From: a virus
Lineage: Duplodnaviria > Caudoviricetes
Virus record (IMG/VR): IMGVR_UViG_3300046794_000491
Location: 1,976 to 65,975 of that record
Reading direction: 5' to 3' (one strand)
DNA length: 64,000 bases
The translations under genes and the position numbers were made by a program. Of this stretch, positions 1 through 64,000 are shown piece by piece. Position 1 is the stretch's first letter. Every line of letters starts with the position of its first letter. Under the pieces are notes generated by a model, which was not told the origin of the DNA, searched no databases, and worked only from the letters and a program-made list of their open reading frames with translations.

Positions 1-72
1 AAACGGAAGGACGACACCCCAGCCCTCCCATCCACTGCGATCCACGGCCGCCGGGAACTCCGGGGCAGCGGG

Positions 73-102
73 AGAGTGGAAGGAGGGAGGGGTTAGCGTC
101 TC
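73..102 (-). promoter_or_regulatory. Putative late promoter GAGACG-N18-CACTCT (for a gene left of the window)
   Basis: Matches the motif seen upstream of 11 other structural units. Confidence 0.6.
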
Positions 103-109
103 GGGCAGG

Positions 110-1309
110 TCAGCCGTAGAAGTCGGAGCGGGTCAGCGACAGGACCGCGGTGCCGGCGGCCGGGTCTATCTCCTCGCCCACGATGCGATGCCAGATGGCG
201 AGCTCGCCCACCCACGGCACTTCGACCTGCACAAGGATGCGGTCGCCGAGCGCCCACGAGCCGAGCGGCGCGTTGGGGTGGTGGCGGATCGCGATGGACG
301 GGATCGTGAGCTGCTCCGAGTGTTTGGCGCGCTGCTTTTTGCCGTACGAGGTCAGCGTTCGATGGTTCGCCGTGGACTTGTAGGTGACGATCTTGGCGCG
401 CCGGATCCGCTTGTCGTCCACGACGACGCGCACTCGGGCGGTCTTCGCGCCGGAGCCCTTGCCGAGGACGTAGATGTTGTTGGTGAAGTAGTCGCCCTGC
501 CCGCCGGGCGTCGCCAGTTCGATGATGTTCTCGCCTTGGGCGAATCTCAGGTCGTGACGGGTCCTGCCGAGCCGCTTGGTGCCCAGGTCGATGTGGTGAA
601 GGATCTTCTCCTTCGTGCCGTCCCAGTAGTGCCGCTCCAGGTAGTCGGCCTTGGCCAGGCTCATGACGTCGCTGATGACCTGGCCGCAGTCCGGGCTGTC
701 CCACCACGCGAGTTCCCACGGGTCCTCGCCGTTGGACGCGCCGAGTTTGTGGCCGGACATGTGCTTGTCGAGGGTGATGCCGAGCTTGCCCGCCTGGTAG
801 TCCTGCAAGTGGTCCCAGATGTGCCGGACGACGGAGTACGCGTCCCACCGGTCGGAGATCTTGTCCTTCGGCCGCTTCGGCATCTTCCGCTTGGGACTGG
901 TGTGGTCGATGTAGCCGTCGTGGTTCTTGTCCTTGCCGTCGTACGCCCACTTCTGGGGGATTTTGGAGCCGGATCGGATCGTGTCCCCGAGGTAGGGCAT
1001 CCCGGCGGGATAGGCGGTGTAGCCGGCGCACGTCACCTTCATCGCCTGGCCCTCGTAGGCGATGTTCGTGACGATTCCGCCCCACCGGATGTGCCCGTTG
1101 AACTCCACGAACAGGCTGGTAGCCCACTCGGAGATGACAGGCAGCCCGTCGGGCTTGGCCATCAGCCGCATGTACTCCGGCTCGATCGTGCCCGTCATCT
1201 GCCCGGGCCCGTTCAGCTCACGGCGCGGCGCGCTGTCGGCCTTGAAGGGAACATCCCAGTCAAGGAAGTCGCCCGTGAGGGTGCGCATTGCTATGTACCG
1301 CCAGCCCAT
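110..1309 (-). CDS. Minor tail protein (siphovirus baseplate/Tal-like)
   Basis: 399 aa, downstream of Dit/TMP, start overlaps the upstream stop; resembles actinophage minor tail proteins. Confidence 0.7.
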   Translation of the reverse strand: MGWRYIAMRTLTGDFLDWDVPFKADSAPRRELNGPGQMTGTIEPEYMRLMAKPDGLPVISEWATSLFVEFNGHIRWGGIVTNIAYEGQAMKVTCAGYTAYPAGMPYLGDTIRSGSKIPQKWAYDGKDKNHDGYIDHTSPKRKMPKRPKDKISDRWDAYSVVRHIWDHLQDYQAGKLGITLDKHMSGHKLGASNGEDPWELAWWDSPDCGQVISDVMSLAKADYLERHYWDGTKEKILHHIDLGTKRLGRTRHDLRFAQGENIIELATPGGQGDYFTNNIYVLGKGSGAKTARVRVVVDDKRIRRAKIVTYKSTANHRTLTSYGKKQRAKHSEQLTIPSIAIRHHPNAPLGSWALGDRILVQVEVPWVGELAIWHRIVGEEIDPAAGTAVLSLTRSDFYG

Positions 1310-2277
1310 CAGGCGCTCACCGGCTCCTGCGAGTAGGTCACTTCAAGGGAGAGCACCGTGGAGGCGTCCGCGCGGAGCACGCCGGTGATGGTGTCCGTGC
1401 CGATGCCTTCCACGTCGATGTCGAGCATCGTCCCGCGGGTGGCTGGGTCGAGGAGGAACTTGTGCCCGGTCTGGACGGCGAGCCTGCCCGCCTCCACGGC
1501 CCCGTACGGCATGCCGACGCCGTGTTGGTCTCCCAGGGACACGCGGAGCTGCCCGCGGGCCTCCGTGGTGTCCGGGTGCAGCAGGCCCGTGATGTGGACG
1601 TGCACGGCCGCGTGCGTCGCCCACTCCGGAATCTTCTCCGTCCACGTGGCGCCGAGCGGGAACGCTTCGAATGTGTCGGTGATCAGGCCGACGTCGTCCG
1701 GCGTCGTCCACGCCCCGTACATGTAGCGGACGAAGGAGAGCGTGCGCGGCCGCACCATCTGCCGTAGGTCCGTGACCATCGGGGCGGTGATGACGCTCGT
1801 GGACGCCGGGATGTCAACGCGGGCGAGCGTGATGGCCGTGGAGTCGCCATCGACGTCGAGGATGCTCGTGGTGCCGGGCGGCACGTCGGGGATCACCCGG
1901 GTGAACACGTACGGTCCGACCTCCGGGTCCTCCGGGGCCGGCCACGTTTCTCCGCCGTACGGGTCCTCAACCCGAACGATGATCAGGTCCGAGCGGCCGC
2001 CGTCGGAGCTGGTGGGCTCGATGCCCACCGGATCGAGGGTGGGGTTGCGGGCCGCGTACGACTGATCGCCGCCGCCCGCGGCCGCGCGCCGCTTGGCGAC
2101 CATCGCGCCGGGGCCGACCTGAACGCCGGCACCCGGCACGTCCAGCGCGGTCACGAGGAGATCGGCCGGGGCGATGACACCCTCACCACCGCTCGCGGCG
2201 GTCTCCACGATCAGCCGGAGCGTCTCCTCGGACGCCGCGGTGTTCTCGACAAACCACGGGATGCCATCCCACGTCAT
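1309..2277 (-). CDS. Minor tail/structural protein
   Basis: 322 aa, RBS (AAGGAGAGG); RSDLIIVRVEDP...ITLARVDIPA..ITxxMVTDLR pattern typical of actinophage minor tail proteins. Confidence 0.7.
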   Translation of the reverse strand: MTWDGIPWFVENTAASEETLRLIVETAASGGEGVIAPADLLVTALDVPGAGVQVGPGAMVAKRRAAAGGGDQSYAARNPTLDPVGIEPTSSDGGRSDLIIVRVEDPYGGETWPAPEDPEVGPYVFTRVIPDVPPGTTSILDVDGDSTAITLARVDIPASTSVITAPMVTDLRQMVRPRTLSFVRYMYGAWTTPDDVGLITDTFEAFPLGATWTEKIPEWATHAAVHVHITGLLHPDTTEARGQLRVSLGDQHGVGMPYGAVEAGRLAVQTGHKFLLDPATRGTMLDIDVEGIGTDTITGVLRADASTVLSLEVTYSQEPVSA

Positions 2278-2306
2278 GGGCCTCTCCTTCTCCGTACGGA
2301 CAAGGG

Positions 2307-2336
2307 AGGTTGGCCGGGCGAAGCGCCTAGTGTCGC
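2307..2336 (-). promoter_or_regulatory. Putative late promoter GCGACA-N18-CAACCT
   Basis: Motif match upstream of 2277. Confidence 0.55.
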
Positions 2337-2340
2337 CGCC

Positions 2341-3390
2341 TCACCACCAGGTGAAGGCGTCGCGCCAGTTGATTTCCACCCGGGGGCCGTCCCACTTCAG
2401 GTCGGATGACCGCGTGTAGGACAAGGTCGCCGACCAGTACCCGGGCGGGATGTACATCTCCGCCAGGCGCGGACTGTGCCGCGTCAGCTTGTCCGCCACC
2501 GATGACGTGGACGACCCCTTGGTGTGGGTCACCTGCCGCGACCACGGGCGGGGATCGATCGTGACGTAGTCGCCCGACGCGATGGTCATGGACAGCTGCA
2601 CTGACCACAGGTCCGGCGTGAACGTGACCTTCGGGTTCTTGCACGGCCCGTGAATCACGATGTAGGGGAAGGTGGTGGTCTTGCCGAGCTGCGGGACGGT
2701 AGCCGACTTGTTCGATGGGTGCTGCCAGAACTCGGACAGGTCCCCCCTCCGGCCGGGGCGCGGCGGCCGCCCGTGCATGAGGTAGTCCCACAGCTCGACG
2801 TGCTTTTCCGTCTGGTCGTAGAACCGGTCATCGACTGCCACGAAATCGGCGACCACGGGCGTGTAGCCCTGCCTGGTGAGCCGGGAGTGGGAGACGGCGA
2901 ACTTCCTCGGCCGCCCGTACAACTGCCGTGAGCGGCCCGCGGAGTGGTGTATCAGCCAGCCGACGCGGCCGCTCCTCGCGCGGACGGAGTCGCCCCGCCA
3001 CACCTGCCGCAGCAGGTCCACGCCGTCAGAGCCCCACACCGCCGGCCCCTGATCCTGCTTCTTGTAGAGCGCCATCGCCATCTCGATGTCGGTCCAGTCG
3101 CCGACGCGTTCGCCGCGTGTCCACGGGCGCATCGGCCAGTGCCGGTCAACGGGCCCGTCCACGCCGTCCACGCCCAGTTCGAACGTCACAGTGGCGTTCC
3201 GCTGGTAGTCGCGGCCCAAGCGGATGCCGTCCTCGCCCGGGAGCGTCGCGTCACCCACGTCGGCGTCGGCGAACGACACGTCGGGCTCCGTCAGGCAGTA
3301 GATGCCCGATGACTCACGGCCGAAAGTCAGTGAGGCGCCCGGGTAGTTGTCGTGCGGGGAGTAGCCGAGGAGCCATTCGCCGTCACGCAT
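2341..3390 (-). CDS. Distal tail (Dit)-like protein
   Basis: Directly after TMP; start reassigned to ATG 3390, which overlaps the TMP end with a GGAGG RBS; C-terminal IHGPCKNP...WRDA. Confidence 0.7.
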   Translation of the reverse strand: MRDGEWLLGYSPHDNYPGASLTFGRESSGIYCLTEPDVSFADADVGDATLPGEDGIRLGRDYQRNATVTFELGVDGVDGPVDRHWPMRPWTRGERVGDWTDIEMAMALYKKQDQGPAVWGSDGVDLLRQVWRGDSVRARSGRVGWLIHHSAGRSRQLYGRPRKFAVSHSRLTRQGYTPVVADFVAVDDRFYDQTEKHVELWDYLMHGRPPRPGRRGDLSEFWQHPSNKSATVPQLGKTTTFPYIVIHGPCKNPKVTFTPDLWSVQLSMTIASGDYVTIDPRPWSRQVTHTKGSSTSSVADKLTRHSPRLAEMYIPPGYWSATLSYTRSSDLKWDGPRVEINWRDAFTWW

Positions 3391-6300
3391 TGGGGTCACC
3401 TCCCTGGCGTATGCGGCGCAGCTCAAACATTGCGTCCTCCAGCGCGGTTCCGGTCGATGCCACGGCACCGATGTTCAGGTTGAGGTCGCCACCGACGAGC
3501 GCACCGGCCCCCTGCGGGACGGAGGCGCGTGGGGCGACGGATCGGGTGGTGGCGCGGACCATGGACAGGGCGCCGTTGGCGAAGGAGCGCAGCGCGCCTT
3601 GGCCGGGGTAGACGACCGTGCCGCCGAACATCTCGGCGACCTGGTCGAGGATCTCCTTGCTGCGCTTCCGCTTGGATTTTCCGAGCGGGACGTAGGCCTC
3701 GCCCCCGGTCTCGTCCTCCGCCCACAGCCGCCATTCGCCCGCCTTCGCAATCTGGGCGATGTGGTTCTCGGCGCCGTTGGCGAAGGCGCGGATGCGGCTG
3801 CCCACGGCGCGGATGCCGCCCTTGGCGTAGCGGACGATGTTGCCGTTCGCGTGCGTCGAGACCACGGACGGCTTGCCCTGCTCGCTGTACTTGACGGTGA
3901 CGTGCACGGTCCGGCCGGTGAGGTTGTTGATCTTCCCCTGGATCGCCTGCACCTGCTGGATGGGCGTCTTGTTCGGCGCGGTGATCTTCACCGTCTTGCC
4001 GTGCGACCCGTCCACCGTCTTGATCTTGTAACCGAGATCCTTCAGCATCGAAAGCGCGGTCTTCGTAGGCGTCTTGACCTCGATCGACTTGCCCTTGGGC
4101 AGGCCCGCGACCTTCTGCTGGACGCTCTTCAGGTCGCCGGCGGCCTGCTTGATGATCGCCTGGACCGTGACCTTCTTTTTATCCGGCGCGGCCGCGATGT
4201 CGTCAACGAGGGCGGCGATGTCGACGCGAGACTTGCCGGTCGGGGCGGTGACGACGACGTTCTTCGAGCCGGGGATCCGCTGGAACGAGTAGCCCAACAG
4301 CTCCAGCTGGGTCCGCGCCTCAAGCGTCGGAGACTTGATCTGGATGCCCTTGCCCGCCGGGATGCTCTCCAGCTGCGTACGCAGCCCCAGGATCTCGGCC
4401 GTGGCCTTCGGCATGCCCTCCGTGGTGATCAGCGTGCTGATCTGGTCGGGGATGAATCCCATCTGGTCCACCAAGGCCTTCGCCTGGTCCTTGGGGATGT
4501 TGAACGCGGCGGCGAGCTCCAGCGCCTTCTGCCGGGCATCCTTGGCCGCGTCACGGCTGGTGTTCATCGCCTCCGACAGAGGGATCAGGTGGTTGTCGGC
4601 GGCCTCGCGCGCGCTCGTGGAGACCTGGAGCATTCCGTCCCGCAGATCCTCAAGCTGCTGGTTGAGCTGCTGGCCGTTCTTCGTGGACGTGTTGACCAGC
4701 TTGTCGTTGCCGACCAGGGACTTGCCCCAGCCATCGGAGTGCTTGATGTTGTCCTTCATGGCGTCGTCGACCTGGAGCATCGTCTGGTTCAGCTTCGCGG
4801 TGGCGTCGTGGATCGACATGGTGTTGCCCTTGAGGGAGTCAAGGGCCGCCCTGAGCGCCTGAACCCGCTCGTCGGAGGTCTTCGTCTTGTCGTTGAAGGC
4901 TGCGATGGCGCCGCCGAGACGGGTGTAGGAGTCGACGCCCACGACGCCGCTGTCCTTCATGGCGGCCGCGGCTTCCTTGCTGTCGCGCCGCGACTTGGCC
5001 AACTCACCGTTGACGGAGCCGAGCGCGTCGGCCGCAGCCTTGTACTTCTTGCCCACCTCGTCGGGCACGAGGACGGATGCCTTGTCGCCCGCGATGTTCT
5101 TGTACTCCATGTGGGCGTTCATCAGGTCCTGCATCTTCTTGCGCAGGTCACCGACACTGCCGTCCTGCTCCAGGTAGGCGTCGGTGAGCTCCTTGAGCGA
5201 CACACCCGCATTGCGCATGACGTCGACCAGGCGCCCCTTGCCATCGGCCAACTGGGTGTCCTGGAGAAGCTGCACCGCCTGCGCGCGAACGTTCGCGTCG
5301 ATGACGCCGTTGGAGCCTGCGAGGGCCTTCGCCAGGGAATCGACGCGCTCACGGTGGGCGGCCGCCGCCCGGGCGTTCTGCTCCTGCTTCGCGGCGAGCA
5401 GACCGAGCCCGATGGTGACGCCGGTGATGGCGATGCCGAGCGGCCCGCCGAGGGCGCCCGTCAGGCCGCCAAGGGCGCGGACGGTTGCCCCGTTCGCGGC
5501 GCGGATACCGCGCATGGCGCCCGACAGCCGGCCACCCTGCGACGCGGCACCCTGGTAGGCCAAGCCGATGCGCTGCCATCCGGAGATCTGCGCACCCATC
5601 ACGCCGGTGCCGAGTTGGCCGCGCAGTGTCGCGCTCATCCCGCGCAGGGAGGTACCGGCGCCACTCACGGCGATACCGAGGCGCCCCAGCATGCTCGTCA
5701 CGCCGCTGATGACCTTCAGGGCGAGCATCGTTCCCAGGAATGTCGCCAGGACTGTGTTCGCCCCGGGGATGACGCTCATGAGTTTGTTGAAGACGTTCAG
5801 GAAGCCGCTGAAGGCTGCCATCAGCACGCCGAGCCCGCTGCCCGCTTGGGACAGGTGCCCGATGGCCTCCGCCAGGTTGGAGACGAGGCTGATCAGTGCG
5901 GGGCCGATGTTGTGGCCCATGGCGCTGAAGAACGTGCCGAGGGCGGGCCCGAGTTCGGTGCGGATCTGCCGGATCAGGTCCCTGACCCCGCCGTCCTTGG
6001 CGGCCCGGCCGAAGGCCCGGAAGAAGTCGCCGACGAGCATGTTCAGCTCGTGGAACGTGCCCGCCGAGTCCTCGTAGAACTGCTTCATGGCCGCTTGGCC
6101 CGGCTTACTGTGCGCCCACCGGTCGAAGCGGGCCATCGTGCCTTCAAGGCCGTCGAGGAGGCTGTTGCCGACGTCCATACCGGCCTTGCCCATCCCGCCG
6201 AAGCCCTTGATCATGTGGAGCGTCGCGCGGCCCAGCTGGTCCGCTTTCTGCCCGGCGTGGTCGAGGAACTTCGCCAGCGAGCCCGTCTCCCGGCCCGCCT

Positions 6301-8518
6301 GGATGGAAGCCCGCATCCACTGCGTCAGCTTCTCGGCGCCCGCGCCCACCCGTTCCACGAACGGGCCGCTGGCGACCAGGAAGTCGAGGGAGGCGTGGCC
6401 CAGGTTCGCGAGCCCGTCGGTCACGTGGCCGATGACGGTGCTGCTGGTGGCCGCGATGGTCTTGAAGTCCCGGCGGAAAACGCCTGTCTGCATGAACTCC
6501 GCACCGCGGTGGGCGAGCTCGCCCATCTGCCCGGCCGCGTCACCGAGGGTGCTTTGCAGGAGCGGGAAGACGGAGTTCGCCAGGGGCTTGATGTCGTCGG
6601 TGACCTTGGAGAAGAACCGGTCGGAGACGGCCATCTTGACCTTGCTCCAGGCCCCTTGCAGCTGGGAGACCGCGGCGACCGCCTTGCGCGCCGACGGGGC
6701 GAGCTGCTCCATCGCCTGCTTCAGCTTCTGCTGCTGCGCTGCGGTGACCTTCCCGTCGGCAGCCATAATCCGCTGCACTTGCAGCTGCTCTTTGAGAGCC
6801 TGCCCGAAGCCGGAGAAGGCGACCTTCGTGCCGATGAACGCCGTGCCGATGGCGGTGACCACGCCGGGGATCGCGCCGAGGACACCGACGGCCGGCGCGG
6901 CGGCAGACACCAGCGCGAACAGCCCCTCCACATACGCACTGAGCGCCGCGGCCGCAGGCTGGCCAAGCGCGATGATCGACCCGAACAGCGCCGCCCGCCA
7001 GCGACGGCGGCCGCCACGGCGGTTCACGTCGGGGTTCACCGGGATGTTGATCGACAGGGTGTCGGCGATGGCCTGGCCGACGCGGAGCACGCCGCGCAGG
7101 CCGCGGGTGAACAGGCTGCCGCCCTGTGCGCTGACGCGGGCACGCACGACGGAGGTCGCGGCGCGAGAGGCGCGGCCGACGACGGTGGCCACGCCCCGCG
7201 TCAGGTCCCGGACCGCGCGCGCGGCCGGAGTGACGGCGACCCGGACGGCGCTGCGGGTGTCGCGTGCAGCGGTCGCGGTGATGCGGCGCAGGTCCCGGGC
7301 CAGGCCCGTGACGGCCGTCCGGGCGGGCTCGGTGAGCACACGCACCCGGGCGGCGACGGCGTTACCGAACGGAGAGACAGCCCGCCGAATGCTGCGGCCG
7401 AAATCGAGGACGGCGTTGCGGCTGGAGTCCGCGGCCATCCGCACACCGACCACGAACTGGGCGCGGTAGCGGGTCGCCATCCGCCGTACGGAGGTGCCGA
7501 AGTCGCGGGCGGCCTGGCGGGACATGTCCGCGCTGACCCGGATACGGACGCCGAAGTCGCGCAGCGGCCCGAAGACCAGGCCGTCCAGCCAGCCGGGACC
7601 ACCGAGGCGGCCGCCGAACGCGGTCCTGAGCGCGTCGGCTGCTTCCTCGCCGATGCGGCGCATCTGGCGCCCGATGGCCCGGATATCGATGCTGGCGATC
7701 CGTAGCCCGGCGATCCGGATGCGGGTCACCAGGGCCCGGCTGTTCGTAGTCAGGAAGTGGCGGGCCTCCTCGGCGAAGCCGCGGATCGCGTCGCGGGTGT
7801 TGGCCACGCCGACCCGCACCTTGGCGGCGAGGCTGCGTACGCGCGAGCCCTGGTTGCCGAGCATCGTCCAAAACGCCCGGGAGAATGCCTGCCCGGTGTC
7901 GCGGCCGGCGGTGACCGCGATCCGGCCCATCTCCCGTACGAACGTCCTCAGCCCGCCACGAGTCGGCTCAAGGGCGTTCCGTGTGACGACGCGGAGCTGC
8001 CGCAGCGCCACCGCGACGATGCCGGACAGGGAGCGGCCGAACGAGCGCTCGGAGTCCCGGGCAGGGGCGACCCGTACGCGCGCGGTGCTCGCCTCGGGGT
8101 CGCGTGCCACGCGGGTGAGCAGACCCCGCAGGGATCCGCGGAGCCTGCCCACCAAGCGGCCGAGCCCACCGCCGCCACCGCTGCGGGTGCGGCCGTTGTC
8201 GTCGCTGTCGGCAAGCCGCACCGGCAGGTTGACCGACGCGCCTTGGGCGGCCCCGTCCGTCAGGTCGGACACTTCGCGGCGCAGCCGCTCCCGGTCCTCT
8301 TCGACCTTGATGCGGACCTTCGCCGTGACGCCCTTGGAGGCCTCTTCGACTGCCTGCTTCAGCTGCTTGCGCAGGCCCTTGCTGTCGACCTTGATGGCGA
8401 TCTTTGCGGCCACGCCCTCGGCGGCGGCCTCCACCTTCGTGCGCAGCTCTCGGGCAAAGCCTTCGAGGCTGGCGACGACGGTGACTTCAAGGCGCCCGGC
8501 CTGCATCCCCTCAGCCAC
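3383..8518 (-). CDS. Tail tape measure protein
   Basis: 1711 aa, Ala/Gly-rich helical protein with hydrophobic segments, AGRLEVTVVA N-terminus, located after the chaperone. Confidence 0.92.
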   Translation of the reverse strand: MAEGMQAGRLEVTVVASLEGFARELRTKVEAAAEGVAAKIAIKVDSKGLRKQLKQAVEEASKGVTAKVRIKVEEDRERLRREVSDLTDGAAQGASVNLPVRLADSDDNGRTRSGGGGGLGRLVGRLRGSLRGLLTRVARDPEASTARVRVAPARDSERSFGRSLSGIVAVALRQLRVVTRNALEPTRGGLRTFVREMGRIAVTAGRDTGQAFSRAFWTMLGNQGSRVRSLAAKVRVGVANTRDAIRGFAEEARHFLTTNSRALVTRIRIAGLRIASIDIRAIGRQMRRIGEEAADALRTAFGGRLGGPGWLDGLVFGPLRDFGVRIRVSADMSRQAARDFGTSVRRMATRYRAQFVVGVRMAADSSRNAVLDFGRSIRRAVSPFGNAVAARVRVLTEPARTAVTGLARDLRRITATAARDTRSAVRVAVTPAARAVRDLTRGVATVVGRASRAATSVVRARVSAQGGSLFTRGLRGVLRVGQAIADTLSINIPVNPDVNRRGGRRRWRAALFGSIIALGQPAAAALSAYVEGLFALVSAAAPAVGVLGAIPGVVTAIGTAFIGTKVAFSGFGQALKEQLQVQRIMAADGKVTAAQQQKLKQAMEQLAPSARKAVAAVSQLQGAWSKVKMAVSDRFFSKVTDDIKPLANSVFPLLQSTLGDAAGQMGELAHRGAEFMQTGVFRRDFKTIAATSSTVIGHVTDGLANLGHASLDFLVASGPFVERVGAGAEKLTQWMRASIQAGRETGSLAKFLDHAGQKADQLGRATLHMIKGFGGMGKAGMDVGNSLLDGLEGTMARFDRWAHSKPGQAAMKQFYEDSAGTFHELNMLVGDFFRAFGRAAKDGGVRDLIRQIRTELGPALGTFFSAMGHNIGPALISLVSNLAEAIGHLSQAGSGLGVLMAAFSGFLNVFNKLMSVIPGANTVLATFLGTMLALKVISGVTSMLGRLGIAVSGAGTSLRGMSATLRGQLGTGVMGAQISGWQRIGLAYQGAASQGGRLSGAMRGIRAANGATVRALGGLTGALGGPLGIAITGVTIGLGLLAAKQEQNARAAAAHRERVDSLAKALAGSNGVIDANVRAQAVQLLQDTQLADGKGRLVDVMRNAGVSLKELTDAYLEQDGSVGDLRKKMQDLMNAHMEYKNIAGDKASVLVPDEVGKKYKAAADALGSVNGELAKSRRDSKEAAAAMKDSGVVGVDSYTRLGGAIAAFNDKTKTSDERVQALRAALDSLKGNTMSIHDATAKLNQTMLQVDDAMKDNIKHSDGWGKSLVGNDKLVNTSTKNGQQLNQQLEDLRDGMLQVSTSAREAADNHLIPLSEAMNTSRDAAKDARQKALELAAAFNIPKDQAKALVDQMGFIPDQISTLITTEGMPKATAEILGLRTQLESIPAGKGIQIKSPTLEARTQLELLGYSFQRIPGSKNVVVTAPTGKSRVDIAALVDDIAAAPDKKKVTVQAIIKQAAGDLKSVQQKVAGLPKGKSIEVKTPTKTALSMLKDLGYKIKTVDGSHGKTVKITAPNKTPIQQVQAIQGKINNLTGRTVHVTVKYSEQGKPSVVSTHANGNIVRYAKGGIRAVGSRIRAFANGAENHIAQIAKAGEWRLWAEDETGGEAYVPLGKSKRKRSKEILDQVAEMFGGTVVYPGQGALRSFANGALSMVRATTRSVAPRASVPQGAGALVGGDLNLNIGAVASTGTALEDAMFELRRIRQGGDPNA

Positions 8519-8945
8519 TGACTTGCACCATTCCTCTCCTGGCAGCGGCCGCCAACATCTTGCGGTGACCGGTCATGGGCGGCGGCTGCTGCTGCGCGCG
8601 CGGGCTGTTCCCCTGGGGAACAGCGGCGGCCTCGGTGAGGGCCGACGGTCGGTTCACCGTCAGCGGTTCACGGCGGCGCCTGTCAGCGGCGAGCAGCGAC
8701 ACTTCCTCGATGAGCTGCGCCAGGAGTTCGTTGAGCACGGTCCAGCCGCCAACCGGCTGGGACATGACCCGGGAGCCCTCGGGCAGACCTTCAAGGAGGG
8801 CACTCAGCCGGCGGACTCCGATGAATCCGGGCTGTCCTGGCCGGAGCCAGATGCGTCGGGCGTCGAGCTGGTGGTAGCGGGAGAGGTCGGACTCGACGTC
8901 GCTCCAGCGTTCGCGGAGGAGCCGGCCAACCCGAAGAGCTTTCCC
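8511..8945 (-). CDS. C-terminal extension of tail assembly chaperone (G-T type, -1 frameshift product)
   Basis: -1 frame after G GGA AAG is open: ALRVGRLLRERWSDVESDLSRYHQLD...RRLSALLEGLP..., continuing into ORF 8511..8765. Confidence 0.85.
   Translation of the reverse strand, partial: GKALRVGRLLRERWSDVESDLSRYHQLDARRIWLRPGQPGFIGVRRLSALLEGLPEGSRVMSQPVGGWTVLNELLAQLIEEVSLLAADRRRREPLTVNRPSALTEAAAVPQGNSPRAQQQPPPMTGHRKMLAAAARRGMVQVSG
8606..8622. repeat. parS-like palindrome TGTTCCCCTGGGGAACA
   Basis: 17-bp palindrome, one of 9 copies. Confidence 0.7.
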
Positions 8946-9340
8946 AGATCCACGGCGTAGACCTGAGCGAGCGCCTTGGTCAGGCGGACGTAGTCGCCGA
9001 TCGAGGGCCGGATCGCCTTGAACGCCCTGAACTCTTCCGAGCCGAGGAGGACGGCGTAGATCTCCTTGACCGCGGCCAGGAACTCCCGCGGCAGGCTGGC
9101 CCGGCGGAAGAACAGGTCGATGACCTCGGCAGTGGAGATCTCGCCGGAGGAGTCGATGACCTCACCGAGGAGACCGACCAGATCGAGCTCTTCGGACAGC
9201 AGGGGGTCCAGCGCGTCGGCCGGGAGCTCGGCCGGGAACAGGAACATCTCTCCGCGCAGGAGAACGGTGATGCCGTCGGGGTGCTGCACCTCGCGCCGCT
9301 CGGCGTCGAGGTCGATGTGGTATGTCGAGGTGGCGGTCAT
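8804..9340 (-). CDS. Tail assembly chaperone (gpG-like)
   Basis: ATG 9340 with GGGAGGA RBS; upstream of TMP; contains the slippery heptamer. Confidence 0.85.
   Translation of the reverse strand: MTATSTYHIDLDAERREVQHPDGITVLLRGEMFLFPAELPADALDPLLSEELDLVGLLGEVIDSSGEISTAEVIDLFFRRASLPREFLAAVKEIYAVLLGSEEFRAFKAIRPSIGDYVRLTKALAQVYAVDLGKLFGLAGSSANAGATSSPTSPATTSSTPDASGSGQDSPDSSESAG
8939..8945 (-). other. Programmed -1 frameshift site GGGAAAG
   Basis: X XXY YYZ in the chaperone frame (CTG GGA AAG); same heptamer as lambda G-T. Confidence 0.85.
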
Positions 9341-9376
9341 GGCTCGGGTCCTCCCGGTGGGTGTCGAAGCACCGGG

Positions 9377-9406
9377 AACGTAGGGAGGCCCGTCGGCTTG
9401 CGTCTC
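9377..9406 (-). promoter_or_regulatory. Putative late promoter GAGACG-N18-TACGTT
   Basis: Motif match upstream of the chaperone-TMP unit. Confidence 0.65.
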
Positions 9407-9426
9407 GGGCACGCGGCCGCCGGAGG

Positions 9427-9443
9427 TGTTCCCCGGGGGAACA
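9427..9443. repeat. parS-like palindrome TGTTCCCCGGGGGAACA upstream of parB
   Basis: 17-bp palindrome. Confidence 0.7.
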
Positions 9444-9536
9444 CGCGGCTGGATTCCGGGATGTGGCAACAGGCCCCCCGGGGCTGGCGGCTAGCCTCTA
9501 TCCCGACCACATCTCTGACCTATCGGAAGGACGTCA

Positions 9537-10964
9537 GTGGCACTGAAGAGGGTCACGAAGCAGACGAAGGCGGGCAGCGTGCCCCCGCCAGCCGCGTCAG
9601 TGGAGTCCGAAGCGCCGAAGGAGCCCGAGACCCCCAAGTTCTTCGAGCTGAGCACCGAGAACGAGGGCGACGCGCTGGACATCAAGCTCAGCGACATCAC
9701 GCCGAACCCGTTCAACGACAGGGACATCGGCGATGTGACTCAGCTCGCCGAGAGCATCGAACAGGATGACCTGCTCCAGGACATCACCGTGATGCACACC
9801 TCCGCCTTCGCGGAGCACTGGCCCAAGGAGGCCGAGGGCATCACCACCAAGTACGTCATCGCCTTCGGTGAGCGCAGGTGGCGTGCCCATCAACACCTGG
9901 GCAGGGCAACGATCGCCGCGGTGCTCAAGAACTCGGCGGCGCCGAAGATCCGCCGCGTGCTGTTCGCGGAGAACTACCACCGCAAACAGCTCTCCCCAGT
10001 CGAGGAGGCGCGCAAGTTCCAGCTCCTTCACGTAGAGGAAGGCATGAGTTACCGGGAGATCGTGAAGGAGCTCAAGCTGACCGGCCCCAACTACGTCTCC
10101 CGGCGGATGGAACTGCTGGAACTCCCGCCCGCGCTGCAAGAGATCGTCGGCACCGATGACGGGCCCGGCGTCACCCTGGCCCGCAGCATCAAGGGCCGGT
10201 TCGACGATCCGGACGAGCAACTCCGGGCGTGGGAGCTCATCAGGGACGAGGGCCTGAACATCGGCCAGGCCGTGGAGCGGATCCATGCCGCGGCGCCTGT
10301 TCCCCCGGGGAACACCCCCGCCGGCGGCCAGGACGAGACGGAGTCTGTTCCCCCGGGGAACACGGTGGACAGCTCCGAGGAGCAGCGGCCGTCTGTTCCC
10401 CAGGGGAACAGCCCCGGGAAGGAATCCGGCGGTGACGCTCCCAAGCCCGCCGCGAAGTCCTCGTCGGCCGGGGGGAAGCCAGCGGCCGCAGACCGTCACG
10501 CGGCCCAGCGGAACAACGCCGCCGCGGACCGGGACTCTGCGTGCCGCCAACTGATCGCAGCCGACACCGTGCTCTCGCCCGAGCAGCACGATGCCCTGTT
10601 CGGGCGGACGCTGCTGGCGCCGATGCAGCAAGGCCCTGCTCGGACCCGCGCGCACAAGTGGCTGCGGGACGCCGAGACAGCAGGGTTCAACATCAACGAC
10701 ACCGACAGCTACTTTGAGGCTGTGCTGTCCTCCGGACAGACGGATCTCGTCAACCGGGTCGCCCTCGCTACGGCTCTCGCCGCCGGTGAGGTCCGGGCGC
10801 GCGACGGCCGCCGGCAGTGGGACAGGACCGACGCTGAACACGTCCGGCTCCTCATCGACGCCACTGGCTACGTGCCCGAGACGGCGTGGGAACGCGAGCA
10901 GCTCGTCAAGTTCGGCGTGACCTTCAACAGCGCTGACGACCCCGACCCCGACGCCATCCACTGA
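9537..10964 (+). CDS. parB: ParB-family partition protein
   Basis: ITPNPFNDR, LLQDITV, GERRWRA (CTP-binding arginine patch), ENYHRKQLSPVEEA, then an HTH. Confidence 0.92.
   Translation: MALKRVTKQTKAGSVPPPAASVESEAPKEPETPKFFELSTENEGDALDIKLSDITPNPFNDRDIGDVTQLAESIEQDDLLQDITVMHTSAFAEHWPKEAEGITTKYVIAFGERRWRAHQHLGRATIAAVLKNSAAPKIRRVLFAENYHRKQLSPVEEARKFQLLHVEEGMSYREIVKELKLTGPNYVSRRMELLELPPALQEIVGTDDGPGVTLARSIKGRFDDPDEQLRAWELIRDEGLNIGQAVERIHAAAPVPPGNTPAGGQDETESVPPGNTVDSSEEQRPSVPQGNSPGKESGGDAPKPAAKSSSAGGKPAAADRHAAQRNNAAADRDSACRQLIAADTVLSPEQHDALFGRTLLAPMQQGPARTRAHKWLRDAETAGFNINDTDSYFEAVLSSGQTDLVNRVALATALAAGEVRARDGRRQWDRTDAEHVRLLIDATGYVPETAWEREQLVKFGVTFNSADDPDPDAIH
10298..10410. repeat. Three parS-like palindromes inside parB, exactly 48 bp apart (10298, 10346, 10394)
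   Basis: TGTTCCCC-N-GGGGAACA x3, encoding VPPGNT/VPPGNT/VPQGNS. Confidence 0.75.
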
Positions 10965-10978
10965 ACGGGAGACCCCGC

Positions 10979-11908
10979 ATGTCCAAGACGACACTGGCTC
11001 GACACCGCCGCGAGCTCCGGCCAAACGGACGGAACTGGCCGATGCTCCTGGCCGCGTTCATCATCACCGGTGGCAGCGCCAAGACGAGCAGCATCGTCAT
11101 GCTCGGCGTGACGCTTGCCCTCCGCGGCTACAAGGTGCGCGTGTTCGACTTCGACCACCAGCGCAGCGCCAGCCACATCCTGGGCGCCATGGATGAACTG
11201 CCCGCCGGTCACGGCACCATCTGGGAGCTCATGCACGGCGCTTCGCTGGAGGAGTGCAGCGTTCCGGCCCGCTACGTCCTGACGCCTGCCGACAAGGAGG
11301 CCAAGACGGCTGCGGTGTACGAAGAGATCGAAGGCCTGCACATCGTGCCCGGCTCACGGGACGTGAAGAACTTCGACACCGAGTCCGCGCAGGACGGAAT
11401 GATGCTCACGTGGTTCCGTGAGCTCTGCGACGACTACGACGGCGATGACGATGTGTGGCTGCTGGACCTGCCTGCCTCGTTGTCCAAGCTCGTGGTGTCC
11501 GCGCTCATCCCCTTCCAGGAGGAGGACGAGATCGTGCCGCCGGTCCTGGTCACCAGCAAGGAAGAGACGGACTTGAAGGCGACGTTCGAGGAGTTGGCGG
11601 AGATGCGCAAGCAGCAGAACCAGCGCTCGCGGACCCGGAAGACTGCGCCCACCATCCGGCACATCCTCATGTGCGGGACGCCCACTCCGGGCCGCCCTGA
11701 CTCCGAGGGCGAGCTGACTGTGGAGTCCATGAAGGAGACCTATGACGAGCACTTCGAGCTGCACTCCGTCCGCTGGAGTGGCGTGATCCGGCAGCAGCAC
11801 CGCCGCCAGGCGCCGGTGCACGCCTTCGGCAACCGGAACGCGGCCCCCATCGAGGACTACAACAAGATCGCCACGGCGCTCGGGTTCGTGGAACCCGACC
11901 CGGCGTAG
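10979..11908 (+). CDS. parA: ParA-family ATPase (deviant Walker A)
   Basis: ITGGSAKTSS, VRVFDFDHQ, LHIVPG, WLLDLP motifs; next to parB. Confidence 0.88.
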   Translation: MSKTTLARHRRELRPNGRNWPMLLAAFIITGGSAKTSSIVMLGVTLALRGYKVRVFDFDHQRSASHILGAMDELPAGHGTIWELMHGASLEECSVPARYVLTPADKEAKTAAVYEEIEGLHIVPGSRDVKNFDTESAQDGMMLTWFRELCDDYDGDDDVWLLDLPASLSKLVVSALIPFQEEDEIVPPVLVTSKEETDLKATFEELAEMRKQQNQRSRTRKTAPTIRHILMCGTPTPGRPDSEGELTVESMKETYDEHFELHSVRWSGVIRQQHRRQAPVHAFGNRNAAPIEDYNKIATALGFVEPDPA

Positions 11909-11909
11909 C

Positions 11910-11926
11910 TGTTCCCCTGGGGAACA
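11910..11926. repeat. parS-like palindrome immediately after the parA stop
   Basis: TGTTCCCCTGGGGAACA. Confidence 0.7.
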
Positions 11927-11929
11927 CCA

Positions 11930-11982
11930 AAGGCCCGTACCGGTCGCGGAAGTCGTCATCTCCCGCGCACGGTACGGGCCTT
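11930..11982. terminator. Long stem-loop between convergent parA and tail tube genes
   Basis: AAGGCCCGTACCG ... CGGTACGGGCCTT 13-bp inverted repeat. Confidence 0.6.
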
Positions 11983-12000
11983 GGGCTGTACGGCCACAGG

Positions 12001-12591
12001 TTACGCGGCCGGGGCGAACGCCGGGTCGTCGGTCAGCAGGTACCAGGCGTCGGCGTTGTCGCCGCCCTGTACGGCCAGACGCAGCGGAAGCACGGCCTCC
12101 TTCGCCTTCTGGAGGTCGTTCTGCACGCCCTCCATCTGCATGGCGCGCGGCACCACGTACCGGTAGTGCTTGCCGCCGTCGATGACCTCGATGATGGCGG
12201 CGATCTCGCTGCGGCCGCCCACGCGCGGAGGCGTGAACTTGTAGTGCGTCCCTGCCGGCGGTCCGGTAACGGCGATGGTGGTGATCTCGCCGCCGCCGAA
12301 GACGGCCTGGAAGTTGTCGCCGTTCCACTGCTGGAGGTCCACCTCGATGGTGGCCGAGTCGGAGGTCTGGAACGTGCGGGACGGGTAGTCGCTCTGAGCG
12401 GACTTCACCTGCTCGAACTGCGGCTCTTCGTTGAATTTCAAACTATCTTCGGTGGTCAGGCCGACCGAGCGCCAGCCCGTGCCCAGGGCGACGGTGGCGT
12501 CTGCCGGGGCGGCGGTGCCGACGGGCGCCAGCCAGACCAGGGTGCGGGCAGGGACGACGATCTGCGTAGAGTTGGTGGTTTCGCCAGCCAT
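12001..12591 (-). CDS. Major tail (tube) protein
   Basis: 196 aa, WLAPVGTAAP...WRSVGLTTED pattern; position before the chaperone. Confidence 0.88.
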   Translation of the reverse strand: MAGETTNSTQIVVPARTLVWLAPVGTAAPADATVALGTGWRSVGLTTEDSLKFNEEPQFEQVKSAQSDYPSRTFQTSDSATIEVDLQQWNGDNFQAVFGGGEITTIAVTGPPAGTHYKFTPPRVGGRSEIAAIIEVIDGGKHYRYVVPRAMQMEGVQNDLQKAKEAVLPLRLAVQGGDNADAWYLLTDDPAFAPAA

Positions 12592-12629
12592 GGCGGTGCT
12601 CTCCTCGGGCCGGGGTTAAAGGCCGGGCC

Positions 12630-12659
12630 ACGATGGGGAGCGAGGGGGGTTAGCGTCCC
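12630..12659 (-). promoter_or_regulatory. Putative late promoter GGGACG-N18-CATCGT
   Basis: Motif match upstream of the tail tube gene. Confidence 0.65.
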
Positions 12660-12850
12660 GGGCTCACCTTCACCACGGGCACGAGGTGGGACAGAGGGAC
12701 GTCGAACGCCGCCGCCACGAGCCGCCAGACGCGGTCGCGCTCCAGGAACGCGGCGATCGTCCGCCTCGTGTCGGCGCAGACCGGATGCTGGTGGCGGATG
12801 AGCCGCACCGGCTCCAGTTGCTGAAAGACGTGGACGGCGTAGTCGGTCAC
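12650..12850 (-). CDS. Small hypothetical protein (66 aa)
   Basis: GTGA overlap with the upstream stop, AGGAG RBS. Confidence 0.5.
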   Translation of the reverse strand: MTDYAVHVFQQLEPVRLIRHQHPVCADTRRTIAAFLERDRVWRLVAAAFDVPLSHLVPVVKVSPGR

Positions 12851-13290
12851 GGGCTCTCCTGCGGGGGGTGGATGCTGACGAGCAGCCCGAAGACCCATCG
12901 GGGCTGCCCGGTGGCCAGCGGGGATTCGATGACCATGCCTGAGGGCCGGACGTAGGAGACGACGGGTTGGCCGGGCACTGCGGGCGCGTCGCACAGCTCC
13001 TTCGCGGCGAGAGCGCACACCAGCAGCGTGCGGCGCAGCGCCGCCGGGCCGGGCCAGCCGCCCGGGTCGCCGATGAGTTCCAGCGACACGTCCGGCTCGG
13101 TCAGCCACCTCATGTCGCGCAAGTCCCCGCCCGGGCCCGCGGAGACCCGCAGGTGCGGCCATGGCGCCTCGATCGCGCCGGAGACGTGACCGGGCCCACC
13201 GAGCACTTCCTGAACCTTCGGGTGCTCGGTGAGCCATTGCAGCACTGCGGCGACGGGGTCGGCGTCGGCGAGTGCGTACGGGTCGGCCAT
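12847..13290 (-). CDS. Tail terminator-like protein
   Basis: 147 aa, position upstream of the tail tube gene. Confidence 0.65.
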   Translation of the reverse strand: MADPYALADADPVAAVLQWLTEHPKVQEVLGGPGHVSGAIEAPWPHLRVSAGPGGDLRDMRWLTEPDVSLELIGDPGGWPGPAALRRTLLVCALAAKELCDAPAVPGQPVVSYVRPSGMVIESPLATGQPRWVFGLLVSIHPPQESP

Positions 13291-13293
13291 GGC

Positions 13294-13569
13294 TCAGCCG
13301 CGGGCGATGTAGCCGTTGCGGCGGAGCTGGCGGGCGTAGTCCGGCGACACGTGCACCGACTGGCCCGGGCGGTATTCCTTGCTGCCGATCCGCAGGTGGT
13401 GCGCGAGCGTCACCTTCTGCGGCGTCTGGCCGGGTCGCAGCGGCGGCCCGATGACCGTCACCGTCACCGTCTCCTCGGCGGTCTCGGGGGCCGCGGTTGT
13501 CTCGGCCGGTGTGCTGTCCACCTCGGCGGTGGAGGCGATGGGGGTGGGTGTCTTCCTGGTGTTCGTCAT
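13294..13569 (-). CDS. Hypothetical virion-associated protein
   Basis: 91 aa, in the structural operon; probably leaderless. Confidence 0.6.
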   Translation of the reverse strand: MTNTRKTPTPIASTAEVDSTPAETTAAPETAEETVTVTVIGPPLRPGQTPQKVTLAHHLRIGSKEYRPGQSVHVSPDYARQLRRNGYIARG

Positions 13570-13577
13570 GAGGCGGA

Positions 13578-13606
13578 AGGGTGCCGACGGCTGCGGCTAG
13601 TGTCGC
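13578..13606 (-). promoter_or_regulatory. Putative late promoter GCGACA-N17-CACCCT
   Basis: Motif match (17-nt spacer), 8 nt before ATG 13569. Confidence 0.5.
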
Positions 13607-13623
13607 CCCCTCGCCTCGGCGGG

Positions 13624-13675
13624 TGTTCCCCGGGGGAACAGGCGCCGTGCTCCCGGGGTGTTCCCCGGGGGAACA
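13624..13675. repeat. Two parS-like palindromes (13624..13640, 13659..13675)
   Basis: TGTTCCCCGGGGGAACA x2, intergenic. Confidence 0.75.
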
Positions 13676-13677
13676 CC

Positions 13678-14208
13678 TCAGCGGCTCGCGGCGACCATTC
13701 CGGCGGCCCGGGCCATGTAGAACGTGCCCGGCGCGACCAGGTTCCCGGGATAGACGGTGCCGACCTCCGCGGCCACAACCCACTGACCTTCCGCGACAAC
13801 CGTCACAGTCACCTTCTGGCCCGTCACCACGGGCGGCAGGGTGCGGATGTTCTTGGAGATGCCGTCGGGGATCTTGTCGGCCCGGCACTCGCAGTTCTTG
13901 AGGTTCGCCACCGCGCGCGAGCTCTCATCCCGCGGGAACTTCATGTACGTCTTCGGGCCGACGCCGCGGTGGTCGCGGTCCCACTGCATGGAGTTGATCT
14001 CGAAGCGCAGGTTGTCGGGGACTTCCTGCCCGTTGGCCTGGATGTGGGTGCGCCGCATGTCGTGGTCGGCGACGGTGACCCACCGTTTCGTGGGCGGCGC
14101 CAGGATCCTCGCCTGCCGCTCGACCCTGCGGCCGATCTCCTCCACTTTCGGGGCGATCATCAGAGCGAGCCGTTCCTCCAGGCCCGGCGCGACGGTGAAC
14201 TTGGCCAT
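13678..14208 (-). CDS. Neck/tail-completion (HK97 gp10-like) protein with a MuF-like insert
   Basis: Start ATG 14208 overlaps the upstream stop; AEVGT...GTFYMARA C-terminus; WVTVADHDMRRTH...NCECR insert. Confidence 0.6.
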   Translation of the reverse strand: MAKFTVAPGLEERLALMIAPKVEEIGRRVERQARILAPPTKRWVTVADHDMRRTHIQANGQEVPDNLRFEINSMQWDRDHRGVGPKTYMKFPRDESSRAVANLKNCECRADKIPDGISKNIRTLPPVVTGQKVTVTVVAEGQWVVAAEVGTVYPGNLVAPGTFYMARAAGMVAASR

Positions 14209-14537
14209 CACGGCACCTCCGGCGGGTTCAGGGTGGCGGTTACGGCGATGTAGTCGGCGGCGCCGTGCCCGGGCACCCCCCTTGGCAAGGCGGTGACCAC
14301 GGTCCACATGCGGGTGCCGTCCCCGACCATGTCGCCGGGCTGCATGTACCCCGCGGACGGGTCAACGCGCAGCGTCCACGACCCGTCAGCTTGCTTGATG
14401 GCGGCGCCAGGCCACGTGCCCCTCGGGGTGGGGCGCGCGTCCGGGGGCGGCGGCACCGGCACGCCGTGCGCGTCACGCCCCCAAGGATGGTCCAGCACAT
14501 ACACCGTCAGGTCACGGTCGGGCAGGACAACAGCCAT
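14208..14537 (-). CDS. Head closure/stopper protein
   Basis: 109 aa from ATG 14537; size and position between adaptor and neck genes. Confidence 0.6.
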   Translation of the reverse strand: MAVVLPDRDLTVYVLDHPWGRDAHGVPVPPPPDARPTPRGTWPGAAIKQADGSWTLRVDPSAGYMQPGDMVGDGTRMWTVVTALPRGVPGHGAADYIAVTATLNPPEVP

Positions 14538-14539
14538 GC

Positions 14540-15175
14540 TCAGCCCGCCCCAGACGTGACGAGCGCCGCGGCGATGCCCGCGTTGACCGCGGCGATGTAG
14601 TTCGTGAAGGCGGTAGTGGTGTTCTTCCGGTTGGCGCGGGTCATGTCCCCGTTGAGGAAGAACAGCTGCCGCTGCGCGTTGCTGAGCTCCAACTGGACGC
14701 CCATGCCCCGGGTGTTCCGGTTGGCGATGTTCGTCGGGTCGTTGGCGTTGATCTCCTCGCTGGCGATCTGCACCACGAATCCGGCATCCGCGAGGGCCTC
14801 GCCTATCTGGTCCCGCAGGTTGAAGTCGAGCCCGCCCAGGAACGTGGTCGGCGTGGTCCCGGACGCGCCGTGCCACGAAATGATGTGGGAGGCAGCCTTC
14901 GCCATGAGGAGGGCCTGCGGCTCGTCGTACCGGGTCGAGGTGATGTGCAGGTCGCTGTTGGAGCCTGCCGCCTTGAAAGCGTCCAGCGTGTAGTAACCGT
15001 GGACGGTCCCGGCCGCCTTGTCGGCGAGCTCCGTCGTGCCCAGCTCGATGCCGCCGCCGTGGATGGCGAGGTGCAGCAGGCTGGAGAACTGCGAGATACG
15101 CCAAGTCCGCTGGTAGTCGATGCCCTCGATCTGTGCGCCGGCCATCTGCGCATACGAGTTGTAGAGGTCTGCCAT
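14540..15175 (-). CDS. Poly-gamma-glutamate hydrolase family protein (PghP/DUF867-like)
   Basis: AIHGGGIELGTTEL, LHITSTRYDEP, SWHG, NIANR...GVQLELS motifs. Confidence 0.85.
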   Translation of the reverse strand: MADLYNSYAQMAGAQIEGIDYQRTWRISQFSSLLHLAIHGGGIELGTTELADKAAGTVHGYYTLDAFKAAGSNSDLHITSTRYDEPQALLMAKAASHIISWHGASGTTPTTFLGGLDFNLRDQIGEALADAGFVVQIASEEINANDPTNIANRNTRGMGVQLELSNAQRQLFFLNGDMTRANRKNTTTAFTNYIAAVNAGIAAALVTSGAG

Positions 15176-15199
15176 GGCTCCTGCCTGTTCGGGATCGGG

Positions 15200-16075
15200 C
15201 TACCAGTTGCCGTAGCGGCGGTAGGGGCGGCCGCCATACGGCCATGGGGTGGCGGGCGCAACCGCGATCGGCCGGTACAGCCGCTTGCGGTAGTCGCCCA
15301 GAGAGTCCAGCGTCGGCAGCGCTCCGGCCTGTCCCGCGACAGGCGACGTCTCGTAGCTGATCGACTGGCCCTCGGCGGACACGGACGTTACCCGGCGGCC
15401 GCCGTTCTTCTCCCCGCCGGGGCCGTTGCGGATCCGCTCGGCGGCGTGCGCGGTGACGTAGTCCACGATCGGCTTCTCAACGGCCGCGTCCAGGCCGATG
15501 AGGAGCCGCACCGTGTACAGCCCTTCCGCGTTCTGTTCGTAGCTCACCACCTTCATCACGTCGTCCACGGGCGGCATCGGCCACGCGCGCGGGTCGGTGA
15601 GCTCGTAGAACGGCATGGGCGACACGTCGCGCAGCGTCTTCGGGGTAGGCACGAGCGGCCGCTTCAGGTAGGCGGCCACCTCCGACTGCGCCTTGCCGAT
15701 CTTGTCGCGGAAGTCCTCGCGTTGCGCCGGGGTCAGCGGCAGCGGCACGCCGAGATCGTCGGCAAGCTGCTCCGCCGAGGCGATCAGCCCCGTCCCCAGC
15801 GGCAGGTCCATGCGGCTCGTGCGGTCAGCGGCCGGTGACGCGCCCTGCTCGGGAGTGAAGGTGACGACGCACCAATACCGGCCGTCGGGCAGGTTGTCGG
15901 GGAGCGTGAACCGGTACGCGTTCTCACCGATGCGGACGGCCGGGCCCGCGGTCGCCACCACGGTGCCGTTGCGTTCGGGCTCCGAGTGCAGGTCGATCCT
16001 GCTGACCTCGCCGCCCTCCGGTTCGGGATCCCACAGAGCCCCGCCCCAGACGGGCCGGTAGATGTACATCGCCAC
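15200..16075 (-). CDS. Head-to-tail adaptor protein
   Basis: 291 aa, AQSEVAAYLKRP and SVSAEGQSISY motifs typical of gp6/gp15-like adaptors. Confidence 0.7.
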   Translation of the reverse strand: MAMYIYRPVWGGALWDPEPEGGEVSRIDLHSEPERNGTVVATAGPAVRIGENAYRFTLPDNLPDGRYWCVVTFTPEQGASPAADRTSRMDLPLGTGLIASAEQLADDLGVPLPLTPAQREDFRDKIGKAQSEVAAYLKRPLVPTPKTLRDVSPMPFYELTDPRAWPMPPVDDVMKVVSYEQNAEGLYTVRLLIGLDAAVEKPIVDYVTAHAAERIRNGPGGEKNGGRRVTSVSAEGQSISYETSPVAGQAGALPTLDSLGDYRKRLYRPIAVAPATPWPYGGRPYRRYGNW

Positions 16076-16087
16076 CTTCGGTCTCCC

Positions 16088-16579
16088 TTACTCGCCGAGC
16101 TGCTCGCGCAGCCGGGCGACGATGCGGTCCGCGTCGTCCCGCTTGAGCTCCGCCCCGACCGGCACCAGGAGTCGGGTCGTAGGCGTGCGGTAGGCGCCCA
16201 TGCCGACGTGCTCCACCAGGCGCACCCGGGACCGGCACAGGTAGCCGTACGGCGGCAGCACCTCGAACACCGTGTCGGGGTCGGTGGGCGCCTGGCCCGT
16301 CGCCTCGTCCACGATCCGGTCCCCGAGCTCCGCGGGCATGAGCCCGTCGGGGCCAACAGGGGTTTCAGGCTCGGCAGGCTCGACCGGCGGGGCCGGAGGC
16401 TCCAGCGGCGCCACGTCCGGCGCCTTGGTCTCCGTGCCCTCGGCCGGAACTGCACCGATCTCTACGGCGTCAGAGACCGCCTTGTCCTCGGCCGGATCGG
16501 CGCCCGGCTCGATGCCGTCGGCGACGGCCTTGTCCTCGGCCGGTTCCGCGGCCGTCTTACGGGTTCGGGCGGTTGCCAC
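16088..16579 (-). CDS. Hypothetical protein, acidic/Pro-rich N-terminus
   Basis: GTG 16579 after GGAGG; stop just upstream of the adaptor gene. Confidence 0.6.
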   Translation of the reverse strand: MATARTRKTAAEPAEDKAVADGIEPGADPAEDKAVSDAVEIGAVPAEGTETKAPDVAPLEPPAPPVEPAEPETPVGPDGLMPAELGDRIVDEATGQAPTDPDTVFEVLPPYGYLCRSRVRLVEHVGMGAYRTPTTRLLVPVGAELKRDDADRIVARLREQLGE

Positions 16580-16612
16580 GACTTCCTCCAGGTGAGCGGG
16601 GGTTGGGGCCAC

Positions 16613-16642
16613 ACCCTGACCCGGGGGGCGCGCTTACGTCGC
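16613..16642 (-). promoter_or_regulatory. Putative late promoter GCGACG-N18-CAGGGT
   Basis: Motif match. Confidence 0.6.
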
Positions 16643-16686
16643 GCTGTGCCGCCCAGCACGGACCGGCACAGCGCGACGATCACGCA

Positions 16687-17172
16687 TCACACGAACGTGT
16701 AGCCGTTGTTCTGCGTCACCGCCCCCGCCTCGTCAGCGAGGACGACGGCCACCGCACCCGCGCTCTTCGCCGGGGTCGTGACCTGGATCTTGCCGGAGGT
16801 GAGGATCTTCAGGTTCGTGCCCGCCGTGCCGCCGAACGTGACGCCGGAGACGCCGTCCAGGTTCGTGCCGGTGATGGTCACGACCGTGCCGCCGGCGACC
16901 GGCCCGTTTACCGGGCTGATGGCGGCGACGGTGGCCGCGGGGAACAGCTTGTCGATCACCGACTGCCGCACCACGTCCCCGGCCCGGAACTTCAGCGTCC
17001 TGATCGAGCCCTGCGGCACGCTGTCGCGGCTGTCCTTCGACACGGTGCCCTCATCGAAGCGGCGCGTGTGGAAGACGTCCGCGGTCACGACCATCTCCGG
17101 GTCCGCGGCCGCGGGCGTAGAAGGAAACGCAGCCTTGGTGATGCGGGCGCCGGCAGAGTTGTACAGGCCCAT
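16687..17172 (-). CDS. IPT/TIG-domain protein (possible capsid decoration)
   Basis: ISPVNGPVAGGTVVTITGTNL...VTFGG...VTTPA...YTF is a classic IPT/TIG signature. Confidence 0.85.
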   Translation of the reverse strand: MGLYNSAGARITKAAFPSTPAAADPEMVVTADVFHTRRFDEGTVSKDSRDSVPQGSIRTLKFRAGDVVRQSVIDKLFPAATVAAISPVNGPVAGGTVVTITGTNLDGVSGVTFGGTAGTNLKILTSGKIQVTTPAKSAGAVAVVLADEAGAVTQNNGYTFV

Positions 17173-17251
17173 GAGGAGCCCCTTTCACTGGTGGTATCGA
17201 GTCGCCCGCAGGGTGCCCGACCAGGCGGGCTTGGGTCCCCGGCTGCGCGGC

Positions 17252-18514
17252 TCACAGGATGCGGAGGTCGTCCCACCCGTCCTTGGTGACGGAGAAGACC
17301 ATCAGGCCCGGCTGGGAGACCTCTCCCGAGCGCATGGCGTACCAGTCGGAGCCGTTGTCGAGGGTCGGAGCCTGCACCCACAGACGCCCGGCGCCGAGCT
17401 GCTGCGCGCGGAAGTGGTGAAAGTGCCCGGAGATCAAGATCCTGGCGTCGGCGATGGGCTGACGGCCGAAGGTCTGCCCCCTCCACCAGTCCGCCGCCTT
17501 GTCGGGCCGCGCGTACTGATGACCGTGCGCCAGGCCCACGATGGTGCCCGCCATGTCGAGGCTGACGGTGTCTCGCCACGGCTCTGGCGTCACGAACGAC
17601 ACGTGCCCGTAGGCGTCGGGATTCTTGGCGTACGCGTCGGCGATCTGCGAATAGACCTCGATGCCCCAGTCGTCTTCCGGGGGGCCCACGGGGTCCTTGC
17701 CGCGCCGTACGCGGGCGTGGTTGCTGCCGCAGGTCGCGGCGACCACCCGCGGGAACGCGGTCGCCAGGCGGTCGAGGCCTTCGAACGTCAGCCGCCGGTG
17801 CACGCGCACCATCTGCGTGAGCGTCAGGTCGTTGGTGAACGCCTGGCTCGCGACGTTCTCGAACCCCTCGATGCAGTCGCCTGCGTCGAGGAAGTACGCG
17901 GAATCAGGGGTGCGGCCGATCTTGCCGAGGTCGCGGACGTGGTCCTGGAGCCGGTCGAACCGTTCGGAGACCCGGGCCACGAGATCCTTGGTGCCGCCGT
18001 CCCTGCCAACCTTCCCGGCCTGCGGGTCGGCGTACACCACGGCCAGCGCGCGCTCCGTACTCTCGGCCGGGGTGCGGGGCTTGCGGCGGCGCCGCATCAC
18101 GTCGCGGATCAGGCTGTTGAGGTCTTCCGCGGACGCCCATCCCGGAGTTGAGGGCTCGATCAGGTAGCGGCACCTCCACACGGGCCGGGTGACGGCGTCC
18201 TCGCCCTGGGCGTCGCGGTGCCATGCGGCCGGGTCGTGGCGGGCTTCTACCAGCCGGACCCGGTATCCCTCGGGCACGCTCAGGCCGAGTTCCTCCACCC
18301 GTTCGCGCCAGCCGAGTTCGTCTTGCCCGGGCGCCTCGGCGGCCGGCGCAGTGACGAGCATCGACCCGCCGGGTTCGTACCGCACGCCGGGTTCCCAGCC
18401 CTTCGGGGCCGCGGCCGTGGGACGAGTGGTCTCCGGCGGGGTGGTCTGCTCCGCCGAGGCGGGCGCGAGGAGCGCATCGAGATGTTCGTCAAGGCTCATC
18501 GCGGGCACCGGCAT
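17252..18514 (-). CDS. Calcineurin-like metallophosphoesterase
   Basis: ADPQAG, AGDCIE, GSNH, AHGH, GHFHH motifs. Confidence 0.82.
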   Translation of the reverse strand: MPVPAMSLDEHLDALLAPASAEQTTPPETTRPTAAAPKGWEPGVRYEPGGSMLVTAPAAEAPGQDELGWRERVEELGLSVPEGYRVRLVEARHDPAAWHRDAQGEDAVTRPVWRCRYLIEPSTPGWASAEDLNSLIRDVMRRRRKPRTPAESTERALAVVYADPQAGKVGRDGGTKDLVARVSERFDRLQDHVRDLGKIGRTPDSAYFLDAGDCIEGFENVASQAFTNDLTLTQMVRVHRRLTFEGLDRLATAFPRVVAATCGSNHARVRRGKDPVGPPEDDWGIEVYSQIADAYAKNPDAYGHVSFVTPEPWRDTVSLDMAGTIVGLAHGHQYARPDKAADWWRGQTFGRQPIADARILISGHFHHFRAQQLGAGRLWVQAPTLDNGSDWYAMRSGEVSQPGLMVFSVTKDGWDDLRIL

Positions 18515-18786
18515 CCGTTCGAGGCGCCGCGGCGCCGGTGCCGTGCCACGGACGGGGCTTGCACGGGATGCCCGTTGCTGGTCAGTACGTCAGCGATCCG
18601 CGTGGAGGTCACCGCCGGGGCCGCCATCAGCTCGTTCAGCTTGCCCGCTGTGTCGGCGTCGAGACAGGCCAGGATGATGCCGACTGTGCAGCGCGCGCCG
18701 CGGGGTCGCTCAGGCTCGTCCATGAGCTGCGTGAGGGCCGTGCTCAGCCCATCGGTGTCTGCCACGGCAGTCCTCGCTCTCTGCAT
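18496..18786 (-). CDS. Small Cys/His-containing HTH-like protein coupled to the phosphoesterase
   Basis: CTV...IADVL...SVARHRR...CRC; overlaps the next gene; true start may be GTG 18764. Confidence 0.6.
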   Translation of the reverse strand: MQRARTAVADTDGLSTALTQLMDEPERPRGARCTVGIILACLDADTAGKLNELMAAPAVTSTRIADVLTSNGHPVQAPSVARHRRRGASNGCRCPR

Positions 18787-18802
18787 GTGGGTGCGGGGCC
18801 GG

Positions 18803-18832
18803 ACCGTATGGCCCGGCCCCGCGTTACGTCGC
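18803..18832 (-). promoter_or_regulatory. Putative late promoter GCGACG-N18-TACGGT
   Basis: Motif match. Confidence 0.65.
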
Positions 18833-18867
18833 CGTCAGTGGGGCCCGCCCAGCGGGCCCCTTCCGGA

Positions 18868-20169
18868 TTACACCGGGGTGGTCCACGAGCCGATGACGAA
18901 CGACTCCGGACGGGAGACCTCCAGGGCGAGACGCTCGTCCGCGCGGAAGGTGAGGACACCGCGTTCGAAGTTGTCCGAGTTCTCGCTGGAGACGGTCACG
19001 GAGACGTTCTCGCGGTCGTAGATCTGCGCGCCCATCCCAAAAGAACCCAGAAGGTACTTGTCGTCCGGCATTGCGGTGGTTTCGACCACGTTGACGCGCC
19101 ACACGCGCTTCTGGGCGCCGACGGCGACCTGGAGCGCGACACGGAACGCGCCGTTGTTGTCGGTCTCGACCTCCACCTGCTCCCACATGCTCGGGGAGAG
19201 GACGACGCCGGTCGGCTCGTACTCAGCCAGGAGCGCCTTGGTCATGGCCCGGCGCATCTGGATGGAGAACTTGTCGGTGTTGGCGCCGATGTACTGCTGT
19301 ACGCCCGGGGTGTTGAACAGGCCGGTGATGGACTGACCGTCGCCGCCGATGGAGTGCAGAAGGTCGTAGTCCTCGGCGAACTTGATGCCCTCGATCAAGC
19401 GGCTGTTGATGAACTGCTTCAGCCGCGGCTCGTCCGAGAGGATGTTCTTGTGGCCGTCGAGCATGTGCGCGATCTCGGCCACCGGGAACGAAACAGGCTG
19501 GAGGGTCAGCTTCGAGCGGGGCGCCCGGCCGAACACGTCGGTGTCGGCTCCGGTCGGCGCGGACGTACCGTCGGCCGCACGACGCTCCGGGACCTGGGCC
19601 GCGTTGTTGACCCACCCGGTCTCGCGGATGCCCTGAAGGATCGCGTTCTTGGTCGTGGCCTTCGGGAACAGGTCGCGGATGTGCATCTTGCGGCGCTGCG
19701 CCTCGGTGATGCCGAGATCCTCAACGCCACCCAGGGCCGGGTGAGTCTGGGTACCGGCCGACAGGGAGAAGATCGACTTCCCCTCCATCTCGGCGCGGAT
19801 GAACGGGCGGTCCTTGAACTGGCCACGGGCCGCAGCCTGGTAGGCGTCGGACTCGACGAACATGTCGCCGAGCGACTTCACCTCGGTGTTGGAGCCGGAG
19901 GAGCCGCCGTAGTACTGGCCGGCCGCGGACCGCCCCTCGGGGGCGTCGAGGTACTGGCCGAGAGCTTCGGCGCCGGACGCGGCCTCGATCAGGCTCTTGA
20001 TCTCCTGGGCGTCCTTGACGGACTTGACGTACGCGTTGCGCTGCTCGGTGGAGACGACGAACGCGCCGTTCTCCTCCTTGAACGTGCCTGCGATGCGCTC
20101 AGCCTCGGCAGACTTCTCGTTGAGCTGCTGCTTCAGCGAGCGAAGCAGATTCTTGTCGGTGGTAGGCAT
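18868..20169 (-). CDS. Major capsid protein, HK97 fold with N-terminal delta domain
   Basis: ATG 20169; helical N-terminus, then IRDLFP...NFERGVLTFRADERLALEVSRPESFV. Confidence 0.93.
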   Translation of the reverse strand: MPTTDKNLLRSLKQQLNEKSAEAERIAGTFKEENGAFVVSTEQRNAYVKSVKDAQEIKSLIEAASGAEALGQYLDAPEGRSAAGQYYGGSSGSNTEVKSLGDMFVESDAYQAAARGQFKDRPFIRAEMEGKSIFSLSAGTQTHPALGGVEDLGITEAQRRKMHIRDLFPKATTKNAILQGIRETGWVNNAAQVPERRAADGTSAPTGADTDVFGRAPRSKLTLQPVSFPVAEIAHMLDGHKNILSDEPRLKQFINSRLIEGIKFAEDYDLLHSIGGDGQSITGLFNTPGVQQYIGANTDKFSIQMRRAMTKALLAEYEPTGVVLSPSMWEQVEVETDNNGAFRVALQVAVGAQKRVWRVNVVETTAMPDDKYLLGSFGMGAQIYDRENVSVTVSSENSDNFERGVLTFRADERLALEVSRPESFVIGSWTTPV

Positions 20170-20253
20170 TTCGGTTGCACGCTCCTGTGCTGGATGGGCG
20201 ATTGCGTGCGTCGCTCGCCCGGCCAGCACCGGGACGCCTCAACGCTGAGGCGC

Positions 20254-20283
20254 ATGGAAAAGCACGGGTGCAGTTAACGTCTC
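20254..20283 (-). promoter_or_regulatory. Putative late promoter GAGACG-N18-TTCCAT
   Basis: Upstream box matches (GCCCGAGACGTTAA); the -10 hexamer deviates. Confidence 0.5.
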
Positions 20284-20335
20284 GGGCTCCCGGCCACGCG
20301 GGAACGTGGAACCGGGAGCCCGGTAAATGCGCGAG

Positions 20336-22600
20336 TCAGAGCGCGAGTTCTGCGAGGGCCGCCTTCACTTCCGCGGCGTCCAGACGCACCTTGTCCTGGT
20401 CGTCGGGGTCGCCATCGGGCTCAGCGTCGGGCCCGTCGCCGGAGTCGCCGCCGCCGCTGGTGTTCCCCGGGGGAACAGCCGTGTCCGAGCCGCCCTCGGT
20501 GTCGGCATAGGGGATCTCCGCGTCGTCCTGCGAGCCCTCGCCGCTGTCGCTGCCGTCCCCTTCGTCGGCCATGTCGTCGTAGGCGCCGGGGTCCTCCTCG
20601 TCGTCCCAGCCGTCGGTGAGGGTGTACTTCCCCAGCCAGTCGCCGCCCGAGCCGTCGCCGCCGTGCATCTCGTCCGTCGGCATCCCCTTCTTCGACAGGG
20701 TGTCGAGGAGCTTGCCGATGGTGGGCTTCAGGTACTCAAGGTGCTCCGGCCCGGCGTCGGAGACCTGGATCAGTGCCGTGGCGTCCTCCAGTGCCCGCCC
20801 GGTCGGCTTGATGTACCGCTCCTGGGTGGCTTCGTCGTCGTCCGCTTCCCGCTCCATGCCGGATACGGGGACGGCCACGGTCGTGAGCTCCACACGGACC
20901 GGCACGCCGAGGTCGATGTCGCGGCCGGACGCGGTGTACGGAATGGCGTAGGTCTCCGTCTCCCCGTCGTCGTAGCGGGTGACGATGACGCTGTCCGGAT
21001 AGGTCGCCTCCACCGTCACGAAGCAGTCGACCGGCTGCGTCGGGCCTGACTGATCGTCGTCCCGGTCGGGCGAGAACAGCGTGCGAGCGGCCTTGCCGAG
21101 CTGGTCGCGGAGCTGCTCGAAGGAGTAGGGCATGGGGGTGCTCATGATGCGCTCCGGAAGGTGTAGAGGCTCAGCGGCGGACTTGGCTTCGAGGACGATC
21201 CGCGCGGCCGACTTGCGCTCTGCGGCCGCGTGGGTGGCGGGGTAGATCCCCATGGCGTCGTGATGGCGCAGGTTGCAGTAGCCCTTGGCGTCCTGCGGGC
21301 TCATGTGCTTGCCAGCGATGGCAACGCACCGGTCGAAGTCGCCGGGCGTTCCCCACGCGATATCCGAGGCGCCTTCGCCGTGGACGTACCAGTCACGCAG
21401 CTGCTCGGCGTCACCCTTGTTCTTGTCCCACCCGCCGGAGGCCTTCGCTTCCAGCACGATCCGCGCGGCCGACTTCCCCTCCATCGGAGGCGACGGCGGG
21501 CCCGCGGGCTCGTCGGTCGGCGCCTCTCCGAGGGGAACCTCGAACTCGTCCTCGCCGCGCACGCAGTGCAGTTGAGTGAACGTCACCGGTGTCGCCGGCA
21601 CCGGATCCAGGTCGGGCATGTTGTAGCCGAGGGTGATGTGCGGGGTGAACCCGTGGTTGTCGCGCACGTGGTCGGAGTAGACCGACGTGGACAGCGCCTG
21701 CGCGACCCGCTGCCGCAGCTCCGCCAGGCCCGGCACGTCCACCGGCACCCACGTGGGTACTCCGTCCCCGCTGTCGGGGAAGCGGCCGATGCCGCCGATG
21801 CTGCCTGCCAGGGGCCCGGTGTCGTTCACGGCAGGGGTGACGATGTCGCGGAGGTCATCCGGGTGCCCGCCGAGGTCTTCCACGTCGCCGAGGTAGGCGA
21901 GCGTGATGTGCAGGTTCTCGGCCGGCGTGCCGTCGGGGTGAGCGATCTGCTCGGCCACGTCCTGCGGGACCTTCAGCGCGACCATCACGCCGCGGCCGGT
22001 CTGCTGTTCGGCGGCCTTCAGCTCGACGGCCGACCAGGTGGCCTTACGTTCCAGGTCCGCGGCGCGCTGCCTGCTGGCTGCCTTCACTTCGATGCTGCGG
22101 GTCATCGGGTGCGCGCCATGCAGCACGGGACTGACCTCGTACAGGTCGAGATCGTGGATGATGCGTACGCCGTCGTGCCGCTTGGAGGCGCCGCCGGGCG
22201 GGACCTTGAAGCCGATGGAGAACTGCGCCTCGCCGTTCTCGTGCCACTGCCGGACCTGTTCGTAAGCGTCGCGGCCGCGGGTGGTGCGCAGGTTGTACTG
22301 GACGGCGGCGACCAGAGCCCCGGCTTCCTGGGGCCACACTGAGCCGCCCGGGATCGTGGCGAACCGAGGGTCGCCGGGCATCCACTCCTCGATCGAGAGG
22401 ACGCTGCCGACCGGTTCCTTCCAGTCGTGGTGCCATACCGGCTTCACGCGGCGCTTGGTCAGGGTGCGGGTGAACGCCCCGGGGATGATGAGGTCTTCGA
22501 CATCGTCCACCACGCCCGTGACGGCGTAGATGGCGCGGACGATGCCCTTTCCGCCGCGGGTGCGGCGCAGACTTGCGGTCTTGGGCGGCGGGCTCGGCAC
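20336..22600 (-). CDS. HK97-family prohead protease fused to a 2H phosphoesterase and further domains
   Basis: WHHD / FSIGF / YEVSPV protease motifs; LHITL and PHITL 2H motifs; start reassigned to GTG 22600 (AGGAGG RBS). Confidence 0.88.
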   Translation of the reverse strand: MPSPPPKTASLRRTRGGKGIVRAIYAVTGVVDDVEDLIIPGAFTRTLTKRRVKPVWHHDWKEPVGSVLSIEEWMPGDPRFATIPGGSVWPQEAGALVAAVQYNLRTTRGRDAYEQVRQWHENGEAQFSIGFKVPPGGASKRHDGVRIIHDLDLYEVSPVLHGAHPMTRSIEVKAASRQRAADLERKATWSAVELKAAEQQTGRGVMVALKVPQDVAEQIAHPDGTPAENLHITLAYLGDVEDLGGHPDDLRDIVTPAVNDTGPLAGSIGGIGRFPDSGDGVPTWVPVDVPGLAELRQRVAQALSTSVYSDHVRDNHGFTPHITLGYNMPDLDPVPATPVTFTQLHCVRGEDEFEVPLGEAPTDEPAGPPSPPMEGKSAARIVLEAKASGGWDKNKGDAEQLRDWYVHGEGASDIAWGTPGDFDRCVAIAGKHMSPQDAKGYCNLRHHDAMGIYPATHAAAERKSAARIVLEAKSAAEPLHLPERIMSTPMPYSFEQLRDQLGKAARTLFSPDRDDDQSGPTQPVDCFVTVEATYPDSVIVTRYDDGETETYAIPYTASGRDIDLGVPVRVELTTVAVPVSGMEREADDDEATQERYIKPTGRALEDATALIQVSDAGPEHLEYLKPTIGKLLDTLSKKGMPTDEMHGGDGSGGDWLGKYTLTDGWDDEEDPGAYDDMADEGDGSDSGEGSQDDAEIPYADTEGGSDTAVPPGNTSGGGDSGDGPDAEPDGDPDDQDKVRLDAAEVKAALAELAL
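20461..20477. repeat. parS-like palindrome inside the protease gene
   Basis: TGTTCCCCGGGGGAACA. Confidence 0.65.
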
Positions 22601-22634
22601 GGCGGGTTCCTCCTGGGGCTTCTTGGTGGACCGC

Positions 22635-22664
22635 ACCGTGCCCCCGCCAGGTGGTTAGCGTCCT
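22635..22664 (-). promoter_or_regulatory. Putative late promoter AGGACG-N18-CACGGT
   Basis: Motif match upstream of the protease. Confidence 0.55.
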
Positions 22665-22698
22665 GCCGTCCCCTGCGTCACAGGCCGGGGGTGGCGGT

Positions 22699-23328
22699 TC
22701 ACTGCCACGGCTTGCCCTTCTTCTTGCGCTTCGGGTCTTCGTCGCCCGGGTCGGCGTTGGGGTCCGTGTCGTCCTGCTCCGCCGGGTCGGCGGGTACGGC
22801 TTCGTCTGCGGTGCCGTAGTCGAGCGAGAGGCCGCCGTCGTCCGCGGCCGCCGGGTCCGCATTCGGGTCCATGACTGTCGGGTCTGCGTTCGGGTCCGTC
22901 ATCGCCGGGTCGCCGGCCGCCGGGTCGGTGGGTGCTCCGCTGCCGTCGTATGCCTGCGGGTCGCCCGCGGCCGGCTGCCCGCCGGTGCCGCCGGTCTGCG
23001 ACATGCCCGCGTCGTCCACGTCGATCGCCCACGCGTCCACGTCGGAGTACCGGTAGACCTGTCCGGTCTCGTCACGTACCCAGCCCGTAAGCGTGCCGTC
23101 CTCGGCCTTGTCGAGCCATGCTTGCTCAGCGTTGGGCCCGGAGAACGACGCGTAGGCCTGCGCAGGGTCGGTCTCGTCGCCCTCGTCGTAGGCGTCGCCC
23201 GCCCACGGGCGCGCGTCATCCTGGTGCGGCGGCTGGAGCTCGGGCGGCTGCTCGGCCGCCGGGTCCAGGCCCTGCGCGGCCGGGTCGTCGGACTGGGGCA
23301 GCGCCTTCACGTCGAATCTGTAGTCCAC
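22699..23328 (-). CDS. Highly acidic hypothetical protein
   Basis: 209 aa, D/P/A-rich with a small Trp-rich core; apparently leaderless. Confidence 0.7.
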   Translation of the reverse strand: MDYRFDVKALPQSDDPAAQGLDPAAEQPPELQPPHQDDARPWAGDAYDEGDETDPAQAYASFSGPNAEQAWLDKAEDGTLTGWVRDETGQVYRYSDVDAWAIDVDDAGMSQTGGTGGQPAAGDPQAYDGSGAPTDPAAGDPAMTDPNADPTVMDPNADPAAADDGGLSLDYGTADEAVPADPAEQDDTDPNADPGDEDPKRKKKGKPWQ

Positions 23329-23335
23329 GGGGCGG

Positions 23336-23365
23336 AGAGTGAAGGGGCGCCCGGTCTTGTGTCTC
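23336..23365 (-). promoter_or_regulatory. Putative late promoter GAGACA-N18-CACTCT, leaderless
   Basis: Motif match, 7 nt before GTG 23328. Confidence 0.6.
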
Positions 23366-23638
23366 GGACCGTGCCTCGCCCGACGTGGAGGCGTAACTGT
23401 GCCCTCGGCTCCAGCTCGCCGAATTGCAACGAAACGGTCAAAGCACTAGACATGAGGCGAGAGCACGATGTCCGATGGGCATCGTTTTCACCAGACCCCC
23501 GCCCCGGGGGTGTGGGCACTTCGGGCGAACCCGACCGCCTAGTTCCCGGTCGGGCTCGCCTGATCGGCTGTCCCAACGCGAACGGTCGCATTCATTCCTT
23601 CTGTGCCCACCATGTACCTGCCGGTACGACCAGTCTGC

Positions 23639-23767
23639 TTACCTCCAGGCCGCGATCGCGGCAATGATCGCCACGATCAGCCCGAGGGCCGCCAGCGCGA
23701 CCATCCAACGGTCAGCGGGCCGCCAATGGCGTTTCCCCTTCTTGGGGTGCTTCTTGGGGTGGTGCAT
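23639..23767 (-). CDS. Small basic single-TM peptide (42 aa)
   Basis: GGGAGGA RBS; MHHPKKHPKKGKRHW followed by a hydrophobic helix. Confidence 0.5.
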   Translation of the reverse strand: MHHPKKHPKKGKRHWRPADRWMVALAALGLIVAIIAAIAAWR

Positions 23768-23872
23768 GGGTTCTTCCTCCCTTCGAGGTCTAGTGGACGG
23801 TAGGACACCTCTGCACATCTGCCTCCACACCACCTCCAATGAGCAGGTGTCACTACCACACCACACGCACCA

Positions 23873-23905
23873 TGGTCTACGCCATAGGCAACGTGGTCTA
23901 AACCA
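23873..23905. promoter_or_regulatory. Tandem GntR/DasR-like operator sites (TGGTCTACGCCA, TGGTCTAAACCA)
   Basis: Near-matches to TGGTCTAGACCA, 21 bp apart, in a lower-GC intergenic region. Confidence 0.5.
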
Positions 23906-24006
23906 ACAAATCTCTAAGGGGCGCTGACCAGGAATAACGCTGCTTCAGGCAACAAACCAGTTCGCATCCGTGGTGCGATCGCGTAGCAGATAGCTAGGAT
24001 CGGGCT

Positions 24007-24264
24007 ATGGCTAAGACACAGTTGAACGCGCGCGTGCCGGAGGAGCTGGCCGACGAGGTCCGCTCGGCCGCGAGTAGGGCAGGCATGGACATTGGGGACT
24101 ACGTCGCCGCAGTCCTTGAGGCTGACCTGGCGGCCGCGTCAGGAAGTCAAGAGCTGCGACAGGCTCGTGCGAACATGCACGCTGCCGCGGCCTACAAGAA
24201 GTGGCTGGCCAGTGAAAAGTCCGAAGAGGGCGCGATGGGCATGGAGGAGGTCTTCAACGCGTGA
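24007..24264 (+). CDS. Ribbon-helix-helix protein, putative antitoxin
   Basis: KTQLNARVPEEL...DYVAAVL RHH pattern; TAGGAT 6 nt before ATG (leaderless). Confidence 0.7.
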   Translation: MAKTQLNARVPEELADEVRSAASRAGMDIGDYVAAVLEADLAAASGSQELRQARANMHAAAAYKKWLASEKSEEGAMGMEEVFNA

Positions 24265-24509
24265 CGGCGATCCCGGCAAGGTTCGCTGCCCACGTCGGCG
24301 AGACCATCAAGAACCTGGCCGGCCCTGACAAGGAGGAGCTGCACACCGCGATCCTGCGGGCGTGTGCGGACCCGATGTCGTGGCCGCAGGCCGACAAATA
24401 CGAGATGGACGAGACGGTGCGCGTCATCACGACGCGCGCCGCCATCGTCCACTACGTGATCCTTCTCGGCGCGGATCCGCACCTGTGGGTGTTCGCCATT
24501 ACCGTTTGA
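24261..24509 (+). CDS. Putative RelE/ParE-like toxin
   Basis: 82 aa, GTGA-coupled to the RHH gene; helix-helix then beta-strands (IVHYVI...WVFAI). Confidence 0.5.
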   Translation: MTAIPARFAAHVGETIKNLAGPDKEELHTAILRACADPMSWPQADKYEMDETVRVITTRAAIVHYVILLGADPHLWVFAITV

Positions 24510-24732
24510 CCTCGGCCACCTGCGTCTTCTGCCGCAGGAGCGCCAGCACCGCATCGGCGTCGGCGGGGTCGAGGTTCCGGCGCGGCCCGAGGGGGCCGAG
24601 CAGCACCGGTGCGCCCGTGTGCTGCTCGACCAGGGCCCTGACGCGGCGGGAGCCGGTCACCGGGCTCCCTGCCTCGCCGGGGATGCGGACCTGGTAGGCG
24701 GAGCCGTCTTCCAGGTTTCCCGTCACCAACAT
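24499..24732 (-). CDS. Hypothetical protein
   Basis: 77 aa right after the giant gene, AGGA RBS. Confidence 0.6.
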   Translation of the reverse strand: MLVTGNLEDGSAYQVRIPGEAGSPVTGSRRVRALVEQHTGAPVLLGPLGPRRNLDPADADAVLALLRQKTQVAEVKR

Positions 24733-24750
24733 GCTTTCCTGCCTCTCTTG

Positions 24751-27700
24751 TTACCGGGTGGCGAGCAGTCCGAGGAGGAAAGCCCTCAGATCGTCATCCC
24801 TGTACCAGTCGCCGGAGAACATCGTCGCGAGCCCGCGGGCCGCGATCTGCTCGTCGGTGACCTGGTCCGCCTGGCCGCCGAACAGTCGCGCCAGCAGTAC
24901 GTCCAGCGTGCTGCGCCGCGCCCCGGGCCGGCCGGTGTGGGTCCGGGTGAACCCGAAGGCCTCCTGAGCGGCCAGCAGGTCCGGGTAGTTCCGCTGAAGG
25001 TGGGCCAGCAGGGCATGGGCCGCGGTGGCGCGGCCGCCGTCGCCGAGGTCGGCAATCGTGGCCGTGCCGCTGTCTGCGTCGTACGCGCCCGCGTCACCGC
25101 TGACCGCGGTCATAAACCGCGACGCCCGGTCGGCCAGCCACTCACGCGGCACGTACTGGGCCGCGTCCGTCAGCGCCCGCGTGGCGGCCGCGTCACTGCT
25201 GTGGCTCAGCGTCAGCCGGTTCCTGCCGCCGGGGCCCATCTCCCGGACCTGGGAGAGGGTGTCGCGCACCGCGGAGGGCAGTGCCGCCGTGTACGCCTGC
25301 TGGAGCCGTTCGGCTTCCTGCTGCGCGTGCTGCGCCTCCAGCCGGGCCGCTGCAATCTCCGGAGCGAGGTCCGGCGCATTGGTGCCGGCTGCCACCGCCC
25401 GGAGGTCACGCAGGCGGGCCTCCGTCCGGTCCGCGTACCGGCGGGCGTGCCGCACGGTGCCGTGCGGGTCGTCCCCGAGCTCCGGCGCGGCCGCCGTAAG
25501 CCGGGCGATCAGATCGGCGTCCACGTCCGCGCCCGCCGCGCGCAGCGCCGCGAGGTGCCGCAGCGCCTGCCGCCCGGGCCCGCGGTCCGCAGCCCGGTCC
25601 ATGGTCCAGCGCACGCCGTCCTGCACCTGGGGCAGTTGCCCCGCGGCCAGAGTCGTCCGCGCGGCGGATCGGTACCAGCGGCTACGGCGCGCCACCTGAC
25701 CGAAGCGGCCCGGGGCGGGCAGCAGTTGCGCCCAGTGCGCCACCTTCTCCGCCAGCGACATCCCGTCCCCAGGCCGGGGCAGGGACCGCGCGGCGGAGGC
25801 CATGCGGCGCAGGCGGCGCGTCTCTGGCCACGACCGGATCCGGCGGCCGAGACCCTTGCCGAAGCGGGCGATGGCCCGGCCCGTGGCCTTCACTCCGGCC
25901 GCGAGCGCCTTGAGGAACGCGGCCACCAGCTCCACGATCCTGCGGGCGATCTGCATCAGCGCGGCCACGATGCCCGCCATGAGCCCGGGCCGCTGCCCCT
26001 CGGGCAGGTTCGCGGCGATACGCCCGGCGGTGTCATTGCGGGAGTCCGCCATCCGCTGGGCGAGCCGCGCGACGATCGCCGCACGCCGCTCCGGAGTCAG
26101 GGGGCCGTCGTCCGCCGCGGCGAGGGCATCGCCGACCGCGTCGCCAACATGGCTGCTGACCTCGTCATCGATGCGAGACGCCGCGCCACCGTCGCCCGGG
26201 ACGTCGTCCGGGACGGCACTGTCGGGTTCCGGCTTGGGCCGGTTGCGCAGCGACTCCGGGATGAGCCGCAGCAGGTCGGCCGCACGCCGCGCCATGTCCT
26301 CCGGCGACTCCCCGTCCAGCGGCTCCAGGTCATCGAGCGTGCGCACCGCGGCCTTCACCGCGTCGGTGCGGGTTTGCATCGCTGTCTTGCGCAGCTCGGC
26401 GAGCATCCGCTCCCTGGCGTCCCCGGTGATGCCGGTCCCGTCGACCACGTTGACAAAGTCCTGCCGCAGCTTCCGCATCAGCGAGCGCATCGCCTGAAGG
26501 GTGAGCTGCTCGGCGATCTGCTCACGGAGCTGATGGATGCTGCCCGGGGTGGAAGTCCCCTGGATCGCGTTGCCGATGACGGCGCGGGCCACAGCGTCGG
26601 CGTAGTCCGCCTGGAACGCCTCCGGGTCGAGGCCCTGGTTCGGGTCGCGGGCCTCGGTGTCGGGGCCGGCCGCCGGAGCTTCCGGCTCGGGCAGTTGGTA
26701 CAGCGGGTCAGTGGCGGTCAGCGTCCGCTCGGAGCGCTGCCCGTCCCCGTCCTCAACGGTGAGGATTCGTATGCCGCCCGGGGCGTCAGCCACGTCCACG
26801 ACGCGGTATGCGCCCATGGTGTCCGGGTTCGTCTCGTCCGGCAGGGCGATGGTGTCACCGACGCCGACTGAGCCGACCGTGCCCGGCTCGGGCCGCCCCG
26901 AGGGGGCACTGTCCGGGGCGGGCGTGTTCGGGGCTTCCCCGGTGAGCCGCGCCTGGTTGGAGGCGAACCAGGCGGCCGCCGGGCGCTCCTTGTCCATCAC
27001 AGTGGTGAGCTCCGCCGCGCCTCCGCGGCCGCCCAGGATCTGGAAGTGCCGGGTGCTGCTCGGGCCACCGGCCAGGCCTTCCAGCTGAACCGACACGCGC
27101 CCGTCGCTGACATCGACGGACTGCACCTTGCGGGTGAACCAGTCGCTGCCGTTGGTGCCCGGGCCGAACACCAGGTGATCGCCCGGCTTCAGGCCGGTCG
27201 CGGGGACGATGCGGCGGTCCGACTGCTCGCTGACCCCGCCGCCGACGTCGTTGCCGTCGTGCGGCACGGGCCGGAACGGCACGCGGGCGCCCACGGTCTG
27301 GTGGATGAAGCGGCCATCGGCGTTGGCGAGTTGGAGATCCACGGTGTTCCCGTCCTCGCTGCGGTTCGCTTCCACGACCAGCAGGCGGGACGTCTCGCCG
27401 TTGACGGGGGCCTCGATCACATCACCGGTCTGCAAGTAGCGGGCCTCGGTGGTCATGCCGCCGTCGTCCGCCGCTCCGGCCTGTCCCGCCGCCTGGTCGA
27501 GGTGGTCAGCGGCCCTCTTGGCGGCGCGGCCCTCCGGGGTGGAGGTGTCGGCGCCCTCGCGGAGGTCATCGGCGAGCGCCGAGGCCTGGTCGGGGGTGAC
27601 CGGCAGGTCCCGGCCGATGCGGGCCGCGGCCTGCTCCGCGTCCGGGTCGCTGCTGGGGGCGGTGCCCCGGTCGGCGATGGCGTCGCGCTCCTCGGGGGCG

Positions 27701-30700
27701 AGCTCCGGGTCCACGGTCGGGCCGGTCACGGGGTCCACGGCCGGGGCGGGCTCGTGGGTCGTGATCGGGTCGTTCGCCAGCGGGGCGTCCTCCGGGCCGA
27801 GGTCGGGAGCGCCACCGTCCGCGGCCGCGGCCCGCTGCATCTCCGTGTCGCTGGGCACAGCCAGCGTGTTGGTGTCGCCGGAAGTGGTGTCCTCCAGACC
27901 GAGGTAGCTGGTCTGCCCCGAGTGCTGGGCAGTCTTGACCTTGACGGTGCGGTTCCCGCGCACGAGCACGTCACCCGGCTGGATTTCACCGGCGGTGACG
28001 GGCTCCACGTGGGCGACCTTCTCGTCGGCGGGGCCGGACGAGTCGGAGCCACCCAGGACGCGCAGGTCGCGGATACTCATGGGCTCCATGCCCTGCGGGG
28101 TGGCGACGGTCGCGGTGTCGCCGTCGACCTCCTCCACGGTGCCGAGCATGTTGCCGTCCCGGTCGCCGACCACGTTGCCGGTATCGACGCGGTGCCCGTC
28201 GGGTGTCCATCCGGTGGGCCGGGCCGCGCCGCCGTCGGTGACGGTGAGGGAGCTCGGCGCGTGCGCGTCGTCGGTGCGGTCGTCGCCGAACTGCACCTGC
28301 GCAGTGCCGGCGGTCGCGCCGACCACGACGCCTTCGCGGCCGTCGTCGTCGGTGACGGTCGAGCCGGGGAACAACCCGTTGCCGTCTGCGTCGTTGGCCA
28401 CCCGGCCGGAGATCCGGCCGGTGAGGACGTCCGAGTCCGCGCCGGTCTGGAGCGAGCCGGTGTCAGAGGCGTCGCCCGTGGCACGGGCCGCCGTGGCGTC
28501 CTGCGCCACCCACACCGAACCCCGCGCGCCCTTGCCGTCCGGGGTGTCGGCGATCAGGACGCGGTACATGTCCTGAACCTTGCGGGCCTGCTCCGTCGGG
28601 ACCAGCTCCGGCCCGCCCACGACGTACCCGGCGAGGGTGCGGGACGTGCCGCGCTTGGTGATGCCGTCGATGCGGACCAGGTCGCCCATGGCGATGTCGG
28701 AGACCTTGACCCACTCGGCGGGGCGGCCGCCGACCGGCTCGGGCTCGGCCGGGGCCTCCGGCTCCGCCTGGTCTGCCGCCGCCTGCTGCGCAGTCTCGGG
28801 CTCCGGCCGCGCCGCCGGGGCCGGACGGTCCGCGGCCGAGCTGCCGGTCTCGGGCGTGGAGCGCTGTGCGTCCGCCGCCGGGGCGTTGGTGCGGGTGTCC
28901 GAGTCCGGGCGAGGCTCCTCGGCGTTCTGCGCCGTCGTACGGGCCTCGCCGGAGGGCGTTCCCGCAGTCCGCTCGGGTGTGGCTACCGGAGTCTCGCCGA
29001 CCTGGCGACCGTAGGTGTGCTCGTCCACGGGCAGGGTGATGTCATCCACGGAGGCGAGGCGTTCCACGCTGTCCCCGACGGGGATGATGAACGTATTCCC
29101 GTCGAGCTTGTGGGCGCCCACCGGGCTGTCGGCGACGGTGATGCGCAGACCCTTATGCCGCTTCTTGTTGACGGTGAACGTCGCCTTGCTGGGCTCACCG
29201 ACCACGTAGCCGGTCCTGGAGTCGGTCGCTCCCGGGTAGCGGTCGGTGACCCGGCCGGCGAGGTGCACGATGTCACCCGCGCGGAGGTCGGTGACGGGGA
29301 CCTTCCGCGAGTTGTCCCTGCCGCCCTCGTCCAGAAGCGTGCTGAGGAACTGCTTGGCGGCCCGGGCCTTGCTGGTCTCGTGATGCATGGCCCGCGGGTC
29401 CTCGGGCCGCAGCACGTCCAGGTACTCGCGGATCTGGTCGGCCAGCCAGCCGGGGCCGAGGATGTACTTGTGCTTCAAGTCGGCGGGCTGGTGCTTGTAG
29501 TGCGTGGAGTCCAACCACCGCAGCTCATCGTGCAGGTGGTCGAGATCGTCCGCAACGTTCCCACTGACCGTCTCGCCACGGCCGAGGGCATCGACCAGGG
29601 CGCGAATCTTCCGGTAGCGCTCCATGGCCGCCGGGCTGTCGTTCAGCGACTCCAGGCCGCGCAACCCTTCTTCCTCGGGCGGGAAGCCGAGACCCGGGTT
29701 CGTGTGCGAGAAGTCCCAAGCGATGTCGGGGTGGACGATGCTCAGGTCGGGCTCGCCCTGTTCCATGTCCCGCAGCACGAGATAGGCGATGGCCTGATCC
29801 CGGGTGGTGAATCTGGGCTCGTGAAGATAGGTGGCGAGGGGCAGCTCGCCTTCCCACAACTGCGGGGGCTCTTCCGTGTAGAAGCCGTGGCGGTTCGGCT
29901 CCCGCAGGTTGCCGATCAGCCGGCCGTTGCGCCAGACCTCTCCGTCCTTGTCCGAGCGGATCCTCGGCTCGGGCACGAACCCCTGCGCGGCAAGTTCCTG
30001 CATGCGTTCGGGCGATCCGAAGAGAGCACGCTCGCCCTCGTCGTCGATGGCGCGGTCCTCGCCGACCTCGTACTGCTCCATCTCCTCGGGCGTCGGAATG
30101 CGCCGACCGTCCACGGTGCCCGCACGGCGCTCTCCCAAGGGGTGTGCGGAGTTGATGCCGTACTGGGACGCTGCGGCAGACGCCGGGGCGTCGCCCGTGG
30201 GCACCGCGCGGCCGGCGTCCGGCGTCCCCTCGGGCTGGCCCGGGCGCCCCACGCGGATGATCTCGTCCGTGGGCAGGCCCGTGTCCTCGGCGCGAGCGAA
30301 GCGGGTGATCCCCTTGTTCTTGTCGGGGATCAGGAAGGTGCGGCGCTTGGCGAGCCGTCCTGGCGGGATGAAGGGGGTGTCCGAGACGGTGATCCGCCAG
30401 CCACTGACGGGGCCACCCTTCCGCCCGATGTCGATGGTCGTCTTGATGGGCTCACCGACGATGTACCCCTGCTCCTTGCGACGCTCGGGCCCGAAAGACA
30501 CATCCGCGAGTCCGGAAATCTCCACCAGGTCGCCATTGCGCAGGCCCTCGGGTGCGACCGTTTCGGCGTCCTCCTTCTTCACCTTGGCCAACTGGCCGTG
30601 CATGTACGCGGCAGCGTCCTCGTCCCGCTGGCGAGCGTGGTTGTGGGCGAGCGGGTGCTCCGGGCTGATGGTGTCCAGGGCGAAGGAGCTGCGTTCCATA

Positions 30701-33700
30701 ACGCGGCCGAGACTGGATCGCAGGCCCGTCACGCCTTCCGTCGTGTCGGGGCGGGGGAAGTTCTCGTACAGCCATTGGGCGCCGGTGAACGCATTCGCGA
30801 GGTCGTCCGCCACGTTGTCGCTCGGACTCTGCCCGTTGTGGAGCGAATCCATAAGCTGCTTGAGAGCGGCCAGCCGCTCCTTGCCTTCGGGACTGTAGGC
30901 CGCCAGTGCGGCCTGATCCTCCTCTCGGTGGTCATCGACCGACATGAACCTGAACTCGCGTGCTTGCTCCGGGCTGATCCGGCTCACATCGCGGTAGTTG
31001 TCGTGAGCCTCGCTCGCCAGAACTAGGTAGGCCAGGGCCGCGTTCCTGCTGCTGAACCTGGGAGTGTCATGCACGCCAGCGCCCGGGAAGGGCAGCTGCG
31101 CTTCCCACTCCTTGAGCTTCTGGCCATTGGCGCGGATGTTGCCGATGTACCTGCCCTTGTACCAGGTGTGCGGCACATGGACTTCGTCGATGCGCACCTG
31201 CGTGGTCTGCCCGGCGAGTTCAGCCGTCCGCGCCTTCGGGTCCGGACCGAACAGCAGCTTCTCCCCTTCGGGGGTGACAAGCCGCTCTACCTGGCTCCAG
31301 TGCTCAGCGAGTTCCGGCAGGCTCAGGAAGCGGCCGCCGTTCTCGTCCGGGCCCGAGTTGGTGTCGGCTCCGCTGGCGTGAGGCGCCCGACCGCCCCCGT
31401 TCCGGTCGTTGCCGCCCGAACCGCCCGCGCCGGGAGCGGTGCCACGGTTGCCGTCGCCGGGGCCGCTGAGGTGCGGGACCCCAGGCAGGCCGGGGCCACC
31501 GGCACCGCCAGCACCGTTGCCGAGCCGGTTACGGCGACGGCGGCGCCCGTCACGGTCGTCGTTGTTGTCCTCGGAGTCGTCGCGCTCGTCGGTCTGGTCG
31601 CGCTCCTCCTGGCCCTGCCCGCCGTCGCTGACATCGTCGTTGGGCGTGCTGTTGTCGCCTTCCGAGGAGCCGTCGGCGCTGTCGCTGGGGCCCGCCTCAG
31701 CGTCGCCCTCGCGGTTGCTCAGGCTCGGCAGGTCCCGATCCTGCATGTCGCGGGCGAACCCGCGAGCCGCTTCCTCGGGGGTGTCGTATCGGCCTTCACC
31801 CCTCTGGCCGCCCGGCCGCCACCAGTAGTACTCATCCGTGTCCTTGTCCCGGCCGAGAAGGCCTTCGATACGGCCGTCGACATAGATGTTGCGGGGCCCG
31901 GACACCCCCTTCTTCGGCTTGTCGACCCAGATCCCGTTTCCGAGGTCGTCGGCCCACTCGGGCACGTCGGCATCGCCGCGGGCGCCGTCGCCCGACTCAG
32001 GCGCGTCAGGCTGCATACCGCGCCTGCTGAACGGGTCGTGCTCGCCAGGCGGCGCCATGGTGGCCGACGCCTCCAGCGAACGGGCCTGAGAGCGCAGCCC
32101 CTTGGCCAAACCGCGGTACAGCTTTTCGCGGCGGCGCCCGTCCGCGGTGCTCAGGTCCAGCGCGTCGGCCTCACTGTCGACGGCGTCAGCCGCATGCCGC
32201 ATCTGCCCCGCCGACACAGGCCCGGCGTAGTACTTCGTGCCCACGTGGCGCAGGTCCGCGTCGTCGCTGCTCTCCCAGCGCTTGGCGAGATCCTGGAACT
32301 CGCGGAACTGCGCCTCAGTCAGCAGCGTGCCCATGATCGGACCCCGCTGGTCCTCCGGGCGGGTCACGCCCTGGCCGCGGGACGGGTCCACGCTGGAATC
32401 CGCCCCGTAGGCGGCCGACCAGGCGGCCCGCTCGATGGAGTGGTAGATGCCGTCCTCGCCGTCACCCTCGGAGACGGCAGCCGCCGGTGTCATCGGGCGG
32501 CCGCCGCGTGCGTCCTGTGCCAGCCACGTGGCTTCACCCTTGGGCCCGCGAGCGCGGATCCAGGCCACCATCTCGCCGTCCCGCATGATGGCGCCGTGCC
32601 CGGCGTCCACATCGAGGTTGGCGAGCCGGTAGCCGTCCATGGTCTTGATCGGCGCGCCTTCGCTGGTGGCAGCCGCCGCCAGCCACGCGTCTTCTTCCGC
32701 GCGTCTGCCGCGGGTCTCCGCCTGACGGACCGCTTCGGCTTCCGACATGTCCTGACCCGGGCGCTTGAGCTCGGAGAGGGCGACGGGGCGCAGTCCGATG
32801 TCGGTGGCGACCAGGGCTACGCCGTTGTCGGCGACGTGCTGGATGGTGCCCTGCTCGTCCTGCGGGGTGATCACCTCGTCGCCTTCGGCCCATGCGCCGG
32901 TGCCGGCGGCCGGGGCGTTGTCGGCCTCCGGCGCGGTCGGGGTCGGCTCGGTGTCCGCGGGCTGCGGAGTGTCCGCGGCCGCGGGAGCCTGCGGGGCGTT
33001 CGCATCGCCCGTCTCCGGGGCGATGGCGTCACCACGGAGGTCCGCCAGGTCGTTGCGGACCTGCTCGGGATCGAGCTTGACCGGGGCGTCGCCGCCAGCC
33101 GACGGGTAGCGGCCCTCGGCGATTGCCTGGTTCAGCTCGCCATCGGAGGCGACCGGCAGAAGCGGCTGCTTCTGCCCGTTGAGGCGCTGCACCTGCGCGA
33201 CGCTGATGTCCTGCTCGCGCCTCTGGCCGTCGTCCTCGTACCGGGCGATCAGCCCAGGGGCGTCGACCCGGGCGACCTCGCCGGTGTGGAAAGTGCCGTC
33301 CTCCCCCTGGAAGTTGATCCGGTCGCCGGTCTTGAAGTCGTCCGGCACCCAGTCACGCCGGTACTCGCCGGTGGGCGGCTGCGTCGGGTCCTCGTCGTTG
33401 ACGGCCTCGAACACCCAGCCCAGAGACCCGGAGTCGAGGACGTCGGTAGCCCGGGTCACGGAGACGTACGCGACGCGCAGCGCCTCATCGTCGGGCATGG
33501 TGTCCCACTTGATGTTGCCGTTGTCGTCGCGCTCCGGGCCGCGGAAGTCGTCGGCGACGCGGACCCGTTCGGACTCCAGGCCCTTGGACTTGTGGGCCGT
33601 GGTCACCAGAACGTCGTGTTCCTGGGTCTCGGGGACCAGGCGGCCACCCTCGGCCTCCTCCTGCGGGTACAGCTTCGCCAGGTGCGCGTCGATCTTCTTC

Positions 33701-36700
33701 TGCGCGTCTTCCAGCGACAGCTTGTTGTCGACGCGGTGCTCGCCGCTGCGGCCGGTGCGCGCGTCCTTCCACGGAACGTTCCGCTTGCCAGGCTCGTAGT
33801 AGTAGCGGCGGGTCGCCGGGTCGTACAGCAGCTTGCCGACGCCGTTGGTCTTGGCGTCGCCGAGCCACCGCTTCAGCTGGCCGGCCTTCGGGTCGTTCCA
33901 GTCGAGCGTGACCCACACGCGGCCGCCGACGTTCTCCGAACGCGCGGACTGCGCGCCGGACTCCATCAGCTGGTCGATCTCGTCCGGGTGCTTCTCCAGC
34001 AGCTGGAACAGGCTCTTCAGCTGCGACAGGTCTGGGTCGTCCTTGACCGCATCAAGGATGTCGTCGTAGGCCATGCCGTTGAACCGGGCGAGCTCGGCAT
34101 GATCGGTGTGCTCCCCATTGGCGAGCGCCCGGGCGGCCTGCACGAACTCCTGCAAGTCCTTCACGCCACCGGACACGGCGACCCGGCGGCCGGCGGCGAG
34201 CGCCTCCACCGCGGCGAGTGCGACACCGGCGTTCGTGCGGGCGATGACCATGGTCTCGTCGCCCGGCTTGATGTTGCCGAGCCGCGACTTCTTCCGGTCG
34301 AAGCCCTTCAGCCGCATGCGCGTGCCCAGCAGGCGGAGGAATCGGTTGCCGACGTCGGCGACGGCCGGGCCGAACCGGAACGACTGAGTGAGGGTGGCGC
34401 GGGCGTCGACCGGCAGCTTGCCGAGGGCGTCAGCGGCGCCGCGGAAGCCGTAGATGGCCTGGTTGGAGTCGCCGACCGCGACGACCTGCACGCCCTGGTC
34501 GATGGCGCCGCGGACCACGCCTTCCATGACGGGGTTGACGTCCTGCGCTTCGTCCCAGAACAGCGTGTCGGCGTCGATCTTGTACCCGCCGAGCGCCCAC
34601 ATCTTGACGATGTAGTCGAAATCCATCGTCAGGTCTTCGTCGGCGTCACCGCGGGTGGGGTCCGAGAGGTTCGCCCACATGCGATCTGCGAGCGGCTTGA
34701 CCGCGTTGAACAGGTCCCGGGCCTCTTGCTTGGTCTTGGCGCCGGTGATGTGCTGCGGGCCCATCTCGGCGTCAGCGGACTTCGCCCACGTGCGGATCAT
34801 GCGCTCCGCGACCGTGGCCGCGCCGCCCGGGGACAGGTCCCGGTTACCGGCCTTGACCGTGTCGTACCAGCGCATCCGGTCGGCGATCTGCTGCGCGGAC
34901 AGCTTCTTGAAGCCGTCGCGCTTGTTGCTGGGCAGGCGGTTGTTCAGCCGCTTGTCCGCGACCTTCGCGGCGTAGCTGTTCGCCGTGGAGGCGGTGAGGT
35001 TCTGCGCGTACTCGCCGCGGGCCTGCGCCTCACGCGCCTCGTTCGCGACGGACCGGTTGAACGCCAGGTAGACGATCCTCTTGCCCGGCATGCGATGCGA
35101 CAGCATCTTGAGCGTCGAGGACTTGCCGGTACCGGCAAGCGCCATCACGGCCATGTTCAGGCCGCGACGGGCCGCGCCCTCGATGATGATGCCCTGCTCT
35201 TCGGTGGGCGGGTAGGACTCGTTCGCGGACGCCTCGGCGTCGATGCGCGCCCACTCGTCGTCGGAGTAGCCGCCGGGCTTGGCCGCGGGCAGATCCTCCA
35301 CCCGGTGGGCCAGGCCGCGGGTCTCGGCGTCGTTCAGGCCGTACCCGGCGAGCCGGTCACGGATGACGTCACCGCGCTTCCGCGGGATCGCCTTGCCGTT
35401 CTCGTCGTGCTCGACGGTCGGCTTCCAGCGTCGCCGTTCCTCTTCGTCCAGCTCGAACTGCCGCTGCTCCAGCCGGAACCGGTAGGCGAGATCGACGGGA
35501 TCGGTGGCGCCCTTCAGGGACTCGATCCGCTCGTCGAGGGAGTCGAGCTCCTCGCCGAGCTGGTCGGCGCTCATGTCGGCTGGCGGGGTGGCCGGGACCG
35601 GGCGCACGTCGGACGGGGCGGTCCGCTGCGGCCGCGGGGCCTGCGGGGCGGTGCCGCCCGTACTCGCAGCCGGGGCCGCGGCGGGCTCCGGCGTCGGAGG
35701 CGTGGGCTGCTGGTCCTGGCGGTTGGCCTGCGGCGTGGGGCTCTGCGGGTTCTGCTGGAACTCGCCGTTGCGGGTGCGGCCAACGACGTCGATGTACTGC
35801 ACTTCGCGTTCCGCGCCCTGGGGGTTCCGCAGGAGGGCCGCGCCCGGGCCGGTCGAGCGCACGAACTCGCCCTTCTGGAGGGCGTTCATGGCGTTGGGGT
35901 TGCGGAAGTGCACAGTGTCGCCGGGCTGGAAGTCCCCATCCCGCCACCCGGCGGCGGTGGACGGCGCCACACTGCCAGCGGCCGGGGCCTCGGGAGCCTC
36001 CGAGGCGGACGCCTGGTCACCCATCAGGCTGCGCCGGAACTGCTCCTGCGCCTCCCGCTCGATGCTCCCCTGCTGCGCGTCCTCACGGCGGCGCTTCTCG
36101 ACCGAGACCGCGTGGCGGGCAAGGTAGTCGTCGGCGGTCCGCATGAAGTTGGACAGCGGGTCTTCCATGCCCGGGCGGTCGACGTCGTCCAGACTGCTCC
36201 GCAGGGCCTGCGCGTCGTCCTGGGCCGCGACCAGGGAACCGGCCGCGTCGTCGAAGTCGCCGGCCTCCTGTGCGGCGATGGCCGCGAACACGTTGTCGCG
36301 GAGCGAGCGGGCTGTGCCGGGCACGTCGCGGCCCCAGGTGGTTTCCGCGGCCCGGGTGACCTGACCCTGGGCTGCTTCCACGGTGGCCATGCCCGCACTC
36401 CACTCACGCGCGTTGGCGAACGGGCGCACGGTGTCGGCTTGGTTTCGGGCCGGACGGGGACGGTCTTCCTGGGGCGGCGTGGTGCGCGGCGCCGGGGGTT
36501 GCTGTGGGCTGGCGCCCGGGATGCCATTGGCGGGTGCCGCCGGGCGTTGGACGGGCTCGGGGCTGTCCTGAGACGGGGACGGGGTGGTGTCCGTCTGGCT
36601 TTCGCCTTCGGGCGCCTCGTCGGCCGCGTCCAGCTCCGCGAGACGGGCGGCGCGCGCCTTCTCCCGCTCCTCGCCGATGGACTTGGCCCGGCGCTCGCCC

Positions 36701-39700
36701 TCCGGCGTGAGGACGTAGTACGTGATCGAGCCGCCGCCCACGCGGGGCTTGCTCCGCTCCTCGGCGTACCCGAGCTTGAGCAGTCGGCGGAGCACGTTCG
36801 GGTGGGCTTCGATCTGCCGGCCGTCGGGCGAGCGGACCGAGTTCAGTGCGCTCTCCAGCGCTGCTGCCTGTGCCGTGGTGAGGTTCGGCTCGGCCGGGGC
36901 CTGCTGCGGGGGCGTGGTGGTGTCGTCGCTCGCGGACGGATTGCTGCTGGCCGACTCGTCACCCTGCCCGGTGGGTGTCGCGGGCTTCTCCTTGGCCTGG
37001 CGGTTCTTCGCGCGGCGCTGCTGCTCACGCTCCAGCCCGGCGTGACGCACCACGTCCGCGTCGGTGGCCTCGCCCTTCGAGATCCGCTCGGCGAGTTGGT
37101 CGGTCTCCTCCTTCAGGTCGGCGTTGTTCATGCCGAGGGCGTCCGGCTGCGCCGGGGCGGCCTGCGCACTGGACGACGTCCGAGCCAGGAACGCCTCACG
37201 CTTCGCGGCGAGCTTCTTCGCCCGTTCCGCGTCCCGGGCCTCTGTGGTGGGCCATATCCACTTCACGCGGCCCTTGTCGTCCTGCGAGATGGCAGGCGGC
37301 GCCGGGGTCTTCGGGACCAGGTTCACGTCCCGTGCGGCGACCTGCGCAAGAACGTCTTCCTGATCGCTGGACATGGCGCGCAGTTCGGCGTCAAGGCTGT
37401 CGATCTGCTTGTTGCGCTTGGCGGTGTCCTCCTCGGTCACCGTGGGCTGCGCCTTCAGCCGCATGATCTCGTTGAGGAGGTCCAGTTGCCGGGTGGACTC
37501 GTCGAACTCGGTGGCGAGTTCGAACGGCTTCCCGATCCGGCCGGCGGCCTGCTCGGCGGCTCGCTTCTTGTCCGCGCGCCGGTGCTCGGCGCGGTTGATC
37601 CGCTCGTCGATGTTGGCGATCGAGTTCTCGATGCGGGACAGCGGCAGCGAGCGCGGCTTGCCGTCGTGGTCGATGAGTTCGTGGTCCTCGTAGTCCTGCC
37701 AGGCGCCCGGGACCTGGGGCAGGTCGACGCGGACCGTGTCGTACCACTGGTTGCCGATACTGCGGGTGCGGACGAAGCGGGCGGTGACGTCCAGGCCGCC
37801 GACCTGGCCGATCCGGGTGGCGGGCGCATTCTCGTCGTACGGGCGGCGCATGCCGTCGGCGAACACTGCCCGCAGGGCCGTGTTCAGCGCGCGGCGGGCG
37901 TCGTCGCGGGCGTCTCCGCCCTCGAAGTCGGTGGTGCCGATACGGGCGTTGAAGTCGTCGCCGCGGGTGGTCTTGCGCTTCTCGACGGCCTTCTGGAGTT
38001 GCGCGACGTACTGCTTGGTCCACTCCTCGGCCTGCGCGGAGTCGCGGATGGCCTGCTTGAAACCCTCCTGGGAGCGCCGGTAGGCGTTGAAGCGGCCTCG
38101 CAGCCGGTTCACGAGTGGCTTGAGCTGCGCCTGCGCGATCAGGTGCGGGTCACCGGCGGTGAGGGCGCTGACCTCGTCGGCGTCGAAGGTGACGGGGCCG
38201 ATGTCCTCGACGACGCGCTCGGAGAGCGAGCCGCGCATGAGGGCCCGGATGAACTTCGCCTTGCGGGCGATGGCTTCCCAGAACTTCGCGTCGGTGGACC
38301 GCTCGGTGGCGTACTGGAAGATGGCGACTTCGGCGTTGGCGTTGCCCTGCCGGATGACGCGGCCGTTGCGCTGGTCGACGTCGGCGGGCCGCCATGGGGC
38401 GTCCACGTGGTGCAAGGCAACGGCGCGGAGCTGGACGTTGGTCCCGGTGCCCATCTTGGCCGTGGACCCGAGCAAGACGGAGATCTTGCCGGAGCGGGCG
38501 TCGTTGAACAGGCGGGCCTTGGCCGCGTCGTCCTTCGCCTCGTGGATGAAACGTATCTGCTCGGACGGGATGCCCCGGGCGATCAGGAGAGACTTCAGCT
38601 CGTCGTACGTGGAGAAGTCGGTGTAAGTCTCCTCGTCCTCGCGGGACAGCTCGCTGCCGTCGTCGGCGAGGCCGGCGTCCATTTCGTCGGCTTCGGAGCC
38701 GCTGCCGGCCTTCTTCTTCCGCTTCTTGCTGCGACCCGGGTCCTTCGGCGTGCCCAGGTCGAGGAAGACGATCTGTAGGCCGCCCGGCGTCTCGTGCGGG
38801 GTGGCGTCGGTCTTGCTCGTCGGGAAGACGGCGTCCTTCGTCTCCCCGTAGATCCGCACGACGTTGTCCGCGACCGTCGGCAGCTTGTTGCCGCCGCCGA
38901 GGCTGGGGTCCAGAAGGCGCGGGTCGAGCGCGGCCATGCGGCCGTCGCCGAGGAGCTTGAGGTGGTTGTCCTCCTTCGGGTCAACGTTGCCGCCCTCAAG
39001 GCGCGCTGCGCGGATCCGAAGCCGTGCCTCGTACTCCTCCTGCGCCGGGGACATCGGCATAGTGATCGTGACGGCCTTGCCGCCGACGATGCCCGGCACG
39101 GGAAGGTCGAGGTCTTCAGCCGTCTTGACGTCGGCGAACGAACGCCACAGCCGCAGCAGCTCGGGGACGTTCTGGAACGCCGCCAGGCGCGTCTTCTCCT
39201 TGTAGGAGCCGTCAGGGCTGCGCTCGACCGCGGAGACCATCTGCGCGAACGTGGACGCGAAGTCGTCGAAGTCCAGCATCCCGAGCTCTTTGAGCAGGTC
39301 GGGGCGCAGGTAGCGCATCATCGTGTGGACTTCGGCGATGCTGTTCGCGACGGGGGTGGCCGTCGCGAACGTCACGACGCGGCCGGTGGAGGACCGCTCG
39401 CGCAGCCACTCCAGCTTCATCTCCAGGTCGGAGGCCCGGTTGGAACCGTCGATCGCCGCGACCGAGGACGGCGTGTCGAGGTTTTTGTACATGTGGGCTT
39501 CGTCGACCACGAGGTAGTCGACGCCCATGTCCTCGAAGTGCAGGCCCGCGGCGTCCTTGAGGCCGCTGAGCTTCTTGTCCAGCTTCTCCTCAAGGCTCTT
39601 GAGGCTGGCCTCCATCCGCTTGACCAGGCGGGTGTCGTTGCCCTCGCCGTCAGCGTCCTTCTGCCGGAAGATCTTTTCCCGCAGCCGCTCCACGCGGCGG

Positions 39701-42700
39701 CTGATGTAGTCCTCCTGGACCTCCGGGCGCATCTGGATCGACTCGAACGCGGTCTGCGTCAGGATGATCGCGTCGTAGTCACCGGCCGCAGCGCGGGCGA
39801 TGAACTCGCGCCGGCCCTTGCCCGCCAGGTCTTCGCTGCTCGCGGTGAGGATCCGGTTGTTCGCGACGGACTCGGGGAAGATCTCCGCGAACTCGTGCCG
39901 GAACTGCTCCAGCATGTGCCCCGGCACGACCATCGCGGCCTTCTTCACCAGGCCCAGGCGCCGCAGCTCCATGACACCCATGGCCATCTCAGCCGTCTTG
40001 CCCGCACCGACCTCGTGCGCCAGGAGCACGGACGGCTCATTGACCATCCGGGCGACGGCGGCGTGCTGGTGGGGGTGCGGGTCGAACCACTCGACCAGGC
40101 CGGGGATGGTGCGGCGCTGCCCGTCGTAGGAGCGCGGCGCCATCGAGTTGAAGTTGTCGTTGTAGTAGCGCTTGTGCTTCTCGGCGCGGTCGGAGTCGGC
40201 CCACAGCCAGTCCGTGAACGCCTCCCTGAGGAGGGAGGCCTTGGCCTGAGCGTCCTCGGTGGCGTCCTTGTCGTAGACGCTCTTGGCGTTCTCGCCGTGG
40301 CCGTCCTTCTTGGTGACGACGATCTTGCGGTTGGTGAGGATCGCCTCGGCGATCTCCAGAGCGGTGTAGCCCTTCGCGCTCCACGTGTGCGCGGTGCGCT
40401 CCGCGATGCTCTTCTTCGCACCGTCCGGGGCGTCCACCGCCCACAGGGCGCCGCCCTGCCACGACACCTTGATCCGCTGGTCGTTGAAGGTCTCGCGGAG
40501 GAACTGTTCGACCGGCTCACGGCCGATCCAGGAGGCGCCCATCGGGGCGGCGATTTCACCGGTGGACAGGTCGGGCGGGACGACCCGCTCAAGGTGCTCG
40601 ACGTTCAGGTCGTAACGGCTGTCGTCGGCCGCGGCGTGGCGGGCCTCGTCGAGCTTCTGGCGGACGTTCCCGGACAGGTAGTCCGCGGCCGTGACGAGCT
40701 TGCCGTCCGGGGCCTGGAACGCCATCGGGTACTCGACGCCGGTGTCCGGGTCGACGGAGCGGGCCGTCAGCAGTCGCGCGATGGCCGTGTCGGCGTCGGT
40801 TCGCATGACGCGGGCGAGGCCGTCGGCGGTCAGCCGGCCGTCGGTCTCCAGCACGATCGCGAGAGCGTCCTGCGGGTCGTCCGCGTACTTCGCGATCTCC
40901 CGGTACGTGCCGAGTCGCTTGCTGAAGATCGGGGCCTTGGTGGTCTTGCCGGTGGTGTCGTCGTACTCGTCGAGCGGCGTGATGTTCGCCATCGTCGGGT
41001 CGTTGGTGAACAGGCCGCCGCGCGCCGCCTTCTTGCGGTACGTCTTCTCAACCTTCTCCCCGGTGTCCGGGTCGACGGCGGTGCGCTTCGACCACGTGAA
41101 CCGGTTGATGGCGCCGAACTTGGAGTGGTACGCGTCGTACTGCTTGTTGAGCGCCTCGCGCAGCCGCTCGATCAGGGACTCGTCGGCGTCCTTGCGGTTC
41201 TCCTCCGAGAGGAGGGACTGGAACGTGTCGCGGATCGCGAGGAGCTGCCGGGCCTCGTTCGCCTGCGTCTTGAAGACGGGGAAGGGGTGCACCATGCCGT
41301 CGCGGACCTGCGTGAAGGTCCCGTCCGGTTCGGCCTGCACGTGCCCGTCGACCCGGGAGGAGCCGGGCGGCAGAAGCGTGACCCTGCTGCGGCCCTCCGT
41401 GTCGGGCTTGTAGGCGAGGCCTGCCGCCTTCGCCTCCTCGACGGTCCGCTTCAAGACTCGCTGGAGGTTGGCGATGGTCTTGCCGTCGCCGTCCACGCGC
41501 AGCTCGTTGTCACGGTTCATGCCGTGGCCGACCGCGAGCCTGCCGAGAACCTGCTGCGGGTTGTCGTGGAAGTAGCTGTTGTAGAAGACAGGCGGCTCGG
41601 CCTGCTCCGGCGGCGTGTCCGCCTTGGGCGGGTTCTGCCCCGGCAGGGCGTACGTGGGCAGGGAGTGCACCCACATCGGCGGGTCGTTCTGCGTCCGCTC
41701 CGACGGCCGCTTGACCTCACCCTTGCGGTTGCGGCCCGATGTGAACGACTTGCTCTTGTCGCGGCGCCGGAAGATCAGAAGGTCTGTCATCACCGACGTG
41801 CCCGCGGTGCGCTGGTGCGCGCCGGACGGCAGACGGATCGCGCCGACGAGCTCGGCCTTTTCCGCCATCTCCATACGGGCGGCTTCGCTGCGCCCGCCGT
41901 GGCCGTCCATCGTCAGCGCGGACGTCACGACCGAGACCAGGCCGCCACCACGGGTCAGGTCCAGGGACTTGAGGATGAAGTGGTTGTGGATGGAGTGGCC
42001 ACCCTTGTTGTGCACCAGGTCGGGCACCTTGTACCGGCCGAACGGCACGTTGCCGACCGCCGCATCGAAGGTGCCGTTGGGGGCGCGGGTGTCACCGAAA
42101 GACTCATGCCGGACTTCGGCGTGCGGGTAGAGGGCCTTCGCGATGCCCGCGGTGATCGAGTCGACCTCGACACCGGTCATGTGTGTGCCGTCGGGCGCGT
42201 AGCCGATGAAGTTGCCGACGCCGGATCCGGGCTCCAGCACACTGCCGGCGTCGAATCCGAGGTCGGTCAGGGCCGACCACATCTGCTGCACGATCTGCGG
42301 GTCGGTGTAGTGCGCGTTCAGGGTGTTCGCGCGGGCGTCGTCCCACTCGGCATCGGACAGCAGGCTCCGCAGCCGCTTCGCGAGCGGCTGGAACTGCGCA
42401 TCCGGCTGCGGCTTGAAGATCTGGGGGACCGCGCCCCACCCGGAGTACCGGGCAAGTTCCTGCTGCTCGGCCCCGGTCGCGGGACGGTTCTCGTCCTGGA
42501 GCCGGCGCAGGATCTCAATGGCGGCGATGTTCGCCTTGGCCCGGTTGACCGGGCTCGACGGAACGAGGGTCTTCCCGTCGGCGGGCGGCTCGTAGGCCGG
42601 AGCAGTCGCCTGCTGCTCCGGCGTGCCGAACGCTACGGGAGCGGAGGCAGCTCCACCCGCGGCATGTCCTTCGTCTCCGTCCCCGGATCCTTCGGCATCC

Positions 42701-45700
42701 CGTACACCATGTCCTGAAGCACCCGCTCCCGGGCCCGCATCCGGACCGACTTCAGCTCGCGAGCCCGCGCCACCGCGTCCGTCCCCTCCCGCAGCGGAGG
42801 AGCCCACTCCTCCGTCAGATCCTCGATCTGCTGCACGATCTCGTCCGACCGCTCCCGGGCGAACTCCTCGAACGCCTTGTCCGTCGGGAACCGATCCACT
42901 TCCCTGGCCCGGTACGTCTTCCAGAACGTCCGAACGAGATCCACGTACGACACTGTCATTGCTCCTCTTGTGCTGTTCGGACAGGGCCTGTCGAGCGACG
43001 CTCACGTTCTCACGCGCCAGGCGCAGGAACTCGGCCGCATGGGCGTGGTCGCCGCCGCGGCCGCGCAGCGCGCGCTGCATGCCGTCGAGCGCGTCCTGGA
43101 ACCGGCGGATTGCCTCCGACGGCTCGATGTCACCGCGCTTCAGCGCGTCCACGGCGTCTCCGGCAGGCGCCGCTAGGTCGAGCGCAGCGGGCGCACCGCG
43201 CAGCTCGGTCAGACTGTTGACGACCGGGCCGAGCTGCTGCTCTGCCAGATCGAGCGCTTCCACGATGTGGTGGCTGGCGGCGGTGACGGCCAGGGTGGGG
43301 CGCTGCTCGCCCGGGGCGTCGTCCTGCGGCTCCGTAGGCACGTCGGACGCGGCAGGGGGAGCGGGCGGGCGCTCGCTGTCGTGCTCGCGCACCAGGTCCG
43401 CGAGGGCCGCCTCCTCGGTGAGGAACGGCTTCTTGGAGCTGTAGCGGGTGCCGTGACCGAGCCGGTTCCACGTCCAGCGACCCGCAGAGCCCTGGAGCGT
43501 GGCGTCGTCCTGGTTGTCGCCATCGACGGCGGCGGGGCGGTGGCCCGAATCGTTGCGCGCGCCGAGCTGGACGCGGGAGAGCTGCTGTGCGTACGCCTGT
43601 CCGTCGCGGCGCTGGGCCTCGGCGAGGATCGCTGTCTTCTCAGCCTGGGCGCGGGCCTTCTTCGCCTGGTCGCCGGAGGACAGGGTGTCAGACCAATCCT
43701 GGTCGGCCTTCGCGTAGGCGGCGTCGAGGTCCTCGCGCGACACCTGCGACCAATCCCGCTGCTCGGGCGCCGCCTGCGGGGCTGGCTGCGGGGCGTCGGG
43801 GTTCGGGGTGTTGGCGCGGTTGCCCGCGTATGGGGTGCCGTCGGGGCGGGTGATGTCCTTGAGCGCGTGGGAGTGGGTGCCCTGCTCGGCGCGCACGAGC
43901 ACCGACCCGGAGTCCTTGTTCACGGCCATGACCGAGCCGACGCCGTCAGGAGAGTTGACCTCGTCGCCGGTGTTGGGGAAGTCTCCGTCCGGCGTTGCCT
44001 GGGGGGCGTTCGGCGCCGCCGCGGCCGGAGCAGCGGCCGGAGTAGCCGCAGGGGTCGGGGCGGGCTTGTTCTGCTCCTCCTGCCGCTTCTCGTACTCCTT
44101 CGCGAAGTACGAGTCCGCGTGCCCGTGCTCGATGTCGAACCGGCCGCGGACATCGTCCATCCGGTTCCCGAATTCCTTGCGCCACCCGCCGATACGGTTC
44201 GGGTTGCGGCGGAACAGCTCGGGGTCCCACCAGTCCACCGGCTGGCCGGGCCGCGACGGCTCTTCCACCTCGCGACCGATCATCAGCGCGAACCGGCTGG
44301 CGTCCTGCCGCGACTTGAAGCCCTGTCCTGCGCTGCCGGTGAAGCCGATGCCGCGGCCGTCGTAGGCGCGGACGACATTGAAGTTCTCCGGGCCGCGCTC
44401 GATGACAGCGAACGCGAAATGGTCCGCCAGAGTGATCTTCAGGTCGCGGTTGTTCGCGAACTGGCTCAGCCGCTCCTTGGTGTGCGCGTCGAACGAGGGG
44501 TCGCCGCCGTTCTTCCAGTACTCGCGCAGCTCACCGGTGGTGCTCGGCTTCCTCGTGCGTCCGTCAGGGGCGGTGTTGGTTCCAGGACCGACGTGGCCGA
44601 CGCCGATGTTCTGCGCGGGCGCGCCGGTGGTGTTGGCGATGTTCTGCGCCGCCTGCACGAGGGGGTTGGGCCGCTCGGCCGGCGCCGGGGCCGGGGGCGC
44701 GGCGGGGGCGGGCGTCGCAGGCGCGGGGGTGCGCTTCGCGGCAGCGCCCTCACGCTTCTTCGCGGCCTTGTCCGCGAAGGCCTTCTTCGCCTCCTCGCTG
44801 GCCTGGCGCACCATGGCCTGGCCCTCGGTGGACTCCAGGCGCTTGTGGAAGTCCGGGGCGTCCCAGTCGAAGGGCTTGCCGTCGCTCTGCGCGGCTTCCA
44901 GGCGGTTGGCGAAGTCGAGGGCCTCGCCCTTGCGGTCCGACATGGCCAGGCGGACGCCGCTGTTGGAGACGATGACGGCGTACCCGGACTTGCGCTTGCC
45001 GTCCTTCTCCACGGTCATCTTCGCCACGACGAACGTGCCGCCGCGGGAGAGCTGCGGCTTCTCCAGCTTGTCGAACAGGGCGGCGGTCTCCTTGCGGTGC
45101 CGCTCCTGCTTGGCCTTGTCGGAGGTGACCGGGACCAGGGTGCCGCTCTGCCAATGCTGATGAACGTCAGCGAGGGTGTTGAAGCGGCGCTGGCCCTTCC
45201 CGGCGGCCGACTTGCTGCGCGAGCCCGTGGTGCCCGGCTGCTGGCCGGGGGTCTTGTAGACGGTCTCGCGAGTGCCGTCGGGGCGCCACGCGCGCGGGAC
45301 AAGCGGCTGATCGTTGGCGAGCTTCCTCTTCGGCGCCGGGATCGGCTTCTTGCCGTGGCTATCGAACCGCTCGTAGGCGAAGTTCAGCGCGTCGGCGAGG
45401 TTCTGCGCGTAGCGCGCGACATCGTCCTGGCCGTCGTTGTGGGCGAGCTCCGCGAGGTGCTCGGCGTCGTCCGCGGACCACGACAGCTTGTCGACCTCGG
45501 TCGGGTCGAAATGATCATTCTTGTCGTCGCCGACTTCGAACGGTGCCTCGTCGCCGCTGAGCCAGCCGAACAGCTCCTCGTACAGGTCGCGCGCTTCGGC
45601 GTTGTTCCAGTCCTCAGGCCAGACGCCTTCGAGGTCGCCGAAGTAGTCGACGCTGAGGTCACGCAGCGCACGGCGGGCATGGCTGGTGTCCCAGAACTGG

Positions 45701-46455
45701 CTGTTGTGGTCGTTCACCTTGGGGCCGGCGGCGCGCAGCGCGTCACCGTTGCCCATCACGTGCTGGTTGTGGATGGCCGCGCCACGGTGGTCGGCGCCGC
45801 CTCCGGTTATGGACAGCAGGTCGGGGAAAGAGCGCTGCGGCGCGTTGCCGCGCTGCGTGGCATTGCCTACGCGGTCGCCGTTCTCGTCCTTCGGGTTGGC
45901 CATGACGCGGCCCTGCGGGACCAGCAGGGGGTCATCGTCCTGGTTCGGGTCGTCGGGGCCCGCGCCGTGGTCCTGGCCCTCGATGTCCTGCCCGATCGGC
46001 TTGCCCTCGTCGTCATGCGTGTGAGGCTCGTCGGGGGTAAAGCCGTTGTCGCCCGGGTCGTTCTCGCCGTGGTCCTCGCCGTTGTCGTCCTTCGCCGGGT
46101 CGTGCGCGGCGAATCCGTTGCCGCGGTTCTCGTCGCCGAAGCGCCGCTCGTCCTCGTCGCGGACCTTCTGTTTGCTCTTGGTCGGAGCGGAGCCGTCCGG
46201 GCGGGCGACCATGGTCAGCCGGGCCGCGTTGATGCGTGAGCGCTCGTGCGTGGCCAGGTTCTCCACCAGCACATCGCGGCCGCCGAGAGCGCGCAGCACG
46301 CGGGCCATGCCGCCGCCCCACATGCGGGCGATACCGCCCGTCTCCACAAAGCGGCCCTTGGAATCGCGGGGGTGCAGATCCGGGTTCCAAGTGCGACGCA
46401 GCCTCTTGGTTTCGAGGCTGGCGAGGATGCGGTCTGCGGCGCTCATGATCGGCAT
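24751..46455 (-). CDS. Giant polyvalent protein (~7,230 aa): N6-adenine MTase + SNF2 helicase (DarB-like) + UvrD-like SF1 helicase + repeats
   Basis: VLEPGSGVGNF / GNVPF; AHEVGAGKT / VDEAH / TATP / QRNGR; ALAGTGKS / DEAQD / VGDSNQAIYGFRGA / TAHKSKGLE; N-terminal WNPDLHPRDSKGRF; start ATG 46455 fits the leaderless promoter. Confidence 0.9.
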   Translation of the reverse strand: MPIMSAADRILASLETKRLRRTWNPDLHPRDSKGRFVETGGIARMWGGGMARVLRALGGRDVLVENLATHERSRINAARLTMVARPDGSAPTKSKQKVRDEDERRFGDENRGNGFAAHDPAKDDNGEDHGENDPGDNGFTPDEPHTHDDEGKPIGQDIEGQDHGAGPDDPNQDDDPLLVPQGRVMANPKDENGDRVGNATQRGNAPQRSFPDLLSITGGGADHRGAAIHNQHVMGNGDALRAAGPKVNDHNSQFWDTSHARRALRDLSVDYFGDLEGVWPEDWNNAEARDLYEELFGWLSGDEAPFEVGDDKNDHFDPTEVDKLSWSADDAEHLAELAHNDGQDDVARYAQNLADALNFAYERFDSHGKKPIPAPKRKLANDQPLVPRAWRPDGTRETVYKTPGQQPGTTGSRSKSAAGKGQRRFNTLADVHQHWQSGTLVPVTSDKAKQERHRKETAALFDKLEKPQLSRGGTFVVAKMTVEKDGKRKSGYAVIVSNSGVRLAMSDRKGEALDFANRLEAAQSDGKPFDWDAPDFHKRLESTEGQAMVRQASEEAKKAFADKAAKKREGAAAKRTPAPATPAPAAPPAPAPAERPNPLVQAAQNIANTTGAPAQNIGVGHVGPGTNTAPDGRTRKPSTTGELREYWKNGGDPSFDAHTKERLSQFANNRDLKITLADHFAFAVIERGPENFNVVRAYDGRGIGFTGSAGQGFKSRQDASRFALMIGREVEEPSRPGQPVDWWDPELFRRNPNRIGGWRKEFGNRMDDVRGRFDIEHGHADSYFAKEYEKRQEEQNKPAPTPAATPAAAPAAAAPNAPQATPDGDFPNTGDEVNSPDGVGSVMAVNKDSGSVLVRAEQGTHSHALKDITRPDGTPYAGNRANTPNPDAPQPAPQAAPEQRDWSQVSREDLDAAYAKADQDWSDTLSSGDQAKKARAQAEKTAILAEAQRRDGQAYAQQLSRVQLGARNDSGHRPAAVDGDNQDDATLQGSAGRWTWNRLGHGTRYSSKKPFLTEEAALADLVREHDSERPPAPPAASDVPTEPQDDAPGEQRPTLAVTAASHHIVEALDLAEQQLGPVVNSLTELRGAPAALDLAAPAGDAVDALKRGDIEPSEAIRRFQDALDGMQRALRGRGGDHAHAAEFLRLARENVSVARQALSEQHKRSNDSVVRGSRSDVLEDVPGQGSGSVPDGQGVRGVRPGAVGRDRAADRGSDGGVGSSAAGGDGRGGAGSRAEVGPDAGPGAGASGHGVRDAEGSGDGDEGHAAGGAASAPVAFGTPEQQATAPAYEPPADGKTLVPSSPVNRAKANIAAIEILRRLQDENRPATGAEQQELARYSGWGAVPQIFKPQPDAQFQPLAKRLRSLLSDAEWDDARANTLNAHYTDPQIVQQMWSALTDLGFDAGSVLEPGSGVGNFIGYAPDGTHMTGVEVDSITAGIAKALYPHAEVRHESFGDTRAPNGTFDAAVGNVPFGRYKVPDLVHNKGGHSIHNHFILKSLDLTRGGGLVSVVTSALTMDGHGGRSEAARMEMAEKAELVGAIRLPSGAHQRTAGTSVMTDLLIFRRRDKSKSFTSGRNRKGEVKRPSERTQNDPPMWVHSLPTYALPGQNPPKADTPPEQAEPPVFYNSYFHDNPQQVLGRLAVGHGMNRDNELRVDGDGKTIANLQRVLKRTVEEAKAAGLAYKPDTEGRSRVTLLPPGSSRVDGHVQAEPDGTFTQVRDGMVHPFPVFKTQANEARQLLAIRDTFQSLLSEENRKDADESLIERLREALNKQYDAYHSKFGAINRFTWSKRTAVDPDTGEKVEKTYRKKAARGGLFTNDPTMANITPLDEYDDTTGKTTKAPIFSKRLGTYREIAKYADDPQDALAIVLETDGRLTADGLARVMRTDADTAIARLLTARSVDPDTGVEYPMAFQAPDGKLVTAADYLSGNVRQKLDEARHAAADDSRYDLNVEHLERVVPPDLSTGEIAAPMGASWIGREPVEQFLRETFNDQRIKVSWQGGALWAVDAPDGAKKSIAERTAHTWSAKGYTALEIAEAILTNRKIVVTKKDGHGENAKSVYDKDATEDAQAKASLLREAFTDWLWADSDRAEKHKRYYNDNFNSMAPRSYDGQRRTIPGLVEWFDPHPHQHAAVARMVNEPSVLLAHEVGAGKTAEMAMGVMELRRLGLVKKAAMVVPGHMLEQFRHEFAEIFPESVANNRILTASSEDLAGKGRREFIARAAAGDYDAIILTQTAFESIQMRPEVQEDYISRRVERLREKIFRQKDADGEGNDTRLVKRMEASLKSLEEKLDKKLSGLKDAAGLHFEDMGVDYLVVDEAHMYKNLDTPSSVAAIDGSNRASDLEMKLEWLRERSSTGRVVTFATATPVANSIAEVHTMMRYLRPDLLKELGMLDFDDFASTFAQMVSAVERSPDGSYKEKTRLAAFQNVPELLRLWRSFADVKTAEDLDLPVPGIVGGKAVTITMPMSPAQEEYEARLRIRAARLEGGNVDPKEDNHLKLLGDGRMAALDPRLLDPSLGGGNKLPTVADNVVRIYGETKDAVFPTSKTDATPHETPGGLQIVFLDLGTPKDPGRSKKRKKKAGSGSEADEMDAGLADDGSELSREDEETYTDFSTYDELKSLLIARGIPSEQIRFIHEAKDDAAKARLFNDARSGKISVLLGSTAKMGTGTNVQLRAVALHHVDAPWRPADVDQRNGRVIRQGNANAEVAIFQYATERSTDAKFWEAIARKAKFIRALMRGSLSERVVEDIGPVTFDADEVSALTAGDPHLIAQAQLKPLVNRLRGRFNAYRRSQEGFKQAIRDSAQAEEWTKQYVAQLQKAVEKRKTTRGDDFNARIGTTDFEGGDARDDARRALNTALRAVFADGMRRPYDENAPATRIGQVGGLDVTARFVRTRSIGNQWYDTVRVDLPQVPGAWQDYEDHELIDHDGKPRSLPLSRIENSIANIDERINRAEHRRADKKRAAEQAAGRIGKPFELATEFDESTRQLDLLNEIMRLKAQPTVTEEDTAKRNKQIDSLDAELRAMSSDQEDVLAQVAARDVNLVPKTPAPPAISQDDKGRVKWIWPTTEARDAERAKKLAAKREAFLARTSSSAQAAPAQPDALGMNNADLKEETDQLAERISKGEATDADVVRHAGLEREQQRRAKNRQAKEKPATPTGQGDESASSNPSASDDTTTPPQQAPAEPNLTTAQAAALESALNSVRSPDGRQIEAHPNVLRRLLKLGYAEERSKPRVGGGSITYYVLTPEGERRAKSIGEEREKARAARLAELDAADEAPEGESQTDTTPSPSQDSPEPVQRPAAPANGIPGASPQQPPAPRTTPPQEDRPRPARNQADTVRPFANAREWSAGMATVEAAQGQVTRAAETTWGRDVPGTARSLRDNVFAAIAAQEAGDFDDAAGSLVAAQDDAQALRSSLDDVDRPGMEDPLSNFMRTADDYLARHAVSVEKRRREDAQQGSIEREAQEQFRRSLMGDQASASEAPEAPAAGSVAPSTAAGWRDGDFQPGDTVHFRNPNAMNALQKGEFVRSTGPGAALLRNPQGAEREVQYIDVVGRTRNGEFQQNPQSPTPQANRQDQQPTPPTPEPAAAPAASTGGTAPQAPRPQRTAPSDVRPVPATPPADMSADQLGEELDSLDERIESLKGATDPVDLAYRFRLEQRQFELDEEERRRWKPTVEHDENGKAIPRKRGDVIRDRLAGYGLNDAETRGLAHRVEDLPAAKPGGYSDDEWARIDAEASANESYPPTEEQGIIIEGAARRGLNMAVMALAGTGKSSTLKMLSHRMPGKRIVYLAFNRSVANEAREAQARGEYAQNLTASTANSYAAKVADKRLNNRLPSNKRDGFKKLSAQQIADRMRWYDTVKAGNRDLSPGGAATVAERMIRTWAKSADAEMGPQHITGAKTKQEARDLFNAVKPLADRMWANLSDPTRGDADEDLTMDFDYIVKMWALGGYKIDADTLFWDEAQDVNPVMEGVVRGAIDQGVQVVAVGDSNQAIYGFRGAADALGKLPVDARATLTQSFRFGPAVADVGNRFLRLLGTRMRLKGFDRKKSRLGNIKPGDETMVIARTNAGVALAAVEALAAGRRVAVSGGVKDLQEFVQAARALANGEHTDHAELARFNGMAYDDILDAVKDDPDLSQLKSLFQLLEKHPDEIDQLMESGAQSARSENVGGRVWVTLDWNDPKAGQLKRWLGDAKTNGVGKLLYDPATRRYYYEPGKRNVPWKDARTGRSGEHRVDNKLSLEDAQKKIDAHLAKLYPQEEAEGGRLVPETQEHDVLVTTAHKSKGLESERVRVADDFRGPERDDNGNIKWDTMPDDEALRVAYVSVTRATDVLDSGSLGWVFEAVNDEDPTQPPTGEYRRDWVPDDFKTGDRINFQGEDGTFHTGEVARVDAPGLIARYEDDGQRREQDISVAQVQRLNGQKQPLLPVASDGELNQAIAEGRYPSAGGDAPVKLDPEQVRNDLADLRGDAIAPETGDANAPQAPAAADTPQPADTEPTPTAPEADNAPAAGTGAWAEGDEVITPQDEQGTIQHVADNGVALVATDIGLRPVALSELKRPGQDMSEAEAVRQAETRGRRAEEDAWLAAAATSEGAPIKTMDGYRLANLDVDAGHGAIMRDGEMVAWIRARGPKGEATWLAQDARGGRPMTPAAAVSEGDGEDGIYHSIERAAWSAAYGADSSVDPSRGQGVTRPEDQRGPIMGTLLTEAQFREFQDLAKRWESSDDADLRHVGTKYYAGPVSAGQMRHAADAVDSEADALDLSTADGRRREKLYRGLAKGLRSQARSLEASATMAPPGEHDPFSRRGMQPDAPESGDGARGDADVPEWADDLGNGIWVDKPKKGVSGPRNIYVDGRIEGLLGRDKDTDEYYWWRPGGQRGEGRYDTPEEAARGFARDMQDRDLPSLSNREGDAEAGPSDSADGSSEGDNSTPNDDVSDGGQGQEERDQTDERDDSEDNNDDRDGRRRRRNRLGNGAGGAGGPGLPGVPHLSGPGDGNRGTAPGAGGSGGNDRNGGGRAPHASGADTNSGPDENGGRFLSLPELAEHWSQVERLVTPEGEKLLFGPDPKARTAELAGQTTQVRIDEVHVPHTWYKGRYIGNIRANGQKLKEWEAQLPFPGAGVHDTPRFSSRNAALAYLVLASEAHDNYRDVSRISPEQAREFRFMSVDDHREEDQAALAAYSPEGKERLAALKQLMDSLHNGQSPSDNVADDLANAFTGAQWLYENFPRPDTTEGVTGLRSSLGRVMERSSFALDTISPEHPLAHNHARQRDEDAAAYMHGQLAKVKKEDAETVAPEGLRNGDLVEISGLADVSFGPERRKEQGYIVGEPIKTTIDIGRKGGPVSGWRITVSDTPFIPPGRLAKRRTFLIPDKNKGITRFARAEDTGLPTDEIIRVGRPGQPEGTPDAGRAVPTGDAPASAAASQYGINSAHPLGERRAGTVDGRRIPTPEEMEQYEVGEDRAIDDEGERALFGSPERMQELAAQGFVPEPRIRSDKDGEVWRNGRLIGNLREPNRHGFYTEEPPQLWEGELPLATYLHEPRFTTRDQAIAYLVLRDMEQGEPDLSIVHPDIAWDFSHTNPGLGFPPEEEGLRGLESLNDSPAAMERYRKIRALVDALGRGETVSGNVADDLDHLHDELRWLDSTHYKHQPADLKHKYILGPGWLADQIREYLDVLRPEDPRAMHHETSKARAAKQFLSTLLDEGGRDNSRKVPVTDLRAGDIVHLAGRVTDRYPGATDSRTGYVVGEPSKATFTVNKKRHKGLRITVADSPVGAHKLDGNTFIIPVGDSVERLASVDDITLPVDEHTYGRQVGETPVATPERTAGTPSGEARTTAQNAEEPRPDSDTRTNAPAADAQRSTPETGSSAADRPAPAARPEPETAQQAAADQAEPEAPAEPEPVGGRPAEWVKVSDIAMGDLVRIDGITKRGTSRTLAGYVVGGPELVPTEQARKVQDMYRVLIADTPDGKGARGSVWVAQDATAARATGDASDTGSLQTGADSDVLTGRISGRVANDADGNGLFPGSTVTDDDGREGVVVGATAGTAQVQFGDDRTDDAHAPSSLTVTDGGAARPTGWTPDGHRVDTGNVVGDRDGNMLGTVEEVDGDTATVATPQGMEPMSIRDLRVLGGSDSSGPADEKVAHVEPVTAGEIQPGDVLVRGNRTVKVKTAQHSGQTSYLGLEDTTSGDTNTLAVPSDTEMQRAAAADGGAPDLGPEDAPLANDPITTHEPAPAVDPVTGPTVDPELAPEERDAIADRGTAPSSDPDAEQAAARIGRDLPVTPDQASALADDLREGADTSTPEGRAAKRAADHLDQAAGQAGAADDGGMTTEARYLQTGDVIEAPVNGETSRLLVVEANRSEDGNTVDLQLANADGRFIHQTVGARVPFRPVPHDGNDVGGGVSEQSDRRIVPATGLKPGDHLVFGPGTNGSDWFTRKVQSVDVSDGRVSVQLEGLAGGPSSTRHFQILGGRGGAAELTTVMDKERPAAAWFASNQARLTGEAPNTPAPDSAPSGRPEPGTVGSVGVGDTIALPDETNPDTMGAYRVVDVADAPGGIRILTVEDGDGQRSERTLTATDPLYQLPEPEAPAAGPDTEARDPNQGLDPEAFQADYADAVARAVIGNAIQGTSTPGSIHQLREQIAEQLTLQAMRSLMRKLRQDFVNVVDGTGITGDARERMLAELRKTAMQTRTDAVKAAVRTLDDLEPLDGESPEDMARRAADLLRLIPESLRNRPKPEPDSAVPDDVPGDGGAASRIDDEVSSHVGDAVGDALAAADDGPLTPERRAAIVARLAQRMADSRNDTAGRIAANLPEGQRPGLMAGIVAALMQIARRIVELVAAFLKALAAGVKATGRAIARFGKGLGRRIRSWPETRRLRRMASAARSLPRPGDGMSLAEKVAHWAQLLPAPGRFGQVARRSRWYRSAARTTLAAGQLPQVQDGVRWTMDRAADRGPGRQALRHLAALRAAGADVDADLIARLTAAAPELGDDPHGTVRHARRYADRTEARLRDLRAVAAGTNAPDLAPEIAAARLEAQHAQQEAERLQQAYTAALPSAVRDTLSQVREMGPGGRNRLTLSHSSDAAATRALTDAAQYVPREWLADRASRFMTAVSGDAGAYDADSGTATIADLGDGGRATAAHALLAHLQRNYPDLLAAQEAFGFTRTHTGRPGARRSTLDVLLARLFGGQADQVTDEQIAARGLATMFSGDWYRDDDLRAFLLGLLATR
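42633..42959 (-). CDS. Nested same-strand gene, TnpV-like protein (108 aa)
   Basis: Different frame inside the giant ORF; AAGAGGAG before ATG; globular helical sequence FWKTY...FEEF...IVQQIEDL...RMRARERVLQD. Confidence 0.7.
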   Translation of the reverse strand: MTVSYVDLVRTFWKTYRAREVDRFPTDKAFEEFARERSDEIVQQIEDLTEEWAPPLREGTDAVARARELKSVRMRARERVLQDMVYGMPKDPGTETKDMPRVELPPLP

Positions 46456-46462
46456 GCGGCGG

Positions 46463-46492
46463 ACCATGCACACCGGGGATGGTTAACGTCGC
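46463..46492 (-). promoter_or_regulatory. Putative late promoter GCGACG-N18-CATGGT, leaderless
   Basis: Followed by CCGCCGC-ATG, the same 7-mer as at 49947. Confidence 0.65.
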
Positions 46493-46526
46493 GGGCTCGA
46501 ATTTCGGCCGCGGGCGGCGGAGGCTG

Positions 46527-46739
46527 CTACATGGTCTCGGTGAGGATGTGCAGCAGGAACCAGATGGAGAATCCGCTCCAGCCGACCGTGAATGCGGCTC
46601 TGCCGAGTTTCGAGGTGCGGGTACGGAACAGTCTTCGTACGTTCTCGCTCAAGGTGTCGTCGTCTTTCCGATTGATCAGCGCCCACGTTTCGTACAGGGC
46701 GAATGCGGCAGTCCACGCGGACCAGATCATCCAGCTCAC
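46527..46739 (-). CDS. Small two-TM membrane protein (70 aa)
   Basis: GTGA overlap with the nuclease stop; two Trp-rich hydrophobic segments around DTLSE. Confidence 0.65.
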   Translation of the reverse strand: MSWMIWSAWTAAFALYETWALINRKDDDTLSENVRRLFRTRTSKLGRAAFTVGWSGFSIWFLLHILTETM

Positions 46740-47110
46740 GGCGTTGTCTCCTTGGTCTCCTCGGGGGGTGCAGGCAGGGGGCGGGCGCCGTGCCCGTCGT
46801 AGGGGGCAGCAATGCCCGCGTCGATCAGGTCCGTGTTCAGGCACGCGCCGTCGGCGGCCGAGACCGTGGCGAGCCATCGGCCGTACTTCTCCCGGGCGTG
46901 GGTCTCCACCACCAGCTCGGGGCCGTGCTCGGTGAGCCATTCGGCCACCCACGCCTTCGCGGCCTTGCCCTCCGGGGCGTTCTTCTCGGGGGCGTTCAGG
47001 CCGTTGAGGCGGAGCCGCTGCCGGGTGCGGATCGTGAAGCCGAGGTCGAGGTCAACGTCGAGGGTGTCGCCATCGACCACGCGAAGGACTGTGGCGGGGT
47101 AGGTGTTCAC
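46736..47110 (-). CDS. Thermonuclease (SNase-like)
   Basis: RVVDGDT, RLRLNGLNAPE, EKYGRWLA, LNTDLIDAG. Confidence 0.92.
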   Translation of the reverse strand: MNTYPATVLRVVDGDTLDVDLDLGFTIRTRQRLRLNGLNAPEKNAPEGKAAKAWVAEWLTEHGPELVVETHAREKYGRWLATVSAADGACLNTDLIDAGIAAPYDGHGARPLPAPPEETKETTP

Positions 47111-49575
47111 GGCAGGTCACGCCCTTCGGTGCGGTACCGCAGGCGGCAACGGCAGTTGATGGTCAGGTGGAGCGGGGCGAGCTGATCGCCGGGGAACCGC
47201 ATCGGGTAGCCGTCCACGTCGAACGGCCTGGTGACCGGCAGGGTGGTGCCGTCCACGGCCTCATGTGCGGGCCGTACGCGGTCGTCTCCGCGGGTGACCC
47301 AGGTGCGGACGATGCCGGGGCCGATCGCCGCGGCGGTGGCCTCCGCGGTGCCGTTGACGGTGGCGACGGCCGCGGTCTCGGCGGCGCTCGCTATGGCCTT
47401 GGCTGCCATGTCGCCGAACGCGGTCCGCGCGAGCGCCACCAGGTCGTCAATGTCGTCGGCCGCCAATTGCCCCTGCACCAGGAGCGTGGTGACGCTGTCG
47501 AGGAAGCCGCGGGCGATGCTCTCGGCGGCTGCCACGGCGTCGAGGACAGCGGCGGTGATGCGCGGCGAGGCCTCCGGCGGCGGCTTGGGGGCGCCGAACG
47601 CGTCGGCGGTGCGCTGGGAGACGGTGGCGGCGATGCGGGCCAGGACCCGGGCGAGCGCGCCGGTGATCTCCTCCATCCACCGGTCCGTGCCGACGATGCG
47701 CGCCACGTCGAGCGTGGTGTCTCCGCCGCGGATGTCCGATGGGTCCTGCGCACGCCAGAACTTGGTGCCCTTGCGTGTCTTGGGGGAACGCAGCCGGGCG
47801 GCGATCACGCCGTCCTGCCGGGCGAACAGGGCCTCAAGGGCGAGGGCTATCGCCTCTTGCGCGCGGTCGAAATCGTCGTCGGTGACCTCGAACGAGGGGC
47901 CGTCATCATCCGTGCCGGACAGTGCCTTGGTTTGCAGGCCTCGGGCGTCCTCCACGGCGGCTGCGGCCTCGCCCGGGGCGGGCGGCAGCTCGTTGGCGGT
48001 GCGGGCATCGGCGACCGCGGCCGCGGCTTCCCCGGCGCCGGCGGGCTGCTCGATGCCGGTGCGGGCCTGCGAAACCGCGGCGGCCGCCGGGCCGTTCGTG
48101 TCCGGCAGTGCGCCGGGGCCGGCGGGCTGTCCGCCTTCGGCGCGGGCCTGCGCGACGACGTCGGCCGCCGATCCGTCCGCCTGCTGCTGTGTGGGGTCGA
48201 GCGGCGCGTTCGGTCCGCCCATGCCCGGGATGGCGCCTGCGCCGCCTTGTGTGGGGTCGCCGTTGCCTTGGATGCCGAGCGCCGCGGCGTCCTCCGGGCG
48301 CAGCGGCACGGGCGCCTTCTGCGGGCTGATCCACAGGGCGCGGGAGTGCGGGTTGTTGTAGGCGGGCATGCCCGCGCGGCGCCGGTACTCGTCAATGGAG
48401 ATCAACCCGGCGTCGAACTCGGATCGGGCTTCCTCGCGGCGCTTGCGGCGCGGCAGCTCCAGCGCCTGAACCGTCGAGGTGTTGTAGCGGATCTTCAGAT
48501 CCAGGTCGCCGACGTCCCCGGCGAACGCGTCGCTGATCAGCGCAAGGTGGCCGAGCTCCGTGTGAATCCAGAACCCGTACTCTTCCTGCTCGGCGTTGTC
48601 GAAGGTGCGGCCGGAGGCGTTACCGGTGACGGACTCGGGGACACCGAACGCGCCGAGGATCTCGATCTTCGCGTTCTGCGAGGCATGCTCGTAGGCCATC
48701 TCGCGCGGCTTGGTCGCAAGGTCCACGTAGTTCATGCCGCCAGGGCCTGCGCCGACGACGGAGACGTGCCCGGCGTACTGGGAGCCGGGCAGGAACCGGG
48801 CCTCCAGTCGGTCCATGTCCGAATCGGTGAGCGAGCCCGTGTCCACGGCCACGATGCCGCCGGGCCGTGCGTCGTTGCGGATGAACGCCACGTTGTACAG
48901 GCGGGACAGGTGGTCGAGTTCGATGCTGATCCCGGCGGCTTCCAGCGGCGTGACACCGGAGAACGGATCGGTCGGGTGAGGCTTCCTGATCCAGCGCACC
49001 CGCTCCGGATCGAGCTCACGGACGTGCCCGTACAGGGTCGTGAACTCGAAGTGCTTGATGTACTCGCCCTTTTCGTCGGGCACGGGGATGACCCGGTCCG
49101 GCGGCAGCAGGTCGAGACGTGTGATGGTGCCGCGGTTGCTGCGGGTCACCTCAACGAACGCGCCCCGCTTGGATAGCAGGATCTGCGCGGACAGCCGCTT
49201 ACGGAGCTGCGCCCCCGACTCCATCGGGTTCGCGTGCGGCCCGTTCAGGACCCGCAGAAGCGGATGGTCCTCAATGACTTCCTCGAACTCGCCGTCTTCG
49301 GTCAGGCCGCGCCCGATCTCCAGCGGAAGACGGGCGGCGTGCTCGCCCATCGTGTCGATGGCCTTGTAGACCCAGATGACGCGTTCGTATCCCTCGGTGA
49401 CCACCCGGCCGAGGTCCCAGCCGTCGGCGCGGCCCTCGGTGCCCCACACGTTGGTCGTACCGGCGTAGGTGGTGGAGGTGTAGCCACCCGTCCACGTGAT
49501 CGTTTTCGACTCGTCCGGCTGCGGTCCTGGGGTGACCAGTGAGCGCAGCGCGGGAAGCCAGCGGCGTCGGGCCAT
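47107..49575 (-). CDS. Portal protein with C-terminal MuF/minor-head domain
   Basis: HK97-type portal motifs (HPLLRVLN..NP, LLPPDRV, GVTPLEA, AFGVP); C-terminal WVTRGDDRVRPAH...INCRC; start ATG 49575. Confidence 0.9.
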   Translation of the reverse strand: MARRRWLPALRSLVTPGPQPDESKTITWTGGYTSTTYAGTTNVWGTEGRADGWDLGRVVTEGYERVIWVYKAIDTMGEHAARLPLEIGRGLTEDGEFEEVIEDHPLLRVLNGPHANPMESGAQLRKRLSAQILLSKRGAFVEVTRSNRGTITRLDLLPPDRVIPVPDEKGEYIKHFEFTTLYGHVRELDPERVRWIRKPHPTDPFSGVTPLEAAGISIELDHLSRLYNVAFIRNDARPGGIVAVDTGSLTDSDMDRLEARFLPGSQYAGHVSVVGAGPGGMNYVDLATKPREMAYEHASQNAKIEILGAFGVPESVTGNASGRTFDNAEQEEYGFWIHTELGHLALISDAFAGDVGDLDLKIRYNTSTVQALELPRRKRREEARSEFDAGLISIDEYRRRAGMPAYNNPHSRALWISPQKAPVPLRPEDAAALGIQGNGDPTQGGAGAIPGMGGPNAPLDPTQQQADGSAADVVAQARAEGGQPAGPGALPDTNGPAAAAVSQARTGIEQPAGAGEAAAAVADARTANELPPAPGEAAAAVEDARGLQTKALSGTDDDGPSFEVTDDDFDRAQEAIALALEALFARQDGVIAARLRSPKTRKGTKFWRAQDPSDIRGGDTTLDVARIVGTDRWMEEITGALARVLARIAATVSQRTADAFGAPKPPPEASPRITAAVLDAVAAAESIARGFLDSVTTLLVQGQLAADDIDDLVALARTAFGDMAAKAIASAAETAAVATVNGTAEATAAAIGPGIVRTWVTRGDDRVRPAHEAVDGTTLPVTRPFDVDGYPMRFPGDQLAPLHLTINCRCRLRYRTEGRDLP

Positions 49576-49576
49576 G

Positions 49577-49939
49577 TCACTCCTCCCCGCCGCACACCCA
49601 CACCGCGACGGCAAGCAGGGCGGCGAACAGCAGGGACCACGGGTTCACGGAGTACGCCACCGCGGTGATCAGCATCAGGCCGGCGGAGAGAGCGCCGTAG
49701 CCGCCTACCAGCCGGATCAGGCGTGGCACGGGCGGTGTGGTCTGAAGGACTGCGCCGCCTGCCGTGGCGGTGAGGAGCCCGATCAGGAGCAGGGCCACGG
49801 CCGGTGATCCCATGGACAGGGCTCCCAGCAGGCCGACCGTTCCGGCGCCGACCAGGAAGAGGCCGATCAGGTCGCGGGCGAGGCGTCGCCGCGGTGCCCG
49901 ATGGCTGGGGAGCGGTGGGGGCTGCGTTGGAGGATTCAC
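49577..49939 (-). CDS. Membrane protein (about 4 TM)
   Basis: 120 aa hydrophobic, leaderless GTG, directly upstream of portal. Confidence 0.7.
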   Translation of the reverse strand: MNPPTQPPPLPSHRAPRRRLARDLIGLFLVGAGTVGLLGALSMGSPAVALLLIGLLTATAGGAVLQTTPPVPRLIRLVGGYGALSAGLMLITAVAYSVNPWSLLFAALLAVAVWVCGGEE

Positions 49940-49946
49940 GCGGCGG

Positions 49947-49976
49947 ACCGTAGGAAGGCCGCCGCGCTTGCGTCGC
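49947..49976 (-). promoter_or_regulatory. Putative late promoter GCGACG-N18-TACGGT, leaderless
   Basis: 7 nt (CCGCCGC) before GTG 49939. Confidence 0.65.
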
Positions 49977-49979
49977 GGG

Positions 49980-50141
49980 CTAGTCGCCCACGTCGATCAC
50001 CGCGTACGCGATGCCGAGCCAGGCCAGGACGGCGACGATGACGGCGACGGCTGCGGCGGCGCGGCCGTCCCCGCCTGTGTCGCGGTAGGTGAGGCCGCCG
50101 GAGATCGCGCCGCAGGCGAGACCAGCAAGGAAGACGCGCAT
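49980..50141 (-). CDS. Small two-TM membrane protein (53 aa)
   Basis: Not in the ORF track; MRVFLAGLACGAISGGLTY...VAVIVAVLAWLGIAYAVIDVGD. Confidence 0.55.
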   Translation of the reverse strand: MRVFLAGLACGAISGGLTYRDTGGDGRAAAAVAVIVAVLAWLGIAYAVIDVGD

Positions 50142-50153
50142 GTGGGGGGGTTC

Positions 50154-50603
50154 CTATCGGGCAGGGCGGGAGACGCCGGAGACGTAGGCGCTGATGCCGC
50201 GCCGCTGGATCTTGCCGCCCGGGATCAGCTTGGCGTTCTTCGGGCGCTCGGGAACCTTCCGCTTGGCGCGCACCGCCTGATCGCCGCCGATGAGGTGCCG
50301 GTTGTCCATGAGGGCCTCGCAGTCCCCGCCGACGACGTCCTCATAGGGGCGACGGCAGGCCCGGCAGTACACCTCCAGCGCATCGACGCGGGTGGCGGTG
50401 GGGGTCGTAAACGAGCCGCGGAAGTCGGCTTGCTTCGCCACCCGGGCCTCAACCTTGATCTCCGCGGCGACGATCCACACGTGCGCGCGGGTGTCGGTCT
50501 GGACCGGCGGGGCGGCGGCCGGCGGGGGCGCGTCCAGTGGCTCATCGAAGATGTTGGCGAAGAGCCCGAGCTCTAGTTGGTCGCGTACTACCGCGGTCGT
50601 CAC
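50154..50603 (-). CDS. Hypothetical protein with CxxC motif
   Basis: 149 aa, GGAGG RBS, YCRACRR. Confidence 0.65.
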   Translation of the reverse strand: MTTAVVRDQLELGLFANIFDEPLDAPPPAAAPPVQTDTRAHVWIVAAEIKVEARVAKQADFRGSFTTPTATRVDALEVYCRACRRPYEDVVGGDCEALMDNRHLIGGDQAVRAKRKVPERPKNAKLIPGGKIQRRGISAYVSGVSRPAR

Positions 50604-50718
50604 GTGTGCGTCCTCCGGTACCTCAGTGGCCCCCCTGCGTCAACGTCTCAACGTCATATGGACGGAGTGAGCGCGCTGGGCGTTACACCTCGTCACTGCG
50701 GGGCGGGGATGAACGCAG

Positions 50719-50746
50719 AAACCCCCGCCCGGGGGGCAGGGGGTTT
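50719..50746 (-). terminator. Probable intrinsic terminator after the rSAM-peptide-GNAT unit
   Basis: AAACCCCC..GCCC / GGGCGGGGGTTT hairpin with a short T tail on the - strand. Confidence 0.5.
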
Positions 50747-50771
50747 GAGGAGGAGGGAGGCAGGCGGCGGG

Positions 50772-51638
50772 TCAGAGCTTGGCCACGCTGACGAACCCCA
50801 GTGAGCGAAGGCCTTCGGCCTGGCACAGCCGGTCCGAGGCGCCCCCGATCTCGGTCTGCAAGAGCTGGTAGTCAGCGCCGTGCGTGGCTCCCCATGCCAT
50901 AGCGGCGCGCCACAGGGCGCGGCCGTGGCCGTGGCCGCGGTGCTCGGGCAGAACGCCGAAGTACTGCGGCAGGAGCCGGGTTGCCCCGGCCGAGTCGGGC
51001 ATGGTCTCCATGGGGCCGATCGCCCCTACGACGCGAGCTCCGTCGGTGGCAGCCAGGACAGGGCCGACGGAGCCGGTCTGCATCTGGCTGTGGAGGAATG
51101 CGAACCCGTCGCTGGTCAGCCGGTCGGCGAACGCGGCGAACGTCTCCCGTGTCGGCTGTGGCAGGACGTCCACCGCGCGGATGGGGCCGGGCTGGTCCTC
51201 GATCCTGGGGTGGGTGAATGGCTTCAACTGGACTCGGGTGACCGTGGTCCCGGCCGGTGGCGTCTCGTCGGGGCCGTGGAAGGTGACCACCCGGGCGGTG
51301 GAGACGCGATGGCCGGCGGTGAGCTTGGCGGCCAGGCTTGCGGCTTCTTCAGCGGCGGGCCCGTAGGTGTAGACCGTGAGGGTGCCGCTGCCGCGGGTGC
51401 GCAGCGTGGGGATCAGAGTCCGGGCGGTGGTGTGCTCGATGTGCTCGGGCAACACCGTTTCATCCTTCGTCTCGGTCCAGCGCTGATCCTTGTCGTAGGG
51501 CAGGAACGTGCCGGTTCCGGCGACGCGCTGCACGTCATCGAACAGGGCCGGGGCCAGGGCGTCGGGGTGGACGGGGCCGATCGTCGGCACGTACGGCACC
51601 TGGATCACGGGGTGCAACCAGTCCCACAGCAAACGCAT
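50772..51638 (-). CDS. GNAT-family acetyltransferase
   Basis: FGVLPEHRGHGHGRALW acetyl-CoA motif A in the C-terminal domain. Confidence 0.85.
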   Translation of the reverse strand: MRLLWDWLHPVIQVPYVPTIGPVHPDALAPALFDDVQRVAGTGTFLPYDKDQRWTETKDETVLPEHIEHTTARTLIPTLRTRGSGTLTVYTYGPAAEEAASLAAKLTAGHRVSTARVVTFHGPDETPPAGTTVTRVQLKPFTHPRIEDQPGPIRAVDVLPQPTRETFAAFADRLTSDGFAFLHSQMQTGSVGPVLAATDGARVVGAIGPMETMPDSAGATRLLPQYFGVLPEHRGHGHGRALWRAAMAWGATHGADYQLLQTEIGGASDRLCQAEGLRSLGFVSVAKL

Positions 51639-51727
51639 GGGGCCAACGCTACTCGTCTGCCACGCACGGCTCGGGCCCCGGCGCGGAATACGTCGGGGCC
51701 CGAGTGATTGTTACCGGTTGCGACCGG

Positions 51728-51931
51728 TTAGTGCGGGTTGTCGTCGCCCGCGTTGCAGCTGCACTTCGCGCTGTCCATGAGCGCGTCCATGTTGGTGATG
51801 CCGGTGATCTGGGTGACCGGCTGGACGGGGACGGGGGCCGGTCGTGTGAAGTACGGCAGGCCTTCGCCCTGGGTGGGCCCGTCGTCCGGGAGCGGGCGCC
51901 TGGGGGAGATCTCGACTGCTACAGCGGTCAT
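51728..51931 (-). CDS. Putative RiPP precursor peptide (67 aa, ends ...MDSAKCSCNAGDDNPH)
   Basis: ATG 3 nt after the rSAM stop; Pro-rich leader-like part plus a Cys/Asp-rich C-terminal core. Confidence 0.65.
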   Translation of the reverse strand: MTAVAVEISPRRPLPDDGPTQGEGLPYFTRPAPVPVQPVTQITGITNMDALMDSAKCSCNAGDDNPH

Positions 51932-51933
51932 GT

Positions 51934-53049
51934 TCACCCTGCTTTCTTCTGTCCGTGCTGGCAGTAGCTCGCCAGCGGGGCTTTCGCCTCCTGGTAGTGC
52001 TTGGCCAGGGGCCTGCATACGGTGCAGGAACCGGAGAGCGTGCAGCCTGAGCAGCCTCCGGTGCGAAGCATCAGGCGGTCCGCGATCGCGCCCAGTCGGG
52101 CGAGGCCCTCGATTCCCTCTTGGGGGAGGCTGATCTGGTCGTCGCGGCCGATTTTGCAGATGGACACCAGGCCGTGCGGGTCCATGTGGAAGAAGGTGTG
52201 TCCGGCGTTGCAGCCCGTGAACTGCTTCCGCATCCGCAGGTGTTCCTTGGACTGCGCGGTGAGGACTTCCCCGCCCCCGTAGATGGTGGGGGTCATGTTC
52301 GTGTAGACCTCGCGCTCCACACCCCACCGGTCGCAGAGGTCGATCATCGCCTGTTCTTCGTGGGCGTTGTCCTCGGTGACGATGACGCTCATGCGCAGCG
52401 GCAGCCGGGCCCGCCGGGCGGCGTTCATGCCCTGGACGAACAGGTCCCAGGCGCCTGCGCGCTGCGTCAGCTCGTCATAACTGGCCTTCGTCGCGCCGTA
52501 CATGGAGACCGTGACGCGGTACGGCGGGCACTCCTCGAAGAGGCGCAGCAGGTTCTCGCGCCACAGCAGTGAGCCGTTGGTGGAGACCGTGAGCATCATG
52601 CCGAGCTCGAACGCGTGCCGGTACGAGCGCATGAAGTCCTTGTCGACGACTGGCTCACCGCCCGTGATCTGAAGCCACAGCACCCCGGCCCCGGCCATGG
52701 TTTCCAGGCAGCGCAGCTTGTCCGCCAGCGGCATGCCGCTGTTCACCTTGAGCCCGAGATAGCAGTGTTTGCAGGCGTAGTTACAGCCGAGGTTGACCTC
52801 CCAGCTCGCTTTCGAGTAGCCCCAGGGGGACGGCTGCCGGACGAGCAGGAAGTCACCCGCCGGCCGCCCGGCCGTGTCCATGCCCCACTGGTCGCGGACG
52901 GCGTGGGCCAGCCACGCGGGTGCGGGCTGGGCAGGGTCGTGGGCCCGCAGCTCCTCATAGTTCGCTTCGGGCAGGAGAAGGCCGTCTTTGTGGCCGGGCC
53001 GCAGGAGCAAGTGCTGTTCTAGGAACGGGCTCGCGATCAGGGTGTACAC
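51934..53049 (-). CDS. Radical SAM enzyme with C-terminal SPASM/twitch-like Cys cluster
   Basis: CNYACKHC, TGGEP, STNG; C-terminal CNAG...C...CSGCTLSGSCTVC...C. Confidence 0.92.
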   Translation of the reverse strand: MYTLIASPFLEQHLLLRPGHKDGLLLPEANYEELRAHDPAQPAPAWLAHAVRDQWGMDTAGRPAGDFLLVRQPSPWGYSKASWEVNLGCNYACKHCYLGLKVNSGMPLADKLRCLETMAGAGVLWLQITGGEPVVDKDFMRSYRHAFELGMMLTVSTNGSLLWRENLLRLFEECPPYRVTVSMYGATKASYDELTQRAGAWDLFVQGMNAARRARLPLRMSVIVTEDNAHEEQAMIDLCDRWGVEREVYTNMTPTIYGGGEVLTAQSKEHLRMRKQFTGCNAGHTFFHMDPHGLVSICKIGRDDQISLPQEGIEGLARLGAIADRLMLRTGGCSGCTLSGSCTVCRPLAKHYQEAKAPLASYCQHGQKKAG

Positions 53050-53672
53050 GAGGCCTCCAGGGGGCTTGAGCTGTCACGGAGTTCGGGCATGTCGACCAGC
53101 GTCACGTCCACCAGGGACGCGGCGAGCTGGGAGCCGACCATCCACCGGGCGCGCGCGGAGCTGAAGAGAGCCACGTCCCGCGCGCCGGGAATCGGGGGAG
53201 GGCCGGGCAGGTACATCTGGCCATAGACGCCGTCGAGAATGACCCGGCCTGCGCGTACCGCCACGACGTTGTCGCGCAGGTGCGGGCACAGGCGAGCCGC
53301 TACGGCCGCGCACGGGGCGCATACCGGCGGGTGCGTCGTCACCTCGTCCTCGGGCCAGCCTCGCTCACCGTCGGCCCGGTGGTCTTCCAGCAGCCACAGC
53401 CAGCCGAGTTCGTTGCGGTCCGCGGGGCCGCCGCACACCTGGCACAGGAGCCGCCGCATCGCGCGTCGCTGCCGGGGCCCATGGACCTTGCCGTACTCGG
53501 GGCGGCCCGCCCCCTGCTTCAGCGCCCACGGCTGCCAGGACACCCCCGTCGTGTCGCGTGGCTGCCCCGCCAGGATGATGCCGTCTCCGGCCTGGAGGAC
53601 GCGGGGCATCGGCTTGTGCTCGCCGCTCCAGGCGGTGATGTACGGCACGGAGGTTCGCGCGTGGGTCTTCAT
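53037..53672 (-). CDS. Cys-rich hypothetical protein of Streptomyces mobile elements
   Basis: VPYITAWSGE, RQRRAMRRLLCQVCG, HPPVCAPC...CPHL. Confidence 0.75.
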   Translation of the reverse strand: MKTHARTSVPYITAWSGEHKPMPRVLQAGDGIILAGQPRDTTGVSWQPWALKQGAGRPEYGKVHGPRQRRAMRRLLCQVCGGPADRNELGWLWLLEDHRADGERGWPEDEVTTHPPVCAPCAAVAARLCPHLRDNVVAVRAGRVILDGVYGQMYLPGPPPIPGARDVALFSSARARWMVGSQLAASLVDVTLVDMPELRDSSSPLEASCTP

Positions 53673-53745
53673 CTCTCATCTCACTCGTGGCAGGGCGTGA
53701 CGGGTAGTGGGACCGGCCCCGGGCAGCAGACACCGCACGCAGAGA

Positions 53746-54339
53746 TCAGGAGATCGTGCTCAGCACTGATCCGAGGAGTGTTTCGTGAGGCGCGGGGCCG
53801 GGCTGGTAGTGGTCGAGCAGGTTCCGCAGGGCCTTCGGCGGAACGAGCCGGTCACCGCGGCAGGGGCGCAGCCAGTAGGGGCCCGGCGGCTCTGCCGCCG
53901 TCATCACGGGTAGGGCGACGTGGTGCGGGCGGCCGAGGCACGATGCGTACCGGTGCGGCTCCCACTGCTCGCTGGTGCCGGGCGGTACGAACCAGATGAG
54001 CCACGACCGTTGAGGGTCTTCGATCACTGGTCCGCACGCGTCGGGCTGTTCGTTGCCGTTGCCCTGGATGCCGTCCATGGCCTTTATGGCGGCGTACGCC
54101 TGCGGGCCGCTCGCCGTGACGACGACGTCGAAGAAGCGGCCGCCTAACGGCAGTTGCAGCACCCGCTGGTGCTGTAGCGCCATCAGGCTGCGTACGCGGG
54201 CGGCCAGGTCGCCCATGTCCGGGGCTACGGATCGGGGGACCATGGGCGCGGTGCTCGTCGGGAAGCGGACAGGGGCCGCGTCCGGCAGTTCCCGGATCGG
54301 GTCGAGCTCCCTGCGGGGCAGCTGCTGGGCGAGACTCAC
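53746..54339 (-). CDS. Hypothetical protein (degenerate bifunctional prim-pol-like); contains TTA
   Basis: GTGA-coupled to the HATPase; GRFFDVV, GPVIED..WFVPPGT pattern. Confidence 0.6.
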   Translation of the reverse strand: MSLAQQLPRRELDPIRELPDAAPVRFPTSTAPMVPRSVAPDMGDLAARVRSLMALQHQRVLQLPLGGRFFDVVVTASGPQAYAAIKAMDGIQGNGNEQPDACGPVIEDPQRSWLIWFVPPGTSEQWEPHRYASCLGRPHHVALPVMTAAEPPGPYWLRPCRGDRLVPPKALRNLLDHYQPGPAPHETLLGSVLSTIS

Positions 54340-54920
54340 TCCGCCTTCTCCCCCCAGCTCGGGGGAACGAGCGCTTTGACGGTCTTGCCCACGACCATTC
54401 CGTCGCCGTCTCGCTTCTCGTCCCATGACAGTTCGGCCCGGTAGTGCTTCACCCACCACAGCCCGCGGCCGTTGGGGTGGTCGGCGGAGGTCACCGCAGC
54501 GAAGTTGGGGAAGTCGGGGTTGTCGTCGTCCACCTCGATGAGGAGTTCTTCCGTGTTCGGGAGCACCGTCAGCCGCAGGCCCACGCAGCCGTCGCTGAAC
54601 GGGTTGCCGTGATTGGCGGCGTTGTCCACGAGCTTGTCGGTGATCCGCGCCGCCACGTCGACGTTCCCGGGCCAGCGGGCGACAGTGAGTCGAGGGCGCA
54701 CCCGCAACCGGGCGTTGGGGCCGGCCGCCGCGTTCGCCAGCAGCTTGGTTTCCCACCTGTACCGAGGCATCTCCTGCTCCTCCAGCGGCAGGAGGAGCAC
54801 CGTGGAACTCACCGGGTGTGTCTCGGCTGCGAGTTCGGCGGCCTCGCCGGGCGGAGCATCGGTCCTGGGCGCTTCCGCGTCGCGTAAGGGGGAAGCTGTG
54901 TGCTGCGTTGGCGGGTTCAC
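54336..54920 (-). CDS. HATPase_c-like ATP-binding protein (anti-sigma/kinase-like); contains TTA
   Basis: KLVDNAANHG, IEVDDD, GRGLWWV, GKTV. Confidence 0.8.
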   Translation of the reverse strand: MNPPTQHTASPLRDAEAPRTDAPPGEAAELAAETHPVSSTVLLLPLEEQEMPRYRWETKLLANAAAGPNARLRVRPRLTVARWPGNVDVAARITDKLVDNAANHGNPFSDGCVGLRLTVLPNTEELLIEVDDDNPDFPNFAAVTSADHPNGRGLWWVKHYRAELSWDEKRDGDGMVVGKTVKALVPPSWGEKAE

Positions 54921-55155
54921 GGGGGACTCCCAGATTCACGATTGTGCACGGTCGGACACTCTCAGCGAGCGCTGTCACGAGCGTTGCAATCGTGTGTGGA
55001 CGGATCTACCCCCATACCGCCCCCGGCCTTTGGAGAGAAGTTGACGGTTCTCCTCGGACTTTCCTCGGACTTACCTCGGACCCGGTAAGTAACGTCTGTA
55101 GAGGGCACCTTGATTGGGACAGCGTTCTACCGTCGGATCAGTGACGTGCCGTCTG

Positions 55156-56502
55156 ATGACCGGGGAGGAAGCCTTGTTGTTCTTCCAAAGCACCCTCAAG
55201 TTACGCGGCATACGCACCCCCGACGACTTCCTCCCGGAGTACCGGAAGGCAGCCGAACGGCTCGAACTGAGGGACGTGGATCCGGCCCCGAAGACCATCG
55301 AAGGATGGATCTACGAGGGGCGGAAGCCGCAACGGGCGTTCCGCCCGGTCATCGCCGAGATGCTGGGCTACAGCATTGAGCAGCTGTGGTCTGAAGTCCC
55401 GGAGGGCACCACGCTGCACTTCGTTTCGCTGGCAGGCGCGTCACCGACTGCACTCCATGCCGAGCTCGGCATGGACCTGATCGAGATGAAAAGGACGGGC
55501 GCGATGGCAGTGCGACGCGCGAAAGACTTCCTCCTCGGGGCAGACCGCGAGCGGGTGGGCGACGACACGCTCGGCGTGCTCGACGACGAGGTGCGGCGCC
55601 TGGTCGCCGAGTACCCCCGTGTCCCCCTGTCGACGGTGTGGCCCGACCTGCTGGAGACCCAGGAACAGGTCTTCCGACTCCTGGAGGGCGGCAGAGTCCG
55701 GCCGTCGCAGCTCCGCGACCTGAACGTCGCAGGCGCCATCCTGAGCTTCCTGGTCGCCAAGGGGTTCAACGACATGCAGGACCCCCACGAGGCCATGACG
55801 ATGACCCGGGTCGCCGCGGCCTGCGCCAGGGACGCCGAACACCCCGGGCTCATCGCCCTCACCGAGGGCCTCAAGTCGCTCATCGCGTACTGGGCGCAGC
55901 GACCCGAGGATGCGTACCACTACGCCAGTCAGGGCGCTGAGACTGCCGCCACCCTCCAGGGAACCGTGGGTCTGTGGCTGCTCGGCCTCCAGGCGCGCGC
56001 CGCCGCGGTGCTGGGCGACGAGGAGACCGTGCATGCCGCGAACCGGCAGGCAGCGGACCGGCGAGAGACCGTCGTGCCGGACGACCTGGATGGGCTCGGC
56101 GGCCTGTTCACCTACGCCCGGGCGAAGCAGCTCTACTACTCGGTGGAAGCCCAAGCGCTCCTCGGTAACGGGGGCGTGCAGCTCGCCGCCCAGGCCGAGG
56201 AAGCCGTGCAGGGCTTCAGCGACCCCACCGCCCCGGACTGGGCGTTCGGCGACCTCGCAGGCTCTCAGTGCGATCTCGCGCTCGTCCGGCTCTACAGCGG
56301 AGACGTGGACGGAGCGGCGGCCGCCATCCGTCCGGTGCTGAACCTGCCTGCCTCCCACCGCAACAACGGGATCATCGTCTCCGCCATGCGCGTCAGGAAC
56401 TCCCTGACCGCCGGCCCCGTGCGGACGGCCGTCGCCGCGCGCGATCTCCGGGCGGAGATCGAGGCGTTCCCGGCCAGCCGGCCCGCGCTGCCCCGCGGGT
56501 AG
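55156..56502 (+). CDS. XRE-type HTH regulator with helical-repeat C-terminus; contains TTA
   Basis: TIEGWIYEGRKPQ..RPVIAEMLGYSIEQLW HTH; divergent from the HATPase operon. Confidence 0.75.
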   Translation: MTGEEALLFFQSTLKLRGIRTPDDFLPEYRKAAERLELRDVDPAPKTIEGWIYEGRKPQRAFRPVIAEMLGYSIEQLWSEVPEGTTLHFVSLAGASPTALHAELGMDLIEMKRTGAMAVRRAKDFLLGADRERVGDDTLGVLDDEVRRLVAEYPRVPLSTVWPDLLETQEQVFRLLEGGRVRPSQLRDLNVAGAILSFLVAKGFNDMQDPHEAMTMTRVAAACARDAEHPGLIALTEGLKSLIAYWAQRPEDAYHYASQGAETAATLQGTVGLWLLGLQARAAAVLGDEETVHAANRQAADRRETVVPDDLDGLGGLFTYARAKQLYYSVEAQALLGNGGVQLAAQAEEAVQGFSDPTAPDWAFGDLAGSQCDLALVRLYSGDVDGAAAAIRPVLNLPASHRNNGIIVSAMRVRNSLTAGPVRTAVAARDLRAEIEAFPASRPALPRG

Positions 56503-56511
56503 AGTCCGGGC

Positions 56512-57063
56512 ATGTACCCGGTCACTCGTTCCAGCGCACGCCTCGACCTGCGAGAACTCGCCATCGAGGACGTGGACGCGGTGCTAGCCATCTACGGCAG
56601 CCCAGAGGCGACGGAGCATCTGTCGTTCGAGCCGCGTACTCGTGAGCAGGTTGGGCAGATCGTGGCCCGGTCCATCGCCGCCGCCACGGCGACGCCCCGC
56701 ACGGAGTACGCGCTCGCCGTCATCGAGCGAGAGACGGACGAGCTGATCGGGTTCGGCCGCCTGGCCATCGACCCCCACCAGCAGCGCGGAGCCACCATGG
56801 GTTTCGCGCTGCGCCCGGATGCGTGGGGCGTGGGCTACGGCGTGGAGACGGTGCGGCTGCTGCTCGCCGTCGGCTTTGACGACTTGGGCCTTCACCGCGT
56901 GTGGGGCGCGCGGTCCCCGCTCAACGAGGCCTCCGCGAAGACCATGACGGCCGCCAGCATGGTCGAAGAGGGGCTGATCCGCGAGCACGTGCTGAAGGCC
57001 GGGGCGTGGCGTGACTCCGTCGTGCATGCGATCCTTGATCGCGAGTGGCGGCCCGCCTTTTGA
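56512..57063 (+). CDS. RimJ/RimL-type GNAT
   Basis: RLDLREL, WGVGYGVE, LGLHRV, NEAS, EEGLIRE. Confidence 0.88.
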   Translation: MYPVTRSSARLDLRELAIEDVDAVLAIYGSPEATEHLSFEPRTREQVGQIVARSIAAATATPRTEYALAVIERETDELIGFGRLAIDPHQQRGATMGFALRPDAWGVGYGVETVRLLLAVGFDDLGLHRVWGARSPLNEASAKTMTAASMVEEGLIREHVLKAGAWRDSVVHAILDREWRPAF

Positions 57064-57088
57064 ACGCCGATGGAGGCGGGCCGCACGA

Positions 57089-58261
57089 TCATCCGGCCGT
57101 GTCGTGTCCGCCGAGTGGCACCTTGGACAGCGGGTCTTCCTGAAGATGAGTGTGGGGCCGGTCGTACACCGTGTCCGCGGTGTGGGAGTCCGTCGCCCAG
57201 CGGCCGCGCCGGTTGCGTTCCCGTAGCGGCACCCCGGCGGCGATCATGTCCGTGTTGGCGCCTGCGCGCAGCGAGTGCGCCCGCACCTTCTTCCCGCCGA
57301 TGTAGGGGATGCCTGCGAGCTCGGCGTACCGCTGTACCCGCTCGTTGAGGGCGCCGCCCTTGAGGTGGTCACCGCGGCGGGTGGCATTCGCCCGGCCCTT
57401 GAGGTTCCCGGCTACCGTCAGCGCCCGGAACAGCGGCTGATCGGGGCCGTCCGCGCCGAGCTTCTTCAGCACGGCGAGCCACGCCTGAGCGCGGGCGACG
57501 ATGCGGAGGTCTTCCCGGTCCTGGATGAACTCCGTTGCACCCTTGGACTGCCGGTCGGTCTTGGACGTCGCCGTGGTGACGACGAGACCCATCGGCGTCA
57601 CCTTCACGTGCTTGACGAGGAGGTCCGCCAGCTCCACCCGGCGGTGCAAGTTGGCGTAGGCGAGGGCCAGCAGGAAGGCGTCCCGGATGCCGATGTGCGT
57701 CGACTCGTCGCAGTGCTCCATGCAGCGCAGCAGTTCCGCGAGGGTGAGCGCCGCGGCCCGATCGACCTCACCGCCGGCCCCGGCCCAATCCTTGCGCCAC
57801 AGGCGGATCTTCCCGCGTACGCGCGAGGGATCGGGGCGCATGCCCTCCGGCTGCCAGTTCCAGAGGCGGCTCATGTACTGGCCGACCGTGTCCGGCTTGA
57901 AGTCCCCTGCCCGGCCGCGGCGGATCAGGTGCAGGCCGTACGCGGTGTACGTCGCCGTGGTGCACGGCCACGCGATCCGCGGCGGGTGTTGCTGGGCGCA
58001 CCACTCCTCGAAGGCGGCCACGGTGGAGTCCCGGTTGATGAGCGTGTTCTCGGCGAGGTCGGGCTCATCGAGCTCCGCCTTGTCCTCGGCGGAGATCCGG
58101 AAGTCGGCTTCGGTCCACGGCGGCCGCGCATCGGCGCGCGGCGGCATCTCGCCGGGCCCCAGCATGGTGTGCTGGTTGACGAGGTAGCGCACCGGCTCCG
58201 CGTCGGCCGCGGTGACCAACTCGGCTTCGTAGACCTCCAGATCGGCGCTGCCCGCGGTCAC
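57089..58261 (-). CDS. Cre-like tyrosine recombinase
   Basis: RDAFLL...HRRVEL, SKTD, AHSLRAG, GRW, C-terminal Y; start GTG 58261 coupled to the upstream gene. Confidence 0.88.
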   Translation of the reverse strand: MTAGSADLEVYEAELVTAADAEPVRYLVNQHTMLGPGEMPPRADARPPWTEADFRISAEDKAELDEPDLAENTLINRDSTVAAFEEWCAQQHPPRIAWPCTTATYTAYGLHLIRRGRAGDFKPDTVGQYMSRLWNWQPEGMRPDPSRVRGKIRLWRKDWAGAGGEVDRAAALTLAELLRCMEHCDESTHIGIRDAFLLALAYANLHRRVELADLLVKHVKVTPMGLVVTTATSKTDRQSKGATEFIQDREDLRIVARAQAWLAVLKKLGADGPDQPLFRALTVAGNLKGRANATRRGDHLKGGALNERVQRYAELAGIPYIGGKKVRAHSLRAGANTDMIAAGVPLRERNRRGRWATDSHTADTVYDRPHTHLQEDPLSKVPLGGHDTAG

Positions 58262-58602
58262 CGCCCATCCTCCCCGTCCTGGGCGCCCGCAATGAACTGC
58301 TCGGCCCAGGGCTCGAACTCCGCCGCGAGGTCGGCGCGCGGGTTGGGCGCGGGCGGCATCATCTTCAGCATCGGCCACGTTTCGACGGGGTGCTCGACGC
58401 GGCCGAGGTGCGCGAGGCGGTCCGCCGGCGGGACGGGCGTCTCTTCGCGCGGCGTGGCCCGGGGCTTCCAGGTGGGTTCGGTGTGAGCGAAGTGCTCCGC
58501 GCGTTCGCGGAGGGCTTCCTTGAAGGCCGGGTCTGCCGAGGTGCCCATCGGGCCGAGTGCGGGATGCTCCTCGGGCTGCTGCGGGCTGCTCTGGTCGGTC
58601 AC
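58258..58602 (-). CDS. Hypothetical protein upstream of the recombinase
   Basis: 114 aa, GGGAGG RBS, translational coupling. Confidence 0.65.
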   Translation of the reverse strand: MTDQSSPQQPEEHPALGPMGTSADPAFKEALRERAEHFAHTEPTWKPRATPREETPVPPADRLAHLGRVEHPVETWPMLKMMPPAPNPRADLAAEFEPWAEQFIAGAQDGEDGR

Positions 58603-58620
58603 TGCGTCCCCTCCCCTAGG

Positions 58621-58650
58621 TACCGGCTATTCCAGGCAGAATAGCCGGTA
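58621..58650. repeat. Perfect 12-6-12 inverted repeat (lox/dif-like candidate)
   Basis: TACCGGCTATTC-CAGGCA-GAATAGCCGGTA upstream of the recombinase operon. Confidence 0.6.
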
Positions 58651-58791
58651 AGGCCACACTAACCAGGGGTGTTTGACGGCGTGTCGGGAATTGAGCCGAG
58701 TTTCATCGTGATTCACCTGACACTCACATGGGCGCGTCCTAGACTGAGCTGAGTCTTAGCTGATTCTCGGCTCATGTCTGTGGGAGGCCAT

Positions 58792-59394
58792 ATGCGATTG
58801 ATCCTGGAAGCCGACGACGAAAGCCCGCTCGCCGCGGCGCTCATCGACGCGGCCCGCCTCCCCGGCACCGCCGTCACTGTCGGCGATCCGGTCTGGACGC
58901 CGGAGCGCGCCGACCGGTTCGTCAACGAGGTCTCCACGCCGGGCCGCCGGCTGCTGCGCGCGGCCGCCGAGGGGAACGGCCGGGTCGACGGCGAGCGATT
59001 CCGCGAGCGGTTCGGGGAGCGGGCGCTGCACGGCCCGTCGGCCGCCATCACCAAGGCCGTCAACCGCGGTATCCGCGAAGGCTGGTTGCCCGAGGGCGCC
59101 GAGCTGCCGCTCACCTCCACCTACGACGGCCGCTCCTCGTGGTCCAAGACCGACGGATACCGGCTCCCCGCCCATCTGGCCGCCATCTTCCGCGACGCCT
59201 TCGACCGGGTCTCCCCGGTCAGGGCCGCGCCGCTGGCGGACGTCATCGACCACCTGGCCGACATCTACGAGCAGGGCGGCCGCGATCCCGAATACGCGCG
59301 CGAGCGGGCCCAGGCCTTCCTAGAAACACACGCTGACGCACTCACCGAGTGGGCCTTGGCCCGCGCCCGCACAGAGACAAGGACGGACGCATGA
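58792..59394 (+). CDS. Hypothetical protein (possible winged helix)
   Basis: ATG 58792 after GGGAGG; ATGA-coupled to the next gene. Confidence 0.65.
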   Translation: MRLILEADDESPLAAALIDAARLPGTAVTVGDPVWTPERADRFVNEVSTPGRRLLRAAAEGNGRVDGERFRERFGERALHGPSAAITKAVNRGIREGWLPEGAELPLTSTYDGRSSWSKTDGYRLPAHLAAIFRDAFDRVSPVRAAPLADVIDHLADIYEQGGRDPEYARERAQAFLETHADALTEWALARARTETRTDA

Positions 59395-59990
59395 CCCGCC
59401 AGACCGCCGCCCCGTTCGACCACATCAGCCTCAACCCCACGCACGTCACCCTCGGCGAACTGGTCCGCCGCATCGAAAGCGGCATGCTCGACCTGGACCC
59501 GCCGTACCAGCGCGGCGATGTCTGGGACGTGGACCAGCGCATGGCCCTCGTGCAGTCGTGGCTCCGAGGGCTGCCCGCCGGAGTGGTCATCCTCGCCGAC
59601 CGCTGCAACGACCGGTGGGTGAAGGCGCACGGCGGGAAGGGCCCCTACGACACGGGTGAGGCGCTTTGGGGGTGCGTGGACGGCAAGCAGCGCTTCACCA
59701 CGGCATTCATGTGGCGCAACAGCGAGTTCGCCATCCCCGCGTCGTGGCTGAAGCCGGAGAACGTCGTGACGACCGAGGAGACGGAGGACGGCCCCTACGT
59801 CCGGTTCAGCGGCCTCAGCGAGCAGGGCGTGCGGTTCACGGACCGGTACTGCTCGCTCCTGATCGCCGAGGCCAAGGAGTGCGCCACGCTGGAGGAGGAG
59901 GCCGAGCTGTACCTCCTCGTCAACGGTGGCGGCACCCCGCAGACCGACGAGACCATGGCGAACGCTGCACGCGTCGCTGGAGGGGCCTGA
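59391..59990 (+). CDS. DUF262 (ParB-like/GmrSD N-terminal) domain protein
   Basis: PPYQRGDVW, LVQSWLRGLP, VDGKQR, C-terminal LVNGGG. Confidence 0.85.
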   Translation: MTRQTAAPFDHISLNPTHVTLGELVRRIESGMLDLDPPYQRGDVWDVDQRMALVQSWLRGLPAGVVILADRCNDRWVKAHGGKGPYDTGEALWGCVDGKQRFTTAFMWRNSEFAIPASWLKPENVVTTEETEDGPYVRFSGLSEQGVRFTDRYCSLLIAEAKECATLEEEAELYLLVNGGGTPQTDETMANAARVAGGA

Positions 59991-60139
59991 CATGGTCGAC
60001 GCACAGAGCACCACCCCGTGGCGCTGTGAGGTGGCGTGGCACGCCCACACCGACGAGCAGCGGGGCGCGACCTGCCGCCCCGACAGCATGCTGCACCCCG
60101 ATATGGCCGCCGCGGCGGCCGCAGAGAGCGAGCGATGAC

Positions 60140-60607
60140 GTGACCGTGACCGACGAGAACCTGAGCCACTTCGAGTTCGACACCGACCCGTTCACCGGGG
60201 CGGAGCTCGCGGCCATCACCGCGTACCGCAAGACGATCAGCGGCATCAGGGACATGGTGGAGGGCACCGACCCGCAGGAGCTCATCCGTCTCGGCGCCGG
60301 CCTCGAAGCGCCGGGCGCGCGCCACCTGCTCACCCATCTCGCCAACGGCCTGAACACCTGGTACCTCGCGCTGGACACGGCGCTCGCCGAACTGCTGACG
60401 TGCACGGCCGAGTCGACCACGTACAGCGTGGCGGTCAAGCGGTTCCTCGGCGCCGAGTCGGGCGCGTACCACCAGGCCCGGCACGAATTCGAGTACGCCG
60501 TCACCGTGTTCGTGCTGGGTCTTCGCACCGGGCCGACCGGCAGCTACCCGCCCTTGACCGTCGCCCTGAACCTGCCGATGCAGAGCCTTGCGGGATACGA
60601 CGGCTGA
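60140..60607 (+). CDS. Hypothetical protein
   Basis: Globular 155-aa C-terminal part of ORF 59666..60607. Confidence 0.6.
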   Translation: MTVTDENLSHFEFDTDPFTGAELAAITAYRKTISGIRDMVEGTDPQELIRLGAGLEAPGARHLLTHLANGLNTWYLALDTALAELLTCTAESTTYSVAVKRFLGAESGAYHQARHEFEYAVTVFVLGLRTGPTGSYPPLTVALNLPMQSLAGYDG

Positions 60608-60760
60608 CCTTCCGATCCATCTGGGAGGGCGCGGCGCACGAGCGAGCGCCGCGCCTTCCTGCTCCCGAAAGGACACCAGACATGGCCGGACGCTGCGCGA
60701 CCGAAGCCCGGGTACCGGGGCACCCTGTGCGCCCCGACGAGCCCGGCCAGGAGGCGTGAC

Positions 60761-61333
60761 GTGTCGTTCCGTATCAGTGAGAAGGACGTGGACCGCTACC
60801 CCGGTCTGCGTGCGAAGTGGGAAGCGGCCAAGGAGGCGAATGCGCCCTTGCCGAAGCCCAAGTCGAAGCGCCAGCGCGAGCCGAAGGCCGAGGGCGAGAG
60901 CGGCTCGGCGTACATCGAGTGCGACATCGCCGCGGAGGTGAGTGGCGCCCGGCACTGGGTACTGCCGCTGCCGGACATCGACCTGATCAACGCCAACGAG
61001 GTGCGGGGCTGGCACTGGCGCAAGGAGCGGGAGGTCGCCGCGGCGATACGGGCGGCCGCCGCGAAGGCCGCGCGCGACGCCAGGGTGCCGCTGCTGGAGC
61101 GGGCCCGGGTGCTGTACCTCGTGCACCCGACGGGACGGACGCGCATCTTCGACCCGTCAAACTGGGCTCTGTCGGCGAAGGCCGCCGTGGACGGTCTGTC
61201 GGACGCCGGGAGCTTCAGGGACGACAACGCCCGCATCGTGACCGGCGTGGACCCGCGGGCGGGCAAGCGCATCACCGGGGCCCGCATCAGAATGACGCTG
61301 GTCGTCATCGACCAGGGGGAGGAACGATCGTGA
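60761..61333 (+). CDS. RusA-like Holliday junction resolvase
   Basis: DPSN...KAAVDGL..G..RDDN motif. Confidence 0.75.
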   Translation: MSFRISEKDVDRYPGLRAKWEAAKEANAPLPKPKSKRQREPKAEGESGSAYIECDIAAEVSGARHWVLPLPDIDLINANEVRGWHWRKEREVAAAIRAAAAKAARDARVPLLERARVLYLVHPTGRTRIFDPSNWALSAKAAVDGLSDAGSFRDDNARIVTGVDPRAGKRITGARIRMTLVVIDQGEERS

Positions 61334-61935
61334 AGACGCCGATGGGGCGCAGGCCTGTACCGCAGGACATCGGGACGCCTGCGAGTCGTACCGTGCATGG
61401 AGCGCCGGTCGTTGTGGACGGCGGGCTTGTCCTCGGCTACCGGGACGCCACTTTCATCAACAAGCCCAGCCTCGGTGACCACCAGGGCCACGCCGTGGTC
61501 TTCACGCACCGGTACGCCGTGGGATCCGGCATGGAGGGAATGGCGGCCGCATGCGACCCCACCCGCATCCTCATCGATGACGGAATGCTGTTCGCCACCC
61601 CCAGGATCACGAACCCGGTCGCACGGTGCAAGCGACCCGCGTGCCGCGCACTGCTCGCCGAGGCTGACCGGCAGCACCGGGACTTGGAGCGCATCCGCAG
61701 CTACTACCGGCTGGAGGAGCGGCACGGCATTTGTGTCGGGCTGGGGCTGCGGGTCCGGCACGTCGGCCGGCCCGGGGTCATCATCGACACCGCGGAGCAG
61801 CTGCTCGTTGTCCGCCTGGATGACGAACCGAAGCTCGTGAGGGCGCACCCCACGGCGAGCTTGGAGTACGAGGGCCCGGACGGCTGGGTGCGGGCCGTGC
61901 CCGTGGACAACCCGGCCTCCCCCGCCGCGGTGTAA
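61330..61935 (+). CDS. Hypothetical protein
   Basis: GTGA-coupled to the RusA-like gene, GGAGG RBS. Confidence 0.6.
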   Translation: MKTPMGRRPVPQDIGTPASRTVHGAPVVVDGGLVLGYRDATFINKPSLGDHQGHAVVFTHRYAVGSGMEGMAAACDPTRILIDDGMLFATPRITNPVARCKRPACRALLAEADRQHRDLERIRSYYRLEERHGICVGLGLRVRHVGRPGVIIDTAEQLLVVRLDDEPKLVRAHPTASLEYEGPDGWVRAVPVDNPASPAAV

Positions 61936-62022
61936 CGAATCCGCTGGTCACTCCGTCTATCCCGTGCACACGGCCCCCTGTCGCCTTGCGGCAGGGGGCT
62001 CCGTTCTGTGGAGGGCTGGAGC

Positions 62023-62295
62023 ATGAGCACTGCCACCATCGACCGCCCCGTCGTTGACCGTGTCGCGGTCCTGCGCGCGGTGGCCCTGACGATATGCGGG
62101 CGCCGCGAGGGCAAGGAGAAGGCCTGCAACTCGTGTCTGCGGAAGGCGGACGCGGTGGTGCACCTGGTCGCCACACCGGAGCTGAACACCAAGCTGCTGC
62201 CGCGCCTGGCGGACATCCTGTGCGGTTCGGCCGGCCACCCGTGCGGGGACTGCTGGGAGAAGGCCACGACGCTGCTTCTGGAGCTCCGCCCGTGA
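62023..62295 (+). CDS. Small Cys-rich protein with internal duplication
   Basis: ICG..ACNSCLRKA / LCG..PCGDCWEKA. Confidence 0.6.
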   Translation: MSTATIDRPVVDRVAVLRAVALTICGRREGKEKACNSCLRKADAVVHLVATPELNTKLLPRLADILCGSAGHPCGDCWEKATTLLLELRP

Positions 62296-62855
62296 CCACT
62301 GACCTCTTCCCCGAGCCGCAGATCGTGCGCGCCCACGTACGGAGCGGCGACCAGCTGTTCACGAGTCAGGTCCCGCTGGTGGGCATGGAGTGGGCCGACG
62401 CCGAGATCGCCATCCGCAAGTTCTCTGTCCGCAAGGCCAAGGCGCTGCTCGTCATGAAGGGCGTGCTGTGCGCGTCGTGCGGGGAGATGTTCGAGGCGAA
62501 TCCCCCGCCGTGCCCGGCGTGTAGTCCGGTCCGTGTGGTGCTGTGGGACGGCCGGGCCGAGTACCCGATCACCGACGACATGATGCGGGTGTATCCGCCC
62601 GCGACCCGCTTCAACGTGGTGGCCATGCTGCCGGGCCGGCCGACGGCATACGCGGCGCAGGAGCTCCGCGGCCCCGACTGGATCGGGCTGTCCATGGAGG
62701 AGCGTCAGCGCGTCATGGGGCGGCTGGTCGACGAGCTGCTGCGCTTCTACCCGGACGTAGCCCGGAAGGCGGTGCGCACACTCATCACGGACGGCAAGCG
62801 TGAGATGCCGTATCCGGCCAACTGGCTTGCTGTGCTTGGCGATCAGGCCGGGTAG
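62292..62855 (+). CDS. Hypothetical Zn-ribbon protein
   Basis: GTGA-coupled; CASC...CPAC. Confidence 0.6.
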   Translation: MTTDLFPEPQIVRAHVRSGDQLFTSQVPLVGMEWADAEIAIRKFSVRKAKALLVMKGVLCASCGEMFEANPPPCPACSPVRVVLWDGRAEYPITDDMMRVYPPATRFNVVAMLPGRPTAYAAQELRGPDWIGLSMEERQRVMGRLVDELLRFYPDVARKAVRTLITDGKREMPYPANWLAVLGDQAG

Positions 62856-63002
62856 TCTGGTGGCATAACAGAACAGCCGGGCCACGGGTGGCCCGGTCAA
62901 CGCCACGGCGCACGAGCGAGCGCCAGGTGACTGCTCCCGAACCCGACCAGGAGGACTCTCCGATGTTCTGCGCTGCGCGCGTTTCTCTCCTTGGCTCCGC
63001 CC

Positions 63003-63060
63003 TGACGTGACGTGACGTACCCCCGACCTGGGGTTTCGCCCGTCAGTAACGTCACGTCAC
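63003..63060. promoter_or_regulatory. TGACG tandem/inverted repeats upstream of traB (operator candidate)
   Basis: GTGACGTGACGTAC ... GTAACGTCACGTCAC. Confidence 0.45.
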
Positions 63061-63077
63061 TTCCCGGGGAGCCTGCT

Positions 63078-64000
63078 GTGCGTCCGATCCGTTCGTCTAC
63101 GTCGAATGACTCGATACTGCTGCGCGCTGCTCTGGGCACTGTGCGCGGCCTTGGCCATGTGTGCCGCTGGTGCAAGCGGCGCCGATATGAACTTGCTCCC
63201 GCGGCCGCGTCTGCGGCGCTGACGGGGATGTCCTGGCTCCACCACGCCGCGGGCTTGGACGTGTGGGACCACGTCGGGTACGGCGCTGTTACCGCGGCTA
63301 CGACTACGGTCGCCGGGCTCGCGCTCAAGTACAAGCACAAGGATGTGGCGACCGGCGCCGCGTGCGGCATGGCGCTGATGACTGACACGTGGATCGGCGC
63401 CGAAGCCGGGCCGTCGATGCCTTCCCTGATCGCCACAGGGATCATCACCGGCACCGCGTACTGGCCTTACGTGAAGTGGCTGACGCGGGCCCGGCAGGAC
63501 CGGCTCAAGCTCCAGGTCGAGGCGGCGAAGGCCGGGGTGGGTGCGGAGGCGCTCGGCACTGGCACGGGCACGGCGCTGACCGGGGCGACCCCGCAGGAGA
63601 CCAAGCTCATGCAGGCCCTCGTGGCGCTGCTGGGCATCCCCGCGGTGGATGTGACCGCTCTGGAGAACACCCTGTTTGGGTGGCGCGCCGTGGTCGTGCT
63701 GCCGATGGGCAAGAACACGTCCCCGGCGAAGGTCATCGCGCGCCGCGAGCAGCTGGCGAACAACCTGGGGATGCCCGGGAAGCTGCGCCTGGCCCGCGGT
63801 GAGGAAGACAACGAGCTCGTGGTGTCCATGTACGAGACGGACCCGCTTGCCGAGACGCTGTCGTGGCCTGGCCCGTCGACCACCACGTGCACGGAGCCGG
63901 CCGTCCTCGGCATGGACGCCGACGGCGACGAGGTGCTCGTGCAGCTCCTGTACAACCACGTGCTGATCGGTGGCGCGTCCGACAACGGCAAGTCGTCGCT
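63078..64000 (+). CDS. traB: TraB/FtsK-SpoIIIE conjugative DNA translocase (truncated by the window end)
   Basis: Not in the ORF track; N-terminal TM segments, DPLAETLSWP, VLGMDADG, HVLIGGASDNGKS Walker A. Confidence 0.8.
   Translation, partial: MRPIRSSTSNDSILLRAALGTVRGLGHVCRWCKRRRYELAPAAASAALTGMSWLHHAAGLDVWDHVGYGAVTAATTTVAGLALKYKHKDVATGAACGMALMTDTWIGAEAGPSMPSLIATGIITGTAYWPYVKWLTRARQDRLKLQVEAAKAGVGAEALGTGTGTALTGATPQETKLMQALVALLGIPAVDVTALENTLFGWRAVVVLPMGKNTSPAKVIARREQLANNLGMPGKLRLARGEEDNELVVSMYETDPLAETLSWPGPSTTTCTEPAVLGMDADGDEVLVQLLYNHVLIGGASDNGKSS

What the first reader, a model, noticed from the sequence alone, without database searches (positions are those of the whole stretch)
42633..42959. 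A complete gene nested in another frame on the same strand inside the giant gene
Seen: a 108-codon ORF with AAGAGGAG before its ATG and a globular amphipathic sequence. Over exactly this interval the giant frame turns into G/R/D/V-rich text (VRGVRPGAVGRDRAADRGSDGG), the pattern expected from off-frame reading of a real gene, yet it stays open. It lies immediately before the MTase domain. From recollection it resembles TnpV-like small proteins found next to MTase-helicase genes. Inference: true dual coding, possibly a co-produced partner or inhibitor of the MTase-helicase that standard annotation would miss.
Basis: partly seen in the sequence, partly recalled or inferred. Interest (0 to 1): 0.8.

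Follow-up and report, generated by a model that had tools for sequence, protein, structure and literature searches.

The report
TnpV gene hidden inside giant gene
A small, conserved TnpV-like gene is written in a second reading frame inside a 7,240-codon anti-restriction gene of a Streptomyces phage-plasmid, and both frames are kept readable by selection in relatives from two bacterial phyla, so one stretch of DNA very probably encodes two proteins.

Summary
Window 42633-42959 (minus strand) is a 108-codon ORF with AAGAGGAG five bases before its ATG. It lies out of frame inside a 7,240-codon ORF (24751-46473, minus): a DarB-like methyltransferase-SNF2-UvrD polyvalent gene between the portal and head-protease genes.

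- **Codon signal:** this is the only sustained stretch of the giant ORF where codon-position GC switches frame, and it switches to the nested frame.
- **Family:** the small protein is a distant TnpV (PF14198) relative. Alone it misses Pfam's cut-off, but the profile-profile match is 97%.
- **Actinobacteria:** in 21 of 21 loci the giant frame has no stop across tnpV, against about 25% expected. None of 646 stop-prone codon contexts ends in T, against 6.2% elsewhere.
- **Low-GC elements:** 8 of 13 classical tnpV copies are embedded the same way, with 0 stops where chance gives at most 0.014. The other 5 are standalone copies with 3-14 stops.
- **Natural variants:** they are silent for tnpV inside the overlap and silent for the giant gene outside it.
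- **Binding:** a complex model supports, but does not show, TnpV binding the methyltransferase module (0.72; best control 0.00).

Translation of either frame was not tested. My literature searches found no description of this arrangement.

The parts
42633..42959 (-). Embedded tnpV-like gene (108 codons plus TAG stop). The same bases, read in the giant frame (-1 relative to tnpV), encode a G/A/D/S/V/R-rich linker at giant residues about 1172-1281.
   Evidence: family link
42964..42971 (-). Shine-Dalgarno sequence AAGAGGAG, 5 nt upstream of the tnpV ATG. An SD-like site before an ATG or GTG is present in the homologous loci.
24751..46473 (-). Giant ORF of 7240 codons: a DarB-like polyvalent protein gene.
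42960..46473 (-). N-terminal module of the giant protein (about 1171 aa). It has no Pfam or PHROG hit and no stop codon before the overlap.
40771..42630 (-). Giant residues 1282-1901: the conserved region after the overlap plus the N6-adenine methyltransferase core (VLEPGSGxGNF and GNVPFG motifs). This was chain 1 of the complex model.
38344..40071 (-). SNF2-related and Helicase_C domains of the giant protein.
   Evidence: coordinates converted by me from residues 854-1429 of the piece starting at 42630
34432..34635 (-). UvrD-type helicase N-terminal domain hit in the C-terminal half of the giant protein.
   Evidence: coordinates converted by me
47107..49614 (-). Portal protein gene with a head-morphogenesis (MuF-like) C-terminal region. 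It lies upstream of the giant gene.
20336..22636 (-). Head maturation protease gene, downstream of the giant gene. The major head protein gene is at 18868-20229.

Best explanation
The interval is a genuine dual-coding region. One long mRNA carries a 7240-codon gene for a DarB-like polyvalent protein: an N-terminal module, a linker, an N6-adenine methyltransferase, an SNF2 helicase and a UvrD helicase. Its position in the head-gene block suggests the protein is packaged into the virion.

Inside that gene, one base out of register, sits a complete tnpV-family gene with its own Shine-Dalgarno sequence, ATG and TAG. Ribosomes that start at the giant gene's start read the 324 bases as a glycine/arginine/aspartate-rich linker, presumably disordered, which joins the N-terminal module to the methyltransferase. 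Ribosomes that start at the internal site read the same bases as a 108-aa TnpV-like protein.

Selection acts on the amino-acid sequence of TnpV. On the giant frame it acts only to keep the frame free of stop codons.

Shown here: both frames are preserved beyond chance in about 29 loci from two phyla, and the signals for independent initiation are conserved. Inferred: both products are made. Supported only by a model: TnpV binds the methyltransferase module encoded just downstream, as an auxiliary or regulatory subunit made from the same mRNA.
For: - **Frame switch in the window:** codon-position GC switches to the nested frame in only one sustained stretch of the 21.7 kb ORF.
- **No other way to make the methyltransferase part:** the N-terminal module has no stop. 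There is also no ATG, GTG or TTG in the giant frame between the tnpV stop and the conserved methyltransferase N-terminal motif. In other actinobacterial loci the conserved 'RFRPxxQxDLAP' motif starts 2-40 codons after the tnpV stop.
- **Actinobacterial loci:** 21 of 21 have 0 stops in the giant (+2) frame across tnpV, against 75 stops in total in the +1 frame. In 19 of the 21 the +2 frame continues as an ORF to the end of the locus.
- **Chance expectation:** 38 of 149 real-gene windows are open, and resampling gives 0.25. Per-locus values are 0.01-0.68.
- **Stop avoidance:** 0 of 646 stop-prone contexts carry a third-position T, against 100 of 1626 elsewhere.
- **Low-GC test:** of 13 classical-tnpV loci, 8 (38-54% GC) have 0 stops in +2 and 11-17 in +1, where resampling gives 0-0.014. 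The other 5, which sit in transposon or resistance contexts, have 3-14 stops in +2.
- **Hosts of the embedded copies:** the six tested are polyvalent proteins with an N6_Mtase or Eco57I-type methyltransferase, and with LPD11, LPD25 or SNF2/ResIII domains in some.
- **Independent initiation:** an SD-like site plus an ATG or GTG is present in every locus.
- **Selection follows tnpV:**
  - Close pairs differ mostly at tnpV codon position 3, for example 17/17/28 differences at positions 1/2/3.
  - In 6 of 8 pairs, omega is 0.37-0.88 in the tnpV frame and 0.92-1.69 in the giant frame.
  - In metagenome contigs, 7 of 8 variants inside the overlap fall at tnpV position 3. Six of these are silent for tnpV and all 7 change the giant protein. 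Outside the overlap, 6 of 7 variants are silent for the giant gene. No indels were seen in 4 runs.
- **Family:**
- **Binding:** Complex prediction scored 0.72 (median of 3 runs) with a best control of 0.00 across 3 controls. That mark was reached by 58 of 80 solved complexes and 2 of 110 mismatched pairs. Partner pLDDT was at least 80 and at least 55% of contacts were shared between runs. My own alignments were used, so these counts hold only roughly.
Against: - **No expression data:** there is no evidence that either product is translated.
- **Pfam threshold missed:** P0001 alone fails Pfam's TnpV threshold (14 bits against 27), and none of 10 other family members tested reached it.
- **Weak dN/dS support:** dN/dS in overlapping frames is biased. 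Two distant pairs (L004-L005 and L004-L012) give the opposite order, 1.5 and 1.2 for tnpV against 0.96 and 0.92 for the giant frame.
- **Non-independent loci:** many loci are related by descent. By my own grouping there are about 11 actinobacterial lineages. The product of the highest per-lineage chance values is about 1e-5 (my arithmetic).
- **Against an obligate methyltransferase partner:** 5 of 13 classical tnpV copies stand alone beside serine-recombinase or resistance genes with no methyltransferase gene adjacent. In low-GC hosts tnpV lies 340-1240 residues upstream of the methyltransferase domain rather than next to it.
- **Interface misses the conserved tail:** the strongly conserved C-terminal EPGTExxDMP tail of the actinobacterial branch is mostly outside the best-run interface.
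Confidence: 0.85

Rival explanations
1. Annotation or composition artefact. The 'giant ORF' is really three adjacent genes (N-terminal gene, tnpV, methyltransferase-helicase). The alternative frame over tnpV is open only because high-GC DNA rarely contains stop codons.
For: For a single high-GC sequence, chance openness is about 0.25. PGAP annotates several plasmid homologues as a separate 'TnpV protein' followed by a helicase gene.
Against: The N-terminal module has no stop, and the methyltransferase part has no start codon after tnpV. The frame is open in 21 of 21 actinobacterial loci, and 0 of 646 stop-prone contexts carry a T. At 38-54% GC, 8 loci are open where chance is at most 0.014, while standalone copies carry 3-14 stops. 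The PGAP helicase starts in L008 and L020 fall at a TTG inside the conserved RFRPxxQxDLAP motif.
Confidence: 0.03
2. Only the giant protein is made. The tnpV frame is an untranslated relic of a gene that the growing polyvalent gene swallowed.
For: No translation data exist. Gene callers usually omit it: 5 of the 40 listed plasmid hits lie under a helicase CDS only.
Against: The tnpV ORF, its SD-like site and its start codon are intact in all embedded copies, including low-GC ones where a 113-119 codon open alternative frame is itself improbable. The protein sequence is conserved across phyla. Natural variants are silent for tnpV in 6 of 8 cases inside the overlap. Codon-position GC follows tnpV, not the giant frame.
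Confidence: 0.05
3. Recoding rather than independent initiation. TnpV is joined to the methyltransferase-helicase by a programmed -1 frameshift near the tnpV 3' end (the giant frame is -1 relative to tnpV). Alternatively, the N-terminal module is joined to TnpV by a +1 shift.
For: The frame relation, with the helicase in -1 of tnpV, is the same in every locus examined.
Against: No strict X XXY YYZ heptamer occurs in the tnpV frame in 18 of 21 actinobacterial loci. The 3 exceptions are at non-homologous places. A -1 shift model does not need the giant frame to be open across the whole of tnpV, yet it is. The tnpV frame has a stop 1-40 codons before its start in most loci, which leaves little room for a +1 entry. 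No in-frame TnpV-helicase fusion was found among longer proteins: 3 hits of 281-345 aa only, and that search is weak by its own statement.
Confidence: 0.04
4. Dual coding is real, but TnpV does not act on the methyltransferase. It is instead a DNA-binding, Xis-like or regulatory protein of the mobile element, as postulated for Tn4451. It rides in the linker only for compact, linked inheritance.
For: A passage of PMC3158075 says TnpV of Tn4451 was postulated to act in excision because of a likeness to lambda Xis. Five of 13 classical copies are standalone beside recombinase or resistance genes. In low-GC hosts tnpV is far from the methyltransferase domain.
Against: The complex model passes with all controls at 0.00. 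Every embedded-copy host that I scanned for domains (the window and six low-GC loci) carries the methyltransferase.
Confidence: 0.35

Closest known systems
Rz/Rz1 spanin genes of phage lambda (recalled, not tested here)
   Same: A complete small gene is embedded out of frame, on the same strand, inside a larger gene. The two products act together.
   Different: There is no homology. Here the host gene is 7240 codons, and the overlapped part of the host protein is a low-complexity linker rather than a functional domain. The pair is conserved across Actinomycetota and Bacillota.
comS embedded in the srfA non-ribosomal peptide synthetase gene of Bacillus subtilis (recalled)
   Same: A small protein gene with its own start sits out of frame inside a giant multi-module gene.
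   Different: comS has 46 codons and is lineage-restricted. As far as I recall, its product does not bind the host protein. Here the embedded gene belongs to a widespread family that also exists as a free gene.
TnpV of Tn4451/Tn4453 (Pfam PF14198)
   Same: The two are homologous at profile level (97.1%, E 5.4e-11). They share the small size and the C-terminal 'AEE.V..E.(I/V)Y' motif.
   Different: The actinobacterial branch lacks the first ~25 residues of classical TnpV and adds an EPGTExxDMP tail. P0001 misses the Pfam cut-off. Tn4451-type copies are free-standing, with stops in the other frames.
DarB of phage P1 and the methylase-helicase dyad of polyvalent proteins (Iyer et al. 2017, PMC5512222; passages read)
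   Same: The giant protein matches phrog_10089 'DarB-like antirestriction' at 1266 bits. It has the methyltransferase plus SNF2 dyad and, as that paper describes for actinomycete giants, an added UvrD helicase. It sits among head genes.
   Different: That paper's text has 0 occurrences of 'TnpV', 'overlapping' or 'frameshift', so the embedded gene is not part of the described architecture.
IS3-family orfA/orfAB and phage tail-chaperone -1 frameshifting (recalled)
   Same: Two frames are used on one mRNA, with the downstream frame at -1.
   Different: There is no conserved slippery site. The embedded gene has its own start and stop, and the long frame spans it completely.

Membership tests
TnpV (Pfam PF14198) | Score at or above Pfam's gathering cut-off (27 bits) | tested here: not met
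   P0001 scores 14 bits, E 0.051. Ten other family members score at most 20.8 bits. The best of 67 members reaches E 2e-7.
TnpV (Pfam PF14198) | Profile-level homology to classical TnpV proteins | tested here: met
   hhalign of A2 (67 sequences) against A5 (12 classical TnpV) gives probability 97.1%, E 5.4e-11 over 83 columns. 29 of 67 members hit PF14198 at E<=1. PGAP labels 16 of the 40 listed plasmid homologues 'TnpV protein'.
TnpV (Pfam PF14198) | N-terminal 'TYxxxGDYLIP' segment of classical TnpV | tested here: not met
   The alignment starts at column 26 of the classical profile. The actinobacterial proteins begin at the 'YG..A..YW.TY' segment.
TnpV (Pfam PF14198) | Small protein of about 100-120 aa ending in AEE.V..E.(I/V)Y | tested here: met
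   P0001 has 108 aa and carries 'ARERVLQDMVY' at residues 76-86, aligned to 'AEEIVMADLIY'.
DarB-like methyltransferase-SNF2 polyvalent proteins | N6-adenine methyltransferase fused to an SNF2/SF2 helicase in one polypeptide | tested here: met
   Pfam hits to Eco57I, SNF2-rel_dom, ResIII and Helicase_C. phrog_10089 scores 1266 bits.
DarB-like methyltransferase-SNF2 polyvalent proteins | Virion-associated, and protects incoming DNA from restriction | not testable with these tools
   Only context is available: the gene lies between the portal and head protease/major head protein genes.
Same-strand embedded overlapping gene pair | Both frames open in diverged homologues beyond chance | tested here: met
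Same-strand embedded overlapping gene pair | Embedded gene has its own ribosome-binding site and start codon | tested here: met
Same-strand embedded overlapping gene pair | Both products detected | not testable with these tools
   No RNA holder was listed. No ribosome-profiling or proteome data were available.
Programmed -1 ribosomal frameshift | Conserved slippery heptamer in the upstream frame | tested here: not met
   No strict heptamer in 18 of 21 loci; the 3 others are not homologous in position.

The most novel reading that the evidence does not exclude
tnpV is an ancient gene-within-a-gene of anti-restriction polyvalent proteins in phages, phage-plasmids and conjugative plasmids of at least two phyla. 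Its product is a small subunit that docks on the methyltransferase module as that module emerges from ribosomes translating the same mRNA. The overlap would exist to enforce assembly in cis and unbreakable genetic linkage. The free-standing TnpV of Tn4451-type transposons would then be an escaped copy. Current annotation pipelines would also be systematically mis-calling either tnpV or the 5' end of the helicase gene in many of these elements.
Probability: 0.3. Interest if true: 0.85.

Novelty: new variant of a known kind. Interest (0 to 1): 0.74.

Why it matters
Long same-strand overlaps in which both frames are demonstrably under selection are rare in bacteria and their mobile elements, and few are conserved beyond one genus.

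- **Breadth:** here about 110 codons are read in two frames in elements from Actinomycetota (about 70% GC) and Bacillota (38-54% GC). A clean internal control exists, because free-standing copies have lost the second frame.
- **A lead on TnpV:** it gives a testable handle on TnpV, a family whose function is unknown. The handle is a predicted docking site on the methyltransferase of DarB-like anti-restriction proteins.
- **Direction of overprinting:** the conserved, folded protein is the embedded one. The new reading is a linker of the giant protein.
- **Annotation:** among the loci examined, pipelines either drop tnpV (L005, L010, L011, L015, L022) or start the helicase gene inside a conserved motif (L008, L020).

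Tried and rejected
- **Direct family scans:** Pfam, NCBIfam and PHROGs scans of P0001 gave nothing significant. NCBIfam holds no model for the family.
- **Solved structures:** a profile search with A2 gave only one chance-level hit, E 0.52.
- **Metagenome contigs:** a scan with A1 matched 102 pattern stretches, none confirmed.
- **Longer proteins:** the search with A3 found 3 proteins of 281-345 aa and no helicase fusion. It is weak by its own statement.
- **Frameshift model:** no conserved slippery heptamer was found.
- **Three-gene model:** I considered whether the upstream gene ends at the TGA of the ATGA at the tnpV start. That TGA is in the third frame, which is open for only 18 codons upstream, so I rejected this.
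- **Internal start for the methyltransferase part:** the only GTG in the giant frame inside the overlap is at 42807. Its GGAGGA abuts it with no spacer, so this is unlikely but not excluded.
- **Expression data:** no RNA holder was listed, so nothing can be said about expression.
- I did not use the look-up of encoding contigs, which is stated to be closed.
- **Literature:**
  - 'TnpV' gave 38 papers. I scanned the 25 listed and opened one for passages.
  - DarB/polyvalent terms gave 28 papers. I opened one for passages.
  - Phage-plasmid/Streptomyces/portal gave 13 papers, listing only.
  - Overlapping-gene terms gave 10 papers, listing only.
  - None describes tnpV inside a helicase or polyvalent gene. 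I did not consult supplements, which are closed, and subscription journals are not covered.

Full report
**1. What is in the window**

On the minus strand there is one ORF of 7240 codons, 24751-46473. Inside it, one base out of register, lies an ORF of 108 codons at 42633-42959 with an ATG start. AAGAGGAG ends five bases before that ATG.

The window has 69.8% GC, and its genes have GC by codon position of about 0.72/0.50/0.91. I scanned the giant ORF in 120-nt windows. The only sustained stretch where its third position is not the GC-richest is 43053-42693, where the values reach about 0.9/0.8/0.4. A few short, weak flags occur elsewhere. Read in the nested frame, the interval gives 0.69/0.44/0.89, the signature of a normal gene of this genome.

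**2. Context**

The record is a virus record.
- **Upstream:** a portal gene with a head-morphogenesis C-terminal region (47107-49614) and a small endonuclease gene (46736-47110).
- **Downstream:** a head maturation protease (20336-22636), the major head protein (18868-20229) and a tape-measure protein (3383-8518).
- **The giant protein after the overlap:** Pfam gives Eco57I-type methyltransferase, SNF2, ResIII, Helicase_C and UvrD hits. phrog_10089 'DarB-like antirestriction' scores 1266 bits.
- **The giant protein before the overlap:** the 1171 residues have no Pfam or PHROG hit.

Close relatives lie on Streptomyces 'plasmids' of about 130 kb that carry phage portal genes, so they are phage-plasmids. 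Passages of Iyer et al. 2017 (PMC5512222) describe the methylase-SF2 helicase dyad of polyvalent proteins, and actinomycete giants that add a UvrD helicase. That text has no occurrence of TnpV, 'overlapping' or 'frameshift'.

**3. Is the giant ORF one gene?**

The N-terminal module has no stop. Between the nested stop and the conserved start of the methyltransferase region (VAFGTPEQQ..., NRAKANIAAIEIL...) there is no ATG, GTG or TTG in the giant frame. In other actinobacterial loci a conserved 'RFRPxxQxDLAP' motif begins 2-40 codons after the tnpV stop, again with no start codon between them. The methyltransferase-helicase can therefore be made only by ribosomes that have read through the overlap in the giant frame.

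**4. Chance or selection?**

For one high-GC sequence, openness of that frame is unremarkable: 38 of 149 108-codon windows of real genes in this window are open in the same relative frame, and synonymous resampling of the TnpV-like protein gives 0.25. The test therefore has to use homologues.

I collected 20 further actinobacterial loci, with 32-94% identity among the eight loci found with the window's protein or its profile:
- Viral contigs: L001-L004 and L012-L014.
- Genome contigs: L006 and L007.
- Plasmids: L005, L008-L011 and L015-L020.

Results:
- In 21 of 21 loci (the window included) the giant-frame (+2) reading of tnpV has no stop, while the +1 frame has 75 stops in total.
- In 19 of the 21 the +2 frame runs on as an ORF to the end of the locus. 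L007 and L018 are truncated remnants.
- Per-locus chance values are 0.01-0.68.
- A stop can arise in +2 only where a tnpV codon ending in T precedes a codon starting with AA, AG or GA. None of 646 such contexts has the T, against 100 of 1626 (6.2%) other contexts.
- The loci are not independent. Grouping them by eye into about 11 lineages and multiplying the highest chance value of each gives about 1e-5 (my arithmetic).

**5. The low-GC control**

The decisive test came from classical TnpV genes in low-GC elements. Thirteen loci were examined.

Eight have zero stops in +2 and 11-17 stops in +1, where resampling gives a chance of 0-0.014 each:
- L021 and L028-L032: gut 'Bacteriophage sp.' records, 41-53% GC.
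- L022: an Enterococcus faecalis plasmid, 38% GC, annotated there only as 'SNF2-related protein'.
- L025: a Cohnella plasmid, 54% GC.

In all eight the +2 frame is part of a long ORF. The six host ORFs scanned (L021, L022, L025, L029, L031, L032) are polyvalent proteins. All six carry an N6_Mtase or Eco57I-type methyltransferase hit. L029 has LPD25, L031 has LPD11, and L022 and L025 have SNF2 or ResIII hits.

The other five loci (L023, L024, L026, L027, L033) have 3-14 stops in +2. Four of them (L023, L024, L026, L027) are free-standing copies beside a serine recombinase, mobilisation genes or resistance genes. The fifth, L033, is an unannotated record whose neighbours are unknown. The second frame is therefore kept only where it is used.

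**6. The nested gene is itself under selection**

- Every locus has an ATG or GTG preceded by an SD-like site, of varying strength. Examples are AAGAGGAG, AGGAGGAG and GAGAGGA in actinobacteria, and GAAAGGAG-like sites in several low-GC loci.
- Close pairs differ most at tnpV codon position 3. WIN-L002 has 17/17/28 differences at positions 1/2/3, WIN-L003 has 15/14/31 and L002-L003 has 10/13/22.
- In 6 of 8 pairs, Nei-Gojobori omega is 0.37-0.88 in the tnpV frame and 0.92-1.69 in the giant frame. The two L004 pairs reverse this order. Such estimates are biased in overlaps.
- Contigs from four metagenome runs that were not flagged as a possible source show no insertions or deletions over 42300-43300. 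Of 8 substitutions inside the overlap, 7 are at tnpV position 3: 6 are silent for tnpV and all 7 change the giant-frame residue. Of 7 substitutions outside the overlap, 6 are silent for the giant gene. Constraint thus switches frame at the borders of the nested gene.

**7. What the small protein is**

- A profile search of 1.84 billion representatives found 92 proteins at E<=1e-3. Most have 95-125 aa and match end to end.
- 29 of 67 members hit Pfam TnpV at E<=1, the best at 2e-7. P0001 alone scores 14 bits against a cut-off of 27.
- PGAP names many plasmid homologues 'TnpV protein'. Of the 40 listed hits, 16 are labelled that way, 18 are 'hypothetical', 5 lie under a helicase CDS and 1 record is unannotated.
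- The ESM Atlas lists a 'TnpV protein family' cluster at 0.90.
- hhalign of the actinobacterial family against 12 classical TnpVs gives 97.1%, E 5.4e-11 over 83 columns.

The actinobacterial branch lacks the first ~25 residues of classical TnpV and adds a conserved EPGTExxDMP tail. I file it as a divergent branch of the TnpV family, not as a member by Pfam's own threshold.

**8. Variation of the host gene**

The part of the giant ORF upstream of tnpV varies widely:
- About 25 residues in Paenarthrobacter plasmids (L008, L009) and in L020.
- About 430 residues in Micromonospora (L010, L017). This extension looks primase-like to me by eye; I did not test that.
- 580-1171 residues in the Streptomyces phage-plasmids.

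tnpV thus marks a junction where different N-terminal modules are joined to the conserved methyltransferase-helicase part. Annotation is inconsistent. L005, L010, L011, L015 and L022 have only the giant CDS. L008, L017 and L020 have tnpV plus a helicase CDS, and in L008 and L020 the helicase start falls at a TTG inside the conserved motif.

**9. Mechanism**

*Shown:* two frames are preserved, and independent initiation signals are conserved.

*Inferred:* the giant frame is translated through the overlap as a flexible linker, and TnpV is translated from the internal site on the same mRNA.

I tested a frameshift link and did not support it. No strict slippery heptamer occurs in 18 of 21 loci, and the three found are not homologous in position.

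For function, I used the one complex job on TnpV (alignment A1) with giant residues 1282-1901 (alignment A4):
- The score was 0.72 (median of three runs: 0.68, 0.72, 0.74), and the best of three controls was 0.00.
- That mark was reached by 58 of 80 solved complexes and 2 of 110 mismatched pairs.
- Partner pLDDT was at least 80, and the runs shared at least 55% of contacts.
- The counts hold only roughly, because my own alignments were used.

The confident contacts on the methyltransferase side are residues 182-186, 205-210, 227-228 and 290-295, plus patches at 427-568. In sequence they flank the GNVPFG motif at 193-198. This supports binding but does not show it, and it says nothing on whether TnpV activates, inhibits or merely accompanies the enzyme.

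Three observations argue against an obligate partnership:
- Free-standing tnpV copies exist with no methyltransferase gene adjacent.
- In low-GC hosts tnpV lies far from the methyltransferase domain.
- The conserved C-terminal tail is mostly outside the modelled interface.

The only functional statement I found in print is that TnpV of Tn4451 was postulated to act in excision, by likeness to lambda Xis (passage of PMC3158075).

**10. Novelty**

Embedded same-strand genes are a known kind of arrangement; Rz/Rz1 and comS in srfA are examples I recall. I found no description of tnpV inside a polyvalent or helicase gene in the four literature searches or in the passages read. Supplements and subscription journals were not covered.

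What is unusual here:
- The length of the overlap, about 110 codons.
- Its conservation across two phyla.
- The direction of overprinting: the old, conserved protein is the embedded one, and the giant protein's reading is a linker.
- The model-supported contact between the two products.

**11. Limits**

- There is no evidence of translation.
- No structure could be predicted, because the tool was off.
- Lineage independence was judged by eye.

Noticed in passing
window 42633-42635, and the tnpV stop codons of L001-L020, L021, L022, L025 and L028-L032: The tnpV stop is TAG in 20 of 21 actinobacterial loci; the exception is the decayed L007, with TGA. It is TAA or TAG in all 8 embedded low-GC copies, while 2 of 5 free-standing copies use TGA. 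As I recall, TGA is the usual stop in high-GC actinobacteria. In at least eight of the actinobacterial loci that I translated by hand, the giant frame reads a valine codon GTA across the TAG (my own reading). No stop-codon constraint from the giant frame explains this.
   Followed up: partly
L007 5836-6635 (Actinacidiphila soli contig): This is a decayed remnant: only 126 residues of the giant protein still match. Here the end of the upstream module ('VRENLGVARQALADQ') is in the same frame as tnpV, and the giant frame has stops on both sides of tnpV. The tnpV ORF itself is intact.
   Followed up: partly
L008 5387, L020 4318, L017 3252-3923: PGAP starts the helicase CDS at a TTG inside the conserved RFRPxxQxDLAP motif in L008 and L020. 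In Micromonospora maris pVMKU (L017), two opposite-strand 'hypothetical' CDSs are annotated over what is an open N-terminal extension of about 430 codons. That extension is homologous to one annotated as part of the helicase in L010.
   Followed up: partly
window 20336-22636 (minus): The head maturation protease ORF (766 aa) also matches RNA-ligase PHROGs over residues about 193-379 and an unknown-function PHROG at residues 405-475. This is an unusual fusion for a prohead protease.
   Followed up: no
window 50772-53049 (minus): A radical-SAM protein gene (51934-53049) and an acetyltransferase-like gene (50772-51638) lie just upstream of the portal region.
   Followed up: no
window 17252-18514 (minus): An exonuclease-family gene (phrog_284, E 1e-58) sits inside the structural block, next to the major head protein gene.
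   Followed up: no
window 41800-43800: The stretch is held almost completely (0.61-1.00 of sampled words) by 24 rhizosphere-metagenome runs from 24 study codes, 11 of them flagged as possible sources of this DNA. This phage-plasmid or close strains of it therefore recur in that kind of sample.
   Followed up: no
L019 550-1011 (Streptomyces sp. NBC_00212 plasmid): A 'Pycsar system effector family protein' gene is annotated about 3 kb upstream of the tnpV/helicase module on this plasmid.
   Followed up: no
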